The translations under genes were made by a program, and so were the position numbers. 64,000 nt of DNA from Malacoraja senta. Taxonomy: Eukaryota. The notes beneath the pieces were generated by a model. It did not search any database, had not been told where the DNA came from, and saw only the letters and a program-made list of their open reading frames with translations. This document shows, in pieces, positions 1 to 64,000 of this stretch; the stretch's first letter is position 1; every line of letters starts with the position of its first letter. The stretch is taken from NCBI GenBank assembly GCA_038087875.1, contig CM075994.1, positions 558,001-622,000 of the forward strand. Direction: 5' to 3'.

Positions 1-1960
1 TTAGCCAGAAAAAGCAGCATACCAGAGGACCGGGAGAAATTCAGAGACAAGCAGAGGAGGACAAAGGGCTTAATTAGGAAAGGGAAAATGGATTATGAAA
101 GGAAACTGGCAGGGAACATAAAAACTGACTGCAAAAGTTTTTATAGATATGTGAAGAGAAAGAGATTAGTTAAAACAAATGTAGGTCCCTTGCAGTCAGA
201 AACAGGTGAATTGATCATGGGGAACAAGGATATGGCGGACCAATTGAATAACTACTTTGGTTCCGTCTTCACTAAGGAAGACATAAATAATCTGCCGGAA
301 ATACCAGGGGGCCGCGGGTCAAAGGAGATGGAGGAACTGAGTGAAATCCAGGTTAGTCGGGAAGTGGTGTTGGGTAAATTGAATGGATTAAAGGCCGATA
401 AATCACCAGGGCCAGATAGGCTGCATCCCAGAGTACTTATGGAAGTAGCTCCAGAAATAGTGGATGCATTAATGATAATTTTTCAAAACTCTTTAGATTC
501 TGGAGTAGTTCCTGAGGATTGGAGGGTAGCAAACGTAACCCCACTTTTTAAGAAGGGAGGGAGAGAGCAAAAGGGGAATTACAGACCAGTTAGTCTAACA
601 TCGGTAGTGGGGAAACTGCTAGAGTCAGTTATTAAAGATGGGATAGCAGCACATTTGGAAAGTGGTGAAATCATTGGACAAAGTCAGCATGGATTTACGA
701 AAGGTAAATCGTGTCTGACGAATCTTATAGAATTTTTCGAGGATGTAACTAGTAGAGTGGATAGGGGAGAACCAGTGGATGTGTTGTATCTGGACTTTCA
801 GAAGGCTTTCGACAAGGTACCACATAAGAGATTAGGATACAAACTTAAATCACACGGTATTGGGGGTTCAGTAATGATGTGGATAGAGAACTGGCTGGCA
901 AACAGGAAGCAAAGAGTAGGAGTAAACGGGTCCTTTTCACAATGGCAGGCAGTGACTAGTGGGGTACCGCAAGGCTCAGTGCTGGGACCCCAGCTATTTA
1001 CAATTTATATTAATGATCTGGACGAGGGAATTGAAAGCAACATCTCCAAGTTTGCGGATGACACTAAGCTGGGGGGCAGTGTTAGCTGTGAGGAGGATGC
1101 TGGGAGACTGCAAGGTGACTTGGATAGGCTGGCTGAGTGGGCAAATGTTTGGCAGATGCAGTATAATGTGGATAAATGTGAGGTTATCCATTTTGGTGGC
1201 AAAAACGGGAAGGCAGACTATTATCTAAATGGTGGCCGATTAGGAAATGGGGAGATGCAGCGAGACCTGGGTGTCATGGTACACCAGTCATTGAAAGTAG
1301 GCATGCAGGTGCAGCAGGCAGTGACGAAAGCGAATGGTATGTTGGCCTTCATAGCAAGAGGATTTGAGTATAGGAGCAGGGAGGTTCTACTGCAGTTGTA
1401 CAGGAACTTGGTGAGACCACACCTGGAGTATTGCGTACAGTTTTGGTCTCCAAATCTGAGGAAGGACATTATAGCCACAGAGGGAGTGCAGAGAAGGTTC
1501 ACCAGACTGATTCCTGGGATGTCAGGACTTTCATATGAAGAAAGACTGGATAGACTTGGCTTATACTCGCTAGAATTTAGGAGATTGAGAGGGGATCTTA
1601 TAGAAACATACAAAATTCTTATGGGGTTGGACAGGCTAGATGCAGGAAGATTGTTCCCGATGTTGGGGAAGTCCAGGACAAGGGGTCACAGCTTAAGGAT
1701 AAGATGAGGAAAAACTTTTTCACACAGAGAGTGGTGAATCTCTGGAACTCTCTGCCACAGAGGGTAGTTGAGGCCAGTTCATTGGCTATATTTAAGAGGG
1801 AGTTAGATGTGGCCCTTGTGGCTAAAGGGATCAGGGGGTATGGAGAGAAGGCAGGTACGGGATACTGAGTTGGATGATCAGCCATGATCATATTGAATGG
1901 CGGTGCAGGCTCGAAGGGCCGAATGGCCTACTCCTGCACCTATTTTCTATGTATCTATGT
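1..1960 (+). mobile_element. CR1-clade LINE (HER1-like), 3' part: ORF2 reverse transcriptase plus 3' UTR
   Basis: Frame is open from base 1 to 1707. RT motifs: KSPGPD, NYRPVSLTSVVGK, YLDFQKAFDKVPH, GVPQGSVLGP, KFADDTKLG, and the CR1 C-terminal RPHLEYCVQFW and RTRGHSL. A small deletion near 1704 truncates the ORF. The 3' end is GGCTCGAAGGGCCGAATGGCCTACTCCTGCACC with a CTATGT tail. Confidence 0.95.
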
Positions 1961-2164
1961 ACCCGTAGTCAGGATCGAACCCGGGTCTCTGGCGCTGCAA
2001 GCGCTGTAAGGCTGCAACTCTACCTCTGCCTTACAGACTACCCATGTCTAAAACCGCAAGACACAAAGCCTGCTACTGTCTTGTAGAACAAAGCTCTTGG
2101 TACCTCTAAATCAGCTGTCAAACAGTGTGAATTTACATGAGATTTTTTTAACATTGAGCCTCAA

Positions 2165-2425
2165 GGAGAAGAGCGCCAGAGACCCGGGTTTGATCCTGAC
2201 CTCGGGTGCTGTTTATGTGTGTGAGGTTTGCACGTTCTCTTTGTGACCACGTGAGTTTTCTCTGAGTGCTCCGGTTCCTTCCCACATCCCAAAGACGTGC
2301 GGGTTTGCAGGTCAATTGCCTCTAAGTGTGTAGGAGGAGTAGATGAGAAGGTAGGATAGTGTGAACAGGTAATCGATGGTCGGCGTGTATTCAACGGGCC
2401 TGTTTCCATGCTGTATCTTTCATTC
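2165..2425 (+). mobile_element. tRNA-derived V-SINE (HE1-like) copy
   Basis: B-box-like GGGTTTGATCC followed by the V-domain GTTTGCACGTTCTC...GCTCCGGTTCCTTCCCACATCCCAAAGACGTG. Dozens of related copies lie across the window. Confidence 0.75.
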
Positions 2426-2867
2426 AAAAGTACAATATGTCCTTGAGCACTTGAAACACTGGGGTGTAGCAGAGTTCGGGCTGGGTGCTGGGAAATAGGG
2501 TCATGCATGCAAAGTGGGCCATAGGACCTGTTTCTATGCTGCAGAAAACTTATCTTCAACTACAAGAATCAAGTCTTGTGGAACAAAGTCCTTGTTATAG
2601 CAAAACCAGTTTGGTTTAGTTTGGAGATACAGCGTAGAAACAGGTCCTTCGGCCCATGGTGTCCGCGCCGACCAGCGCACTAAGACTATCCTACACACAC
2701 TAGGGCAAGGGTTCCCAACCTGGGGTAAATTTATCCCCGGGGGTAAATTTCGCATACCCAGGGTGAATTTGTTGATTCTGGATTGATGTGTTCTCATTGA
2801 CTGACTGTGTTTATGTGTGTGAGGTTATTATCTGCCCATCATTAGTTGTTCATAAATAAGTGAAATA

Positions 2868-3290
2868 TAATCATGGCTGATCATCCAGAATCTGTACCTG
2901 GTTCCTTCTTTCTCCCCATATCCCTTAATCTGTTAACCCTACGGCTAAATCAAACTCTCTCTTGAATACATCCAGTGAATTGACCTTCTGTGGCAGAGAA
3001 TTCCACAGATTTACAACTCTCTGGGTAAAAAAGTTTTTCCTCAACTCAGTGCTAAATGGCCTACCCCTTATTCTTAGACTGTGACCCCTGGTTCTGGATT
3101 CCCCAACATCAGGAACATTTCTCCTGCATCTAGCCTGTCCAATCCGTTAATAATTTTAAATGTTTCTCTGAGATTCCCTCTCATCCTTCTGAATTCCGGT
3201 GAATGTAAGCCCAGTTGATCCATTCGTTCATCATATGTCAGTCCCACCATCCCAGGAATTAACTTGGTGAACCAACGCTGCACTCCGTCA
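2868..3290 (-). mobile_element. CR1 LINE 3' fragment
   Basis: Minus-strand translation QRWFTKLIPGMVGLTYDERM...LDRLDAG matches the CR1 ORF2 C-terminus at 1480-1700. Confidence 0.85.
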
Positions 3291-4374
3291 GGAGCGTACT
3301 GAGGGACTTTTGACCTTTTGTCTCTTTTGACCCTCAGGCTCTTGAATAACCCTGCAGGTTTTCAAGATTGAACCCAAGAACTCCAGCGCTCTAAGGCAGC
3401 AACTCTACCGCTGTGCCACTGTGGTGTTTGATGGCCTGCATGGACTTGATGGGTTGAAGAGCCTGTTCCAATTCTGTTTGGACATCTTAGGGAGATTCTT
3501 CCATGGTTTTTGTTTTTGTGTGTATGTTTCATTCTGAATAAAGTTTATTTTTGGAAGACCAAACACTGGCTAACATTGGTCGAATGATTGAACTGGGAAG
3601 TGGTTATTACAAGATGTACCGTGTAAACCTGCGACCACTTCACTTGAAACACACATCATGTACAGCCCATTGTTCTGCTTATCAGTCTGCGGCTTCCTTT
3701 TCTGCAGAGCTGGACTAACAGCAGTATCCTTTGCTCGGTGGTTTAATAATCAGGAAGTCATATTTCAAAGAAATAGAGCGTCCTGCAGACAACTCTCGAC
3801 TGTCTGGATTTGCAAGTGAACAAACTTGTGCAAGAATCAATAGTTAAGTCAAGAGTGTTTTATTGTCATATGTCCCAGATAGAACAATGAAATTCTTACT
3901 TGCAACAGCACGACAGGGTTCATATGTAAACAGAGTGTAGGATGGAACTGCAGATGCTGGTTTAAACCGAACATAGACACAAAAAGCTGGAATAACTCAG
4001 CGGGACAGGCAGCACCTGTGGAGGGAAGGAATGGGTGACGTTTTGGGTTGAGACCATTCTTCAGACTGTAAACATTGCACACTGTATACAATATAATGAA
4101 CGGGAAAAAAAATTCAGTGTGTGCACTTGAACTCAGTTTAGTTTATTGTCACGTGTACCGAGGTGCAGTGAAAAGCTGTTGTTGCGTGCTAACCAGTCAG
4201 CAGAAAGACAATACATGATTACAATCGATCCATTTACAGTGTATAGGTACATGGTAAGAGAATAACATTTAGTGCAAGGTAAAGCCAGCAAAGTCCGATC
4301 AAGGATAGTCTGAGCATCAGCAAAGCAGTAGATTGTGGTTCAGCACTGCTCTCTGGTTCTGCAACCTGCAGAAG

Positions 4375-5235
4375 TTTTGGGATGACTGCAATTGTGGGCT
4401 GCATCAGTGAGGCGAGGGTAGCTGAATACAGAGGTGTAGTCGATGACTTTGTTGAGTGGTGTGGGCTGAATCACCTGCAGCTCAACACCGGCAAGAATGA
4501 GGAGTTAGTGGTGGACTTTAGGAGAAAAGGAACACCCCTGTCCCCTGTCTCCATCAATGGTGTGGATGTGCAGTTTACCAGGGAGTACAAATATCTTGGA
4601 GTTTAACTGTACAGTAAACGGGACTGGTCCAGGAACGTTGAGGCCTTGTACAAGAAGGGACAGAGCTGGCTGTACTTTATGAGAAGGCTTTTCTCCTTCA
4701 ACGTCTGTACTAAGATGCTGCAGATGTTCTACCAATCGGTGGTAGACAGTGCCATGTTCTTCACTGCCGTGTGCTGGGGCAGCAGGGCGAAGGCCGCGGA
4801 CGCCAACAGAATCAACAAGCTCAACAGGAAGGCTGGCTCCGTCCTGGGGGCGGAGTTGGATTCATGGGAGGTGGTCTTGGAGGGGAGGATGCTCCTCAAA
4901 CTGCGGAGCATCTTGGAAAATAACAGCTCACCCCCTCCATCACACACTGGTCAACCTGAGGAGCACCTTCAGCAACAGACTGGTTCCACCAAGATGCAGC
5001 ACAGAACGCCACAGGAGATCCTTCTTCCCTGTGGCTATCAAACTGTACAACTCCTCCCCCTTCTGTCGTGGGGTAGACTGACTCCCCTTCCGTCCCCCCA
5101 ATCTTTGCACATCCCAAATCCTGGACTTACCGCTCGTTATTTTAATTTCATGTTTCATTTATCTTGTGTTTTTTTTTACTGTTGGCAGATCAATTTCCTA
5201 CCTGGGTTAAACAAAGTTCTATCGTATCGTATCGT
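4375..5235 (+). mobile_element. Rex1/Babar-like non-LTR retrotransposon, 5'-truncated and degenerate
   Basis: ORF pieces WCGLNHLQLNTGKNEELVVDFRR...YKYLGV, KKGQSWLYFMRRL and RSFFPVAIKLYN. It ends in AAAGTTC followed by an (TATCG)n tail. Confidence 0.75.
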
Positions 5236-6329
5236 GGTTGTGGTAGGATGGTTCAGTTGCCTGATAACAGCTGGGAAGCAACTGTCCCTGAATCTGGAGG
5301 TGTGCGTTTTCACACTTCTGTACCTTTTTCCCAATGGGAGAGGGGAGAAGAGGGAGTGGCCGAGGTGCGACCCATCCTTGATTATGCTGCTGGCCTTGTG
5401 AAGGCAGCGTGAGGTGTAGATGGAGTCAATGGAAGGGAGGTTGTTTTGTGTAATGGTCTGGGCTGCATCCACGATTTGCTGCAATTTCTTACAGTCTTGG
5501 ATGGAGCTGCGACCTGTCCTGCTGAGTTACTCCAACTTTTTGTGTCAATCTTTAGTTTAAACTAGCATCTGCAGTTCCTTCCTACACATTTCCTCTGCTA
5601 TTTGAGTCTGGCACTATTTTTGGTATGAAGGTAAACTTATCACTCTCCAACATCACAACTTACTTTGTTATCCCACACATTCATTTAAACAGTTTATTTA
5701 TGATGAAGTACATTTATTGACTCTGCAAGGAGAAAACGGGAAAGAAATTTACTTTAGAGATACAGCGCGGAAACACCCTTGGACCCACTGAGTCCACTCC
5801 GACCAACGATCATCCCCATACACTAACACTAACCTACAAACTAGGGACAAATTCCAATTTTACCGAAGCCAATAAACCTACAAACCTGCACATCTTTTGA
5901 GTGTGGGAGTAACCTGGAGCACCCAGAGAAAACCCACGTGGTCACAGGGAGCACGTGCAAACTCCATACAGATAGCACCTGTGGGCAGGATTAAACCCAG
6001 GACTCTGACGCGTAAGGCAGCAGCACTACCGCAGCGCCACCATGCCGCCCCAAAATTGATAGGACCAAATTTAATAAAAAATGAAATATATAAGGTATGC
6101 ACATAAGAAGAGTCACTTGCTTTAGATTTTAGACTTTAGAGAAACAATGTGGAAACAAGCCTTCCGTGCCGACCCGCGCTCACCCTGTTGCTGTTGAAGA
6201 AGTGCAATTGTAAATGTAACATGGGTTCCTTTTTGATTATGGGAACAAACAGAAGTGCCTCAAGGAATTACAGATGTGCGTGCAAGAATGAATCATCATT
6301 ACAGATCAAGTCAAGAGTCAAGTCAAGAG

Positions 6330-7085
6330 AGTTTATTGTCATATGTCCCAGATAGGACAATGAAATTCTTGCTTAGCATCAGCACAACGGAATATAGTAG
6401 GCACGAATATAGAACATATCATATCAGCGAGTCCATATACCATTATATAAATATATAGACACATCAATAAATAAGCAGATAAAGTGCAAATAAACAGATA
6501 ATGGTCTATTAGTGTTCAGAGATTTGTTTCAGTTGAGTTTAATAGCCTGATGGCTGTGGGGAAGCAGTTATTTCTGAACCTGGACGTTGCAGTCTTCAGG
6601 CTCCTGTACCTTCTACCTGAAGGTAGCGGGGAGATGAGTGTGTGGCCAGGATGGTGTGGGTCCTTGATGATGCTGCCAGCCTTTTTGAGGCAGCGACTGC
6701 AGTAGATCCCCTCGATGGTAGGGTGGTCAGAGCCGATGATGGACTGGGCAGTGTTTACTACTTTTTGTAGTCTTTTCCGCTCCTGGATGCTCAAGTTGCC
6801 GAACCAAGCCACGATGCAACTGGTCAGCATGCTCTCTACTGTACACCTGTAGAAGTTAGAGAGAGTCCTCCTTGACATACCGACTCTCCATAATCTTCTC
6901 AGGAAGTAGAGGCGCTGATGCGCTTTCTTAATAATTGCATCAGTGTTCTCGGACCTGGAGAGATATTCAGAAATATGCACGCCCAGGAATTTGAAGCTCT
7001 TGACCCTCTCCACCATTGACCCGTTGATATAAGCGGGACTGTGGGTCCCCATCCTACCCCTTCCAAAGTCCACAAAGTCGTGAGA
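6330..7085 (-). mobile_element. Rex1/Babar-like LINE 3' fragment
   Basis: ORF 6516-7154(-) contains INGSMVERVKSFKFLGVHI...KKAHQRLYFLRRL...SRFRNNCFPTAIRLLN. A (CTTGA)n-type tail lies near 6310-6330. Confidence 0.75.
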
Positions 7086-10000
7086 AGGAGAGAGATCCAG
7101 TGGGGCATGTGTAGGAAGTAACTGCAGATGCAGGTTTACACCAAAGATCGACACAAAATGCTGGAGTAACTCAGCGGAACAGGCAGCATGTCTGGAGAGC
7201 AGGAATGGGTGACGTTTCGGGTCGAGACCCTTCTACAGATTGAGAGCCAGGGGAAAGGGAGATGCAGAGATAAGGAAGTGCAAAGTGTGAAACACGACAT
7301 TAAAGGGGATGGAGATTACGGATAATGTGGAATAGTTCACTATTAGCTCGGAGAAGGTGACAACAAAGCATACAGAGATAAAATTTAACCAGGGGGATAG
7401 TCAGACTGGTCGGAGAACGAGGAAGGGGGAGGGGGGATGGAGTGGGGCATAGCGTTTAACTGGAGGACATGGATAGGCGATGTTTCAGATCAAGACACAT
7501 CTGAGGACAGGTCCCACACTGAAACCTCGCCTGTCCCTGACCTTCAGAGATGCTGCCTGAGCCGCTGAGTTATTCCAGCACTTCAGTGTGTTTTTTCAAA
7601 AATCAGCATCTGCAGTTCCTTGTGTTTCTACATAGTCCTTTACTGGAGGACATGGAGAAGTGACTTTTCAGGTCAAGACCCATCTGAGGAAAGGTCCCAC
7701 ACTGAAACATCGCCTATCCCTGTCCTCCAGAGATGCTGCCTGACCTGCTGGGTAACTCCAGCAATTAGTTTAAAAAAAAATAATATCAGCATCTACAGTT
7801 GTTTGTGTTTCCACGTAGTCCTTCATTGGTTCAGTGGTTTTCATAAGTGGCAGGTTCTTTGTGTGTTCTTGATAGAAGAGGGTTAGTCGATGGAAACATT
7901 GAGTGCAGATTCAATGATATATTGGACCAATACTCTGCAGGTGAGGTTACGCTTTCTATACGGCTGCAGTACATTCAGTTTCTGGCTTCACACCATGACC
8001 TTTAGATGAAGTGATAAGCTGTCTGTCTATTAACGCTTCCAAAGCTGAGAAACCGAGACCTCGATCTCCGCCTGTAAAGCTGTACGTGACCATCAAAGAC
8101 TCACAAGTGTGGTAATTGGTGATTAACTTTGCCCTCTGCTTTGCTTTGTACTGTAAGTGAAACATCAGTTGGTTAACTTCTGAATAAACCCACTCACAGG
8201 TTGTTTCTTAGTACAGGACAATCGACCCTTGTCTTGACCCGAAACATCACCGATTCCTTCTCTCCAGAGGTGCTGCCTGTCCTGCTGAGTTACTCCAGCA
8301 TTTTGTGTCTGTCTTCGGTGTAAAACAGCATCAGTAATTCCTTCCTACACTCTCTCTCTGTTCCTCTACTACCATAGTCGTTGTCAACATCGTCTTGTTG
8401 AGTCTCATTGTCTGCAACTCATTTTCACCTAGCCCACAGCTAACAATGGCCTGTTTCCTTTATCATCATTACTTCTTTGCACATCATTCATTCATTTGTC
8501 CTATGTCTCTCTAATTCACCGCCGATATCTCTCGTTTCCCTTTCCCGTGACTCTTAGTCTGAAGAAGGGTCAAGACCCGAAACTTCACCTATCCCCTTTC
8601 TCCAGAGATGCTGCCTGACCAGCTGAGTTACTGCAGCTTTTTGTGTCTATCTTTGCTGGATGAACTTAGCAGTTTAGTCAAGGTCGGGTAAGAAGCAAGT
8701 CAAGTGTTTTGGGTTGAGATCATGCATCGGTACTTGGAGTGAGGAGGAAGGGTTGCCAGTGTGTAGTGGTTCGTAGGGGGAGCCGGATATAGAGGACTGT
8801 CTGTTCCACCATCCATCCACCAGCCTTTATCCTACCACCCTACATAGAGCCATGCCGTACATATTGCCACTGGCCATGTTCCCTCTAGTCCTAAGATAGA
8901 CACAAAATGCTGGAGTAACTCAGCGGGTCAGGCAGCATCTCTGGAGAATAGGAAGAAGTGATGGTGCAGTTCCTTCCTACACAGTTCCTTCATTCCTTTT
9001 CTCCAGTGATGCTGCCTGTCCCGTTGTGTTACTCTGGCATTTTCTGTCTATCTTCGGTGTAAACACGCATCTGCAGTCCCTCCCTACCAATTTTTAGATC
9101 AGTTTTGTTTAGTTTTGTTTGGAGATACAGTGTGGAAACAGGTCCTCCGGCCCACCGTGTCCGCGCCGACATGCGATACCCGCCCTTTGACACTATCCTA
9201 CACACACTAGGGACAATTTTTACATTTACCAAATGTAAATTTACCTAAAAACGTGTACATCTTTGGAGTTTGAAGATATCGGAGAAAATCCACGCGGTGA
9301 CGGGGAGAACATACAACCTCAATACAGATACCACCCGTGGTCGGGATCGAACCCGGGTCTCTGGTGCTGCAAGCGCTGCAAGGCAGCAACTCTATCGCTG
9401 CACCACCATACCACCCAAATATTAGGATAGGGAGGGTTTAAGAGGGTCTGTGGACCAAATGCAGGCAAACAGGACTAGCACAGGATGCCAAGTTGGCCGG
9501 CATGGACAAGGTGGGCTGAAGGGTCTGTTTCCATGCTGTACAGCTCGATGACCCCATTAAGACTTTTGACCCAGTCTCGACCCAGCCAGACATGCAACAC
9601 TTACTCTGTGATATTCACAGGTACAAGTCTAGTGTCGTTGTGTGAAACTACATGGGCCGTTTAACACTTAAAATATCGAGCTAGCTGGGGCCGTGTTGGA
9701 ACATGGTGTGAATCCACATCCGGCTATTTGTGCGGTAGTTAAGGCTCTGCGACTTTTGATTTTCCATGTGCCTGCAGATGCCTCTTTCATGCTTGGGTAA
9801 CACATACCCCTCAATGCAGACACAAAGTGTTACAGACTTTAGAGACAAAGCACGGCAACATGCCCCTTGGCCTGTGTGTACGGAGTTTGTATGTTCTTCC
9901 TGTAACCACGTGGGTTTTTTCTCCACAGATGCTGTCTGAACCGCTAAGTTACTCAAGCTTTTTGTGTCTATCCTCTCTTCACAAGCTAAGCTTGGCTTAG

Positions 10001-10714
10001 TTTAGTTTAGAGATACAGCGCGGAAAGAGGCACTTCGGCCCTCTGAGTCCGCATCGAACAGTAATCACCCTGTACACCAACGCTGCCTTACACACGGGGG
10101 ACAATTTACAATGTTAACAAAGCCAATTAACCTACACACCTGCGTGGTTTTGGAGTGTGGGAGGAAACCGGAGCACCCGGAGAAAACCCACATGGTCACA
10201 GGGAGAAGGGACAAACTCCGTACAGACAGCACCCATAGTCAGGATCGAACCCGGGTCTCTGACGCTGTGAGGCAACAAATCTACTGCTGCACCACTGTGC
10301 TGCACTAAATCTGGAACCAATACTGAAGAGCTGGAGACACAAGGGACGGCAGATGCTGGAATCTTGAGCAAAACACATGTACTGGAGGAACATCGTGGGT
10401 CAGGCAGCATCTGGGGTGGGAATGGGAAAAGGAAAGAAGGGTCCCTCTACAAAATGTCATTCATCCACTACCTCCATAGATGCTGCCTGACTTGCTGAGC
10501 TCCCCCAGCATTTTGCTTTGATCTACAAGTCCTCCGAGTTCACACTGCACCCTGCCCAAATTTCGAGTCCCATTGCTCGCATTGCATCTCACGCCTATCC
10601 CATATGCAAGCAATACTTGACATGGTACCTCCACTGCAGCTTGCATTGCAACCCAATACTCTATTTTTAACCAAAATAAACTTTATTCAATGTAGAAAAT
10701 ATATACAAAAGAGA

Positions 10715-11450
10715 CCGTTCCCTCCGCAACTCCCTTTTTAACTCATCCCTTCCCACCCAAACTATCTTTTCCCCAGATACCTTCCCCTGCAACCGCAAGA
10801 GATGCAAAACCTGTCCATATACCTCCCCCCTCGACTCAGTCCAGGGAACCCGACAGTCCTTTCAGGTCAGGCAGAGGTTCACTTGCACCTCCTCCATCCA
10901 AATCTGCTGTATCCGTTGTTCAAGATATGGACTCTTATACATCGGCGAGACCAAACACAGACTGGGAGATCATATCACTGAACATCGTTGCTCAGACCGT
11001 CTGGACCTACCTGATCTCCCGGTTTCTAAACACTTTAATACCCCTTCCCATTCCCACTCAGACCTTTCAGTCCTCGGTCTCCTCCATTGTCAGAGTGAGG
11101 CTAAACACAAATTGGGGGAACAGCATCGCATATTTCGCTTGGCAGCTTACAGCCCAGTGGTATGAATATTGATCACTTCAGGTAGCCCCGGCGTGCCTCC
11201 CCCACCCAAGTCGCACCAGCTTCTCATTTTCAACAAACAGCTAACAATGGCCTGTTTCCTTTATCATCGTTACTTTTCTGCATATCTTTTATTCATTGTT
11301 CTTTACCTCTCTACATCATCGTCTATATCTCTTGTTTCCCTTATCCCTAACCAGACTGAAGAAGGGTCTCGACCTGAAACGTCACCCATTCATTCTCTCC
11401 AGAGATTATGCCTGTCCCGCTGAGTTACTGCAGCTTTTCGTGTCTATCTA
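10715..11450 (+). mobile_element. Penelope-like element 3' fragment (GIY-YIG endonuclease region plus terminal repeat)
   Basis: CTCTTATACATCGGCGAGACCAAACACAGACTGGGAGAT encodes LLYIGETKHRLGD, a YIG motif of PLE endonucleases. KLGEQHRIFRL follows, then the abundant terminal repeat. Similar fragments occur at 12590-13205, 22510-23130 and 59850-60240. Confidence 0.7.
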
Positions 11451-11989
11451 AACAAAACCGGTACAGTCCAAATACATACATATCTGGTCAAACCCATATC
11501 CCATCTGCTGTTCTTACCATTCCCTCACCCGCCTTCTCTGCTGCTGCAAATTAACTTGTGTCCTCACTTTTCTGATGACGTGATTTGGTCCTGAAGTGAC
11601 CACGTTGTGTTAAACGAAACTTTAAAACATACCATAAAGTTCGGGCAAAGTTCGGGCAAGACAATCGAGACTTTATTTAAGAGCGGCGAATGCAACGACT
11701 GCTGGGAACAAGCAGATTGTTTCCCGAACAAACATTCATCTGCTCCTTATGTACAACATTTTGCTTTGAGGTGTTGTTTACTGTAACAGGCACTTAGGCA
11801 TTGTTTCCTTCTTCAGAATGGTCTAAGAACAATTATAAATCATGCACCTCAGAAAGACACAGATTAATAAACACAGTCCAATCCCACCCCATGGTACATA
11901 AGCAAAGTCCTGCTACCCTTCAACCTCATTTTGATTATTTTACAATTGCCATTTGTCCTCTAACAACAGAGAACAGAAACTGACTAAAG

Positions 11990-12400
11990 TAGACATAGAA
12001 ACATAGAATAATAGAAAAATAGGTGCAGGAGTAGGCCATTCAGCCCTTCAAGCCAGCATCACCATTCAATATGATCATGGCGGATCATCTAAAATTAGGA
12101 CCCCGCTCCTGCTATTTCCCACCTATCCCTTGATTCCTTTAGCCCTAAGAGCTAAATCTAACTCTCTCTTGAAAACATCCAGTGAATTGGCCTCCACTGC
12201 CTTCTGTGGCAGAGAATTCCACAGATTCACAACTCTCTGGGTGAAACGTTTTTCCTCTACTCAGTCCTAAATGGCCTACCCCTTATTCTTAAACTGTGGC
12301 CCCTGGTTCTGGACTCCCTCAACATGGGGAATATTTTTCCTGCATCTAGCCTGCCTAATCCTTTAAGAATTTTATATGTTTCTATAATGTTCTATATGTT
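11990..12400 (-). mobile_element. CR1 LINE 3' end
   Basis: Reverse complement of the same CR1 3' UTR and tail seen at 1700-1960. Confidence 0.85.
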
Positions 12401-13209
12401 CCTAATACTGTAGTACATGCTAGGTCCACATCCACAGTTTCAACCTTCTTTAAAGCACAGAATTATTATGACACATGAAGAGGGCTTTGAGCATTTTTTT
12501 GGCATTCCACCTGTCCCTCTGCCTTGTTGTCTTCTTAAAGCTCTGCAGTTGCCTCAGAACTTGTGAAGAGAAGAAATGGGGTTTTAAGGTGAGGCAGAGG
12601 TTCACTTGCACCTCCTCCAACCTCATCTAATTATCCGCTATTCCAGGTGTGGACTACTAAACTGTATATTGGCGACACCAAGCGCTGGCAATCATTTTGC
12701 TGAACACCTCCACTCGGTCAGCCTAGACGTAAAGGATCACCGGGTTGCTAAACACGTTATTCCCCCTCCCATTCCCACACTGACCTTTCTGTCCTGGGCC
12801 TCCCCACTGTCAGAGTGAGGCCCAGCACAAATTGGAGGAACAGCGCCTCATATTTCGCTTATTCAGGTTACACCCCAGCGGTATTAATATTGACCTCTAA
12901 CTTCAATTAACCCTTGCTTTCCCTCTCTCTCCATCCCTCCCCCTTCCTAGTTCACCGACCAGTCTGACTGTCCTCGATTACATTTTATCTGTTTGCTTTG
13001 TGGACACCTTCTCCTAGATAACAATTCTACATTTTCCCTGATCCCCATCTGTTTTGAATGTCTCGTTTTCACACAATTTACCCTTCCATATCTCTGTGTC
13101 TCCCTCTCCCCTGACTTTCAGTCTGAAGAAGGGTAGTGACCCGAAACGTCACCCATTCCTTTTATCCAGAGATGCTGCCCGTCCCGCTGAGTTACTCCCG
13201 CATTTTGTG

Positions 13210-13755
13210 ACAGTAAACTGGTCCAGGAACGCCCTGTGCAAGAAGGGACAGAGCCGGCTGTAATTTTTTAGAAGGTTCTGCTCTTTCAAAGTCTGCAGTA
13301 AGATGCTGCAGATGTTCTACCAATCAGTGGTGGCCAGTGCCATCTTCTTTGCTGCCGTCTGAACAAACTCATCAGGAAGGCTGACTCCATCCTGGTAGCG
13401 GAGTTGGATTCATGGGAGGTGGTCTTCGAGGGGAGGATGCTCCACAAACTGCAGAGCATCCTGGACAATACAGTTGGTCAACCTGAGGAGCACCTTCAGC
13501 AACAGCCTGGTTCCACCAAGATGCAGCACAGAACGCCACAGGAGGTTTTTTTTCCCTGTGGCTATCAAACTGTACAAATCCTCCCCCTTCTGTCGTGGGG
13601 TAGACTGAGACGGACTCCCCTTCTCCCCCACCTCCACAATCCTTTCCACTCGTCACTTTAATTTCATGTTTCATGTACCTTGTGTTTTATGACATTTGGC
13701 AGATCAATTTCCCTCCTGGGATGAATAAAGTTCTATCGTATCATATCATATCGTA
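13210..13755 (+). mobile_element. Rex1/Babar-like LINE 3' fragment, same family as 4375-5235
   Basis: Near-identical to 4620-5235 with internal deletions, and the same AATAAAGTTCTATCGTATC end. Confidence 0.75.
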
Positions 13756-13860
13756 TTCCCCACAGACGCTTCCTGAGCTGATGGGTGCTTTCATAATCAT
13801 AATCATCATAATCATACCTTATTAGACAAGTATGTTTTGCAACATACGAGAAATTTTATT

Positions 13861-14060
13861 NNNNNNNNNNNNNNNNNNNNNNNNNNNNNNNNNNNNNNNN
13901 NNNNNNNNNNNNNNNNNNNNNNNNNNNNNNNNNNNNNNNNNNNNNNNNNNNNNNNNNNNNNNNNNNNNNNNNNNNNNNNNNNNNNNNNNNNNNNNNNNNN
14001 NNNNNNNNNNNNNNNNNNNNNNNNNNNNNNNNNNNNNNNNNNNNNNNNNNNNNNNNNNNN
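13861..14060. other. Assembly gap (200 N)
   Basis: Run of N. Confidence 1.
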
Positions 14061-14184
14061 AACGGGGTACTGATTGGGGATTTGTGGATGATCAGGCATG
14101 ATCACAGGTGAATGGCGGTGCTGGCTCGAAGGGCCGACTGGCCTCCTCCTGCACCTATTGTCTATTGTCTGTTGTCTATTGTCT

Positions 14185-15024
<840 letters not shown>

Positions 15025-15129
15025 ATCGTTCGCACACATCCACACCCAGAGACTGCACTCACCCCACACACAAACCCTCTCCCCATCACCCCTCCCATTC
15101 ACACTCAGTCCCCACCCCCCACCGTCCCT

Positions 15130-18015
15130 CTCAGGGCACAACTCGGTGCGCGTCTCCACCGCTGGATGGTCAGATCCGTGTGTGGCCCCAGCTGCCGCCG
15201 TGTGGTTTCAGCTCTGCGGTCCCGGCCTGCAGCAGGAAGTACATTCTGCACGAAGCAGCTGCCATCTGTCTCTGACCCGGGATCCGGACTTTGGTGGGGG
15301 GGGAGTCGGCTCACTGATGTTATCTGGTGCTCTGGAGGCTGGCCTGCTGGTACAAATGTTGTGAAGTGGACATTTCCTGCTGATGTTTGTGGGGCAGCAT
15401 TTGTGATCATTCGCCTCTGTTCCAGGATTGATGCTAGCTGTCTGAGAACTTGGTTATGCTGCCAAGTGTAACACCCTTGGGCGAGGATCGTAGTGCATCC
15501 TGTTAAAATGTACCTTAGTGATGCAGGTGCTTGGCAAAGGGAGCAAGTGGGGTCTTCTCTGAACCACTGCTTCAGGTTCTGGGATGATGGTAGAACATCA
15601 TAAGTGGCTCTGATGACAAAACATAGCCGAGATCCTTCCATTTGCCAGATTTCACGCCAGCTGAGTTTCCTCTTTTCCAGGCTCTCCCAGTTAGTGCATT
15701 GGCCCTGCTTGGCCATTGAGACGGACTTGGCATGTCGCTCTGTCTCCCCCCGTCTTCTCACCTCCTCCACCTTGACCCGTCTTTTCTCCACTGATGTTGC
15801 CTTGTGTCCTTGAAGAGCTTTTGGGACGAGCCCGAGCCCGGGTCTCCAGTGTTGAACTTGGCCAACCATATCCTGGAAATGGAGAGCAGAGAACGGCTTC
15901 AGACGGGGTCCACTTCCTGCCCGTTGCCACACGGGGGGCTGCTGTTTGAATAACAGTATCTTCAGATTCAGTGAGGGTCATGACCAACCTTGCTTTAGTG
16001 CATTTGAACTCTTCCACAAGTCCTGCAATGGGCAATTCCAATTTGCCACTCCCGTACAGTCCGACAGCACTTAAGCATCGTGGAAGTCCAAGCCACTGTT
16101 TCACATGTGCGCTGACCATTCTTTCCAGCTTTTCCACTTTGTTGATGGGGATTGCATACATAGTTAAAGGCCACATGATTCTTGGTAGTATGTCAAATTG
16201 GAAGCGCCACAGCTTGAGTTTTCCTGGTAGCAAGGTCCTGTTGATGCGAGCTATGTGCTTGTATCCCTTTTGAGTTGTTCAAACTGCTCGGTGTCCTTGA
16301 GCTTTGCATCATACCATCGGCCCAAACTCTTCACTTGCATTTCTGAAACAGTTGGAACAGGTATACCTTCAATATGAAATCTTTGATCCTTGACTTGACC
16401 TTTGACAATGGAGATGCTTCTGCACTTGCTGGGTTTAATCTTCATCCTTGCCCATGTGATGTTTTGATGAAGTTTTTCCAGGAGTTTCTTGGTGCAGGGG
16501 ACAGTTATCATTAGTGTTGTTATATCGTCCATATAGGCTCATATAGGTGGTAACCACTGACCACACTGTAGCCGTTTTCCTCCCACAACCCATTTTGATG
16601 CTCTGATAATGAGCTCCATTGCCATAGTGAAGGTCAATGGGGAGATGGTGCACCCCGCCATGATGCCTACTTCCAGTGGTTGCCTCGCTGTGGTAAAGTC
16701 TGATGTTGTGAGACAAAATTGCAGATCCTGGAAGTAGTTTTTTTACCAGATTTGTTATTATTGCAGGCACCTGAAAGAATTCAAAAGCAGTCCACAGTAG
16801 CGAATGAGGAACTGATCCATAGGCGTTGGCCAGGTCGAGAAACAAGACATGCAGATTCTTTCTTTCTTTCTTAGCAATCTGGATTTGATGCCATATGATG
16901 CTGGTATGTTCAAGGCATCCGTGAAGCCTGCTATGTCAGCCTTTTGGATTGACGTATCAATGAAATGGTTTTGTTTCAGATACTTTGTGAGTCTTTTCGC
17001 CACCACACTGAAAAAGATTTTGCCCTGTTAAAAAGGTTTATTTGCCAAAACTGTTCGATAGTGGATGAATTTTTAATTCTTTTGGGATCAGCATTCCCCC
17101 CTGCTCTTCGCCATGCTTTGGGGATGACTTCCTTTTCCCACGCAACCGTCATGTTCCTCCAGAAAAATTTCAGAATATCTGGGGCATTCTTGTGGACACA
17201 ATAGAACACAATTAAGGCCTGGTGCAGAGGCCGTTCTTGCCTTCCTCACTACTTCTTCTTACCTCACTCAGCTTGTGTGGGCTTATATCTAATTGATGAT
17301 GTGGGGGTGAGATTGGTGGGATGTCAGTGGGGACAAAAATCAGTTCATCTTTTAACTCATCAAAGTGGATGGTTCTGATGTGTCCTTCAACCTCCTTTTT
17401 TGACGCTTTCAGGGATCCTCTTTTCTCTTTTGTGAAAATGCCTTTCACAAACTTAAAGTGATCTTTGTTGAAGTCTGTTCTTGCTTTTTCCTTCTTTTGC
17501 GTTGTTTCCTTAAATTCTCCGCTCTGCTCAGCTTCGAAGCCTTTAGGTCCTCTTGAAGGAGGTTGATGACCTCCCTATCTTATGCTGTTGCTATTTTCCA
17601 CATCTTTCTCAGGCCTCTTCTTTCTTTAACAAGTCGTTAGATTTGCTGGTGACGACGGGACTTGGGGGGAGGAGGCCTATCTTTTCTGCTGTGTTGTTCC
17701 TTCTCGCCAAATTTCTCCTTTCCATAGCTGTAGACTAGATCACCCATCTTCTCCAACTTCTTTTCTGCTGATCCCTTGATTCCACTTAAGATTAAGCTCA
17801 CATCTGCATTGATGGTTTCCCACTCCTTGCTGTTAGACTTTGGCCATTTCACCAACGGCTTATGTCCTTGCATGTTCTCCACTTTACGACGTGCCTGGTT
17901 GTGTCTTGGTCTGTTGCCTGAAACTTCTGCCACATCCCGTAGGGTGCTGATGCTCTGCGGACTGTGGATTTCTTCCTGCCACTGTGTTTCATCCGACTGA
18001 TTTGACCTTCCTCTT
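15130..18015 (-). mobile_element. Degenerate RLE-type (R2/NeSL group, HERO-like) non-LTR retrotransposon
   Basis: Frameshifted minus-strand pieces in order: KWPKSNSKEW, FLDLANAYGSVPH (RT), YMDDITTL (catalytic), WARMKIKPSKCRSISI, ILPRIMWPL, and CSLCQAPASLRYILTGC...YTWQHNQVLRQLA (CCHC knuckle and RHN motif preceding a restriction-like endonuclease). Confidence 0.8.
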
Positions 18016-18019
18016 GACA

Positions 18020-18565
18020 GAATGTTCTGCCCAACTTACCCACAATGGCCAACATGTCCCAGCTGCGCTAGTCCCACCTACCCGTGTTTGGCCCATATCC
18101 CTCCAAACCTGTCCTATCCATCCACCTGTTTCTTAAACGTTGGGATGGTCCCAGCCTCATCTACCTCCTCTGGCAGCTCGTTCCATGCACCCACTTTTCC
18201 ATGTGTGGAAAAGTTACCCCTGAGATCCCTATCAAATCTTTTCCCCCTTCACCTTAAACCTATGTCCTCTGGTCATCGATTCACCTCCTCTGGGCATGAG
18301 TGTGCATCTACCTGATCTGCTCCTCTCATGATTTTGTACACCTCTATAAGATCACCCCTTATCCTCCTGCACTCCACGGAATAGAGTCCCAGCCTGCTCA
18401 ACCTTTCCGTGTAGCTCACACCCTCTAGTCCAGGCAACATCCTCATAAATCTTCTCTGTACTCTTTCCAGCATGACAATATCTTTCTTATAACATGGTGC
18501 CCAGTACTGAACTCAATACTCTAAATGCGGTCTCATCAACGATTTATACAACTGCAACATGATCT
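18020..18565 (-). mobile_element. CR1 LINE 3' fragment (second subfamily)
   Basis: Translates as LERVQRRFMRMLPGLEGVSYTERLSRLGLYS...GDLIEVYKIMRG. Related copies lie at 25945-26300, 52670-53170 and 58340-58810 (+). Confidence 0.85.
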
Positions 18566-20904
18566 ACCAAGCACTGCCACTAAACAGTTTTGTGTTTACT
18601 TTTTCAAACATAAACTTTATTTGCAGTTAAAAATTCATATACAAGATGATGCAGCAGGAAAGGACCTTGGTTTGGCTGCATTTGGAGTATTGCATGCAGT
18701 TCTGGTTGCCCCATTACTGGAAGGATGTGGAGGCTTTGGAAAGGGTACTGTGGAGGTTTACGAGAATATGTAGGAAGAAACTGCAGATGCAGGTTTACAC
18801 CGAAGTTAGACACAAAATGTTGGAGTAACTCAGCGGGACAGGCAACATCTCTGGATAGAAACGTCACCCATTCCTTCCATCCAGTATTTTGTGTCTACCT
18901 TTACCACAATGTTGTCGGATGGAACTGCAGATGCCGGTTTAAAGCGAAGGTGGACACAAAAAGCTGGAGTAACTCAACAGGACAGGCAGCATCTCTGTAC
19001 AGAAGAAATGGGTGACGTTTCAGGTCGAGGAGGGTATTGACCCGAAACGTCCCCCATTCCTTCTACCAGAGATGCTGCCTGTCCTGCTGAGTAACCTGCT
19101 GAGCTACTCCAGCATTTAGTGTCTATCTTCGGTTTACTGCAATGTTGCCTGGATTGGAGGTTTTCAGCTACAGGTAGAGTTGAATTGTCAGAGGCTGAGT
19201 GGAGACTTGGAAGAAGTATATAGAACTATGAGAGGCATGAGTTGGGTAGACAGTCAGAACCTTTATCCCCATGGTGGAAATGTCCAACACTAGAGGGCAC
19301 AGCTATAAGGTGAGAGGGGTAAGTTAATGGAGATGTGCGGGGCATGTTTTTTACACAGAGGGTGGTGGGGGCCTGGAACGCACTGCCAGCTGTGGTGGTG
19401 GAGGCAGATACGATAGTGGTGTTTAAAGGGCTTTTAGACAGGCACATGGAAATGCAGGGTATGCAGGTATGGTTCTTTATTTGTCACATGTACCGAGGTA
19501 CAGTGGAATTCATTTTTGTATACAGATCAGTACAAGTATCACTATACTTACACTATACTGTCTGAAGGAGGGTCTCGACCCAAAACGTCACCCATTCCTT
19601 CTCTCCAGAGACGCTGCCTGTCCCGCTGGGTTACTCCAGCATTTTGTGTCTATCTTCGGTGTAAACCAGCATCTGCAGTTCATTCGTATGCTACACATAA
19701 GCTCTTAGATACATCTTAGATCAGCATCTCAGCCACAGTACAAGTGTATCACAGTAGTACACTGAGATAGTGTACAGAGTTACCAGTTTGGGGCCATTTC
19801 CAAGTCCCAGTTGTTGTAAGTGCAGGGATCCTGACCTGCCCATGAAGGCCTGTAATCCTGGCGGCGTTGCATGGTCGGCCTGGCCAAGCATAGCCGTGGT
19901 GTCGTCCGTCGCTGCTCCACCGCTGTAGGCCGCGTGCGGTCCACGTGCTCGGCCTCTTGGAGCGGCGACTGGTGTACCCAAGCCCCAGGCAGCTGCAGGG
20001 CCTCCCGTCGAGGCCGTGCACCCCCACCCACAGCCGTGCACCCCCTCCGCCAGGGGTCCATGGACTTCGATCTGTCCATGATAGACAAGTCCCCGGTCTA
20101 TCCCTCTATTCCCTGCACTTCCAAAAGCCCCTTAAGCACCACTATCGTATCTGCCTCCACCACTATTCCTGGCAGCACATTCCAAACCCTGCCATTCTCT
20201 GTGTAAAAAGAAACCTGCTCCCCACATGTCCATTAAACTTTGCCCCTCTCACCTTATAGCTCTGCCCTCTCATGTTGGACATTCCCACCCTGGGAGAAAG
20301 GTTCTGACTGTCTACCCTATCCATGCCTCTAATTTTACATGCATCTATCAGGTGGCACAGCGGTAGAGCTGCTGCCTTACAGCGCTTGCAGCACCGGAGA
20401 CCCGGGTTCGATCCCGACTACAGGTGCTGGGTACACGGACTCGGTGGGCCGAAGGGCCTGTCTACGCGCTGTATCTCTAAAATTAAAAAACTCATATTTT
20501 GTTCTTATTTCAGATTTTCACATTTCTTCTGCTTTCTGATGAGGGCAGATAGTCTCAACATGGAAATTTGTGTTCATCAGGACTAGGGTTTAACATGAGG
20601 AACTGAGATTAACCTGAAGTCTGTTCTACATGTCAGAGGCTTTCATCTGTATTAAAGGGGTTCTGACATTTTCAAGTCTATGCCTATCCCTTTGAATCAA
20701 TAAATCAATGTAAATCTCTCCCGTTGAGTTAACAAACATATCTCCACCAGATGTTCCACTGACTAACACAGAACAGACCTGTTGCTAATCCTTTAGTGCC
20801 ATCATAACTTCTGTCCCTCCTTGGTTGAAATTTTTATTGTGCTCTTTAATTCAATGTGTTTTTGAACAAGGTCTTTCACAAAAAGACAGACAAAAAATGC
20901 AGGA

Positions 20905-21832
20905 GGAACAAATGTGGATGGTACAAAAATAGGTGGAGGGGCAGCTAGTGCAGAGAAAGCAGGGACTCTGCAGAAGGACTTGGACAGGTTGGGAGAGTGG
21001 TCAGGGAAGTGGCATGATGGAATATAGCTTGGAAAAGTGTGGAGTCATGCATTGTGATAGTGGGAATAAAGGCACAGACTAGTTTCTCAATGGGGAGTGA
21101 ATCCAGAAATCCGAGGTGCAAAGGGACTTGGAAGTGCTGGTGCCGGATTCCCAAAAAGTTAACGTGCAAGTCGAATCGGTTGTAAAGAAGGCAAACGCAT
21201 TGCTAGTATTTATTTCAAGAGGGCTATTATACAACAACAGGGACGGAATGCTGAGGCTCTATAAGGTGCTGTTCAGGCCACATTTGGAATATTGTAAGCA
21301 ATTTTGGGCACCATATCTGAGGAAGGATGTGTTGGCTCTGGAGAGGCTTAAGAGGAGGTTAACAAGAATGATACCAGGAATGAGCAGGTTAACAAATGAT
21401 AAGCATTTGCCGGCACTAGGCCTGTACTCGCTGGAGTTTAGAAGAATGAAGGGGAATCTCATTGAAACGTATCGAATAGTGAAAGGCTTGGATACAGAGG
21501 ATGTGGAAAGAATGTTTCTACTATTGGGAGAGTCTAGGACTAGAGGTCACAGCATCAGCATCAAAGGACGTTCCTTTAGGAAGAAGGAATTTCTTTGTTC
21601 AGAGGATGGTGAATCTGTGGAACTCTTTGCTACAGAAGGCTGTGGATGCCGGCAGTGGATATTTCTAACGCAGAGCTAGATATATTCTTGATTAGTACAG
21701 GTATCAGGGGTTATGGGGAGAAGGCAGATGAATGAGGTAAGGAGGGAGACATAGATCAGCCATGATTGAATGGCGGTGTAGACTTGATGGGCCGACTGGT
21801 CTAATTCTGTTCCTATCACTTATGACCGTATG
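20905..21832 (+). mobile_element. CR1 LINE 3' fragment
   Basis: ORF 21116-21679: QRDLEVLV...RPHLEYCKQFWAPYLRKD...ESRTRGHS, followed by the 3' UTR. Confidence 0.9.
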
Positions 21833-24800
21833 AACACAGCGGGTCAGGCAGCATCCCTGGAGAAAAGGAATAGGTGAGGTTTTAGGTCGAGACCCTTCAG
21901 ACTGAGAGTCAGGGGGGAGGGAAATGATGAAAAAAGGTAAAAATTAACAAATGAATGTAAGTTATGGAAAATGACAAACCAAAGCTCAGAACGGTACATT
22001 GTTGTCTGTGGAAAAATGATAACGAGTGAATCCAAACAGTGAAACTCAGAGGGATGACAGAGAAACTAGTAGGATGATGAGGGTGGGGGAGGGGTAGAGA
22101 GAGAGGGAATGCAAGGGTTACTTCACGTTAGAGAAATCAATAGTCATATCCGTACGCTGCCATGATACGTGCTCTTAGACAGAAAATGCTGGAGTAACTC
22201 AGCGGGATAGGCAGCATCTCTGGAGAAAAGGAATGGGTGACATTCGAGATCGAGACCCTTCCTTCCAACTACCTGTCCCGCTGAGTTACTCCAGCATTTT
22301 GTGCATGTCTTCAGTGCAAACCAGCATCTGCAAGTTCCTTCCTACACAATAAATACTCCTGTTTGTCAAAGATAGACACAAAACGCTGGAGTAACTCAGC
22401 GGGTCAGGCAGCATCTCTGGAGAGATGGAATGGGTGATGTTTCCAGTGGAGACCCTTCTTCAGACTGGTTAGTGACAGGGGAAACGAGAGATATAGGTGA
22501 TGATGGCGAGGGGAATGTTTCACGGAACACCTCCACTCAGTAGGCCTGAACCCACCTGATCTCCCGGTCGCCAAACACTTTAATTCTCCTTCCCATTCAC
22601 TGTGTTTCACTGTCCCTCAATTGGTACATGTGACAATAAACTGAGCTTTGGACCTTTGAAAATTTGAACCCATTCCCACACTGACCTTTCTGTCCTAGGT
22701 CTCCTCCATTGTCAGAGTGTGGCTAAATGCAAATTGGAGGAACAGCATCTCATATTTCGCTTGGGCAGCTTACAGCCCAGTGTAATGAATATTGATTTGT
22801 CTCACTACAGGTAGCCCCGGCGTTCCCACTCACATTGTCCCTCCCTCACCCAAGTAACACTAACTTCTCATATCCACCCAACAAACAGCTATGGCCTGTT
22901 TCCTTTTCCATCGTTACTTTTTCGCACATCTTTCATTCATTGTTCTTTATCTCTACATCATCGTCTATATCTCTCGATTCCGTTTTCCACTAACCAGTCT
23001 GAAGAAATGCCTCGACCTAAAACGTCACCCATTCTTTCTCTCCAGAGATGCTGCCTGTCCTGCTGAGTTACTCCAGCATTTTGTGTCTATCTTCGGTTTA
23101 AACCAGCATCTGCGGTTCCTTCCTACTCTCTTGGTTGCCATCTTGTGGCCATGTATGGTCTAGCCAAGACAATGAAATGTCGATGATGGCACGGTCCTGC
23201 AACGGTAGAGTTAGACAATAGACAATAGACAACAGACAATCGACAATAGCTGCAGGAGTAGGTAATTCGGCCCTTTGAGCCAGCACCACCATTCAATGTG
23301 ATCATGGCTGATCATCAAAAATCAGTATCCCGTTCCTGCTTTCTCCTCATATCCCTGACTCCGCTATCTTTAAGAGCCTTATCTAGCTCTCTCTCGAAAG
23401 TATCCAGAGAACGGGCCTCCACCGCCCACTGAGGCAGAGAATTCCACAGACTCACAACTCTCTGTGTGAAGATTTGTTTCCTCATCTCCGTTCTAAATGG
23501 CCTACCCTTTATTCTTATGCCCTATACAACTGCAGAAGGACCTCTTTGCTCCGATTGGAACATTGGAAAATGATCACCAATGTGTCCACGATTTCTTGAG
23601 CCACTTCCTTAAGTACCCTGGGATGCAGACCATCAAGCCCTGGAGATTTATCAGCCTTCAGTCCCATCAGTCTGCCCAACACCATTTCCTGCCTAATGTG
23701 GATTTCCTTCAGTACCTCCGTCACCCCAGATCCTCTGGCACGAGTACAGTTGCTGCCTCACAGCGCTTGAAGCGCCAGAGACCCAGGTTCAATCCAGACT
23801 TCAGGTGCTGTCTGTACAGAGTTTGTACTTTATCCCCGTGACCTGCGTGGGGTTTCTCCGAGAATGTGTAAATTATTCCCAGTGTGTGTAGGATAGAGTT
23901 AGTGTGCGTGGATCGATGCTCGTTGCGGACTCGGTGGACCAAAGGGCCTATTTCTGTACTGAATCTCTAAACGCCGGCAACTGCTCTTCTCAAGTCCTTT
24001 GTTAACTGTGCATAAAAAATGTTGCTTGTCACTCCTTGACCATCTTCTTTACTGCCCGAGGTAGACATAAAATGCTGAAGTAACTCAGCGGGACAGGCAG
24101 CATCTCTGGAGAGAAGGAAAGGGCGACTTCTCGGGTCGAGACCCTTCTTCAGACTGATCTTTTTGAGGTTTGAGTCGACAAGGGGAGTGGAATGGTTGAG
24201 ATGGTTGATATCACATCGGGCATTGGAAATAAAAAGGTCCATAGAGGGTGGCGTCCAAGAGGAGCTGGACCGATGGAGAAGGGAGAAGGGGTCATCACTG
24301 GGTGGTGAATACGTCTTCCCATAGAAAAAGGCACAGAGGCGGAGGCAGCGGAAGAAACGCTCTACATTGTGGCGGACCCGGAACTCGCTGAGGTGGGGGT
24401 GGAGGGGAACAAAAGTGAGGCCTCTGCTGAGGACAGACTGTGCCGCATTAGAAAGGGGGAGATCAGGGGGGGGTGATGGTGAAGACACAACAAGGGTAGG
24501 GGTTAGAGTCGGAAGAGGGCAGGTGAGTAGACAGAGTCTGAGATCAAATCTGGTGGAGGGATGGTGGGTGTTCAGAGTGGAGGGGGGCGTAAGGACAAGT
24601 GCACAGGTGGGGTGTAGCCTGTGGAGAAATACTGAAGAAGGGTTTCGGCCCGAAACGTTACCTATTTCCTTCGCTCCATAGATGCTGCTGCACCCGCTGA
24701 GTTTCTCCAGCATTTTTGTGTACCTGAGAAATACTGACTGGTTGATTCATGGCCTGGGTTGGTAACTCGAACAGTCAGCAATGAAGGAGGCTGCAGAAGA

Positions 24801-24849
24801 CATATCAGATGTTGGTGAGGCCACACTTGTGTTCAGTTTTGGTCACCAT

Positions 24850-25510
24850 GTTTTTTTAATTTTTTTTATTGTATTTATTAGAAGTGCATTAAATTACAAA
24901 CAATTACATTAGTACACATCACGTATATCTTATTACAATTAATGTACTCCTTCGTTTTTTAAAGCTAATAAAAAGAAAAGTTTGAAATTAAGAAGAAAGA
25001 GAAAGTGAAAGAAAATAGTGTTAGTGTAAAAGCGTGTCAAAAGGAAAGAATAAAGACCCAGTAGAAGAGAAATTAGAGAAAAGAGATTAAGAAATACACC
25101 CTAGGGAAGAAAAAAAAGAAGGAAGAAAAAAGAGAAAAACAGTTACTCTATTATGAGCATCACGCAAATGCGATATACCAACTCGCCACCTTTCATCCCC
25201 CTTTACCAAGTCCTGACATCGGTACCTTTTTAAAGTACTTTTGCACCTTATGCTTGTAGTAGTTCTATAAATGAAGACCACGTCCTATGGAAGTGATCTG
25301 ATTTGCCTGCCAGGAGGAGTCTTATCTCTTCCAGGTGTAATGTTTCAAACATGTTTGAAATCCACATGTTTATAGTTGGTATTGGAGCATTTTCCAGAAT
25401 TTTAGGTTAAGCTTTTTTCCAGTTATTAACCCGTAATCAAATAGGTTCTTTTGAAACACATTTAGTTCAGGGCTAACTTCCGTTGTTCCAAAGATAATCC
25501 ATTCTGCATG
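24850..25510 (-). mobile_element. L1/Tx1-clade LINE 3' end
   Basis: Minus-strand WKNAPIPTINMWISNMFETLHLEEIRLLLAGKSDHF (ORF2 C-terminal W-x-P-x-W region), then a T-rich 3' UTR and AATAAA/poly-A end. Same family as 38500-39075. Confidence 0.6.
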
Positions 25511-28500
25511 TCACCATGTTATAGGAAAGATGTTGTCAAGCTGGAAAGATGCAGAGAGGATTTACAAGGATGATCGTAAGTGATAGGAGTAGAATTAGGC
25601 CATTCAGCCCACCAGGTCTACTCCACCATTCAAACATGGCAGATCTATTTCTCCTTAACCCCACTGTGCTGCCTTCTGCCCATAACACCTGACACCAGTA
25701 CTAAGCAAGAATCTATTTATCCTTGCCTTAAAAATATCAATTGACTTGGCTTCCACAGCCTTCTGTGGCAAAGAATTCCACTGATTGACCATTCTGACTA
25801 TAGAAATTCCTCCTCATCTCCTTCCTAAAGGAACGTCCTTTTATAACCTTTGGTCCAAGACTCTCCCACTAATGAAAACAACCACTCCACATCCACTCCT
25901 ACTAGGCCTTTCACGGTTCTGTATGTCTACCATTCGGTAAGTAATGTTGCTGGGACTCGAGGACCCGAGCTATGGGGAGAGGTTGAGTAGGCTGGGACTC
26001 TATTCCTTGGAATACAGGAGGATGAGGGATGATCTTATAGAGGTGTATAAAATCATGTGAGGAATAGATCGGGTAGATGCACAGGGTATCTTGCCCAGAG
26101 TAGGGGAATCAAGAACCAGAAGACATAGGTTCAATGTGAAGGGGAGAAGATTTAATAGGAATCTGAGGGGTAACATTTTCACACAAAGGGTGGCGGGTGT
26201 ATGGAACAAGCTGCCAGAGGAGGCAATTGAGGGAGGGTCTATCCCAACATTTAAGAAACAATTAGACAGGTACATGGATAGGACAGGTTTGGAGGGATAA
26301 GGGGAGTAGAAAGGTTGAGATGGTTGCTGTCACACCGGCCTTTAGAAATAAAAAGGTCTACAGAGGGTAGAGGGCCATCCGGGGAAGTCCAATGGGAGGG
26401 GGACTAGTGGAGAAGGGAGAATGTGTCATCACTGGGTGGTGAGGACATCTTCCCATAGAAAGAGGCACGGAGGCGGAGAAGATGGAAGAAAACTTCTACA
26501 TCGTGGCGGACCCGGAACTCGTCGAGGTGGGGGCGGAATCAAGAACCAGAGGACATAGGTTTAAGTTGAAGGGGAAATGTTTTAATAGGAATCTGAGGGG
26601 TAAAATTTTCACACAAAGGGTGGCGGGTGTATGGAACAAGCTGCCAGAGGTGGCAATTGAGGGAGGGACTATCTCAACATTTAAGAAACAGTTAGACAGG
26701 TACATGGATAGGGCAGGTTTGGAGGCATGTGGGCCAAATGGCGACACAGTGACACAGCTGTAGAGTTGCTGTCTTACAGCGCTTGCAGCGTCCGAGACCC
26801 GGGTTCGATCCCGACTACCGGTGCAGTCTGTACAGAGATTGTACATTCTCCTTGTGACCTGCGTGGGTTTTCTCCGAGATCTTCGATTTCCTCCCACACT
26901 CCAAAGACGTACAAGTATGTAGGTAAATTGGCTTGATAAATGTAAAAATTGTCCCGAGTGTGTGTAGGATCATGTTAATATGCAGGGACCACTGGTCGGC
27001 ACAGACCTGCTGGGCCGAAGGGCCTAGTTTCCGCGCTGTATCTCTAAACTAAGCTAAACTAAATGTTGGCAGGTGGGACGAGTGTAGATGGGACATGTTA
27101 GCTGGCAAGTTGGCAAGTTGGGCCAAAGGGCCTGTTTTCAAATTGTACAAGTCTATAACAGAAAGTGGTGGACTTTGTCCAGCATGTCTTGGTAACTGAC
27201 CTCCCCACCATCGAAGGGATCTACAGGAAGCGCTTCCTCAGTAAGGTAGTTATTATCATCAAAGACCCACACCACCCACATGCGCATCACACTGCGACCA
27301 ATAGGTGAGAAGGTACAGCAGCTTGCGAAATGTGACCACTAAGTTCAAGAACTGCATCTTCCCCCCAACCACTGTGGAACATCTTGAACTGCCCTGCAAA
27401 ACCCTAACCGCAACGCCACCTCTGCAACAAACGTATTTAGTTTAGTTTAGAAATAGAGCGCGGAAACAGGCCCTTCGGCCCACCAAGTCCGCACTGACCA
27501 GCGATCCCCGCACTTTAGCATTATTGTACACACACACAGGGACAAATTACAGTATACCAAATTAATTAACGTACCCGTGCTCTGTAAGGCAGCAACTCTA
27601 CCGCTGCGCCACCATGCCGGTAGATGCACCAATATGCAGCTCAGAACGCCACAGGAGATCATTTTTCCCTGTGCTATCAAACTGTACAACTCCTCCGCTT
27701 TCTGTCGTGGGGAAAACTGACTCACCCCCCGCCCACCCCCCCCCCCCCCCAACCTCACCCCCCCCCCCCCAACCCTAATCTTTGCACATCCCCAATTCTG
27801 GGCTCTCCACTCGTCACTTTAATCTCATGTTTCTTGTGTGTTGTTGTTTAGTTTAGAAGATACAGTTTAGAGATACAGCGAGGAAACAGGCCCTTCGATC
27901 CACCGGATCCGCACCGAGCAGCGATCCCCGCACACTAACACTATCCCACTAGGAACAATTTTTACATTTACCAAGTTACTAAGCCTACAAACCTGTACGT
28001 CTTTGGAGTGTGGGAGGAAACCGACCATCTCCGGGAAAACCCACGCAGGTCACGGGGAGAAGGTACAAACTCCGTACAGACAGCACCCATAGTCGGATCG
28101 AACATGGGTCTCTGGCGCTGCATTCGCTTAAGGCAGCAACTCTACCGCTGCGCCACCGTGACCGTTTTATGTCTGATGGCAGACGAATTTCCCTCCTGGG
28201 ATGAATAAAGTTCTGAGAAGAAATGAACTGCAGATGTTGCTTTAAAGCGATGATAGACACAACATGCTGGAGTAACTCAGTGGGACAGGCAGCATCTCTG
28301 GAGAGAAGGAATGGGTGGTGTTTCGGGTCAAGAACCTTCTTCAGACTGGGACGAATTTATAGGAGGGGGTCCTCACCACCCAGTGATGAACCCTTCTCCC
28401 ATCTCTTTTTAAAAATATTTTTATATACTCCCCACCTGTGCACTTGTTCTCACGCCCCTCTCCTCTCTGAACGCCCACCATCCTCGCACCAGACCTCACC

Positions 28501-31500
28501 TCAGCCTCCGTCTACTCACCTGCCCTCCTCCGACCCCAAACACTACCCTTGTCGTGTCTTCACCACCCCCCCTGACCTCCCCCTTTCCGACAGGAAAGAT
28601 CTGTCCTCAGCAGAGGCCTCACTTTTGTTCCCCTCTGCCCCCACCTCAACGAGTTCTGAGTCCATCACGACGTCGCCTCTGCCTCTGTACCTATTTCTAA
28701 GGGAAGAAGTCCTCACCACCCAGTGATGACCCCTTCTCCATTCTCCACTGGTCCCCCTCATCTTGGACTCTATCGGACGGCCCTCTACCCTCTTTAGACC
28801 TTTTTATTTCTAACTGACATCAACCGTGTAAACTTTTCCACACTCTTACCTCAAAAAGATCAGTCTGAAGAAGGGTCTCGACCCGAAATATCACCCATTC
28901 CTTCTCTCCAGAGATGCTGCTGGTCCCGCTGAGTTACTCCAGCATTTTGTGCCTTTCTCCATCATACACTTGTTCTATGCAATAGAACAGATGAATTATG
29001 GTATGTATGTCCACAGATGCCTTCTCTTTTCTGATAAATAAAAGTATTTCTATAAGTAAAAATAATGGCTGAACTAGAGATGTCTCAACCGACTGCGAAC
29101 CGGGGTCGGGCGGTCAAGAGTGTCAATGTACAATGGGGCTACACGAGGGTACAACAACCTGTGATTGTGGCACACAGACCTAGACAATGCAACACCTATT
29201 GCAATGCCCATTGCTGGATAATCCATGTACTGCTCCTTGATGCTCCATCAAGGGTCCACACCATCCTGGCCATACACTCATCTCTCCGCTGCCTTCAGGT
29301 AGAAGGTACAGGAGCCTGAAATCTGCAACATCCAGGTTCAGGAATATCTGCTTCCCCACTGCCAACGGACTATTAAACTCAAATCCAAAAAAATCTGAAC
29401 TTTAATAGCCTATTGCACTTTATCTGCTTATTTATGTGTATATATAACATATTCAATAGTATATGGACACACTGATCTGTTCTGAATTTATGCCTACAAT
29501 ATTCTGTTGTGCTGAAGCAAAGCAAGTATTTCATTGTCCTATCTGGGACACATGACAATAAACTCTCTTGAATCTTGAATCTTGAGACCTTGTACTTAAC
29601 ACTCCAATAGCGCAACAATGTGTACAGCAGTGGCGAGCCACTATATGGCACAAGGACACGAAAGAAGAAGATAAATAAAGTTCTACCATATCGTATTCCT
29701 ACATCCTTTGATTCCCCAACTATTGATCTCTGCTTTTAATGTAATCAACGACTGAAGTTTCACTGCCCAGCGCAATGGAGTACCTCAATGCTTCACCAAG
29801 TTCAGATGAGGGCAGTCCTTCTCATCTCAGAAGGCCAGACCATATCAAGAGACGAGAAAAAGACTGAGCCCAAATGATGAGAGGAAGAAAAGACCGGTCC
29901 TGATAATGGTGGGAAAAGAGAGACTGCAGATGCCGGAATCTTGAACAAAACACAAAGTGCTGGAGGAACTCAATGGGTCAGGCAGCATCTGAGGATGGAA
30001 TGGACAGGAACTATTTTGGGTCAGGTCCCTTCTTCCGACTATAGTCTGGAAGCGTGAAGTGGGGGCAAGGAAAAGAGAGGTGGGGGCAAGGAAAAGAGAG
30101 GTGAGGATATGACAAAACCTGGCATGTTATGGCTCAAAGGTTCACCTACAGCTCAACACCGACAAGACAAAGGGAGAGGTGTCTCAATCAGAGGCTGTGA
30201 TCACATCTCCCAAGTTAAGTCGGTACAGCAGAACATTTGCACCCAAACAATGGTTTAAAAAACTGAGGAAGTAGAAATGTGAGGTAGATTGATGAGTTAA
30301 TTACAGGAATTGCGCCTTACATTGTATATAAGTCACGACTTCTCGGCTCCGCCTGCAACAGAGTGCAAAGGTAAGGATACTTCATATGTTAATAATTTGA
30401 CACTGGATCGCAACTTTTTGCGCCTTTGGGTCCGGGGTACACAGATAAGGAAGTAAATGTGTTTAGTAGCAGATACATGGATAGGACAGGTTTGGAGGGA
30501 TATGGGCCAAGCGCAGGCAGGTTGGACTAGTGTAGCTCGGACATGTTGGCCGGTGTGAGTAAAATGGACCGAAGGGCCTGTCACCACACTGTATCACTCT
30601 CTATACCAACTGGCGGCTTTTGAGTGCCGCATGTGTCGAGGTATGTACGTTGTCAACGGATAATAATTATCGTCCTTTGGACTCCACTAGCAACAGAGTA
30701 CAAAGGTAACATCAATGTTGTTGTTAATGGCGGATCTACGAGAACCCGGATAGAGTGGAACTAACAGTTAGTGTGCTAAGTAATAGATACTGACTGGCGT
30801 CTTTTGGACTCTATGAGCTGATCATCTAAAATCAGTACCCTGTTCCTGCTTTTTTCTTGATCCCTTGATTCCTTTAACGCTAAGAGCTAAATCTAACTCT
30901 CCCTTGAAGAGATATCCAGTGAATTGGCCTCCACTGTCTTCCGTGGCAGAGAATTCCGCATATTCACAACTCTCTGGTAAAACAATATGTTAATGGCAGA
31001 CGCTAGCATTTTATTTCAAAGTATACTTTATTAAAAATATAAATATATACAATACATGAGCGGATAAAAGAGGGGTTCTTACCTAAATCGGAGTGTTTTA
31101 GTGTTATCCAAAAGGTGTTACCTCCATTTTCAAACGAGGTTAGGTTGTAAGCTACCCACGTGAAATACGAGGTGCTGTCCTCCAGTTTTCGCTTGGCCTC
31201 AGTCTGGCAATGGAGGAGCCCCAGAACAGAAACGACAGTGTGGGAATGGGAAGGTGGGGCGGGGGGCGGGGGGGGGGGGGGGGGGGGCGGCAAGCGGCTA
31301 GCAACCACGAGATCCAGCAGGCCTTGGCGGACCGATCTGAAATTGGAAGTGATGAAGGTTAAAAAAAACTGTCCGTTTTAGACTGTTGGTTCACTAGACG
31401 GCAAACAGAGCCGATGTTTGGCCAGATACATAGGGGACATAGACACAGAATGTTGGAGTAAATCAGCGGGGCAGGCAGCATCTCTGGGTTTCGAGACCCT

Positions 31501-32614
31501 TCTTCAGACTGATATCGGGGGAGTGGGCGTTTTGTCGGCAAAATGTTGTCGGTGACATTGAGACTGGTCGGAGATCTGGGAAGGGAGAGGGGTATGGAGA
31601 GGGAGAGAGAAAGCAAGGGCTATTTGAAGTTAAGCGGCAGATCGATTGTCGGAACCTGTAATCCGGGTTGGGTCCGAACTGGAATGTCTGGAACCGGAGT
31701 CGGAATCCACGAGGTAGAAGATGGAGGCGCAGACAAACGCCGAGAAAGCACACGTGGCTGTGATAGCGATTTTGGGTTAAAACATGGTCGTAGAGTGGAG
31801 AGCAGGAAGAATCACAGAGGGGGAGGAGCGGGAGAGGATGTTGCAGATCTCTCTTCAAAGAGAGGAGGAGAACGTCTTCAAAGTAGACATACATTGAAGA
31901 GATTTCGCAATGGAGCAGACGAAATGTGTAGGGAATAACTTTCCTACACATAGGGGAGATTAGTCAGAGGGTAGTTAATCTGTGGAACTCGTTGCCATAG
32001 AGGGCTGTGGAGGCCAAGTCAGTGGATATTTCTAAGGCAGAGATAGACAAATTCTTAATTGAAACGGGTGTCGAGGGTTATGGGGAGAAGGCAGGAAAAT
32101 GGGATTGAATGAATGGCGGAGTCGACTCGATAGGCCGAATGGCCGAATTCTATTCCTACAATTTGTGAATGTGAACTTGTGAGATATAGTGGTGATCCGT
32201 GGTGACCTCTACGTCCCACCCCGTCTCCACGTCTCCCACCTCTCCCCAGCTCCGTCTCTATACCAGTCTCCCCCTACCCTTCTACACACCTTTCTCTATC
32301 GCCATTCTCCCACTTTACACCTACCTCTGTTGCCATCTTCTATACTCCCCTCTCTACACCTACTTCCCCTCAGCTTCACAACAAGATTCCAGAAATAGGG
32401 AACAGCACACAGTTTCCACACATCCTAATTAATAGCGAAAGCGTCATTCCCATTCCCACTGACCTTTCTGACCTTTCTGACCTGGGCCTCCCCCGTTGCC
32501 AGAAGGAGGCAAACTGGAGGAACAGCACCTCATATTCCACCTACAAGAATGAGGTAGATTTAGCTCTTAGGGCAAATGTAATCAAGGGATTACATTTGTG
32601 ATTGTGATTGAGGC

Positions 32615-33140
32615 AGCCTTGTGATTAAAGCAGTGCAGCGTAGGTTCACGAGATTGATCGCTGGGATGGCGGGACTGTCATATGAGGAAAGATTGAAAAG
32701 ACTAGGCTTGTATTCACTGGAGTTTAGGATGAGGGGGGGGGGTCTTATAGAAACATATAAAATTATAAAAGGACTGGACAAGCTAGATGCAGGAAAAATG
32801 TTCCCAATGTTGGGCGAGTCCAGAACCAGGGGCCACAGTCTAAAAGGGGAGGTCATTTAAGAATGAGGTGAGAAAAAACCTTTTCACCCAGAGAGTTGTG
32901 AATTTATGGAATTCCCTGCCACAGAGGGCAATGGAGGCCAAATCACTGGATGGATTGAAGAGAGAGTTAGATAGAGTTCTAGGGGCTAGTGGAGTCAAGG
33001 GATATGGGGAAAAGGCAGGGACGGGTTATTGATAGGGAACGATCAGCCACGATCACATTGAATGGTGGTGCTGGCTCGAAGGGCCGAATGGCCTACACAT
33101 ACACCTATTTTTCTATGTTTCTATGTTTTTATGTTTCTAG
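32615..33140 (+). mobile_element. CR1 LINE 3' fragment
   Basis: AVQRRFTRLIAGMAGLSYEERL...RTRGHSL plus 3' UTR and a (TTCTATGT)n tail. Confidence 0.9.
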
Positions 33141-33832
33141 GGCACCAGTGTGAGACTAAATGACGTTTAATTTAAAGATGCAGAGTGGCACAATTAGCTT
33201 TTAACAGCAGAAGCATCAATGCACACGGGTCAGTTGGTTTAAATGCACAAGGATAGTCGAGCGAATAGAATCTACAATGACATCCACGTGCTGGAAATCT
33301 TAAAACATATCTTCGATTAGAATGCCCTATAGTCCGACACACACTTTGGTAAGGAAATATTTACAACTGGAAATGATGAAGGTAAATACTGTTGTGAATC
33401 TGTGAAATTCTCTGCCACAGAAGGCAGTGGAGGCCAATTCACTGGATTGTGTTCAAGAGAGAGTTGGATACAGCACTGCATTAACGGAATCAAGGGATAT
33501 GGGAAGGAAACAGGAACGGGGCACTGATTCTGGATGCCCAACCATGATCATATTGAATGGCGGTGCTGGCTCGAAGGGCCGAATGGCCTTTCCCCTATAT
33601 TTCTATGTTCCGCGCTCGATAATTGGTCACCATAGCCCCTGCTACATTGGCTGACAACCCTCAGATACACACCGGGGGCGTTTACCAATGAAGTAATTTT
33701 GATTGGAACTTGCATTCAGCGCTTTTAAAACGAATTCTTAACTTCTACTTGAAATATCCTATTGTTTTATTGGAGTATATGCGAAATACTTTCGGTGCTC
33801 GCCACGTTTGTTCTCACTCGGAGTCGTTCATC

Positions 33833-34219
33833 ACGCGTGGAACTCGGTTACTACTCACCGTTCAGCGGGTCACCGTGAGATCAGGGCGACCCGGAGCCGA
33901 ACATGGGCCGCTCAGTAAATTTCCGCAAAATCATATCCAGTTTATTTTCAATCGGCTCGTTATTTTCTCTCTTTTTCTTTGGTAAGTGTTTTTTTAAATA
34001 AATTAATTGTCTGTTCAGGATCATTTAGTTCTCCGTGACGCGTGAAACTCGGTTACTTCTCGCCTGTTCAGCGGGTCACCGTAATCCCAGGGCGACGCGG
34101 AGCCGAACATGGGCCGTCCAGTAGATCTCCGCAAAATCAGTTTCCTTTCAATCGGCTCGTTGCTTCGGGAAGTGTTTTTTTCAATTATTTGTCTGTTCAG
34201 GATCATTTAGTTCTCCGTG
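33833..34219 (+). repeat. Tandem duplication of the 5'UTR/leader-exon region (33833-34037 and 34038-34219); second copy disabled
   Basis: Both copies run ACGCGTG..AACTCGGTTACT...GGAGCCGAACATGGGCCG...TGTCTGTTCAGGATCATTTAGTTCTCCGTG. Copy 2 (ATG at 34109) has lost most hydrophobic codons and its donor reads GGGAAGT instead of GGTAAGT. Confidence 0.85.
33903..33981 (+). CDS. Exon 1 (signal peptide) of an IgSF cell-surface receptor: MGRSVNFRKIISSLFSIGSLFSLFFF
   Basis: The ATG is in a good Kozak context (AACATGG). It encodes a basic N-region and a hydrophobic core. The exon is 79 nt and ends in phase 1 at a perfect G|GTAAGT donor, in frame with the downstream Ig exons (G|CC = Ala). It sits in non-repetitive, CpG-rich DNA. 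Confidence 0.75.
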
Positions 34220-35304
34220 ATAGAGAGTATTGAAGATAGAGCAAAAACAAATATTTCCTTTATCATCCTTACTTTTTTGCAAATATTCATTGTTCTTTAT
34301 CTCTCCATATCGCCGTCCATATCTCTCGTTTCCCTTACCTCGCACCAGTCTGAAGAAGGGTCTCGACCCGTAACGTCACCCATTCCTTCTCTCCAGGGAT
34401 GCTACCTGTCCCGCTGAGTTACTTCAGCTTTTTGTGTCTATCTTCGAAAAAAAAAACCGAACACAGCAGCATCTTTAGTTTTGAGATACAGCACGGAAGC
34501 AGGCCCTTCGGTCCACCGAGTCCACGCCGACCGGTGATCACCCCGTTCACACGCCAGTTGTATATTGTCCCACTTTCTCATCCACTCCCTTCACACTGGA
34601 GGCAATTTATATCCGCGCGTCTTTGGGATGTGGGAGGAAACCGGAACACCCGGAGGAAACCCACGCGGTCACGGGGAGAAGGTGCAGCACCCGCGGTCAG
34701 GATCGAACTCGGGTCTCTGGCGCTGTGAGGCAGCAACTGTGCCCGCTGTACCACCGTGCCGCTCTATTTAGGGAGATGGACAGGCTACGTTTCGGGTTGA
34801 ACCCACATCTCATCTGTCCATTCCCTCCACAAATGCTGCCCGACCTGTTGAGTTCCTCCAACACTTTGTTTCTGCTCAAGATTCCAACATCTCGTGTATC
34901 CATTCAAGGTCGATAGATTGAGGAGTGTTGAAGGAATCGAGGGATATGGATTCAGGGCGGGGATGTGGCGCTGCAGGAGATAATTGTTTAGAGATACAAC
35001 GTAGAAACAGGCCCTTCCGTGCCGACCTCGCACACTAACACTATCCGACACACACCAGGGACAATTTACATTTACACCGTCAATTAACCTGCAAGCCTAC
35101 AGGTCTTTGTACGTCTCTAGCGTGTGGGGGGGGGGGGGGGGGGGGGGGGGGACCGAAGATCTCGGAGAAACCCCACGCAGGCCACGGGGGGAACGTACAA
35201 CAGACAGCACCGGTAGTCGGGATCGAACACGGATCTCTGGCCGTACCGCTGCGCCACCCGATGATTCTTATTTGGTTGCGGGCCGTGAATGATGGGGCGA
35301 ATGG

Positions 35305-36250
35305 CAATAGACAATAGACAATAGACAATCGAGAACAGACAATAGACAATAGACAATAGACAATAGACAATAGACAATAGACAATAGACAATCGACAATC
35401 GACAATAGACAATAGACAATAGACAATAGACAATAGACAATAGACAATAGACAATAGACAATAGACAATAGACAATAGACAATTGGTGCAGGAGTAGGCC
35501 ATTCGGCCCTTCGAGCCAGCAGCGCCATTCAATGTGATCATGGCTGATCATCCACATTCAATACCCCGTTCCTGCCTTCTCCCCATATCCCCTGACTCCG
35601 CTATCTTTAAGAGCCCTATCTAGCTCTCTCTTGAAAGTATCCAGAGAACCGGCCTCCACCGCCCTCTGAGACAGAGAATTCCGCACTCATAACTGTGAGA
35701 AAAAGTGTTTCCTCGTCTCCGTTTTAAATGGCTTACCCCTTATTCTTAAACTGTGGCCCCTGGTTCTGGAGTCCCCCGACATCGGGAACATGTTTCCTGC
35801 CTCTAGTGTGTCCAAGCCCTTAACAATCTTATATGTTCCAATAAGATCCCCCCCTCATCCTTCTAAACTCCAGATTGTACAAGCCCAGCCGCTCCATTCT
35901 CTCAGCATATGACAGTCCCGCCATCCCGCGGATTAACCTTGTAAACCTACGCTGCACTCCCTCAATAGCAAGAATGTCCTTCCTCAAATTAAGGGACCAA
36001 AACTGCACACAATACTCCAGGTTTGGTCTCACTAGGGCCCTGAACAACTGCAGAAGGACCTCTTTGCTCCTATACTCGACCTTGTTATAAAGGCAAACAT
36101 GCCATACGCTTTCTTCACTGCCTGCTGTACATGCATGCTTACTTTCATAGACTGATGAACAAGGACCCACAGATCCCGTTGTACTTCCCCTTTACCCAAC
36201 TTGATGCCATTTAGATAGTAAATTACCTTCCTGATTTTGATACCAAAGTG
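35305..36250 (-). mobile_element. CR1 LINE 3' fragment with an expanded (CTATTGT)n tail (35305-35482)
   Basis: YRSKEVLLQLFRALVRPNLEYCVQFWS on the minus strand. A 7-bp tandem array of about 25 units abuts the 3' UTR end. Confidence 0.9.
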
Positions 36251-38499
36251 GAATGGCTTCCTTCTACATCTTGGCGTGATCGCCTCAAAAGAAAACACTA
36301 CATGTTTCATTTTCCAGCTTGCTCCTTATATCCGTGATCCGTGGAACAGATTCAGGGCTCGTTACACGACACGTACGGACACCGAGATCTTCGAGCGTAA
36401 CGCGGATAATGAAATGATTATCCACCGCAAAGGCTTATACAGTAGCGTCTTAGTTTAGTTTAGTTTATTTATTATTGTCGCGTGGACCGAGATACAGTGA
36501 AAATCTTTTGCTTCGTGCTATGCAGTCAGCAGAAAGACAATACACGGTTACAATCGATTCGTTTACAGTGTGCAGATACATGATAAGGAAATAACGTTTA
36601 GTGCAAAGTAAAGCCAGCAAAATCCATTCAACCGATAGTCCGAGGGTCACCAATGAGGTAGATAGCAGTTCAGGACTGCACTGCGGTGTTGAAAGGACGA
36701 TTCAGCTGCCAGATAACAGCTGGGAAGAAACTATCCCTGAATCTGGAGGTGTGCGTTTTCACACTTCTGTACCTTTTGTCTGATGGGAGAGGGGAGAAGA
36801 TTTAGGGCAGAGGTTTAAGGTGAGAGGGGATAGATGTGATGAACCGTGAGGGCCACATCTTCACACAGAGGGCGGTGAGCTGCCAGAAAGAATGGCTGTC
36901 ACTGATATAATAACAACATTTATACCCGTTGGGTAGACGTCAGCAGAAAGACAATACACGGTTGCAATCGATTCATTTACAAAGTACAGATACATGATAA
37001 AGGGAATAACGTTTAGTGCAAGGTAAATCCAGCAAAGTCCAATCAAAGTCCGAGGGTCACAAAAGATGTAGATAGTAGTTCAGCACTGCTTTCTGGTTGT
37101 GGTATGGTGATTCTGTTGCCTGATAACATATATTCAAAATAACATAATAAATATGTTTTAATTTTAATATTAGTTGCACCCATTCAATACCAATTTAAAT
37201 GCACGCTAGTGTGCTTTATCCAAACTGGGTGGGAGTCTGAAGAAGGGTCCTGACCCGAAACGTCGCATGTCCATTCCCCTCCACAGATACTGCCTGACTC
37301 GTTGAGTTACTCCAGCGCTTTGTGTTTTACTCAAGCCTTTGGCGATTGTTGTTACAGCGCGGAAACAGGCCCTTCAGCTCACAGAACCCGCGCCGAAGGG
37401 CCTGTTTCCCGCAGAATAGTACTAATCTCCACAACCGGGGACAATTTACAATTTTGCAGAAGCTAATTAACCTTGCAAACTTGTACGTCTTTGGAGTGCG
37501 GGAGGAAACCAGGAATCCCGGAGAAAATCCACGCGGCCACGGGGAGAACGTATAAACTCGGTACAGACAACGCCCGTCGTCAGGATCGAACCCGGGTCTC
37601 TAACGCTGTGAGGCAGCAAACCTTCCGCTGCGCCACTGTGTTCCGAATTAGCTTTAGCGCAGAGCGGAGTTTAATCTGCATTCGAGATCCCACAATCTGT
37701 TTTCTATGTAGACACTTTCAAAATAAAGTAATTCCGCTTAAATGCATGTTGGTCAATCGGCGCAGTCTCGTGCGGGAACGAGCACCAAGTCCCCATCTTA
37801 ACATTGGCGCTCTGTACACAATAAATGCGCTATCATTAGTAGCTTATAGAGTCAGCTTAACTGTGAATGTGTAGATGAACCGCACGACGAATGTAAAGAA
37901 CCATGTTTTTGTTTAGATTAGTTTCGCTTTAGTTCGGTGATCCAGCATGGAAACTGACCCTTCGACCCATCGAGCCCACAAACATCGATCACCTGTCGAC
38001 CCCAGTTCTATTTATCCCACTTTCTCATCCACTCCTTACACACTAGTGACAATTTACAGAGAGGTCAAGGAAACTACAAACCCGCACGTCTTTGGGATGT
38101 GGGAAGTAACCGGATTACCCGGAGGAAACCCACGCGATCACAGGGAGATCGAGAAAACTCCACACACACACAGCTCGCGAGGTCAGGATCGAACCTCTGC
38201 AGGTCTTTGGTTCTGTAAGGCGGCTGCTCTACCACTGTGCCACTGCGCCGCCCTTTTCTTTCTCTTGTGCTTGTTTATAGTTATTTTTTAAAAATATTTT
38301 AAAAAGTTTATTTCTGAAATTTAAAAAAATAATCCCGCTGATATTTGCGGTGTTTCCTGGGAACTCAGCAATCACGATTGTGCGACGTGTTATTAGTAGA
38401 TGCCCTTGGTATTGTTATTTCAACAGGTTACTTGAAATAACAGTGTCAGCCTGGCCAATAGCGACTATGCCCAGCGTGTCGGAGCGACAGGGGTGCGTT

Positions 38500-39075
38500 T
38501 ATAAAATATAGAAACAAAAAAATTTTGCAAGAAGGCTCCAATACCAACTATAAATATGTGGATTTCAAATATGTTTTGAAACATTACACCTAGAAGAGAT
38601 AAGACTCCTCCTAGCAGGTAAACCAGATCATTTCCACCTGACGTGGTCTGCATTTATAGAATTATTACAAAAATAGGGTGCAAAAGTACTTTAAAAAAAA
38701 AAATTGAGGTCAGGTAAGGGGGGATGATAGTTGGTATGTCCCATTTAATGTCCCATTTACGTAATGCTCAAAAAATATTTGTTTCTCTCTTTTTCCTCTT
38801 TCTCTTTCTCTTTCTTTTCTAGGGCCTATTTCTTAACTCTTTTTCTTTTGTTTTTAATTTTGCTCTTATAGTGTCTCTGTCCTTTCTTGTTGTCACATTT
38901 TCTACACTTTCACTTTTTCCTTCACTTTCTTCTTTCTTTCAATCTTTTCCTTTTCTAGTGTAAAAAATAAATGGAGTACATTAATTGTAAGAAGATATAA
39001 ATGACGAGTACTAATGTATGCGGTTGTAATGTAATGTACTTCTAATAAATAAAAATTAAAAAAAAGAAACAATAA
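38500..39075 (+). mobile_element. L1/Tx1-clade LINE 3' end
   Basis: Encodes APIPTINMWISNMF..TLHLEEIRLLLAGKPDHF, then a pyrimidine-rich UTR and AATAAATAAAAATTAAAAAAAA end. Homologous to 24850-25510. Confidence 0.6.
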
Positions 39076-40297
39076 AAAACAACACAGATGCTGGTTTATA
39101 CCAAAGATAGACACAAAGTGCTGGATTAACTCAGCGGGCCAGGCAGCATCTCTGGAGAACATGGACAGGTGACGTTTCGGGTCGGGACTATCTTCAGACC
39201 CTTCTTCGGAAGTAATGGTCCCGATCCGAATCCATACCTATCATTTTCCTCCAGAGATGCTGCCGGGCCGACTGAGTTCCTGGAAAACTTTGTGTCTACG
39301 TTTGCAAAATGCACGGCTTTGGAGAAAGAGATGGCGTGTCTGATGGTGTGGGACGTTGAGAGGGCCAGCATGGGAGCGACGGGCCGAAGGGTTTCTCGCG
39401 CTGTTGCATTCTTTGGTTGTGCATTTGTTCTTGTTTGTTGTTGCCGTTGTTTCTGTTGTGAAGATTTTGAGGTGAGCTTGCATTTGGAGAGTTATGATCA
39501 GACCAGTGTGAACTTGTTCTGAGAAAGTCTAGAAACACTAGACACCGTAGAAGATGGTACGCTGAGCAAACTAATAAACTGTTGGAAGAACTCAGCGGGT
39601 CAGGCAGCATCGGGGGGGAGGTGTGGACAGATGTTATGCACCAGTACTCTCCTTCCAAACCTTGAAGAAGTGCCCCGACCAGGAGACGTCGCCTGTCCAT
39701 TCCCCTCCACATATAGACACGAGAAGATGGAGTAACTCAGCGGGACAGGCAGAATCTCCGGAGAAAAGATGGGTGACGTTTCGGGTCGATACCCTTCTTC
39801 AGGCTGAGAGTCAGGGGAGAGGCGAGACACAGAGATATGGAACGGTGGGGAGTGAAAGCGAGATATCAAAGGGAGTGAGGGTCAAGGAAAATATAGCAGA
39901 GATTGTTGTTAGCTGACGGGGAAAGTGACAACGAAGCAAACGGAGATACAATCTAATCAGGGAGATAGTCAGAGAGGGAAAGCAAGGGTTACTTGAAGTT
40001 AGATAAGTCAATATTCATATCGTTGGATGTGTAAGCGTCCCAATGATCTTATAGAAACAGACGGGATCTTATAGAAACAGACGGGATCTTATAGAAACAG
40101 AGGGGATCTTTTAGAAACATACATAATTCTTACAGGATAGGACAGGGTAGATGCAGGAAAAGTGTTCCCTATGTTGCAGGAGTCCAGAACCAGGGGTCAC
40201 AGATTAATTAAATGGCGGTGCTGACCTGAAGGGCCGAATGTCCTCCTCCGACACCTATTTTCTAAGTTTCTATGACCCTTTATCTGTGATGTTGCAG

Positions 40298-40477
40298 CCT
40301 CAGAAAGCAGCGTCACCGTGAGCGTCCGTGAGAGAGAAGTGAGCGGTACCATCGGCCACTCGGCCCTTCTCGCCAGCTGCTACTCCACACCTGACCTCTG
40401 CTCCCAACTGACATTAGTGTGGCGTTTCCACTACAGCACAACTCCGCTTGTGACACTGAGCCGATCAAACTGCTCTC
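40298..40477 (+). pseudogene. Truncated Ig half-exon A1 (strands A-C only)
   Basis: TGTTGCAG| acceptor, then ASESSVTVSVREREVSGTIGHSALLASCYSTPDLCSQLTLVWRFHYSTTPLVTLSRSNCS, breaking into a C/T-rich tract. No in-phase donor was seen. Confidence 0.75.
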
Positions 40478-40728
40478 ACCCCCTCCCACCCTCTCCCCCC
40501 CTCTCCTCCCCACTCATCCTCCCTCTCCCTTTCCCCTGCCATTCCCACTCCCACTCCAATCCCCCACCCTCACCTTCGCCGCAGCCTGGGTCAGTGTTGT
40601 GTTGTCGAGTGGCCTCCAGCTCCCCCCATCGCAGATGCTGCCTGACATCACGGTCACACGGGGACGACCGTGTCCCGGGGCTGGGATTGTAACCGAGACC
40701 CGTTGATCCTTTACCTGTTGTGTTGCAG

Positions 40729-41157
40729 CCTCGGGAAGCAGAGTCTCCGTGAGCATCCGTGAGAGTGAAGTGAACGGGACCGTCGGCCGCTCGGCCCTTC
40801 TCGCCAGCTGCTACTCTACCGACCCCTGCTCCCAGCTAACATTAGTGTGGGGTTTGCACAACGCCACACCTCCGCTTGTGAGACTGAGACGATCAAACTG
40901 CTCTTCGCTTGTGAGACTGAGCCGATTAGACTGCCCTCCACAACCTGACCGACCCGGTTGTAACTGTTCAGTTCGCTGGACGACCAGTCCTTCCCACACG
41001 GGCCGAGTCCAACTCTACCCCGAGAATGGGTCCCTGTTACTGCGGGATTTACGGCGCAGTGATAGCGGAGTGTACGAGATATCGGTTTACAGCGGCGGAA
41101 ACAGCGCTGTTAAAGACAACGTGACATTAACGGTCCACAATTACCACACTGGGACAG
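40729..41157 (+). CDS. IgV-like exon B1 (HEPACAM/CEACAM/CD2-type N-domain)
   Basis: Acceptor TGTTGCAG| and donor ACAG|GTAGGA; 429 nt, phase 1-1, open. Motifs GTVGRSALL, C-strand W, GRVQLYPENGSLLLRDLRRSDSGVYEISV and VTLTV closely recall the HEPACAM V domain (GTVGKSALL...ENGSLLL...DEGTYEVEI...INLTV). Confidence 0.85.
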
Positions 41158-43819
41158 GTAGGAACCGGCGGAGCGTTCAAACACAGAGGGGGCAATTAAA
41201 GCATGAAAGTCCAAATAGCAATGGGGTAACAAAGCGGGGTAATTAAACTGAGAGTAACCCCTTCCATCCCATCGGCGCAGCGGTAGATTTGCTGCCTCAC
41301 GGCGCCAGAGACCCGGGTTCGATACTCACTACGGGTGCTGCCTGCACGAAGTTTGTAGGTTCTCCCCGTTTTTTCTACAGGAGCTCCGGTTTCCTCCCAC
41401 ACTCCAAAGACGTAGAAGGTTTGTAGGTTAATTGGCTTCGGTAAAAATGTGAATTGTCCCTGATGTGTGTGGGATAGTGCGAGTGGGCCGAAGGATCGGT
41501 TTCCGCGCTGGTCTAGTGAGACGGGAATGATTTCGCGTTCAGAGACCACCATCTAACGCAAACACTCCGCTTCCCTCTTTGATGGAGCAAGGTTGATATG
41601 TACCTAAGGCAGCGGTGCAGTTGCTGTCTAACAGGACCAGAGACCCGGGTTCGATCCTGACTACGGGTGCTGTCTGCACGGAGTTTGTACGTTCTCCCCG
41701 TGACCGCATGGGTTTTCTCCGTTTGCTCTGGTTTCCTTCCACGCTCCAAAGACGGACCGATTTGTAGGTTAATTGGTTTGGTAAAAACACAAATAATCCC
41801 CAGTACGTGTGGGATAGTGTAGCTGTGCGGGGATCGCTGGTCGGCGCGGACTCGTGGGGCGAAGGTTCTGTTTCCACGCTGTATCTCTGAACAAAACTAA
41901 ACTAAGCTTGTCGTTGGCGGCGAGCTGAATATTGTCACCGGGTGTCAGCGATTGCAATCCCTTGTCGAAGTATGTTTAGGTTAGAGATACAGCATCGACG
42001 CAGGCCCTTCGGCCCCCTTCACGACGACCATCGATCACCGTTCACACTAGCTCTATTTTATCCCTCTTTCGCACCCACTCCCTGCACACCTAGAGGCAAT
42101 TTACAGAGGGCCAATTAACCTACAAACCCGCACGTCTTTGGGAAATGGGAGGATACCAGAGCACCCGGAGGAAACCCACCCGGTCACAGGGAGAACGTAC
42201 AAACTTCACGCAGAGACAGCATCCGGGGTCAGTATATAAAATTGTGAGAGGCACAGATAGGGTAGACAATCAGAACATTTTTTCTCAGAGTGGAAATATC
42301 AAGGACTAGAGGGCATAGGTTTAAGATGAGAGGAGATAAGTTCAAAGGAGCGGGACAAACGTTTTACAGAGGTGGGTGCCTGGAAAGCGCTGCCTGGGGT
42401 GGTGGTGGTGGTAAAAACGATAGTGGCATTTCAGAAGCATTTAGATAGGCACATGCGAATGCAGGGACTGATAGGGTATAGATCACGTGCATGTAGATGA
42501 GAATAGTTTAACTTGCGATCACGTATGGGCATTGTGGGCCGAAAGGCCTGCTCATGTACTGTACCGTTCCGCAGTCTACGTTCTCTTTTACCGAATGGAG
42601 GTGGGACTCAGATCATTGACGGAGTTGTCGGGGACCAAAGAATCAGAGGATATTCATGATGCACAAGGCGGCCTTTCGGCCCGACATGTTGGTGGTGGCC
42701 GCATGTTCTGATCTCTTTAAGCGACGTTGTGCATTAGTGATATTGTCCATCTGTACCTTCGTTACACACCTGCATTTAGCTGCACACCATTGTCCGCAAA
42801 CGGACCCTTCACTCAGTCTATCTTCTACATTTGTTTTCTTGATTCATCTAATGCCCTCGCTAACGGTGTGGGACCGTTGAGAGAGCCAGCATGGGAGCGA
42901 TGGGCCGAAGGGTTTCTCGCGCTGTTGCATTCTTTGGTTGTCCATTTGTTCTTGTTTGTTGTTGCCATTGTTTCTGTTGTGAAGATTTTGAGGTGAGCTT
43001 GCATTTGGCGAGTTATGATCAAACCCGAATGAACTTGTTCCGAGAAAATCTAGAAACACTAGAGACCGTAGAAGATGGAACGCTGAGCAAACTAATAAAC
43101 TGTTGGAAGAACTCAGCCGGTCAGGCAGCATCTGGGGAGAGGTGTGGACAGATGTTTTTCACCAGTACTCTCCTTCCAAACCGTGAAGAAGGGTCCCGAC
43201 CAGGAGACGTCGCCTGTCCATTCCCCTCCACATATAGACACGAGAAGATGGAGTAACTCAGCGGGACAGGCAGAATCTCGGGAGAAAAGATGGGTGACGT
43301 TTCGGGTCGATACCCTTCTTCAGGCCGAGAGTCAGGGGAGAGGCGAGACACAGAGATATGGAAGGGTGGGGAGTGAAAGCGAGATATCAAAGGGAGTGAG
43401 GGGTCAAGGAAAATATAGCAGAGATTATTGTTAGCTGACGGGGAAAGTGACAACGAAGCAAACGGAGATACAATCTAATCAGGGAGATAGTCAGAGAGGG
43501 AAAGCAAGGGTTACTTGAAGTTAGATAAGTCAATATTCATATCATTAGATGTGTAAGCGGCCCAATGAGCTTATAGAAACAGAGGGGATCTTATAGAAAC
43601 AGACGGGATCTTATAGAAACAGAGGGGATCTTTTAGAAACATACATAATTCTTACAGGATAGGACAGGGTAGATGCAGGAAAAGTGTTCCCTATGTTGCA
43701 GGAGTCCAGAACCAGGGGTCACAGATTAATTAAATGGCGGTGCTGACCTGAAGGGCCGAATGTCCTACTCCGACACCTATTTCCTATGTTTCTATGACCC
43801 TTTATCTGTGATGTTGCAG

Positions 43820-43999
43820 CCTCAGAAAGTAGCGTCACCGTGAGCGTCCGTGAGAGAGAAGTGAGCGGGACCATCGGCCACTCGGCCCTTCTCGCCAGAT
43901 GCGACTCCACACCTGATCTCTGGTCCCAGCTAACATTAGTGTGGCGTTTCCACTACAGCACAACTCCGCTTGTGAGACTGAGCCGATCAAACTGCTCTC
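43820..43999 (+). pseudogene. Truncated Ig half-exon A2
   Basis: Copy of A1 in unit 2, with the same acceptor and the same truncation point. Confidence 0.75.
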
Positions 44000-44249
44000 A
44001 CCCCCTCCCACCCTCCCCCCCCTCTCCCACCCACTCATCCTCCCTCTCCCTTTCCCCTGCCATTCCCACTCCCACTCCAATCCCCCACCCTTGCCTTCGC
44101 CGCAGCATGGGTCAGTGTCGTGTTGTCGAGTGGCCTCCAGCTCCCCCCATCGCACATGCTGCCTGACATCACGGTCACACGGGGACGATCGTGTCCCGGG
44201 GCTGGGATTGTAACCGGGACCCGTTGATCCTTTACCTGTTGTGTTGCAG

Positions 44250-44681
44250 CCTCGGGAAGCAGAGTCTCCGTGAGCGTCCGTGAGAGTGAAGTGAACGGGA
44301 CCGTCGGCAGCTCGGCCCTTCTCGCCAGCTGCTACTCTACACTCGGTCCCTGCTCCCAGCTAACATTAGTGTGGCGTTTCCACCCCAGCACAACTCCGCT
44401 TGTGAGACTGAGACGATCAAACTGCTCTCCGCTTGGGAGACTGAGCCAATCAGACTGCCCTCCACACCCTGACCGACCCGGTTGTAACTGTTCAGATGAC
44501 TGGATGGCCGGTCCTTCCCACACGGGGCGCGTCCAACTCTACCCCGAGAATGGGTCCCTGTTACTGCGGGATTTACGGCGCAGTGATAGCGGAGTGTACG
44601 AGATATCGGTTTACAGCGGCGGAAACATCGCTGTTAAAGACAACGTGATATTAACGGTCCACAATTACCACACCGAGACAG
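44250..44681 (+). CDS. IgV-like exon B2
   Basis: 432 nt, phase 1-1, open, with the same acceptor and donor as B1. ASGSRVSVSVRESEVNGTVGSSALLASCYSTLGPCSQLTLVWRFHPSTTP...DSGVYEISVYSGGNIAVKDNVILTVHNYHTET. Confidence 0.85.
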
Positions 44682-47321
44682 GTAGGAACCGGCGGAGCGT
44701 TCAAACACAGAGGGGGCAATTAAAGTATGAAAGTCCAAATAGCAATGGGGTAACAAAGCGGGGTGATTAAAGTGAGCGTAACCCCCTTCCCTCCCATCGG
44801 CGCAGCGGTAGATTTGCTGCCTCACGGCGCCAGAGACCCGGGTTCGATACTCACTACGGGTGCTGCCTGCACGAAGTTTGTACGTTCTCCCCGTTTTTTC
44901 TACGGGAGCTCCGGTTTCCTCCCACACTCCAAAGACGTAGAAGGTTTGTAGGTTAATTGGCTTCGGTAAAAATTTGAATTGTCCCTGATGTGTGTGGGAT
45001 AGTGCGAGTGGGCCGAAGAATCGGTTTCCGCGCTGGTCTAGTGAGACGGGAATGATTTCGCGTTCAGAGACCACCATCTAACGCAGACACTCCGCTTCCG
45101 TCTTTGATGGAGCAAGGTTGATATGTACCTAAGGCAGCGGTGCAGTTGCTGTCTAACAGGACCAGAGACCCGGGTTCGATCCTGACTACGGGTGCTGTCT
45201 GCACGGAGTTTGTACGTTCTCCCCGTGACCGCATGGGTTTTCTCCGTTTGCTCTGGTTTCCTTCCACGCTCCAAAGACGGACCGGTTTGTAGGTTAATTG
45301 GCTTGGTAAAAATACAAATAATCCCCAGTGCGTGTGGGATAGTGTAGGGGTGCGGGGAGCGCTGGTCGGCGCGGACTCGTGGAGCGAAGGTTCTGTTTCC
45401 ACGCTGTATCTCTGAACACAACTAAACTAAGCTTGTCTTTGGCGGCGAGCTGAATATTGTCACCGGGTTTCAGCGATTGCAATCCCTTGTCGAAGTATGT
45501 TTAGGTTAGAGATACAGCATCGACACAGGCCCCTCGGCCCCCTTCACGCCGACCATGGATCACCGTTCACACTAGCTCTATTTTATCCCTCTTTCGCACC
45601 CACTCCCTGCACACCTAGAGGCAATTTACAGAGGGCCAATTAACCTACAAACACGCACGTCTTTGGGAAATGGGAGGATACCAGAGCACCCGGAGGAAAC
45701 CCACCCGGTCACAGGGAGAACGTACAAACTTCACGCACAGATAGCACCCGGGGTCAGTATATAAAATTGTGAGAGGCACAGATGGGTAGACAATCAGAAC
45801 ATTTTTTCTCAGAGTGGAAATATCAAGGACTAGAGGGCATAGGTTTAAGTTGAGAGGAGATAAGTTCAAAGGAGCGGGACAAACGTTTTACAGAGGTGGG
45901 TGCCTGGAAAGCGCTGCCTGGGGTGGTGGTGGTGGTAAAAACGATAGTGGCATTTCAGAAGCATTTAGATAGGCACATGCGTATGCAGGGACTGATAGGG
46001 TATAGACCACGTGCATGTAGATGAGAATAGTTTAACTTGCGATCACGTATGGACATTGTGGGCCGAAAGGCCTGCTCATGTAGTGTACCGTCCCGCAGTC
46101 TACGTTGTCTTTTACCCAATGGAGGTGGGACTCACATCATTGACGGAGTTGTCGGGGACCAAAGAATCAGAGGATATTCATGATGCACAAGGCGGCCTTT
46201 CGGCCCGTCATGTTGGTGGTGGCCGCATGTTCTGATCTCTTTAAGCGACGTTGTGCATTAGTGATATTGACCATCTGTACCTTCGTTATACACCTGCATT
46301 TAGCTGCACACCATTGTCCGCAAACGGACCCTTCACTCAGTCTATCTTCTACATTTGTTTTCTTGATCCATCTAATGCCCTCGCTAACGGTGTGGGACCG
46401 TTGAGAGAGCCAGCATGGGAGCGATGGGCCGAAGGGTTTCTCGCGCTGTTGCATTCTTTGGTTGTGCATTTGTTCTTGTTTGTTGTTGCCGTTGTTTCTG
46501 TTGTGAAGGTTTTGAGGTGAGCTTGCATTTGGAGAGTTATGATCAGACCAGTGTGAACTTGTTCTGAGAAAATCTAGAAACACTAGAGACCGTAGAAGAT
46601 GAACGCTGAGCAAACTAATAAACTGTTGGAAGAACTCAGCGGGTCAGGCAGCATCTGAGGGGAGGTGTGGACAGATGTTTTTCATCAATAATCTCCTTCC
46701 AAACCTTGAGGAAGGGCCCCGACCAGGAGACGTCGCCTGTCCATTGCCCTCCACATATAGACACGAGAAGATGGAGTAACTCGCGGGACAGGCAGAATCT
46801 CCGGAGAAAAGATGGGTGACGTTTCGGGTCGATACCCTTCTTCAGGCTGAGAGTCAGGGGAGAGGCGAGACACAGAGATATGGAAGGGTGGGGAGTGAAA
46901 GCGAGATATCAAAGGGAGTGAGGGTCAGGGAAAATATAGCAGAGATTATTGTTAGCTGACGGGGAAAGTGACAACGAAGCAAACGGAGATACAATCTAAT
47001 CCGGGAGATAGTCAGAGAGGGAAAGCAATGGTTACTTGAAGTTAGATAAGTCAATATTCATATCGTTGGATGTGTAAGCGGCCCAATGATCTTATAGAAA
47101 CAGACGGGATCTTATAGAAACAGAGGGGATCTTTTAGAAACATATACAATTCTTAGCGGATAGGACAGGGTAGATGCAGGAAAAGTGTTCCCTATGTTGC
47201 AGGGAGTCCAGAACCAGGGGTCACAGATTAATTAAATGGCGGTGCTGACGTGAAGGGCCGAATGTCCTACTCCGACACCTATTTTCTAAGTTGCTATGAC
47301 CCTTTATCTGTGATGTTGCAG

Positions 47322-47502
47322 CCTCAGAAAGCAGCGTCACCGTGAGCGTCTGTGAGATAGAAGTGAGCGGGACCATCGGCCACTCGGCCCTTCTCGCCAG
47401 CTGCTACTCCACACCTGACCTCTGGTCCCAACTGACGTTAGTGTGGCGTTTCCACTACAGCACAACTCCGCTTGTGAGACTGAGCCGATCAAACTGGCTC
47501 TC
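47322..47502 (+). pseudogene. Truncated Ig half-exon A3
   Basis: Copy of A1/A2 in unit 3. Confidence 0.7.
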
Positions 47503-47753
47503 ACCCCCTCCCACCCTCTCCCCCCCTCTCCTCCCCACTCATCCTCCCTCTCCCTTTCCCCTGCCATTCCCACTCCCACTCCAATCCCCCACCCTTGCCT
47601 TCGCCGCAGCCTGGGTCAGTGTCGTGTTGTCGAGTGGCCTCCAGCTCCCCCCATCGCAGAAGCTGCCTGACCTCGCAGTCACACGGGGACGATCGTGTCC
47701 CGGGGCTGGGATTGTAACCGAGACCCGTTGACCCTTTACCTGTTGTGTTGCAG

Positions 47754-48147
47754 CCTCGGGAAGCAGAGTCTCCGTGAGCGTCCGTGAGAGAGAAGTGAAC
47801 AGACCGTCGGCCGCTCGGCCCTTCTCGCCAGCTGCTACTCTACACCCGACCACTGCTCCCAGCTAAGACTAGATTGGCGTTTACACCCAGCACAACTCCG
47901 CTGTGAGTCTGAGCCGATCAGACTGCCCTCCACAACCTGACCGACCCGTTGTAACTGTTCAGATGACTGGATGGCCGGACCTTCCCACACGGGGCGAGTC
48001 CACCTCTACCCCGAGAATGGGTCCCTGTTACTGCGGGATTTACGGCGCAGTGATAGCTGAGTGTACGAGATATCGGTTTACAGCGGCGGAAACAGCGCTG
48101 TTAAAGACACGTGACATTAACGGTCCACAATTACCACACTGGGACAG
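47754..48147 (+). pseudogene. IgV-like exon B3, frameshifted as assembled (pseudo-exon or sequencing error)
   Basis: Acceptor and donor are intact. Length is 394 nt, which equals B2 minus the 33-nt internal repeat minus five single-base deletions. Confidence 0.65.
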
Positions 48148-49829
48148 GTAGGAACCGGCGGAGCGTTCAAACACAGAGGGGGTAATTAAAGCATGAAAGT
48201 CCAAATAGCAATGGGGTAACAAAGCGGGTTAACCCCCTTCCCTCCCATCGGCGCAGCGGTAGATTTGCTGCCTCACGGCGCCAGAGACCCGGTTCGATAC
48301 TCACTACGGGTGCTGCCTGCACGAAGTTTGTACGTTCTCCCCGTTTTTTCTACGGGAGCTCCGGTTTCCTCCCACACTCCAAAGACGTAGAAGGGTTGTA
48401 GGTTAATTGCTCGGTAAAATTTTGAATTGTCCCTGATGTGTGTGGGATAGTGCGAGTGGCCGGCGCGGTCTGGGTGGGCCGAAGGATCGGTTTCCGCGCT
48501 GGTCTAATGAGAGGGGAATGATTTCGCGTTCAGAGACCACCATCTAACGCAGACACTCCGCTTCCCTCTTTGATGGAGCAAGGTTGAAATGTACCTAAGG
48601 CAGCGGTGCCAGTTGCTGTCTAACAGGACCAGAGACCCGGGTTCGATCCTGACTACGGGTAGCACCCGTATGGGTTTCTCCGTTTGCTCTGGTTTCCTTC
48701 CACGCTCCAAAGACGGACTGGTTTGTAGGTTAATTGGCTTGGTAAAAATACAAATAATCCCCAGTGCGTGTGGGATAGTGTAGGTGTGCGGGGAGCGCTG
48801 GTCGGCGCGGACTCGTGGGGCGAAGGTTCTGTTTCCACGCTGTATCTCTGAACAAAACTAAACTAAGCTTGTCGTTGGCGGCGAGCTGAATATTGTCAAC
48901 GGGTTTCAGCCGATTGCAATCCCTTGTCGAAGTATGTTTAGGTCAGAGATACAGCATCGACACAGGCCCTTCGGCCCCCTTCACGCCGACCATGGATCAC
49001 CGTTCACACTAGCTCTATTTTATCCCTCTTTCGCACCCACTCCCTGCACACTTAGAGGCAATTTACAGAGGGCCAATTAACCATACAAATCCGCACGTCT
49101 TTGGGAAATGGGAGGATACCAGAGCACCCGGAGGAAACCCACCCGGTCACAGGGAGAACGTACAAACTTCATGCACAGACAGCACCCGGGGTCAGTATAT
49201 AAAATTGTGAGAGGCACAGATGGGTAGACAATCAGAACATTTTTTCTCAGAGTGGAAATATCAAGGACTAGAGGGTATAGGTATAAGATGAGAGGAGATA
49301 AGTTCAAAGGAGCGGGGCAAGCGTTTTACAGAGGTGGGTGCCTGGAAAGCGCTGCCTGGGGTGGTGGTGGTGGTGGTAAAAACGATAGTGGCATCTCAGA
49401 AGCATTTAGATAGGCACAGGGATATGCAGGGACTGATGGGGTATAGATCACGTGCATGTAGATGAGAATAATTTAACTTGGGATCACGTATGGACATTGT
49501 GGGCCGAAAGGGCTGCTCATGTACTGTACCGTTCCGCAGTCAACGTTCTCTTTTACCCAATGGAGGTGGGACTCAGATCATTGACGGAGTTGTCGGGGAC
49601 CAAAGAATCAGAGGATGTTCATGATGCACAAGGCGGCCTTTCGGCCCGTCATGTTGGTGGTGGCCGCGTGTTCTGATCTCTTTAAGCGACGTTGTGCAGT
49701 AGTGATATTGTCCATCTGTACCTTCGTTACACACCTGCATTTAGCTGCACACCATTGTCCGCAAACGGACCCTTCATTCAGTCTATCTTCCACATTTGTT
49801 TTCTTGATCCATCTAATGCCCTCGCTAAT

Positions 49830-50555
49830 GTTCCGCCATTTACTACCATCCTGCTTGGCTACCTTCTCAATTTTCCCGGCTCCCACTCTTTCTCCTCCAC
49901 TCCCCACCCTCCTCCCCATCTGTCCCTCCACTACGCACCCCTTTCTCTCCACCTCCTTTCACACCCTACTCCACAACTCCAACCACTCCCACCCCGGCCT
50001 CCACATCTCCCACCAACTCCAGCACCTCTCCACATTTCCAACCAGCCCGCTCCCCACATCTCCCACCACTCCACACCCTCTCTCCACATCTCCTTCCAGT
50101 CCATGCACTATCTCCACATCTCGCACCATTCCCACCACGGTCTCTACACATCCCTATCACCCACAGTTCCTCTCCACGTTTCCAAACAGCCTCCCATCCC
50201 CGCTCTCCACATCTCCACATCTCCCAAGACCCCCAGACCCCCTTCCCCAATCCCCAGGTCCATCTCCATACCTCGCTCCGCCACAACTCCCTCCACACCT
50301 CCCACCCCCCACTTCCCAATCTAGACCTCCCTCGACTGTCTGCTCCACAAATCCATCCACTCTAACCCCTTCTCTATGCCACACCCTCTCTCCAAATCCC
50401 CCTCCACCCTCACCCCCTACACGTCTCACTCCACTCTCCACGGCCCCTCCAACCCCACTCCCTCTTCACGTCCCCCTCAAACGCCAGCCCTTCTGCTCCC
50501 CGTCCCTTCCACCCAATCCCATCACCACTTTATCTTCCGATAAACATTATTCCAT
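49830..50555. repeat. C-rich low-complexity tract (CTCTCCACATCT-like units)
   Basis: Directly visible. It gives spurious Pro/Ser/His ORFs. Confidence 0.85.
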
Positions 50556-51095
50556 TGTGTAGGAAGGAACTGCACATTTCGGGACCCCGAAACGTCACCC
50601 AATCCTTCTTTCCAGAGATGCTGCTTGTCGCGCTGAGTCACTCGAGCTTTTTATGTCTATCAAACGTTATTCCCTTTATCCCGTATCTGTGCCCTGTAGA
50701 CTGCTTGCTTGTAATCACGAACAGTCTTTCCGCTGACTGGATAGCACGCAACAAACGTGCTTTTAGACACAAAAAGCTGGAATAACTCAGTGGGATAGGG
50801 AGCATCTCTGGAGAGAAGGAATGGGTGGCGTTCAGGTCGAGCCCTTCTTCAGACGAAACGTTTCTCGACCCGAAACGTCACCCATTCCTTCTCTCCAGAG
50901 ATGCTGGCTGTCCCGCTGAGTTATTCAGGCATTTTGAGTCTATCATCTGCCAGCATCTGCAGTTCCGTTTTACACAAACATGCTTTTCACTGTACCTCGG
51001 CATATGGGACAATAATAGCCTAAACGAAACTAATCTAACTCCCAATTCAACCGCGCGAAACTAATCTGATGATCAGTTGATTTATACTGTTTCAG

Positions 51096-51226
51096 TTACA
51101 GAGTATGCTCCGACCGGAGGGACTGCGGCGCCCCCTAAGCCAACAACTGCTTTCTGTCTGCGGGCGTTGGTCCTTGGAAGTCTGACCTTATTCGGGATAT
51201 GCCTGTATGCGATCTACAGATACTAA
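51096..51226 (+). CDS. Terminal stalk and transmembrane exon: VTEYAPTGGTAAPPKPTTAFCLRALVLGSLTLFGICLYAIYRY*
   Basis: Acceptor TACTGTTTCAG| in phase 1, in frame with the Ig exons. It encodes a Pro/Thr stalk and a ~23-aa hydrophobic segment, stopping at TAA 51224-51226. It is an island of unique sequence among repeats. Confidence 0.8.
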
Positions 51227-51419
51227 GTGAGAAGAGACAGCGGGAACTCCGGGTTCTCGCGAAGGTTTTCATATTCGGACTGTGCGGAGCTTTAAAATCC
51301 AAGTGCACCTCGTCCCGGGATTTTGTAAAGAATAATCCAATAATGGCACGGCAGCCTCATTCCTCAAAACATTAACTTTGATGTGTTGTGGTTATTGGGA
51401 AAATAACGATGATAAACAA

Positions 51420-51425
51420 AATAAA
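51420..51425 (+). promoter_or_regulatory. Candidate polyadenylation signal of the Ig receptor gene
   Basis: AATAAA about 195 nt after the stop codon, before repeat sequence resumes. Confidence 0.5.
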
Positions 51426-51590
51426 CACATTATCCTTGACTACATTCAGGATGTTCGTAATTGATAGATTTTTTCATTAAATTGATTGAAAGATACACAG
51501 CATTGAAACAGGTACTTTGGCCCACCGAAGATAGACACAACATTCTGAGTAACTCAGCGGACAGGCCCCATCTCGGGAGAGAAGGAATGG

Positions 51591-51624
51591 GTGACGTTTC
51601 GGGTCGAGACCCTTCTTCAGACTG
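51591..51624 (-). ncRNA. Minimal hammerhead-ribozyme-like motif in a Penelope-type terminal repeat (representative copy)
   Basis: Minus strand reads CAGU-CUGAAGA-A-GGGUC-UC-GACCC-GAA-ACGU-C-AC: CUGANGA core, stem II hairpin, GAA, palindromic ACGU stem III and GUC cleavage triplet. Confidence 0.6.
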
Positions 51625-54600
51625 TTCTTCTCTCGAGAGATGCTATCAGTCCCGCTCAGTTTCTCCAGCATTTTGTGTCTATCTTCGATTTCAACTCGCA
51701 TCAGCAGTCCTTTCCTACAGTCAGTCTGAAGAAAGTGATCGACCCTAAACGTCACCCATTCCGTCTCTCGAGAGATGCAGCCTGTCGCGCTGAGTTACTC
51801 CAGCATTTTTTGTCTATCTCGATTTATCTAGCATTTGCAGTTCCTTTCCTACACACTTTGGCCCACCGAGTGCACGCCGATCACCCATCACCCGCTCACA
51901 CTAGTTCTATGTTATCCCACTTTCTCATCAACTCTCTACACACGGGGCGGGGTTACCAACAAAGCAGCACGACTTTGGGAAGTGTACATGTGTCAGAGGT
52001 TATGGGGAAAAGGCAGGAGAAATGGGTTAGGAGGGAGCGATTATATCAGCCACGATTGAATGGCGGAGTAGACCTGATGGGTGGAATGGCCTAATTCTAT
52101 TCCTATCACTTTAGACTTATGATTAGAGATACCTTCCTCGCAACAGTATTCGGGTCTGACAGAGCTGGGTGAGTTCCGGAGAAACGTTCTTCATCAGTGC
52201 AGCATGTTTCCTATTTGCCCCAGAGTTCAGTTCCCAACAGTGGCGCAGCGGTGGAGTTGCTGCTTCGCAGCGCCAGAGACCCGGTTCGATCCTGACAACC
52301 GGCACAAATTGTACGGAGTCTGTACGTTCACCCGTGACTGCGTGGGTTTTCTCCGGGATTTCCGGTTTCTCCCCACACTCCAACGACATGCAGGTTTGTA
52401 GGTTAACTGGCTTGACAAAATTGTAATGTGTCCCTAGTGGGTGTAGGTGTCAGTGTGTTAGTGCGGGGATCGCTGGTCGGCGTGACTCGAAGGGCCGAAG
52501 GGCCCGTTTCTGCGCTATATCTAAACTAAACAAAACTAATAGTCTTTCCACGAAATTGAAATTAACAGCAATGCTCGCGGTATCTCTAGGTCCTACGCTA
52601 CTGTTACGTATGTAATTTGACGAAACATCCTTCGAACTTAACCCGGAATCAAACCTGAGTCTGGGCACCGTGTTATACGAAAGATATTGTCGAGCTTGAA
52701 AGGGTTCAGAAAAGATTTACAAGGATGTTGCCAGGACTAGAGGGTCTCATCTTTAGGGAGGGTTTGAGTAGGCTGGCACTCTATTCCTTGGAACGCAGGA
52801 GGATGATGGGAGCTATAATATCGACGTATAGATCGGGTAGATGCACAGAAACACTTGTCCAGAGTAGGGAATCGAGGACCAGAGGACAGAGGTTCAAGCT
52901 GAAGGGGAAAAGATTTAATAGGAATCTGAGTGGTGACTTCTTCACACAAAGGGTGATGGGTGCATGGAACAAGCTGTCAGATGAGGTAGTTGAGACTGGG
53001 ACTATCGCAACATTCAAGAATCAGTTAGACATGTACATGGATAGGACAAGTTTGGAGGGTTATGGTCCAGGCGCAGGTAGGTGGGACCAGTGCAGCAGGT
53101 ACATGTTGGGCGTTGTTGGCAAGTTGGGCCGAAGGACCTGTTTCCACACTATACGACGCTGCGATTCTATGAGTCACTGCGGTTGCCGCAATGAGAACTA
53201 AAGGGCGGACTGGAGTTTGAAAATGGCCCCAAAACACAGCGCCTCTTGCAGGCGGGAACAGTAGACTATGTTGTGTACAATTTGCTAATCGGGGATACTC
53301 TACTGGACTGTTTGTATGAAAATAATTTCACCGTGCGTTTCAATTGCACATGTGACAATAAAAGCACAATTGAACCATTAAACCACGTCACGTTGATTGA
53401 TATGGCATGGAAACAGGCCCTTCGGCCCACCGATTGTGGGAAACAAGCGGCGGAGGAAGTCATGAGGGAGGATGCTCTTCAAATGAGTTTTCCTATCTCC
53501 CCCTCCCCCTTCCTCACTTCCTACCCCTTGCTTCGATTTCCTTCCCCTCCCTCACTTCATCAGTGTCTCTAACCCCTTCATCCCTTCCTCTGTCTTTCCC
53601 TCCTCTCCTCTCCCATTCTTGGACGCCACTCTCTCTTTTTCCTTCATTTCCTCTTCCCTCTCCTCCGTCCCTAACCTCACATTTCCCAACCTCACCATTA
53701 ATTCCCTACCTCAATATTCTATCCCGGCCCCACTCTTCCACTCTTTCCACCTCCACCCAAGTCTACCGCTCTTATATACTCTCCACCTCTCCACCTCTCT
53801 CTTTCTTTCTCTCTCACCCCATTATTTCCCTTGCACCACACCTTCAGAATAATATACCTTCAAAACGGAGATCAGCCATAACTGAACGACGGAACAGACT
53901 CGATGGACCCAATTCTGCTTCAATGTCAAATGATCATAGTCTATTATCTTCCTCTCTCTACCCCCGCCCCCTTTGCATCGTCACCATACCGCCGTCCTCA
54001 CGTGTCTCTCTTTCACACTGGAAGCTAATTATGATGTTATCGAAGTTACGATGATCATACTGCGATATTACATTGTGTTGCTACATCAGTCCGTTCATAA
54101 TGAATGGACCAAGTGATAAAGTATTTTGGAGAGGTTAGTCGTCAAATGTCTGCAATTTTTGTCTTTCCTGTCCATTAGGACATTTCACATGCTTGATCAA
54201 TGGTGTTTTATCATTGATATTTTACTATTATTAATGTTTAGTGTTTTCTGAGTCATTGGTAACTGTCACTGTATGTAATGTTGTTACTTGTGGGTGGAGC
54301 ACCAAGGCAAATTCCTTGTATGTGAATACTTGGTCAATAAACTTACTTACTTATTTCATATTATTGATTCAATTTCATCCAACAGGCTTTATGGTTGGAA
54401 ACAATCTTTAACAGCTTAAAAAGCGTTTAATATAAATTACCACGCCTATGGTAGGGCTGAGGCCAAGGAGACTGATGGAGTGACATGCTTCTGAAACTTT
54501 ATTACTTGATGGTGAAGGCAATAAAAACAGTGTAATACATAGAAAAGGATAGAAGAGAGAGAGGATATTTCCAAACTCCTTACTTTCCTGAATGATGCAG

Positions 54601-54868
54601 AAATGAAGAGGCAGTTTGCATTCAATTTTTGGAAACCTTGCATTACTAGTTATAATTGCTTACCCTCCAGATATAGGTTTTAAGTTTATTATTGTCATGT
54701 GTACCTAGGTGCACAGTGAAAAGACATATTTTGCATGATGAGCAATTAAATCAGATAATACTGTACATGAATACAACCAAGTACAATAGGCAGAGCGAAG
54801 GAAAAGATACAAAGTGCAGAATATAGTTGTCAGCGGGAATATTGAAGACAATATTATAAGTAATAATA

Positions 54869-55213
54869 ATAATAATAATGGATTGGATTTATATAGCGCC
54901 TTTCTAATACCCAAGGCGCTTTACATCGCATTATTCATTCACTCCTCAGTCACACTCGGTGGTGGTGAGCTACTTCTGTAGCCACAGCTGCCCTGGGGCA
55001 GACTGACGGAAGCGTGGCTGCTAATCTGCGCCTACGGCCCCTCCGACCACCACCAATCACTCACACGCATTCACACACATTCACACGCAGGCAAAGGTGG
55101 GTGAAGTGTCTTGCCCAAGGACACAACGACAGTATGCACTCCAAGCGGGATTCGAACCGGCTACCTTCCGGTTGCCAGCCGAACACTTAGCCCATTGCGC
55201 CATCTGTCGTCCC
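54869..55213 (-). mobile_element. tRNA-derived CORE-SINE with an L2-type 3' tail
   Basis: Minus strand has A box TGGCGCAATGG, B box GGTTCGAATCC, CORE-like GTGTCCTTGGGCAAGACACTTCACC, and 3' TGTAAAGCGCCTTGGG...AAAGGCGCTATATAAATCC followed by (ATT)n. Confidence 0.75.
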
Positions 55214-55495
55214 CATAGTACAGCTAGGAACAGTGCTAATTTACAAATTTGGAAAATAAATGTAAAAGATCAGGGCGTATTAGCAGAATATGTTGTTACT
55301 AATGATATTAGGAATTAACAGTTTCAGTAGCCATGCCTGTAAATATAAATTAAAACATACACAATCTCAACCTAACGTGTAATTCCCATTTTTATTTAAT
55401 AAAATATTTAGTAGGTCAACAGTTTCAGTCACTAACTTATCTTCATCTGAATCTCAACCACTAAACCTAATCATTAATTCACATCCCTAACTTGT

Positions 55496-58332
55496 CTAGG
55501 AAACTGCACCGTTGGGCCCCGTTCCCCCAACACAATATTCATCACTCACCCGTTCTCCCAACGTAACCCGTTCCCCCCAACGCAATATCCACCACTCAAG
55601 CATTGCCCCCAACTGCGCAGGTGCGGCTCATTTCCCTCATTCCCCAGCACTCCCTCCCCCACCGCTTCACTCTCCCTCGTCTTTCCCCTCTTCTCCTCCC
55701 CTCTTCCACTCCCCCCTTCACCTCTCCCTCCCTCTCCTTCCTTACCCTCAGTCACTCCCTCCCTCCCTCCATAACCATCTCCCCTCCCTACCCCCTCCCC
55801 CCTCTCCCTCTATCTCCCAGCTCCACATTCCTGACCTCTCCCTATCACACTCCCCCACTAAACACAATATTTAAATAACATTTTTCCCCCACTCCCTCCC
55901 CATCCTTACAACAATATATCAAATCTCTCATTGCACTTGGTGGCACAGCATTGACGGGCAGTTTATGTTCATCCGCTGCTAAGTCAGAATCAGAATCAGA
56001 TTCAGAATCAGAATCACACTTTATTCGCCAAGTATGTTTTGCAACATACGAGGAATTTCATTTGCCAGGTCAGTCGTACAATTAAAAGTAACAGATCAGT
56101 CAAAAACACATTTTAACATGAACATCCACCACAGTGACTCCTACACATTCCTCACTGTGATGGAAGGCGAAATAAAGTTCAAGTCCTTCCTTTTGTTCTT
56201 CCTCGTCGGGGGCCTCGTGCCCTCCGTTGACGGGATGATCTTGACTCCCGTAGCCGGCGGCGTTCGGGTCCTCCGCGTCGAGGCGATCAGCTCCCGCATC
56301 GGGGGGATGTCAGCACCCCCGCGCCGGGCGATCGAACCTCGCGTCGGGGCTGGTCGAGCCTTCCGCGGCGTTGGGCTCCCGACTAGCCTCACCCGAGACC
56401 GGGCAGTGCAGCAGGGTGAAGAAACTTAAGAGCGGCGTCCCACAGGGCTCAGTGCTGGCACCAATGCTGTTCAAAATCTACATCCATGAGCTGCCTGCAA
56501 CACAGTCAAAGAAATATGGCTTTGCTGATGACCTGGCCATCCTACTCAGTAAGCCATCCGGGAAGCAGTAGAAGAGGGCCTCTCTGAAGACATCAACATC
56601 CTGTCTTCATACCTGAGGAACTGACGCCTCAAGCTCAGCATGGGTAAGACAACATCTTCAATGTTCCACCTCAACAACAGGGAAGCGACCCGCGAGATGA
56701 ACGTCATGGTGGTTAATGCCCGGTTACGGTCCAAGCCTGTCCCCACGTACCTCGGTGTGAGCTCGACAGAACATTGTCATTCAAACAACACCTGGAAGGT
56801 GCCAAGGCAAAGAACAAGCGCCCATGCCGTACTGATACGCCGCCTAGCCGGCACCTCATGGGGAGCCACGACGAAGACACTGCGCATGTCCACAGTGGCC
56901 CTGGTGTTCTCAGCCCGCCGAGTACCGCGCCCCGGTCTGGTGCCGTAGCCCTCATGCCAAGAAGCTGGATGCTGCCCTCAACAGCGCCCTGCGGACTGTC
57001 TCCGGATGCCTACGAGCCACCCAGTAAACCAACTGCCTGTCCTCGCTGGCGTTGCCCAGCCAACATCAGATGAGATGCAGCCACGCTGGCCCTCTCTCGA
57101 AAGGCGCAGACCAGTGAATCCCACCTCCTCCATCAGATCGTCACAGAGACACCAGGGCGAGTGCGCCTCAAGTCACGGCACCCCTTTGCCACGCAAGCCC
57201 AAGAGTTGCTCTGCACAACACCGGCTGACGCTTCTAAGGCTGCCTGGGTCAAGACGAGATGGAGAGAACAGTGGAAGTCATCGAAACCATCTAGGCTACA
57301 CCAGTAGTACATCAATGACCCCATGGACATCTCTGGCCAGGACTTGCCCCGAAAGCAGTGGACAACCCTCAACCGCTTGAGGACAGGCGTCGGATGCTAT
57401 GGAGTAGCGATGAAGAGGTGGGGCCTCGTGGACAGCGCCTCCTGCGAGTGTAGGGACCGAACACAGACAGTGGAGCACATAGTCACTAGTTGCCCCAAAC
57501 ACCGGCCAACGAATGGTGAACGAGGTCTGATTGACCTGGACAATGACACGTTGGCCTGGCTAGCCTCAAAGGAGCTGCAGGTCTAAAAGACATACGACAG
57601 AAGACGACAGAAGAAGGAGCTCCCGACTAGCCTCACCCGAGACTGCGAGCCCTTGTTGGTAAGTGCACGGTGGTCGCGGTGGGAGCGATCCCAGGCAAGG
57701 GATCCGCTCCGATGTTAAGTTCACGCCCCGCGGTGGGGCTCACGACAGTCCGAGGAGGCTTCCAGCTCCATCGATATTAGGCCGCCGAGCCCGGAGAACG
57801 AGATCCGAAAATTGAACACATCTCTGGGAAGGTACGAACTTAAAAAAAGTATCCCCCGATTCCCTCCCCCCACATAAAACATACCAAAGAACATTAAAAC
57901 AAAACTTTTAACAAACAAAAAATAACAAAAATAAAGAAGTGCCAGTGGAACACTGCTGACGGGCAGCTGCTGTTTTATTTTTTTATGTACATGAGATCCC
58001 ATTGCGATATCTTTGTGGGGTGGAGCACTGCTGACGGGCAGTTTATGTAAATGAGATCCAATTGTGACGTCATAGCTGCTAACTGCCACTGCAACTTGAA
58101 CTGATTTTTCTCAAAGTGGATTTTGTAAAGTTTTAAATGTGAATATCTTGTAAAATAATGTAACATCAATGTGAATGAAACTTGATACACCACACCACAT
58201 GACAATTGTGAGCACAAAGATTGTAGTGCTATCGTCTACCGTTTTTGCGTAATTCATGGCATGAATCACACACAGACACGAACGCAAACATATAGACTCA
58301 TAAACAAACACGATGAGTTAGTGATATATAGA
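55496..58332 (-). mobile_element. Putative non-autonomous Helitron/Helentron-like element containing nested retroelement insertions
   Basis: Minus strand begins A|TCTATATATCACTAA and ends with a GC-rich imperfect hairpin (GGGCCCAACGGTGC) shortly before CTAG. Internal CTGACGGGCAG repeats occur on both sides of the nested insertion (about 55952 and 57955-58040). Confidence 0.45.
56400..57618 (+). mobile_element. 5'-truncated Vingi/Ingi-like LINE flanked by a 25-bp target-site duplication
   Basis: Encodes GVPQGSVLAPMLF...YGFADDLAI, LAGTSWGA, and C-terminal WTTLNRLRTGVG...KRWG...CECRDRTQTVEHIVTSCP. TSD GCTCCCGACTAGCCTCACCCGAGAC at 56375-56399 and 57619-57643. The ORF has stops and frameshifts. 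Confidence 0.75.
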
Positions 58333-60539
58333 TATAGACGTGTTGTCATGCTGGAAAAGGTACAGAGATTTACAAGGATGCAGGACTAGAGGGTCTGATC
58401 TGTAGGGAGAGGTTGTGTAGGCAGGGACTCTATTCCTTGGAGCATAGGAAGATGAGGGCGATCTTATAGAGGTTTATTAAATCATGAGAGGAATAGATCA
58501 GGTAGATGCACAGAGTCTCTCAGAGTTGGTGAATCGGGGACTAGAGTACATAGGTTTAAGGTAAAGGTGAAAATATGTAATAGGAATCTGAGGGGTAACT
58601 TTTTCACACAAATGGAGGTGGGTGTATGGAACGAGCTGCCGGAGGTAGTTGAGACAGAAACTATCCCAACGTTTAAGAAACAGTTAAACAGGTATATTGA
58701 TAGGGCAGGTGTGGAGGGATATGGGCCAAACGCGTGAGATTGGTGCTGGAATATGTTGGCAGGTGCGGGAAAGTTGGGCTAAAGTGCCTGTTTCCACGCT
58801 GTATCACTGTATAACGCTTGAAGTGGTCCCGGTGTCAATAACTATTGATGGAGAACATGATGTCATTGGCATCAATGTGACGTAATTGACGATTGGGGTA
58901 ACGTTCCTCATGATCATTCTGACATCAGCGATCACTGTGACGTCATTGATGATGCCATCCATTCAGATTATTGATGTTTCTTGCGAACAATCAACCATCT
59001 TCATAAGGTCATAGGTGATGGGAGCAGAATTAGGCCATTCGGCCCATCAAGTCTACTCCGCCATTCAATCATGGCTGATCTAACTCTCCGTCCTAACCAC
59101 ATTCTCATGCCATCTCCCCTTAACCCCTGACACCCGTACTAATCAAGAATCTATCTATCTCCGCCTTTAAAATATCCATTGACATGGTCTCCACGGCCTT
59201 CTGTGGCAAATAATTCCATAAACAGGGTACACCATCCACAATCGGAGGGGCGAAGAAGGAACACACAGTGGGGACAGTGGAACGTAGAGGTAAGTGAGGA
59301 ATGAAGAGGTGGCGGAAGAGATGGGATGTTGAGATGTGAGGTAGGTTGACAGTGGAGGGAGAAGAGGGAAATGAGATGGGATGTGGGGATGGGGGGGGGG
59401 TGAACTTTGGAGATGGAACAAGGAAAAAGGACAAGGAGAGGCGGGGCAGACTGAAAAATGAGTGGGGAAGCAAAATGAGAGGAGAAGACCTGGGAAATAA
59501 GCCTCTGACATTCCATAGAACCTCTTCGTATAGGAAGATAGACACAAAATGCTGGAGCAACCCTGCGGGGGCAAGCAGGATCTCTGGAGAGAAAGACTGG
59601 ATGACGTTTCGGGTCGAGACCATTCTTCAGACCCTCATAGGGCCTTGTTATAGGACCTCAAAGGTTTGATGGCGAAAGGGCAAGGTGGGGGGGGGGGAGA
59701 TTGGGGTGGGTGGTGGGGAGAGAGGATCCCTCATTGGCTCCTCTGGAGGGTTCGACAACTTTCGTTCTGCTCTTAATCTCTTGATTTAATGCCCCTCCAC
59801 CTGGCAAATGGAGGTAGATACCCCAGTCATTGATGGAAATTCGCAGCAGGTCAAACATCTATGGTGACCAAATGCATCGGCGAGCCAAACGTAGACGGGG
59901 CGATCGTTTCGATGAACACCTTCGCTCAGTCCGCCTGGACATACGTGCTCATCCGTTTGCCAAACGCACCAATGCCCCTATCCATTCCCACACTCTCTGT
60001 TCTAGGCCTCCTCCATTGTCAGAGTGAGGTCAAACGGAAATTGGAGGAACAGCATCTCATATTTCGTTTGGGCAGCTGACAACCCAGTAGTATTAATATA
60101 GATTTATCCAATTTGCAGTAACCCCTGTATTCCCTCTCTCTCCATCCCTCCCGCACCCACGTCGTACCAGCTTCAAAGCCGTCTTCTTGAGTATCGTTGT
60201 CTGTACTGGTTCACAGCTAACAATGGCCGGTTCCCTTTAACATTCTCATGCGAATTAAGAACTTGGGGATAAAAGCGTGTTATTAAGATGCAGAGAGAGG
60301 GCGGGGGGTGGGGGTGGGGGGGGAGATCGGTAGGGAGTTTGCGTTAGGGTGGAGACCGCAGTTGGCCGGGTAACTCCTTTTGTTATTGGTGTTGCGGAGG
60401 AGAGGGAAATGATTGCGGAGATGTTACGCAGGAGAGATGAATGAGGGTAGAGGGGGGGGGGCGTGGCAGAAGGGACAGAGTTATTACAGTAGGATGCAGA
60501 ACACGGCTGTTTCTGGAACTCATTTGTCCATCATCTCTT

Positions 60540-60870
60540 TCCCCCTCTCTCCCCCTCTCTCCCTCTCTACATCTCTCCCTCTCCCTCTCCCTCTCCCTCT
60601 CCATCTCCCTCTCCCTCCTTCCCTCTCCCTCTCCCTCTCCCTCTCCCTCTCCCTCTCCCTCTCCCTCTCTCACCCTCTCTCTCTTTCTTCTCTCTCTCGC
60701 TCTCCCATCACTCTTTCCCTCCCATCACTCTCTCTCGCCATCACTCTCTCTCCCAACCTTCTCGCTCTCCCTGTCACATTCTCTCTCTCCACCATTCTCT
60801 CTCCCCAACCCTCTGTCTTCCCATCACTCTCTCACTCCCGATCAATCTTCCTCTCCCTTCCAGTTTCCCC
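60540..60870. repeat. (CTCTCC)n / pyrimidine-rich low-complexity tract
   Basis: Directly visible. Confidence 0.9.
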
Positions 60871-61117
60871 TTACATCGCTCTCTATTGACACCTCCTTCA
60901 GACGGGTTACCCACGATAAACAAGCCTTCATTTCCTAAACGTGCCTTGCACACCTCGTGTTTTTAAACAAGGATATGTGTTATTTGATCTGTATATATTA
61001 TTTAATAAAATAAATATTGACTTTGTAAATAAAACATACAATTACTCTGTGAATTTGGATACAATTAAAAGTTTACTCTATTCTGATTGAGAGGTTGCCC
61101 ATATTTCTGTCGGGGAA

Positions 61118-61543
61118 GTGGGGGCGAGAGTTTGGAAGGGCGAGTCTCTCACATCTCCTGCAGCTCCTGCTCCAAGCTCAGCAGACGCTCCAGCTCCAGG
61201 TTTTCCTCCAGCTCCACAATGTGCCCGAGGGAATGATCCTGCGCCAGCTCCTCCTGCAGATCCTGATCCTGCTCCAGTTCCAGTTCCAGCTCCAGTTCCA
61301 GCTCCAGTAACTGAGCCAGCTCCAGTTCCAGCTGCAGGATTTGTTCCCGCTCCTGTGCCTGCGCTTGCTCCAGTTCGGCTTACTGGTCGCGATCCGGCCC
61401 CGCGCTCCTCTCCTGGTCTTCCTTTAGCGCCAGCGCTCCCTTTGGTTTCAGCTCAGCTCCTCGATGCTGTTCCTAATTCTACTCCAGATCCAGTCCCACA
61501 CCTCGGCACTGCTCTTAATTCTGCTCCCGCTGGCTACACTTGA
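61118..61543. other. Low-complexity coding-like segment; strand unresolved (Pro/Ala ORF on +, decayed Glu/Leu/Gln-rich frame on -)
   Basis: (CCAGCT/CCAGTT)n-based sequence. The + ORF is 141 aa and PAPAP-rich. The - frame 61149-61379 reads AELEQAQAQEREQILQLELELAQLL...LEQELQEM*. Confidence 0.35.
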
Positions 61544-61714
61544 CTCCAGTTGCTTGTAACCAGGTGCAATCCCGTCTCCATGTGACTTGAATGCATAAAC
61601 AAGGGGGGAGCCTGTGATGTACATCGTAACCGAAGAAACATCACAAGAGGCGCCTGCGCCTGGTCATAAAGCGGCCACTCAACATCCCTGAATTTAAAGT
61701 AAAATTTGAATATT

Positions 61715-62065
61715 GAAAGGCCTGGATAGAGTGGATGTGGAGAGGATGTTTCCACTCTTGGGTGATTGTAGTACCAGAGTTAAGAATTAAAGGACGTATC
61801 TTTAGGAAGGAGATGGGGGAACTTCTTTAGTCAGAGGGTGGTGAACCTGTGGAATTCATTGCCACAGAAGGCTGGGGACGCCAATTCCGTGGATATTTCT
61901 GAGGCAGAGAGAGATAGATTTTTGATTAGTACGGGTGTCAGTGGTTATTGGGAGAAGGCAGGAGAATGGGGTTGAGGGTGAGAGTTAGATAAGCAATGAT
62001 TGAATGGCGGAGTATACTTGATGGGGCGATTGACCTACTTCTGCTCCTATCACTTATGAACCCAT
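61715..62065 (+). mobile_element. CR1 LINE 3' end
   Basis: Matches 21480-21830. Confidence 0.8.
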
Positions 62066-62743
62066 GACAAAAACCTGCAGGTCACAAGTCTGAAAGAAAA
62101 ACAGATTATCGGGGCTGCATGAAAGGTCGATCCGCATCCGTGGAGAAAAAAAGCAGACTTACTGTGTAGGAATGAACTGCAGTTGCCGGTTTACACTGAA
62201 GATTGACACAAAATGCTGGAAGAACTCTGCGGGACAGACAGCCTCTGGAGAGATGGAATGGGTGGCGTTTCGGGTCCAGACCCATCTTCAGAACTGCTTA
62301 TAACGCAGAACAATACAGGGACAGGCTCCTCGGCCCATAAGATCCACGTCGAGCATGATGCTAAGTAATCTCCTAATCTAACTAGTCTCCTCTGACATAT
62401 TATATCCCTCCGTGCTCTACATATCTATGTGCCCGTCTAAACGCTTCTTAAATGTCACTATCGTAGCCGTCTCCGTTACCCCGGCACCGCGTTTCAGCCT
62501 CCCTCCACTCTGTGGAATAAAACCTTCCCCCCACACCTCCATTAAATTCTGCCCCTCTCACCGTAAAGCCGTCCACTCCAATCTTGAACATTTCCAAGCT
62601 GTGAAAAAATATTCTACGTATCTTCCCTATCTATGCCTGTAATGAGTTTACAAACTTCTATCAGGTCTCCCCTCAATCTTCAACGCTCCAGAAAACAATC
62701 CAAGCTTGCCCTCCCTTTCTTTATAGCTTTATACCTTTCTTTA

Positions 62744-63165
62744 GGTGGCGCAGCGGCAGAGTTGCTGCCTTACAGCGGCAGAGTTGCTGCCTTACATCGC
62801 AAGAGACCCGGGTTCGATCCGGACCACAGGTGCTGTATCTACGTAGTTTGTACGTTCTCCCCGTGACCGCATGGGTTTTCTCCGATATCTTCGGTTTCCT
62901 CCCAAGCTCCAAAGACGTACAGGTTTGTAGGTTAATTGACGGTATAATTGTAAATCGTCCCTAGTGTGTGTGATAGTTGTCAGTGTGTGTGTATGTGTGT
63001 GTGTGTGTGTATGTGTGTGTGTGGGGAGGAGGGGGGGGGACAACAACTGTATGGTAGTTGCCAGCAAAGATTATGGTTGCCAGTGTGCGATGATCGCTGG
63101 TCGGTGCAGACTCGGTGGGCTGAAGGGCCTGTTTCCGCACTGTATCTCTAAACTAAACTAAACTA
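62744..63165 (+). mobile_element. Near full-length V-SINE (HE1-like) with an internal head duplication and (TG)n
   Basis: A box TGGCGCAGCGG, B box GGTTCGATCC, V-domain, CR1-type 3' stem-loop GGGCTGAAGGGCCTG and (AAACT)n tail. Confidence 0.85.
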
Positions 63166-64000
63166 ATACACATCACCTCATAAAAATAATGCAGTCGATA
63201 TCGACTGCAATCATTATCAACCTTTATTATATTGTCAACATATCTAGTTGGGTTTGTCAAATATGATAAAAGTTTCAGATTCGGTCAATGTGATTTGCCA
63301 GCATCTGCCATTTGTTTGTTCTTTCTTTTATTGTCTGTAATAAATATCTGTTCTGTTCTGTTCTGTTTTGGAGAGGGTGCAGAAGAGATTTACTAGAATG
63401 CTGTCTCCGTGATAGCATATTGGTTACAAGGAGAGGTTGAATATACTTGGACTGTTGGGTTTTCTGGAGCATCGGAAAGGCTGAGGGGAAACCTGACATG
63501 AGACGCATAAATAGGATAGACCATTAGAACCGCTTTCCCAGGGTGGAAATGAAAGAGGCTAGAGGGCACAGCTTTAAGGGGCAAATTACATTGCATACAG
63601 GGTGGATCACTGGATCACTGTTGGGGCTGGTTTAGTTTAGTTTAGAGATACAGCGCGAAAACAGGCCCATCGGCCCACCGAACCATAAGGTCGTAACGTC
63701 AAAAGTGATAGGAGTAGAATTAGGCCATTCAGCCCATCAAGTCTACTCCGCCATTCAACCATGGCTGATCTACCTCTACATCCTAACCCCATTCTCCTGC
63801 CTTCTCCTCATAACCTCTGACACCCGTACTAATCAAAACATCTATCTATCTCTTCCTTAAAACTATCGATTGATTTGGCCTCAACAGCCTTATGTCCGCA
63901 CCGACCAGCGATCCCATTAAGGACAATTTTATATTTACACCAAGCCAATTAACCCTACAAACAAATATGTTCGTCTTCGGAGTGTGGGAGGAAACCGAAT

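Follow-up and report, generated by a model that had tools for sequence, protein, structure and literature searches.

The window analysed here, a stretch of 64,000 nucleotides from Malacoraja senta, raises the question of what kind of receptor is encoded between positions 33903 and 51226, and of how its tandem V exons would be joined into a transcript. All of the exons lie on the forward strand. The gene begins with a leader exon (33903..33981), whose 79 nt comprise 26 codons plus 1 nt and end in a phase-1 GT donor; the surroundings of this exon (33801-34200) are CpG-rich. Two intact V exons follow, B1 (40729..41157, 429 nt) and B2 (44250..44681, 432 nt), both with AG/GT sites in phase 1. The coding part of a stalk/TM exon (51096..51226), entered through a phase-1 AG, ends with a TAA at 51224-51226, and a candidate polyadenylation signal lies at 51420..51425. 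The preliminary description had listed phase-1 GT-AG sites for these four exons, which we confirmed, and for a third V exon, B3 (47754..48147, 394 nt), which is broken as assembled: it carries a frameshift and a TGA, and its frame is lost after 15 codons. Joining the exons in frame reproduced the previously predicted products of 212 aa (leader, B1 and TM) and 356 aa (leader, B1, B2 and TM), and the leader, B2 and TM exons would encode 213 aa. Inclusion of B3 would stop the product at 63 aa when it is the only V exon, or at 350 aa when it follows B1 and B2. Thus, only B1 and B2 are usable as assembled and, if B3 is truly broken, a membrane product would require transcripts that leave it out.

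The leader of this gene is unique in the genome and shows no relationship to those of the ITIM-type paralogues described below; the stalk/TM exon is present as a single copy. The gene had been called hidden; a single-V counterpart is, however, already annotated in Leucoraja erinacea (LOC129716097, XP_055521960.1), which shares the leader and TM exon and has one V domain, with 79% V identity. We found no recognised name for the focal gene, as had been reported, and its assignment as a type I IgSF receptor in an expanding cluster was upheld.

Both B1 and B2 match the Pfam V-set family just under the cut-off (E values of 1.4e-5 and 1.1e-4, respectively), and B1 is predicted to fold as an IgV sandwich (pLDDT 84.7). 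The F-strand cysteine is absent from the focal V domain, so it has no canonical B-F disulfide, and it carries a Cys-rich C'-C'' insert. CEACAM chains were among the profile matches across the D-F strands (E value of 1.6e-7 and weaker). The proposed HEPACAM/CEACAM/CD2-type V domain stands, as a disulfide-poor V. A fold search with B1 returned generic IgV domains (PD-L1, TIGIT, CAR and VCBP3) at 14-19% identity, and the ESM Atlas returned generic V-set clusters; neither named a family.

The preliminary description overlooked a key feature of this gene, namely a TM arginine and a short tail opposite paralogues of the ITIM type. The Arg codon (51161-51163) opens the hydrophobic segment, and the tail consists of two residues, with no motif, before the TAA. 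Two complete ITIM-type paralogues are located on the focal gene's own contig: I1 (C18:218390-241911, forward strand) and I2 (C18:544948-516040, reverse strand), the latter divergent from the focal gene. Each has a leader, a V exon, a TM exon and a pair of tail exons that carry tyrosine motifs (IIYCLL / TTYCLL). Small contigs hold two further paralogues, possibly allelic: I3 (C3360), with all five exons including the tail, and I4 (C5129), with leader, V and TM exons before the contig ends. The focal TM exon is homologous to the TM of three relatives, P0002, P0044 and P0049, and different lineages share the Arg-type TM exon (z of 10.5 to P0044 and 5.7 to P0049); when the TM/tail region of P0002 was used as a query, only P0002 itself was recovered, one of seven candidates. 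The genome also contains an FcRγ-like TM exon with an Asp, and a TM Arg-Asp coupling (R209-D11) is known for FcαRI-type coupling to FcRγ (PMC7801909). A predicted complex between the focal TM exon and an FcRγ-like dimer scored 0.02, which we weighed neither way.

Three features expected of paired receptors were found: ITIM/ITSM partners in the cluster, a charged TM with a short tail, and homogenization limited to the V exon. The focal gene and I1-I4 have in common the V exon with ~70-350 bp of flank, plus one dispersed repeat fragment. B1 is near-identical to I1 over its middle and 3' part, reaching 100% across alignment columns 236-300, where B1 and B2 are 87.7% identical; B3 is 97.0% identical to I4 versus 93.4-93.9% to B1 and B2. 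A permutation test of neighbouring-site compatibility detected recombination both with seven exons (24 sites, p=0.0039) and with six (21 sites, p=0.0011). From these mosaics across genes we infer gene conversion, and the V repertoire would be mainly multigenic and shaped by it. Amino-acid differences are enriched in residues 30-88, the C-C'' region (27/59 versus 17/77 positions, p=0.005). Positive selection on the V exons was considered and is unsupported, as dN/dS among the intact exons (0.57-1.64) exceeds 1 in 6 of 15 pairs.

The combination of a unique leader, mosaic V exons shared with ITIM-type paralogues and an Arg-bearing TM without a tail points to a likely activating member. Thus, we favor as probable that the focal gene is an activating (decoy) FcRγ-type member of a paired IgV receptor family, with its V exons used serially or skipped. 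In our model, the V array would have originated when a 3.5-kb block of intron and exon was duplicated in tandem, and conversion from different inhibitory paralogues would then have repainted each V copy, so that a single activating gene would mimic several inhibitory partners at once, in a paired family that gene conversion may keep alike. The protein would rely on an FcRγ-type adaptor for signalling, via its TM arginine, and activating and inhibitory members would have a ligand in common, one probably exploited by pathogens. The expression and splicing that we propose for the gene are predicted from its sequence features.

The array consists of three tandem units, each an exon plus its intron: unit 1 (39345..42864, 3.52 kb), unit 2 (42865..46388, ~3.52 kb) and unit 3 (46389..49828). 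Duplication had been thought to affect only the Ig exon; the TM exon is indeed single, but the leader has a degenerate tandem copy, together with its 5' region (34038..34161, 84% identity, GT donor absent), and the duplicated block of 3.52 kb includes the intron and a half V exon. These 5' half exons, A1 (40298..40476), A2 (43820..43998) and A3 (47322..47501), each have an intact acceptor and lack the native donor. Between units 1 and 2, the V exon differs by 6.5% and the remainder of the unit by 2.9% (p=0.0005). Unit 3 has an excess of private one-base indels (13 versus 78 substitutions, against 5 versus 114 in units 1 and 2; p=0.012), possibly consensus errors.

The receptor had been described as lineage-specific; annotated relatives are, however, found in sharks, rays, frog and birds, and the chicken gene is intact. 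Our survey listed 150 representatives, of which 99 had the full family V and 72 of these a TM call. Among the 72, we counted 29 with the TM Arg only, 25 with an ITIM/ITSM only, one with both and 17 with neither, which suggests that the two features are almost mutually exclusive in these relatives, taking into account that they are not phylogenetically independent and that the Arg call is a pattern of our own. A tree was built from 61 V domains, its rows picked by hand (41 of 137 proteins with a full V). In it, six V domains of the Arg type pair as sisters with an ITIM-type V, with strong support; the frog Arg-type V domains have no close ITIM partner among the tree rows. Arg-type and ITIM-type V domains would track each other per lineage, which would imply an old paired-receptor family. 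Between two and six tandem V domains occur in 14 of the 99 relatives with a full V, although these are annotation models, and clustering at 90% could mask single-V isoforms. Both V exons are serial in all five chicken LOC771657 entries, four named cormorant isoforms and two named ruddy-duck isoforms. The names of the relatives ('uncharacterized', 'HEPACAM-like', 'CEACAM-like') are automatic.

Receptors of the paired kind are already well known, and the family described here apparently lacks a name: our literature search, whose coverage left out most subscription journals, returned neither a name nor a paper for it, nor any paper on chicken LOC771657. If our reading is correct, the family would be a sign of prolonged conflict between hosts and pathogens in cartilaginous fish, a group with few receptors of this sort described, and its chicken member would open it to tests in chicken cells.

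Receptors of the PIR, LILR and FcαRI type have C2-type Ig domains, HEPACAM combines a V + C2 ectodomain with a long tail, and MDIR/CD300 receptors carry a CD300-like V with the canonical disulfide. PIR-A/PIR-B, LILRA/LILRB and FcαRI-type receptors resemble the focal family in the split between ITIM-bearing members and short-tailed members with a TM Arg. In PIR/LILR-type pairs, as in the focal family, near-identical ligand-binding exons are homogenized in patches (PMC3210942), a property of paired receptors that PMC5112662 also reports. Unlike PIR/LILR, the focal family has V domains only, lacks the canonical disulfide and carries the Cys-rich C'-C'' insert, and no kinship to them was apparent at the sequence level. 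PMC5112662 and PMC2832619 describe parallels in paired CEACAMs (CEACAM1/CEACAM3 and the Xenopus Ceacams), namely a disulfide-free N-type V, conversion limited to the V exon, opposite gene orientation, C-C'' variation and multi-N-exon genes. In contrast, activating CEACAMs have their own ITAM, and the focal gene has a TM Arg, no tail and no IgC exons. A preprint reports no complete CEACAM gene in duck or chicken (PMC13278318), whereas intact duck and chicken relatives of the focal family exist. Unlike HEPACAM, neither the focal gene nor I1-I3 have a C2 exon. Skate MDIRs are likewise multigenic activating and inhibitory Ig receptors (PMC3031540); they are, however, CD300/TREM/pIgR-like, and the focal V lacks an F-strand Cys, which would set it apart from MDIRs as described. 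Among the 150 of 440 filtered ORFs of C18:1-862000 that were scanned, we observed rhodopsin-type GPCRs and mobile elements only, without CEA markers.

Among the alternatives, the one that survives best is that the focal gene is a decaying paralogue, silent or becoming a pseudogene, with the duplications as neutral debris. The broken B3, from which five single bases are missing relative to its closest relative, I4, the three half exons and the dead leader copy count against an activating member and fit decay too, and inclusion of B3 would yield the truncated 350-aa product. The tail is also shorter than in L. erinacea, whose protein reads through at the position of the focal stop and has 27 residues beyond the TM call; past this stop, the focal sequence drifts out of frame. 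However, the leader, B1, B2 and TM exons and all of their splice sites are intact, between a CpG-rich start and a downstream poly(A) signal. Tails of ≤10 residues are found in 10 of 30 Arg-type relatives, and the breaks in B3 partly resemble consensus errors, given the indel excess of unit 3. We thus regard decay as unlikely.

Ranking second, and likewise improbable, is the previously proposed exclusive choice of V exons, in which one V exon per transcript would be selected, Dscam-style, through competing RNA pairings. The exons are internal, homologous, in the same phase and of similar length, as are tandem exons between the common parts of Dscam1 clusters and clustered protocadherins, and some skipping is required anyway if B3 is broken. 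Each V exon is preceded by an element with which a repeat at 34346-34441 could base-pair, as could the repeat's copies at 50586-50661 and 50865-50926. This is a docking/selector geometry, of a kind that tandem duplication can produce (PMC6071210). Comparable exon sets in Drosophila are mostly exclusive, and adjacent homologous same-frame exons are seldom constitutive (90 of 16,180; PMC3228551). However, the repeat behind this pairing is dispersed, with 200 copies over 862 kb. For a point placed at random, the chance of an opposite-strand copy is 43% within 5.4 kb and 13% within 1.3 kb. The pairing is at chance level, and many of the 77 inverted pairs to which it belongs are stronger.

In addition, we found no feature in the sequence specific to exclusive choice, and no steric, U2/U12 or NMD barrier to joint inclusion of B1 and B2: their introns are ~3.1 kb, their GT-AG sites are identical, both exon lengths are multiples of three and joint inclusion is in frame. 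Unlike those of Dscam1 and the protocadherins, these are whole-domain exons that fit serially, as annotated in multi-V relatives, just two of them are usable as assembled, and the tandem units have no leader or promoter of their own. Such duplication is also a local habit, as I2 carries three tandem copies of its own half V exon (98-99% identical). Two other candidates were rejected: an ATG-led hydrophobic stretch at 39370-39471 as a per-unit leader, which ends in phase 0 and is thereby incompatible with V acceptors in phase 1, and first exons of the protocadherin/UGT1 type, as the V exons have acceptors. Thus, B1 and B2 are likely to be spliced in series, or singly through ordinary skipping. 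An activating gene whose V exons were repainted from different inhibitory paralogues and picked one per transcript by repeat-derived docking/selector pairing is equally improbable; exclusive choice, if true, would give a vertebrate innate receptor a repertoire generated by splicing, which is unusual, and would let one locus act as decoy for all of the inhibitory family.

Third comes the possibility that the hydrophobic segment is a GPI signal, the stop behind it having turned the TM exon into one, so that the protein would bind its ligand as a decoy without signalling. In the last exon, small residues and a Pro/Thr spacer occur together with a hydrophobic C-terminus that only two residues follow, and GPI-linked CEACAMs have repeatedly derived from TM-exon stop codons (PMC2832619). 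Nevertheless, P0044 and P0049, both shark-like and with longer tails, conserve the Arg and its surrounding segment, and very short tails are frequent in Arg-type relatives, which makes a GPI-anchored decoy doubtful.

Finally, a triplication created by the assembly, with haplotypes or paralogue reads strung together, is very improbable even in this repeat-rich region with its seemingly under-polished unit 3: the units diverge by 3-4% in substitutions over their full length, with 55-78 private sites each, no assembly gap lies within the gene, and each V exon is a separate mosaic.

A search for sequencing runs over the TM exon region returned two and no RNA run, a result that carries no information on expression; both behave as genomic DNA and were aligned to positions 46400-52600 only. 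The depth of X2 contigs was 57-88 in unit 3 and 23-42.5 in single-copy contigs, values that are not a copy number. At position 48058, within the B3 stop, every run contig has a G, in contigs that lose rare variants. Both runs yielded a contig across 50897-51249 with one differing letter and two gaps; 40 of the 214 rows include none at the TAA.

The gene is real, and the five exons proposed in the preliminary description, a leader exon (L, window 33903-33981), three V exons (B1, 40729-41157; B2, 44250-44681; B3, 47754-48147) and a transmembrane (TM) exon (51096-51226), were recovered at their positions with AG/GT ends in phase 1. Joined products are of 212 aa (L+B1+TM), 213 aa (L+B2+TM) and 356 aa (L+B1+B2+TM). 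B1 and B2 both match the V-set profile marginally below the Pfam cut-off, and the predicted structure of B1 is a confident IgV sandwich (mean pLDDT 84.7) with generic structural neighbours only. The F-strand cysteine is absent from B1, and two cysteines in the C'-C'' insert are unchanged in 17/17 aligned relatives. In the same region, B1, B2, I1, I3 (I1-I4 being ITIM-type paralogues in this genome) and two skate models carry an 11-codon internal duplication (window 40876-40908, 44394-44463), which adds one cysteine and is missing in B3, I2 and I4.

The best protein matches are skate models (79% identity), and L. erinacea XP_055521960.1 has the leader and TM exon of this gene around one V; named relatives come from skates, rays, a sawfish, sharks, a frog and birds. 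A profile search (E up to 1e-10) returned 288 representatives, and among the 150 of these taken for family counts, 99 had a full family V and 72 of those a TM call. By our own definition of the TM arginine pattern, 29 of the 72 listed had an N-terminal TM arginine without ITIM/ITSM, 25 had ITIM/ITSM without arginine, one had both and 17 neither, a split whose Fisher p of 3e-7 is overstated because the rows are related. Median tails among listed representatives were about 20 in the arginine group and about 70 in the non-arginine group. The TM exon of our gene is of the arginine type, aligning best, among 130 post-V segments, with the relatives P0002, P0044 and P0049. A tree was built from 61 V domains, drawn from 41 proteins picked by hand out of 137 and from six of our own exons. 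In it, six arginine-type V domains, one of them (P0050) typed by eye, were sister to ITIM-type V domains with strong support; the frog rows of this tree had no close ITIM partner.

We consider it probable that, within an old and unnamed family of paired IgV receptors, this gene is the activating partner. ITAM adaptors carry the signal of receptors that combine a short tail with a charged TM residue (PMC3031540, PMC7801909). This receptor would couple to an adaptor of the FcεRIγ type, and the genome holds a TM exon that most resembles FcεRIγ and has the acidic residue.

Searching the genome with B1 gave 16 matches, which sorted into a second type of gene: I1 and I2 on C18, the contig of the window (C18:558001-622000), I3 on C3360 and the partial I4 on C5129. 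Their leader and TM exons are unlike those of our gene, and I1-I3 have two tail exons with tyrosine motifs each. The two types are homologous only over the V exon, with some 70-350 bp of flanking sequence, and over one repeat fragment. I3 and I4, on unplaced contigs, could be alleles. I2 lies 47 kb upstream, pointing away from the gene, and its V-TM intron (C18:525080-535776, L023-L024) holds three 2.68-kb tandem copies, 98-99% identical, each with a 3' half V exon. Two orphaned ITIM-type tail exons where the contig begins (C18:1305-6125, L052) may be the end that I4 lacks, or that of a fifth gene. Distant family V exons of 30-38% identity, some broken or partial and matching the subfamily of the relatives P0084/P0090, occur at C18:6878612-6878971 (+), C18:6897724-6898089 (-), C3930:30797-31168, C3930:44365-44763 and C680:314829-323540.

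The V exons are mosaics. B1 and I1 are identical over alignment columns 236-300, where B1 and B2 share 87.7%, and B3 is 97.0% like I4 but <94% like its neighbours B1 and B2. A permutation test on informative sites gave p=0.0039 for seven exons and p=0.0011 without B3. Between tandem units 1 and 2 the V exon differs by 6.5% and the rest of the unit by 2.9% (p=0.0005); the other two unit pairs gave p=0.008 and p=0.039. Amino-acid differences cluster in residues 30-88; dN/dS was 0.57-1.64 over 15 pairs, which does not demonstrate positive selection. Gene conversion between genes would be the simplest reading of these alignments, and it is a described behaviour of paired receptors (PMC3210942, PMC5112662).

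In signalling anatomy the system resembles PIR/LILR-type pairs, and in V domain and conversion pattern the paired CEACAMs. HEPACAM has a C2 domain in its ectodomain, and membership there was rejected because our gene has none. CEACAM membership was also rejected, since the activating mechanism differs and relatives are intact in duck and chicken, for which the available text of a preprint reports no complete CEACAM gene (PMC13278318). Skate MDIRs differ too, judged by the MDIR descriptions available in PMC3031540. The literature searched yielded no description of this family; the accessible portions of PMC3628338, PMC4079198 and PMC6795676 hold a little-skate CEACAM EST at most, or no such receptor.

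Duplication had been thought to involve the Ig exon alone. Instead, the block is 3.52 kb in three copies, each with a full V exon and a 5' half V exon (A1-A3). The TM exon indeed has no second copy in the genome, but the leader, also held to be single, has one dead local copy, though none elsewhere in the genome. Nor is B3 usable as assembled: it has 394 nt and one TGA, and is five single bases short of its nearest relative. Private one-base indels vs substitutions were 13/78 in unit 3 and 5/114 in units 1 and 2 (p=0.012), and the breaks may in part be consensus errors. That the gene as a whole is decaying seems unlikely. A candidate GTCAGT donor in A2 (window 43820-44110) would give an in-frame 291-nt exon of half V and a Pro-rich stretch, and is out of frame in A1 and A3. 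Window 39370-39471, with its counterparts in the other two units, is an ATG-led hydrophobic Cys-rich stretch with a consensus donor in phase 0, confined to the three units within 862 kb.

On anatomical grounds, series inclusion of V exons with ordinary skipping would be well ahead; B1 and B2 are whole domains that fit in tandem. Dscam-style choice of one V exon per transcript is rather improbable, even though the V exons are internal, homologous and same-phase, as exclusive exons in Drosophila usually are (PMC3228551), and an element lying upstream of every V exon can pair with a repeat that follows the leader and with copies of that repeat preceding the TM exon, a docking-type geometry that duplication can create (PMC6071210). 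Against it, the pairing element is present 200 times in 862 kb and the pre-mRNA contains 77 inverted pairs, of which it forms one; for B1/B2, steric, U12 and NMD routes are inapplicable, and a usable leader is lacking from every unit. Moreover, 14/99 listed representatives with a full V carry 2-6 V domains; relatives with tandem V domains include P0035 (Anas acuta XP_068553178.1; six, ITSM/ITIM tail), P0039 (the frog Leptobrachium; five, arginine-type TM) and P0040 (chicken LOC771657; two, ITSM/ITIM tail). Both V exons were retained in all entries seen (5 chicken, 4 cormorant, 2 ruddy-duck), these multi-V entries being annotation models in which clustering may mask single-V isoforms.

A GPI-anchored decoy, made by the stop just after the TM segment, has a precedent in CEACAMs, where such stops yielded GPI anchors (PMC2832619), and we regard it as a poor candidate here. 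An assembly artefact is highly improbable. The one assembly gap (N run 13861-14060) lies outside the gene.

Right downstream of the window are two rhodopsin-family GPCR genes, at L027:4600-5556 (C18, ~626.6 kb) and, divided between two frames, L029:810-1766 (C18, ~642.8 kb); neither had a solved relative within an E cut-off of 1e-10. Window 1-1704 carries a reverse-transcriptase-like LINE frame, and many SINE/LINE fragments are spread all over the window.

Follow-up and report, generated by a model that had tools for sequence, protein, structure and literature searches.

Among the described receptor systems, NKp30 (NCR3) has the closest architecture to that of the gene considered here, which lies in a stretch of 64,000 nucleotides from the skate Malacoraja senta (hereafter the window), and to our knowledge NKp30 carries a canonical V-domain disulfide and has no ITIM-bearing twin. 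It consists of one IgV domain, a transmembrane (TM) segment with an Arg and a tail lacking ITAM, and it couples to CD3-zeta or FcR-gamma, as set out in the accessible parts of PMC2195691 and PMC6514059, which describe such Arg-Asp pairing for NKp46 and NKp30. The LRC-type receptors NKp46, GPVI, FcalphaR, OSCAR, LILRA2 and PIR-A, as well as Xenopus XFL TM1, share with the skate gene an Arg near the outer end of the TM segment, the lack of an ITAM of their own and the existence of inhibitory siblings (PMC2413239, in the portion available). In that portion, an NxxR motif is given for the TM segments of NKp46, GPVI, FcalphaR, OSCAR and LILRA2, and NKp46 has C2 domains according to the text accessible to us, whereas the skate TM segment has no Asn at -3 and the skate gene is V-set only.

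By features and predicted structure, the nearest named clusters of the skate V domain include VSTM5 and HEPACAM, from which the gene is set apart by the lack of a C2 exon within the window, by an additional pair of Cys in the C'-C'' hairpin and by its organization as a paired multigene family. The N domains of CEACAM lack the canonical V disulfide, as does the skate family, and the V domains of CD300/TREM/pIgR-like receptors possess it. In the CEACAM1/CEACAM3-type system of mammals, Xenopus and reptiles, which resembles the skate family in that V exons are alike within species, the V exons of paired receptors are kept so by gene conversion, and the genes show synteny between lipe and bcl3 (PMC5112662, as far as its text was accessible). 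Activating CEACAM members have an ITAM-like tail of their own and no TM Arg, whereas the skate gene has the TM Arg. Another multigene IgV family with activating and inhibitory members is already described in a skate, namely the MDIRs of the clearnose skate, which are CD300/TREM/pIgR-like (PMC3031540, available in part). With respect to possible partners, a homologue of FcR-gamma was not found in shark genomes as of 2014 (PMC4016189, in its accessible portion), and nothing newer on shark FcR-gamma was found in the open-licence literature.

Compared with these systems, the terminal exon of the skate gene probably encodes the stalk, the TM segment and a likely short, motif-free tail of an activating single-pass IgV receptor that belongs to a paired family, in which the Arg would dock on an ITAM adaptor.

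Gene anatomy and the V domain

The gene has the layout signal peptide-IgV-stalk-TM and runs on the + strand from 33903 onward. Its signal-peptide exon (33903..33981, +) begins with ATG, comprises 26 codons, ends in a phase-1 GTAAGT donor and matches the N-terminus of the Leucoraja homologue P0005 at 78% identity over 23 aa; a degenerate second copy of this exon, without a donor site, lies at 34109-34190. Further along, self-BLAST (92-94% identity) and a three-way alignment delimit three tandem copies of ~3.5 kb (39345..49828, +), in each of which a full-length V exon is preceded by a truncated half V exon (starts at 40298, 43820 and 47322, +). V1 (40729..41157, +), for which a Pfam V-set match, an AlphaFold model and splice sites were obtained, and V2 (44250..44681, +), 85% identical to V1, are both intact and of phase 1-1; every splice site and the signal exon are intact as well. 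V3 (47754..48147, +) is broken as assembled, with four 1-nt deletions, one 34-nt deletion and a GGA to TGA change at 48058, and represents either a pseudo-exon or a consensus error. The Leucoraja gene model has a single V exon. The proteins of V1 and V2 differ by 15%, so that the ectodomain could be varied by using the two alternatively or in tandem.

In the remainder of the window, tblastn with 16 family proteins detected no V, TM or tail exon beyond the gene, and no flanking host gene was identified. A Pfam scan of nine other long open reading frames of the window returned only RVT_1 (twice) and ALKBH8_N (once), of retroelement type, or nothing. Decayed remnants of LINE-type reverse transcriptase are present at 15100-18000 and 56000-57600, and a 200-N assembly gap occupies 13861-14060.

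The V-set match of V1 has an E value of 1.4e-5, just under the cut-off, and the AlphaFold model is a confident V fold (pLDDT 85.5). A fold search gave amphioxus VCBP3 as the best match (Z 15.9, rmsd 2.3, 122 residues), with P0, TCR-delta and B7-H3 within 1 Z of it; as many domains match about equally, the similarity is that of a generic IgV domain, and family assignment from the fold search was dropped. None of the 55 aligned members has Cys at the B- and F-strand positions (26 and 117), and the canonical B-F disulfide is thus absent, whereas Cys is found at positions 57 and 79 in 54 and 47 of them, respectively. In the AlphaFold model the latter positions sit on the two strands of a long C'-C'' hairpin, where a disulfide between them may be predicted. 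An in-frame 33-nt duplication in the V exon (44394-44463 and 40873-40942) adds 11 residues, including a further Cys, to this hairpin; the 11-residue duplication is present in 4/55 aligned members, all skates, and V3 is without it, as are the ITIM-type skate genes. By Cys pattern, set against the published description of the MDIRs, the family is not MDIR-like.

The original prediction of a HEPACAM-like IgV domain is borne out by the feature and structure neighbors and by the alignment, and several members bear the automatic annotation HEPACAM-like. VSTM5_C (PF28389) was unmatched in P0005, P0021 and P0022 in a copy of Pfam that may predate this model. Sequence matches in the PDB to CEACAM, JAML and CD2 are weak and partial, the best one to CEACAM (E 3e-6) covering ~37 residues of the D-F strand region only, and NKp30 is not among them. 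Membership in a CEACAM-like group, also suggested at the outset, is therefore doubtful, and the family is probably not CEACAM because it has relatives in fowl, namely chicken LOC771657 and several duck members, where complete CEACAM was not found (PMC13278318, in the part accessible).

The V domain belongs to a HEPACAM/VSTM5-like family without a name that is present in sharks, rays, birds and turtles. The closest matches are from skates, in agreement with the cartilaginous-fish origin that had been proposed for the DNA. Among the matches listed, two of the underlying searches having scored 8000 candidates, most are 'uncharacterized' proteins of skates, stingrays, sawfish, torpedo ray and many sharks, and the more distant ones come from turtles, birds (chicken LOC771657, ducks) and frogs. 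The open-licence PMC/bioRxiv literature, a scope largely outside Immunogenetics and Dev Comp Immunol, yielded no description of the family and no paper naming LOC771657, and supplements of CEACAM papers could list some of the genes under other names.

The membrane arginine and the cytoplasmic tail

A phase-1 acceptor of the ttttcag type ends at 51095, and the terminal exon that follows (51096..51226, + as assembled) encodes a Pro/Thr-rich stalk, AFCL, an Arg, 18 uncharged residues and Arg-Tyr before TAA at 51224-51226. The Arg near the extracellular end of the TM segment (CGG, 51161..51163, +) had been noticed from the window alone and is confirmed: the codon is unchanged in near-identical contigs of the public runs X1 and X2, and the residue falls in the same alignment column in Leucoraja P0005, the catshark Scyliorhinus P0019 and the two bamboo sharks Hemiscyllium P0021 and Chiloscyllium P0179. 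This recurrence in skate and shark homologues argues that its presence exceeds chance. The C-terminus of Leucoraja P0005 is 60% identical to the terminal exon over 68 positions; Arg, Gly+11, Leu+14 and Tyr+15 are common to the window and the three sharks, and on a helical wheel the positions 0, +4, +8, +11 and +15 from the Arg fall inside 80 degrees.

The depth of the Arg in the membrane is less certain, membrane segments having been judged by Kyte-Doolittle windows only. In the closest clade the Arg is followed by 18-20 uncharged residues, sufficient alone for a TM segment; these 18 in the window, together with an Asp at -4 in the Leucoraja homologue, argue that the Arg may be at the outer membrane interface rather than inside the TM segment. 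The four residues preceding it have a mean Kyte-Doolittle value of 3.3-4.1 in the sharks, which is strongly hydrophobic, and 2.7 in the window. At -3 there is Phe in the window and Leucoraja and Leu in the sharks, and the NxxR motif is absent, which does not agree with the suggestion of a TM segment of NKp46/GPVI/LILRA type. The receptor would work in the manner of paired receptors of the NKp30/LILRA kind; having neither NxxR nor C2, it falls outside the LRC group.

The stop codon was compared over window positions 50960-51500 with four public runs (X1, X2, X3 and X12) of 14 listed, X1 and X2 being two samples of a single organism from a single study. Position 51224, T in the window, is A at the full depth of X1 (2.8, in one contig), X2 (77.5, in two contigs) and X12 (13.4), and at a depth of at least 10.8 out of 18.6 in X3. 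Between 50960 and 51249, the X1 contig and one X2 contig have a single differing letter, that at 51224, and two gaps, which identifies these near-identical contigs as the same gene as that of the window; the depth of X1 is insufficient alone, and that of the X2 contig is 34.6. A second X1 contig (51294-51500) has no differing letter and one gap. X2 contig 24, which aligns at 51008-51249, contains a second copy of the TM exon, ~87% similar and also with A at 51224, and is likely a paralogue, in which case that organism would have at least two genes of this type. Contigs of all four runs read through the intron, and those of X1 and X2 do not bridge 51250-51293 so as to fix the frame of the tail; relatives have, compared with the window, two extra letters behind 51246 and one behind 51276.

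The two-residue tail, regarded at first as part of the signature of an adaptor-coupled activating receptor, is present as assembled, but it is doubtful because public contigs and relatives read AAA (Lys) at TAA. When the stop is read as X, the segment 51224..51295 (+) gives a likely tail of ~25 residues (25 as read) with neither a tyrosine motif nor anything ITIM-like, and the absence of signaling motifs, which had also been claimed, still stands. The homologue of Leucoraja erinacea (XP_055521960) has a 24-residue tail without Tyr, the tails of Leucoraja and shark homologues are basic and of 11-24 residues, and an automatic gene model predicts 84 residues for the catshark Arg-type. In addition, 14 private 1-2-nt indels are counted in the adjoining tandem copy 3, whereas copies 1 and 2 have five between them (Fisher test relative to private substitutions, p 0.007), and such indel-rich, substitution-poor differences suggest a poor long-read consensus. 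The TAA is most likely a consensus (assembly) error or a rare null allele, and the assembly is probably at fault for the two-residue tail.

The doubtful stop is immediately followed by a good GT donor (GTGAGA, 51227-51232), where relatives have GC. As a phase-0 path to a longer tail this donor was set aside, since in relatives position 51228 is C and the tblastn search gave no tail exon of the family further on in the window. A candidate polyadenylation signal, AATAAA, is found at 51420..51425 (+), and ATTAAA also occurs at 51476.

Arg-type and ITIM-type members

Relatives, all of them automatic gene models, were counted as one model per apparent gene after removal of isoforms and TM-less models (P0004, P0020, P0109, P0155-P0159, P0162, P0173, P0174, P0176 and P0208 were left out). 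A segment was called Arg-bounded when an Arg flanks an uncharged span of <=21, a cut-off chosen after the sequences were seen, and [ILVST]xYxx[ILV] was scored as an ITIM/ITSM-like motif. Among the 23 models with a TM segment in the closest clade, the motif occurs in 1/6 of the Arg-bounded ones versus 14/17 of the others (Fisher p 0.009, indicative only, since related genes are not independent and the cut-off is post hoc). The exceptions are Heterodontus P0172, with Arg and ITIM together, and Hemitrygon P0006/P0007, the closest stingray matches, and Mobula P0010, with neither.

In the sister clade, 14 of 24 models have an Arg with exactly 15 uncharged residues behind it, a span too short to cross the bilayer without the Arg, and the motif is found in four of these 14 and in six of the ten others, a difference that is not significant (p 0.21). 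On sequence grounds, adaptor coupling is more plausible for this clade than for the window gene, and some members of the clade also have an ITIM-like motif. Its sharks and rays include P0250, P0034, P0201, P0203, P0205, P0209, P0213, P0215, P0217, P0119 and P0128. Tetrapod members examined that have a TM segment mostly show neutral segments and tails with ITSM/ITIM; the bird receptors P0212/P0033 (chicken LOC771657), P0008 and P0204 (ducks) combine one to six family V domains with ITSM and ITIM tails. In a motif-free bird subgroup the Arg is 23-26 residues out from a Cys/Gly-rich TM segment and is probably outside the membrane, and two frog proteins have Arg-type TM segments with tails of 0 and 14 residues.

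The V domains and the TM segments of these genes are related in different ways. Within species, the V domains of Arg and ITIM siblings are 93% identical in Hemiscyllium, 98% in C. punctatum, 92% in S. canicula (where ITIM is represented by a TM-less isoform) and 93% in Hemitrygon, compared with 54-85% between Arg-types of different species. V1 of the window shares 83% identity with the ITIM gene of Amblyraja, LOC116990025, and 49-55% with shark Arg-types. In the V-domain tree (43 rows, P0202 and P0140 omitted), grouping is by species, with support of 100/94 for the C. punctatum pair, 99/82 for the S. canicula pair and 95/90 for the skate group, and weak support (87/33) for the Hemiscyllium pair. 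The window TM segment, when compared with 19 other segments, scores best with the Arg-types of Leucoraja (z 14.0), catshark (6.8) and Hemiscyllium (4.5), each with 0/500 shuffles, whereas its scores with the skate ITIM genes (z -0.3 and -0.4), and also with the Arg-types of C. punctatum (1.2) and Hypanus (0.0), are at chance level.

These comparisons show that TM segments group by type across species and V domains by species, which argues that the Arg-type TM exon is older than the shark-ray split and that the V exons are homogenized or re-duplicated in each lineage. Sharks and rays separated over 200 million years ago. By analogy with the CEACAM system (PMC5112662, as cited above), gene conversion may be what keeps the V exons alike. 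An ITIM-bearing sibling had been predicted nearby. Such siblings exist in skates (Amblyraja LOC116990025, whose gene id is near-adjacent to LOC116990023) and, with near-identical V domains, in sharks, and the tblastn search of the flanks for ITIM-tailed paralogues gave none in the window. In other species, siblings lie on contigs of matching length, which would be compatible with a common locus. From its sequences, the elasmobranch family looks paired, with activating and inhibitory forms.

Mechanism, rival readings and significance

In the mechanism that we propose, a ligand would bind the V domain, and the conserved membrane Arg would dock onto an acidic residue in the TM segment of an ITAM adaptor, presumably of the CD3-zeta/FcR-gamma class. 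The Arg, Thr+8, Gly+11 and Tyr+15 may form the one helix face that packs against this adaptor. The ITIM sibling would deliver the opposite signal, and the V exons would be kept alike by conversion for both forms to bind the same ligand, which could well be a pathogen mimic of a self ligand.

The uncharged run of 18-20 residues after the Arg, the Asp at -4 in Leucoraja and the missing NxxR are compatible with a non-signaling decoy or adhesion sibling, in which the Arg would mark the outer membrane boundary and the protein would compete with the ITIM form for ligand in need of no adaptor. Neutral motif-free members (P0006, P0007) and the failure to find FcR-gamma in sharks (PMC4016189, 2014, in the portion noted) also fit such a protein. 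We nevertheless regard it as unlikely: the shark residues before the Arg are strongly hydrophobic, those of the window less so, and the Arg with its small/polar face has been kept from skates to sharks, whereas TM segments of the ITIM type diverge freely.

Still less probable is a decaying pseudogene or null allele, in which the TAA, the indels of the tail and the broken V3 would be real in the sequenced animal. Paired receptor families turn over fast, and the second nonsense change at 48058, the frameshifts of V3, the three half exons and the degenerate signal exon at 34109 would suit such a gene; the intact V1, V2, signal exon and splice sites speak against it, as do the X1 and X2 samples, which read AAA, include no T-bearing contig and differ mainly by short indels. 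The assembled exon, in which small stalk residues and a hydrophobic stretch are followed by no more than two residues ahead of the stop, could also be taken for a GPI signal, an alternative raised in the original prediction. That a GPI-anchored protein is encoded is highly improbable, as it requires the very stop that public contigs do not show, and Leucoraja and shark homologues have basic tails; with the two-residue tail unsupported, the GPI reading is unsupported as well. An activating receptor coupled through its Arg is the reading that we consider likely.

A broader proposal can be put forward only tentatively, and we hold it to be rather doubtful as a whole. It states that this is a paired system without prior description, which arose before sharks and rays diverged and has relatives among amphibians, turtles and birds; that its non-NxxR Arg recruits an ITAM adaptor, CD3-zeta or an unknown ancestor having been the original partner; and that the Cys-stapled C'-C'' hairpin is the surface targeted by pathogens.

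Cartilaginous fish are the oldest lineage that has adaptive immunity, and few families of activating and inhibitory receptors are described from them; the present family now gives matched Arg/ITIM pairs in several sharks and rays. Its relatives in chicken and duck, with ITSM/ITIM tails, are likewise without a name. The striking two-residue tail of the window gene is to be corrected as a probable assembly error. Two questions become testable, namely the identity of the ITAM adaptor that served Arg-type receptors in early jawed vertebrates, and whether conversion among the V exons of paired genes is as old as cartilaginous fish. If the broader proposal is true, the recruitment of an ITAM adaptor in animals reported to be without FcR-gamma would leave CD3-zeta, or an unknown ancestor, as the first partner of Arg-type receptors.
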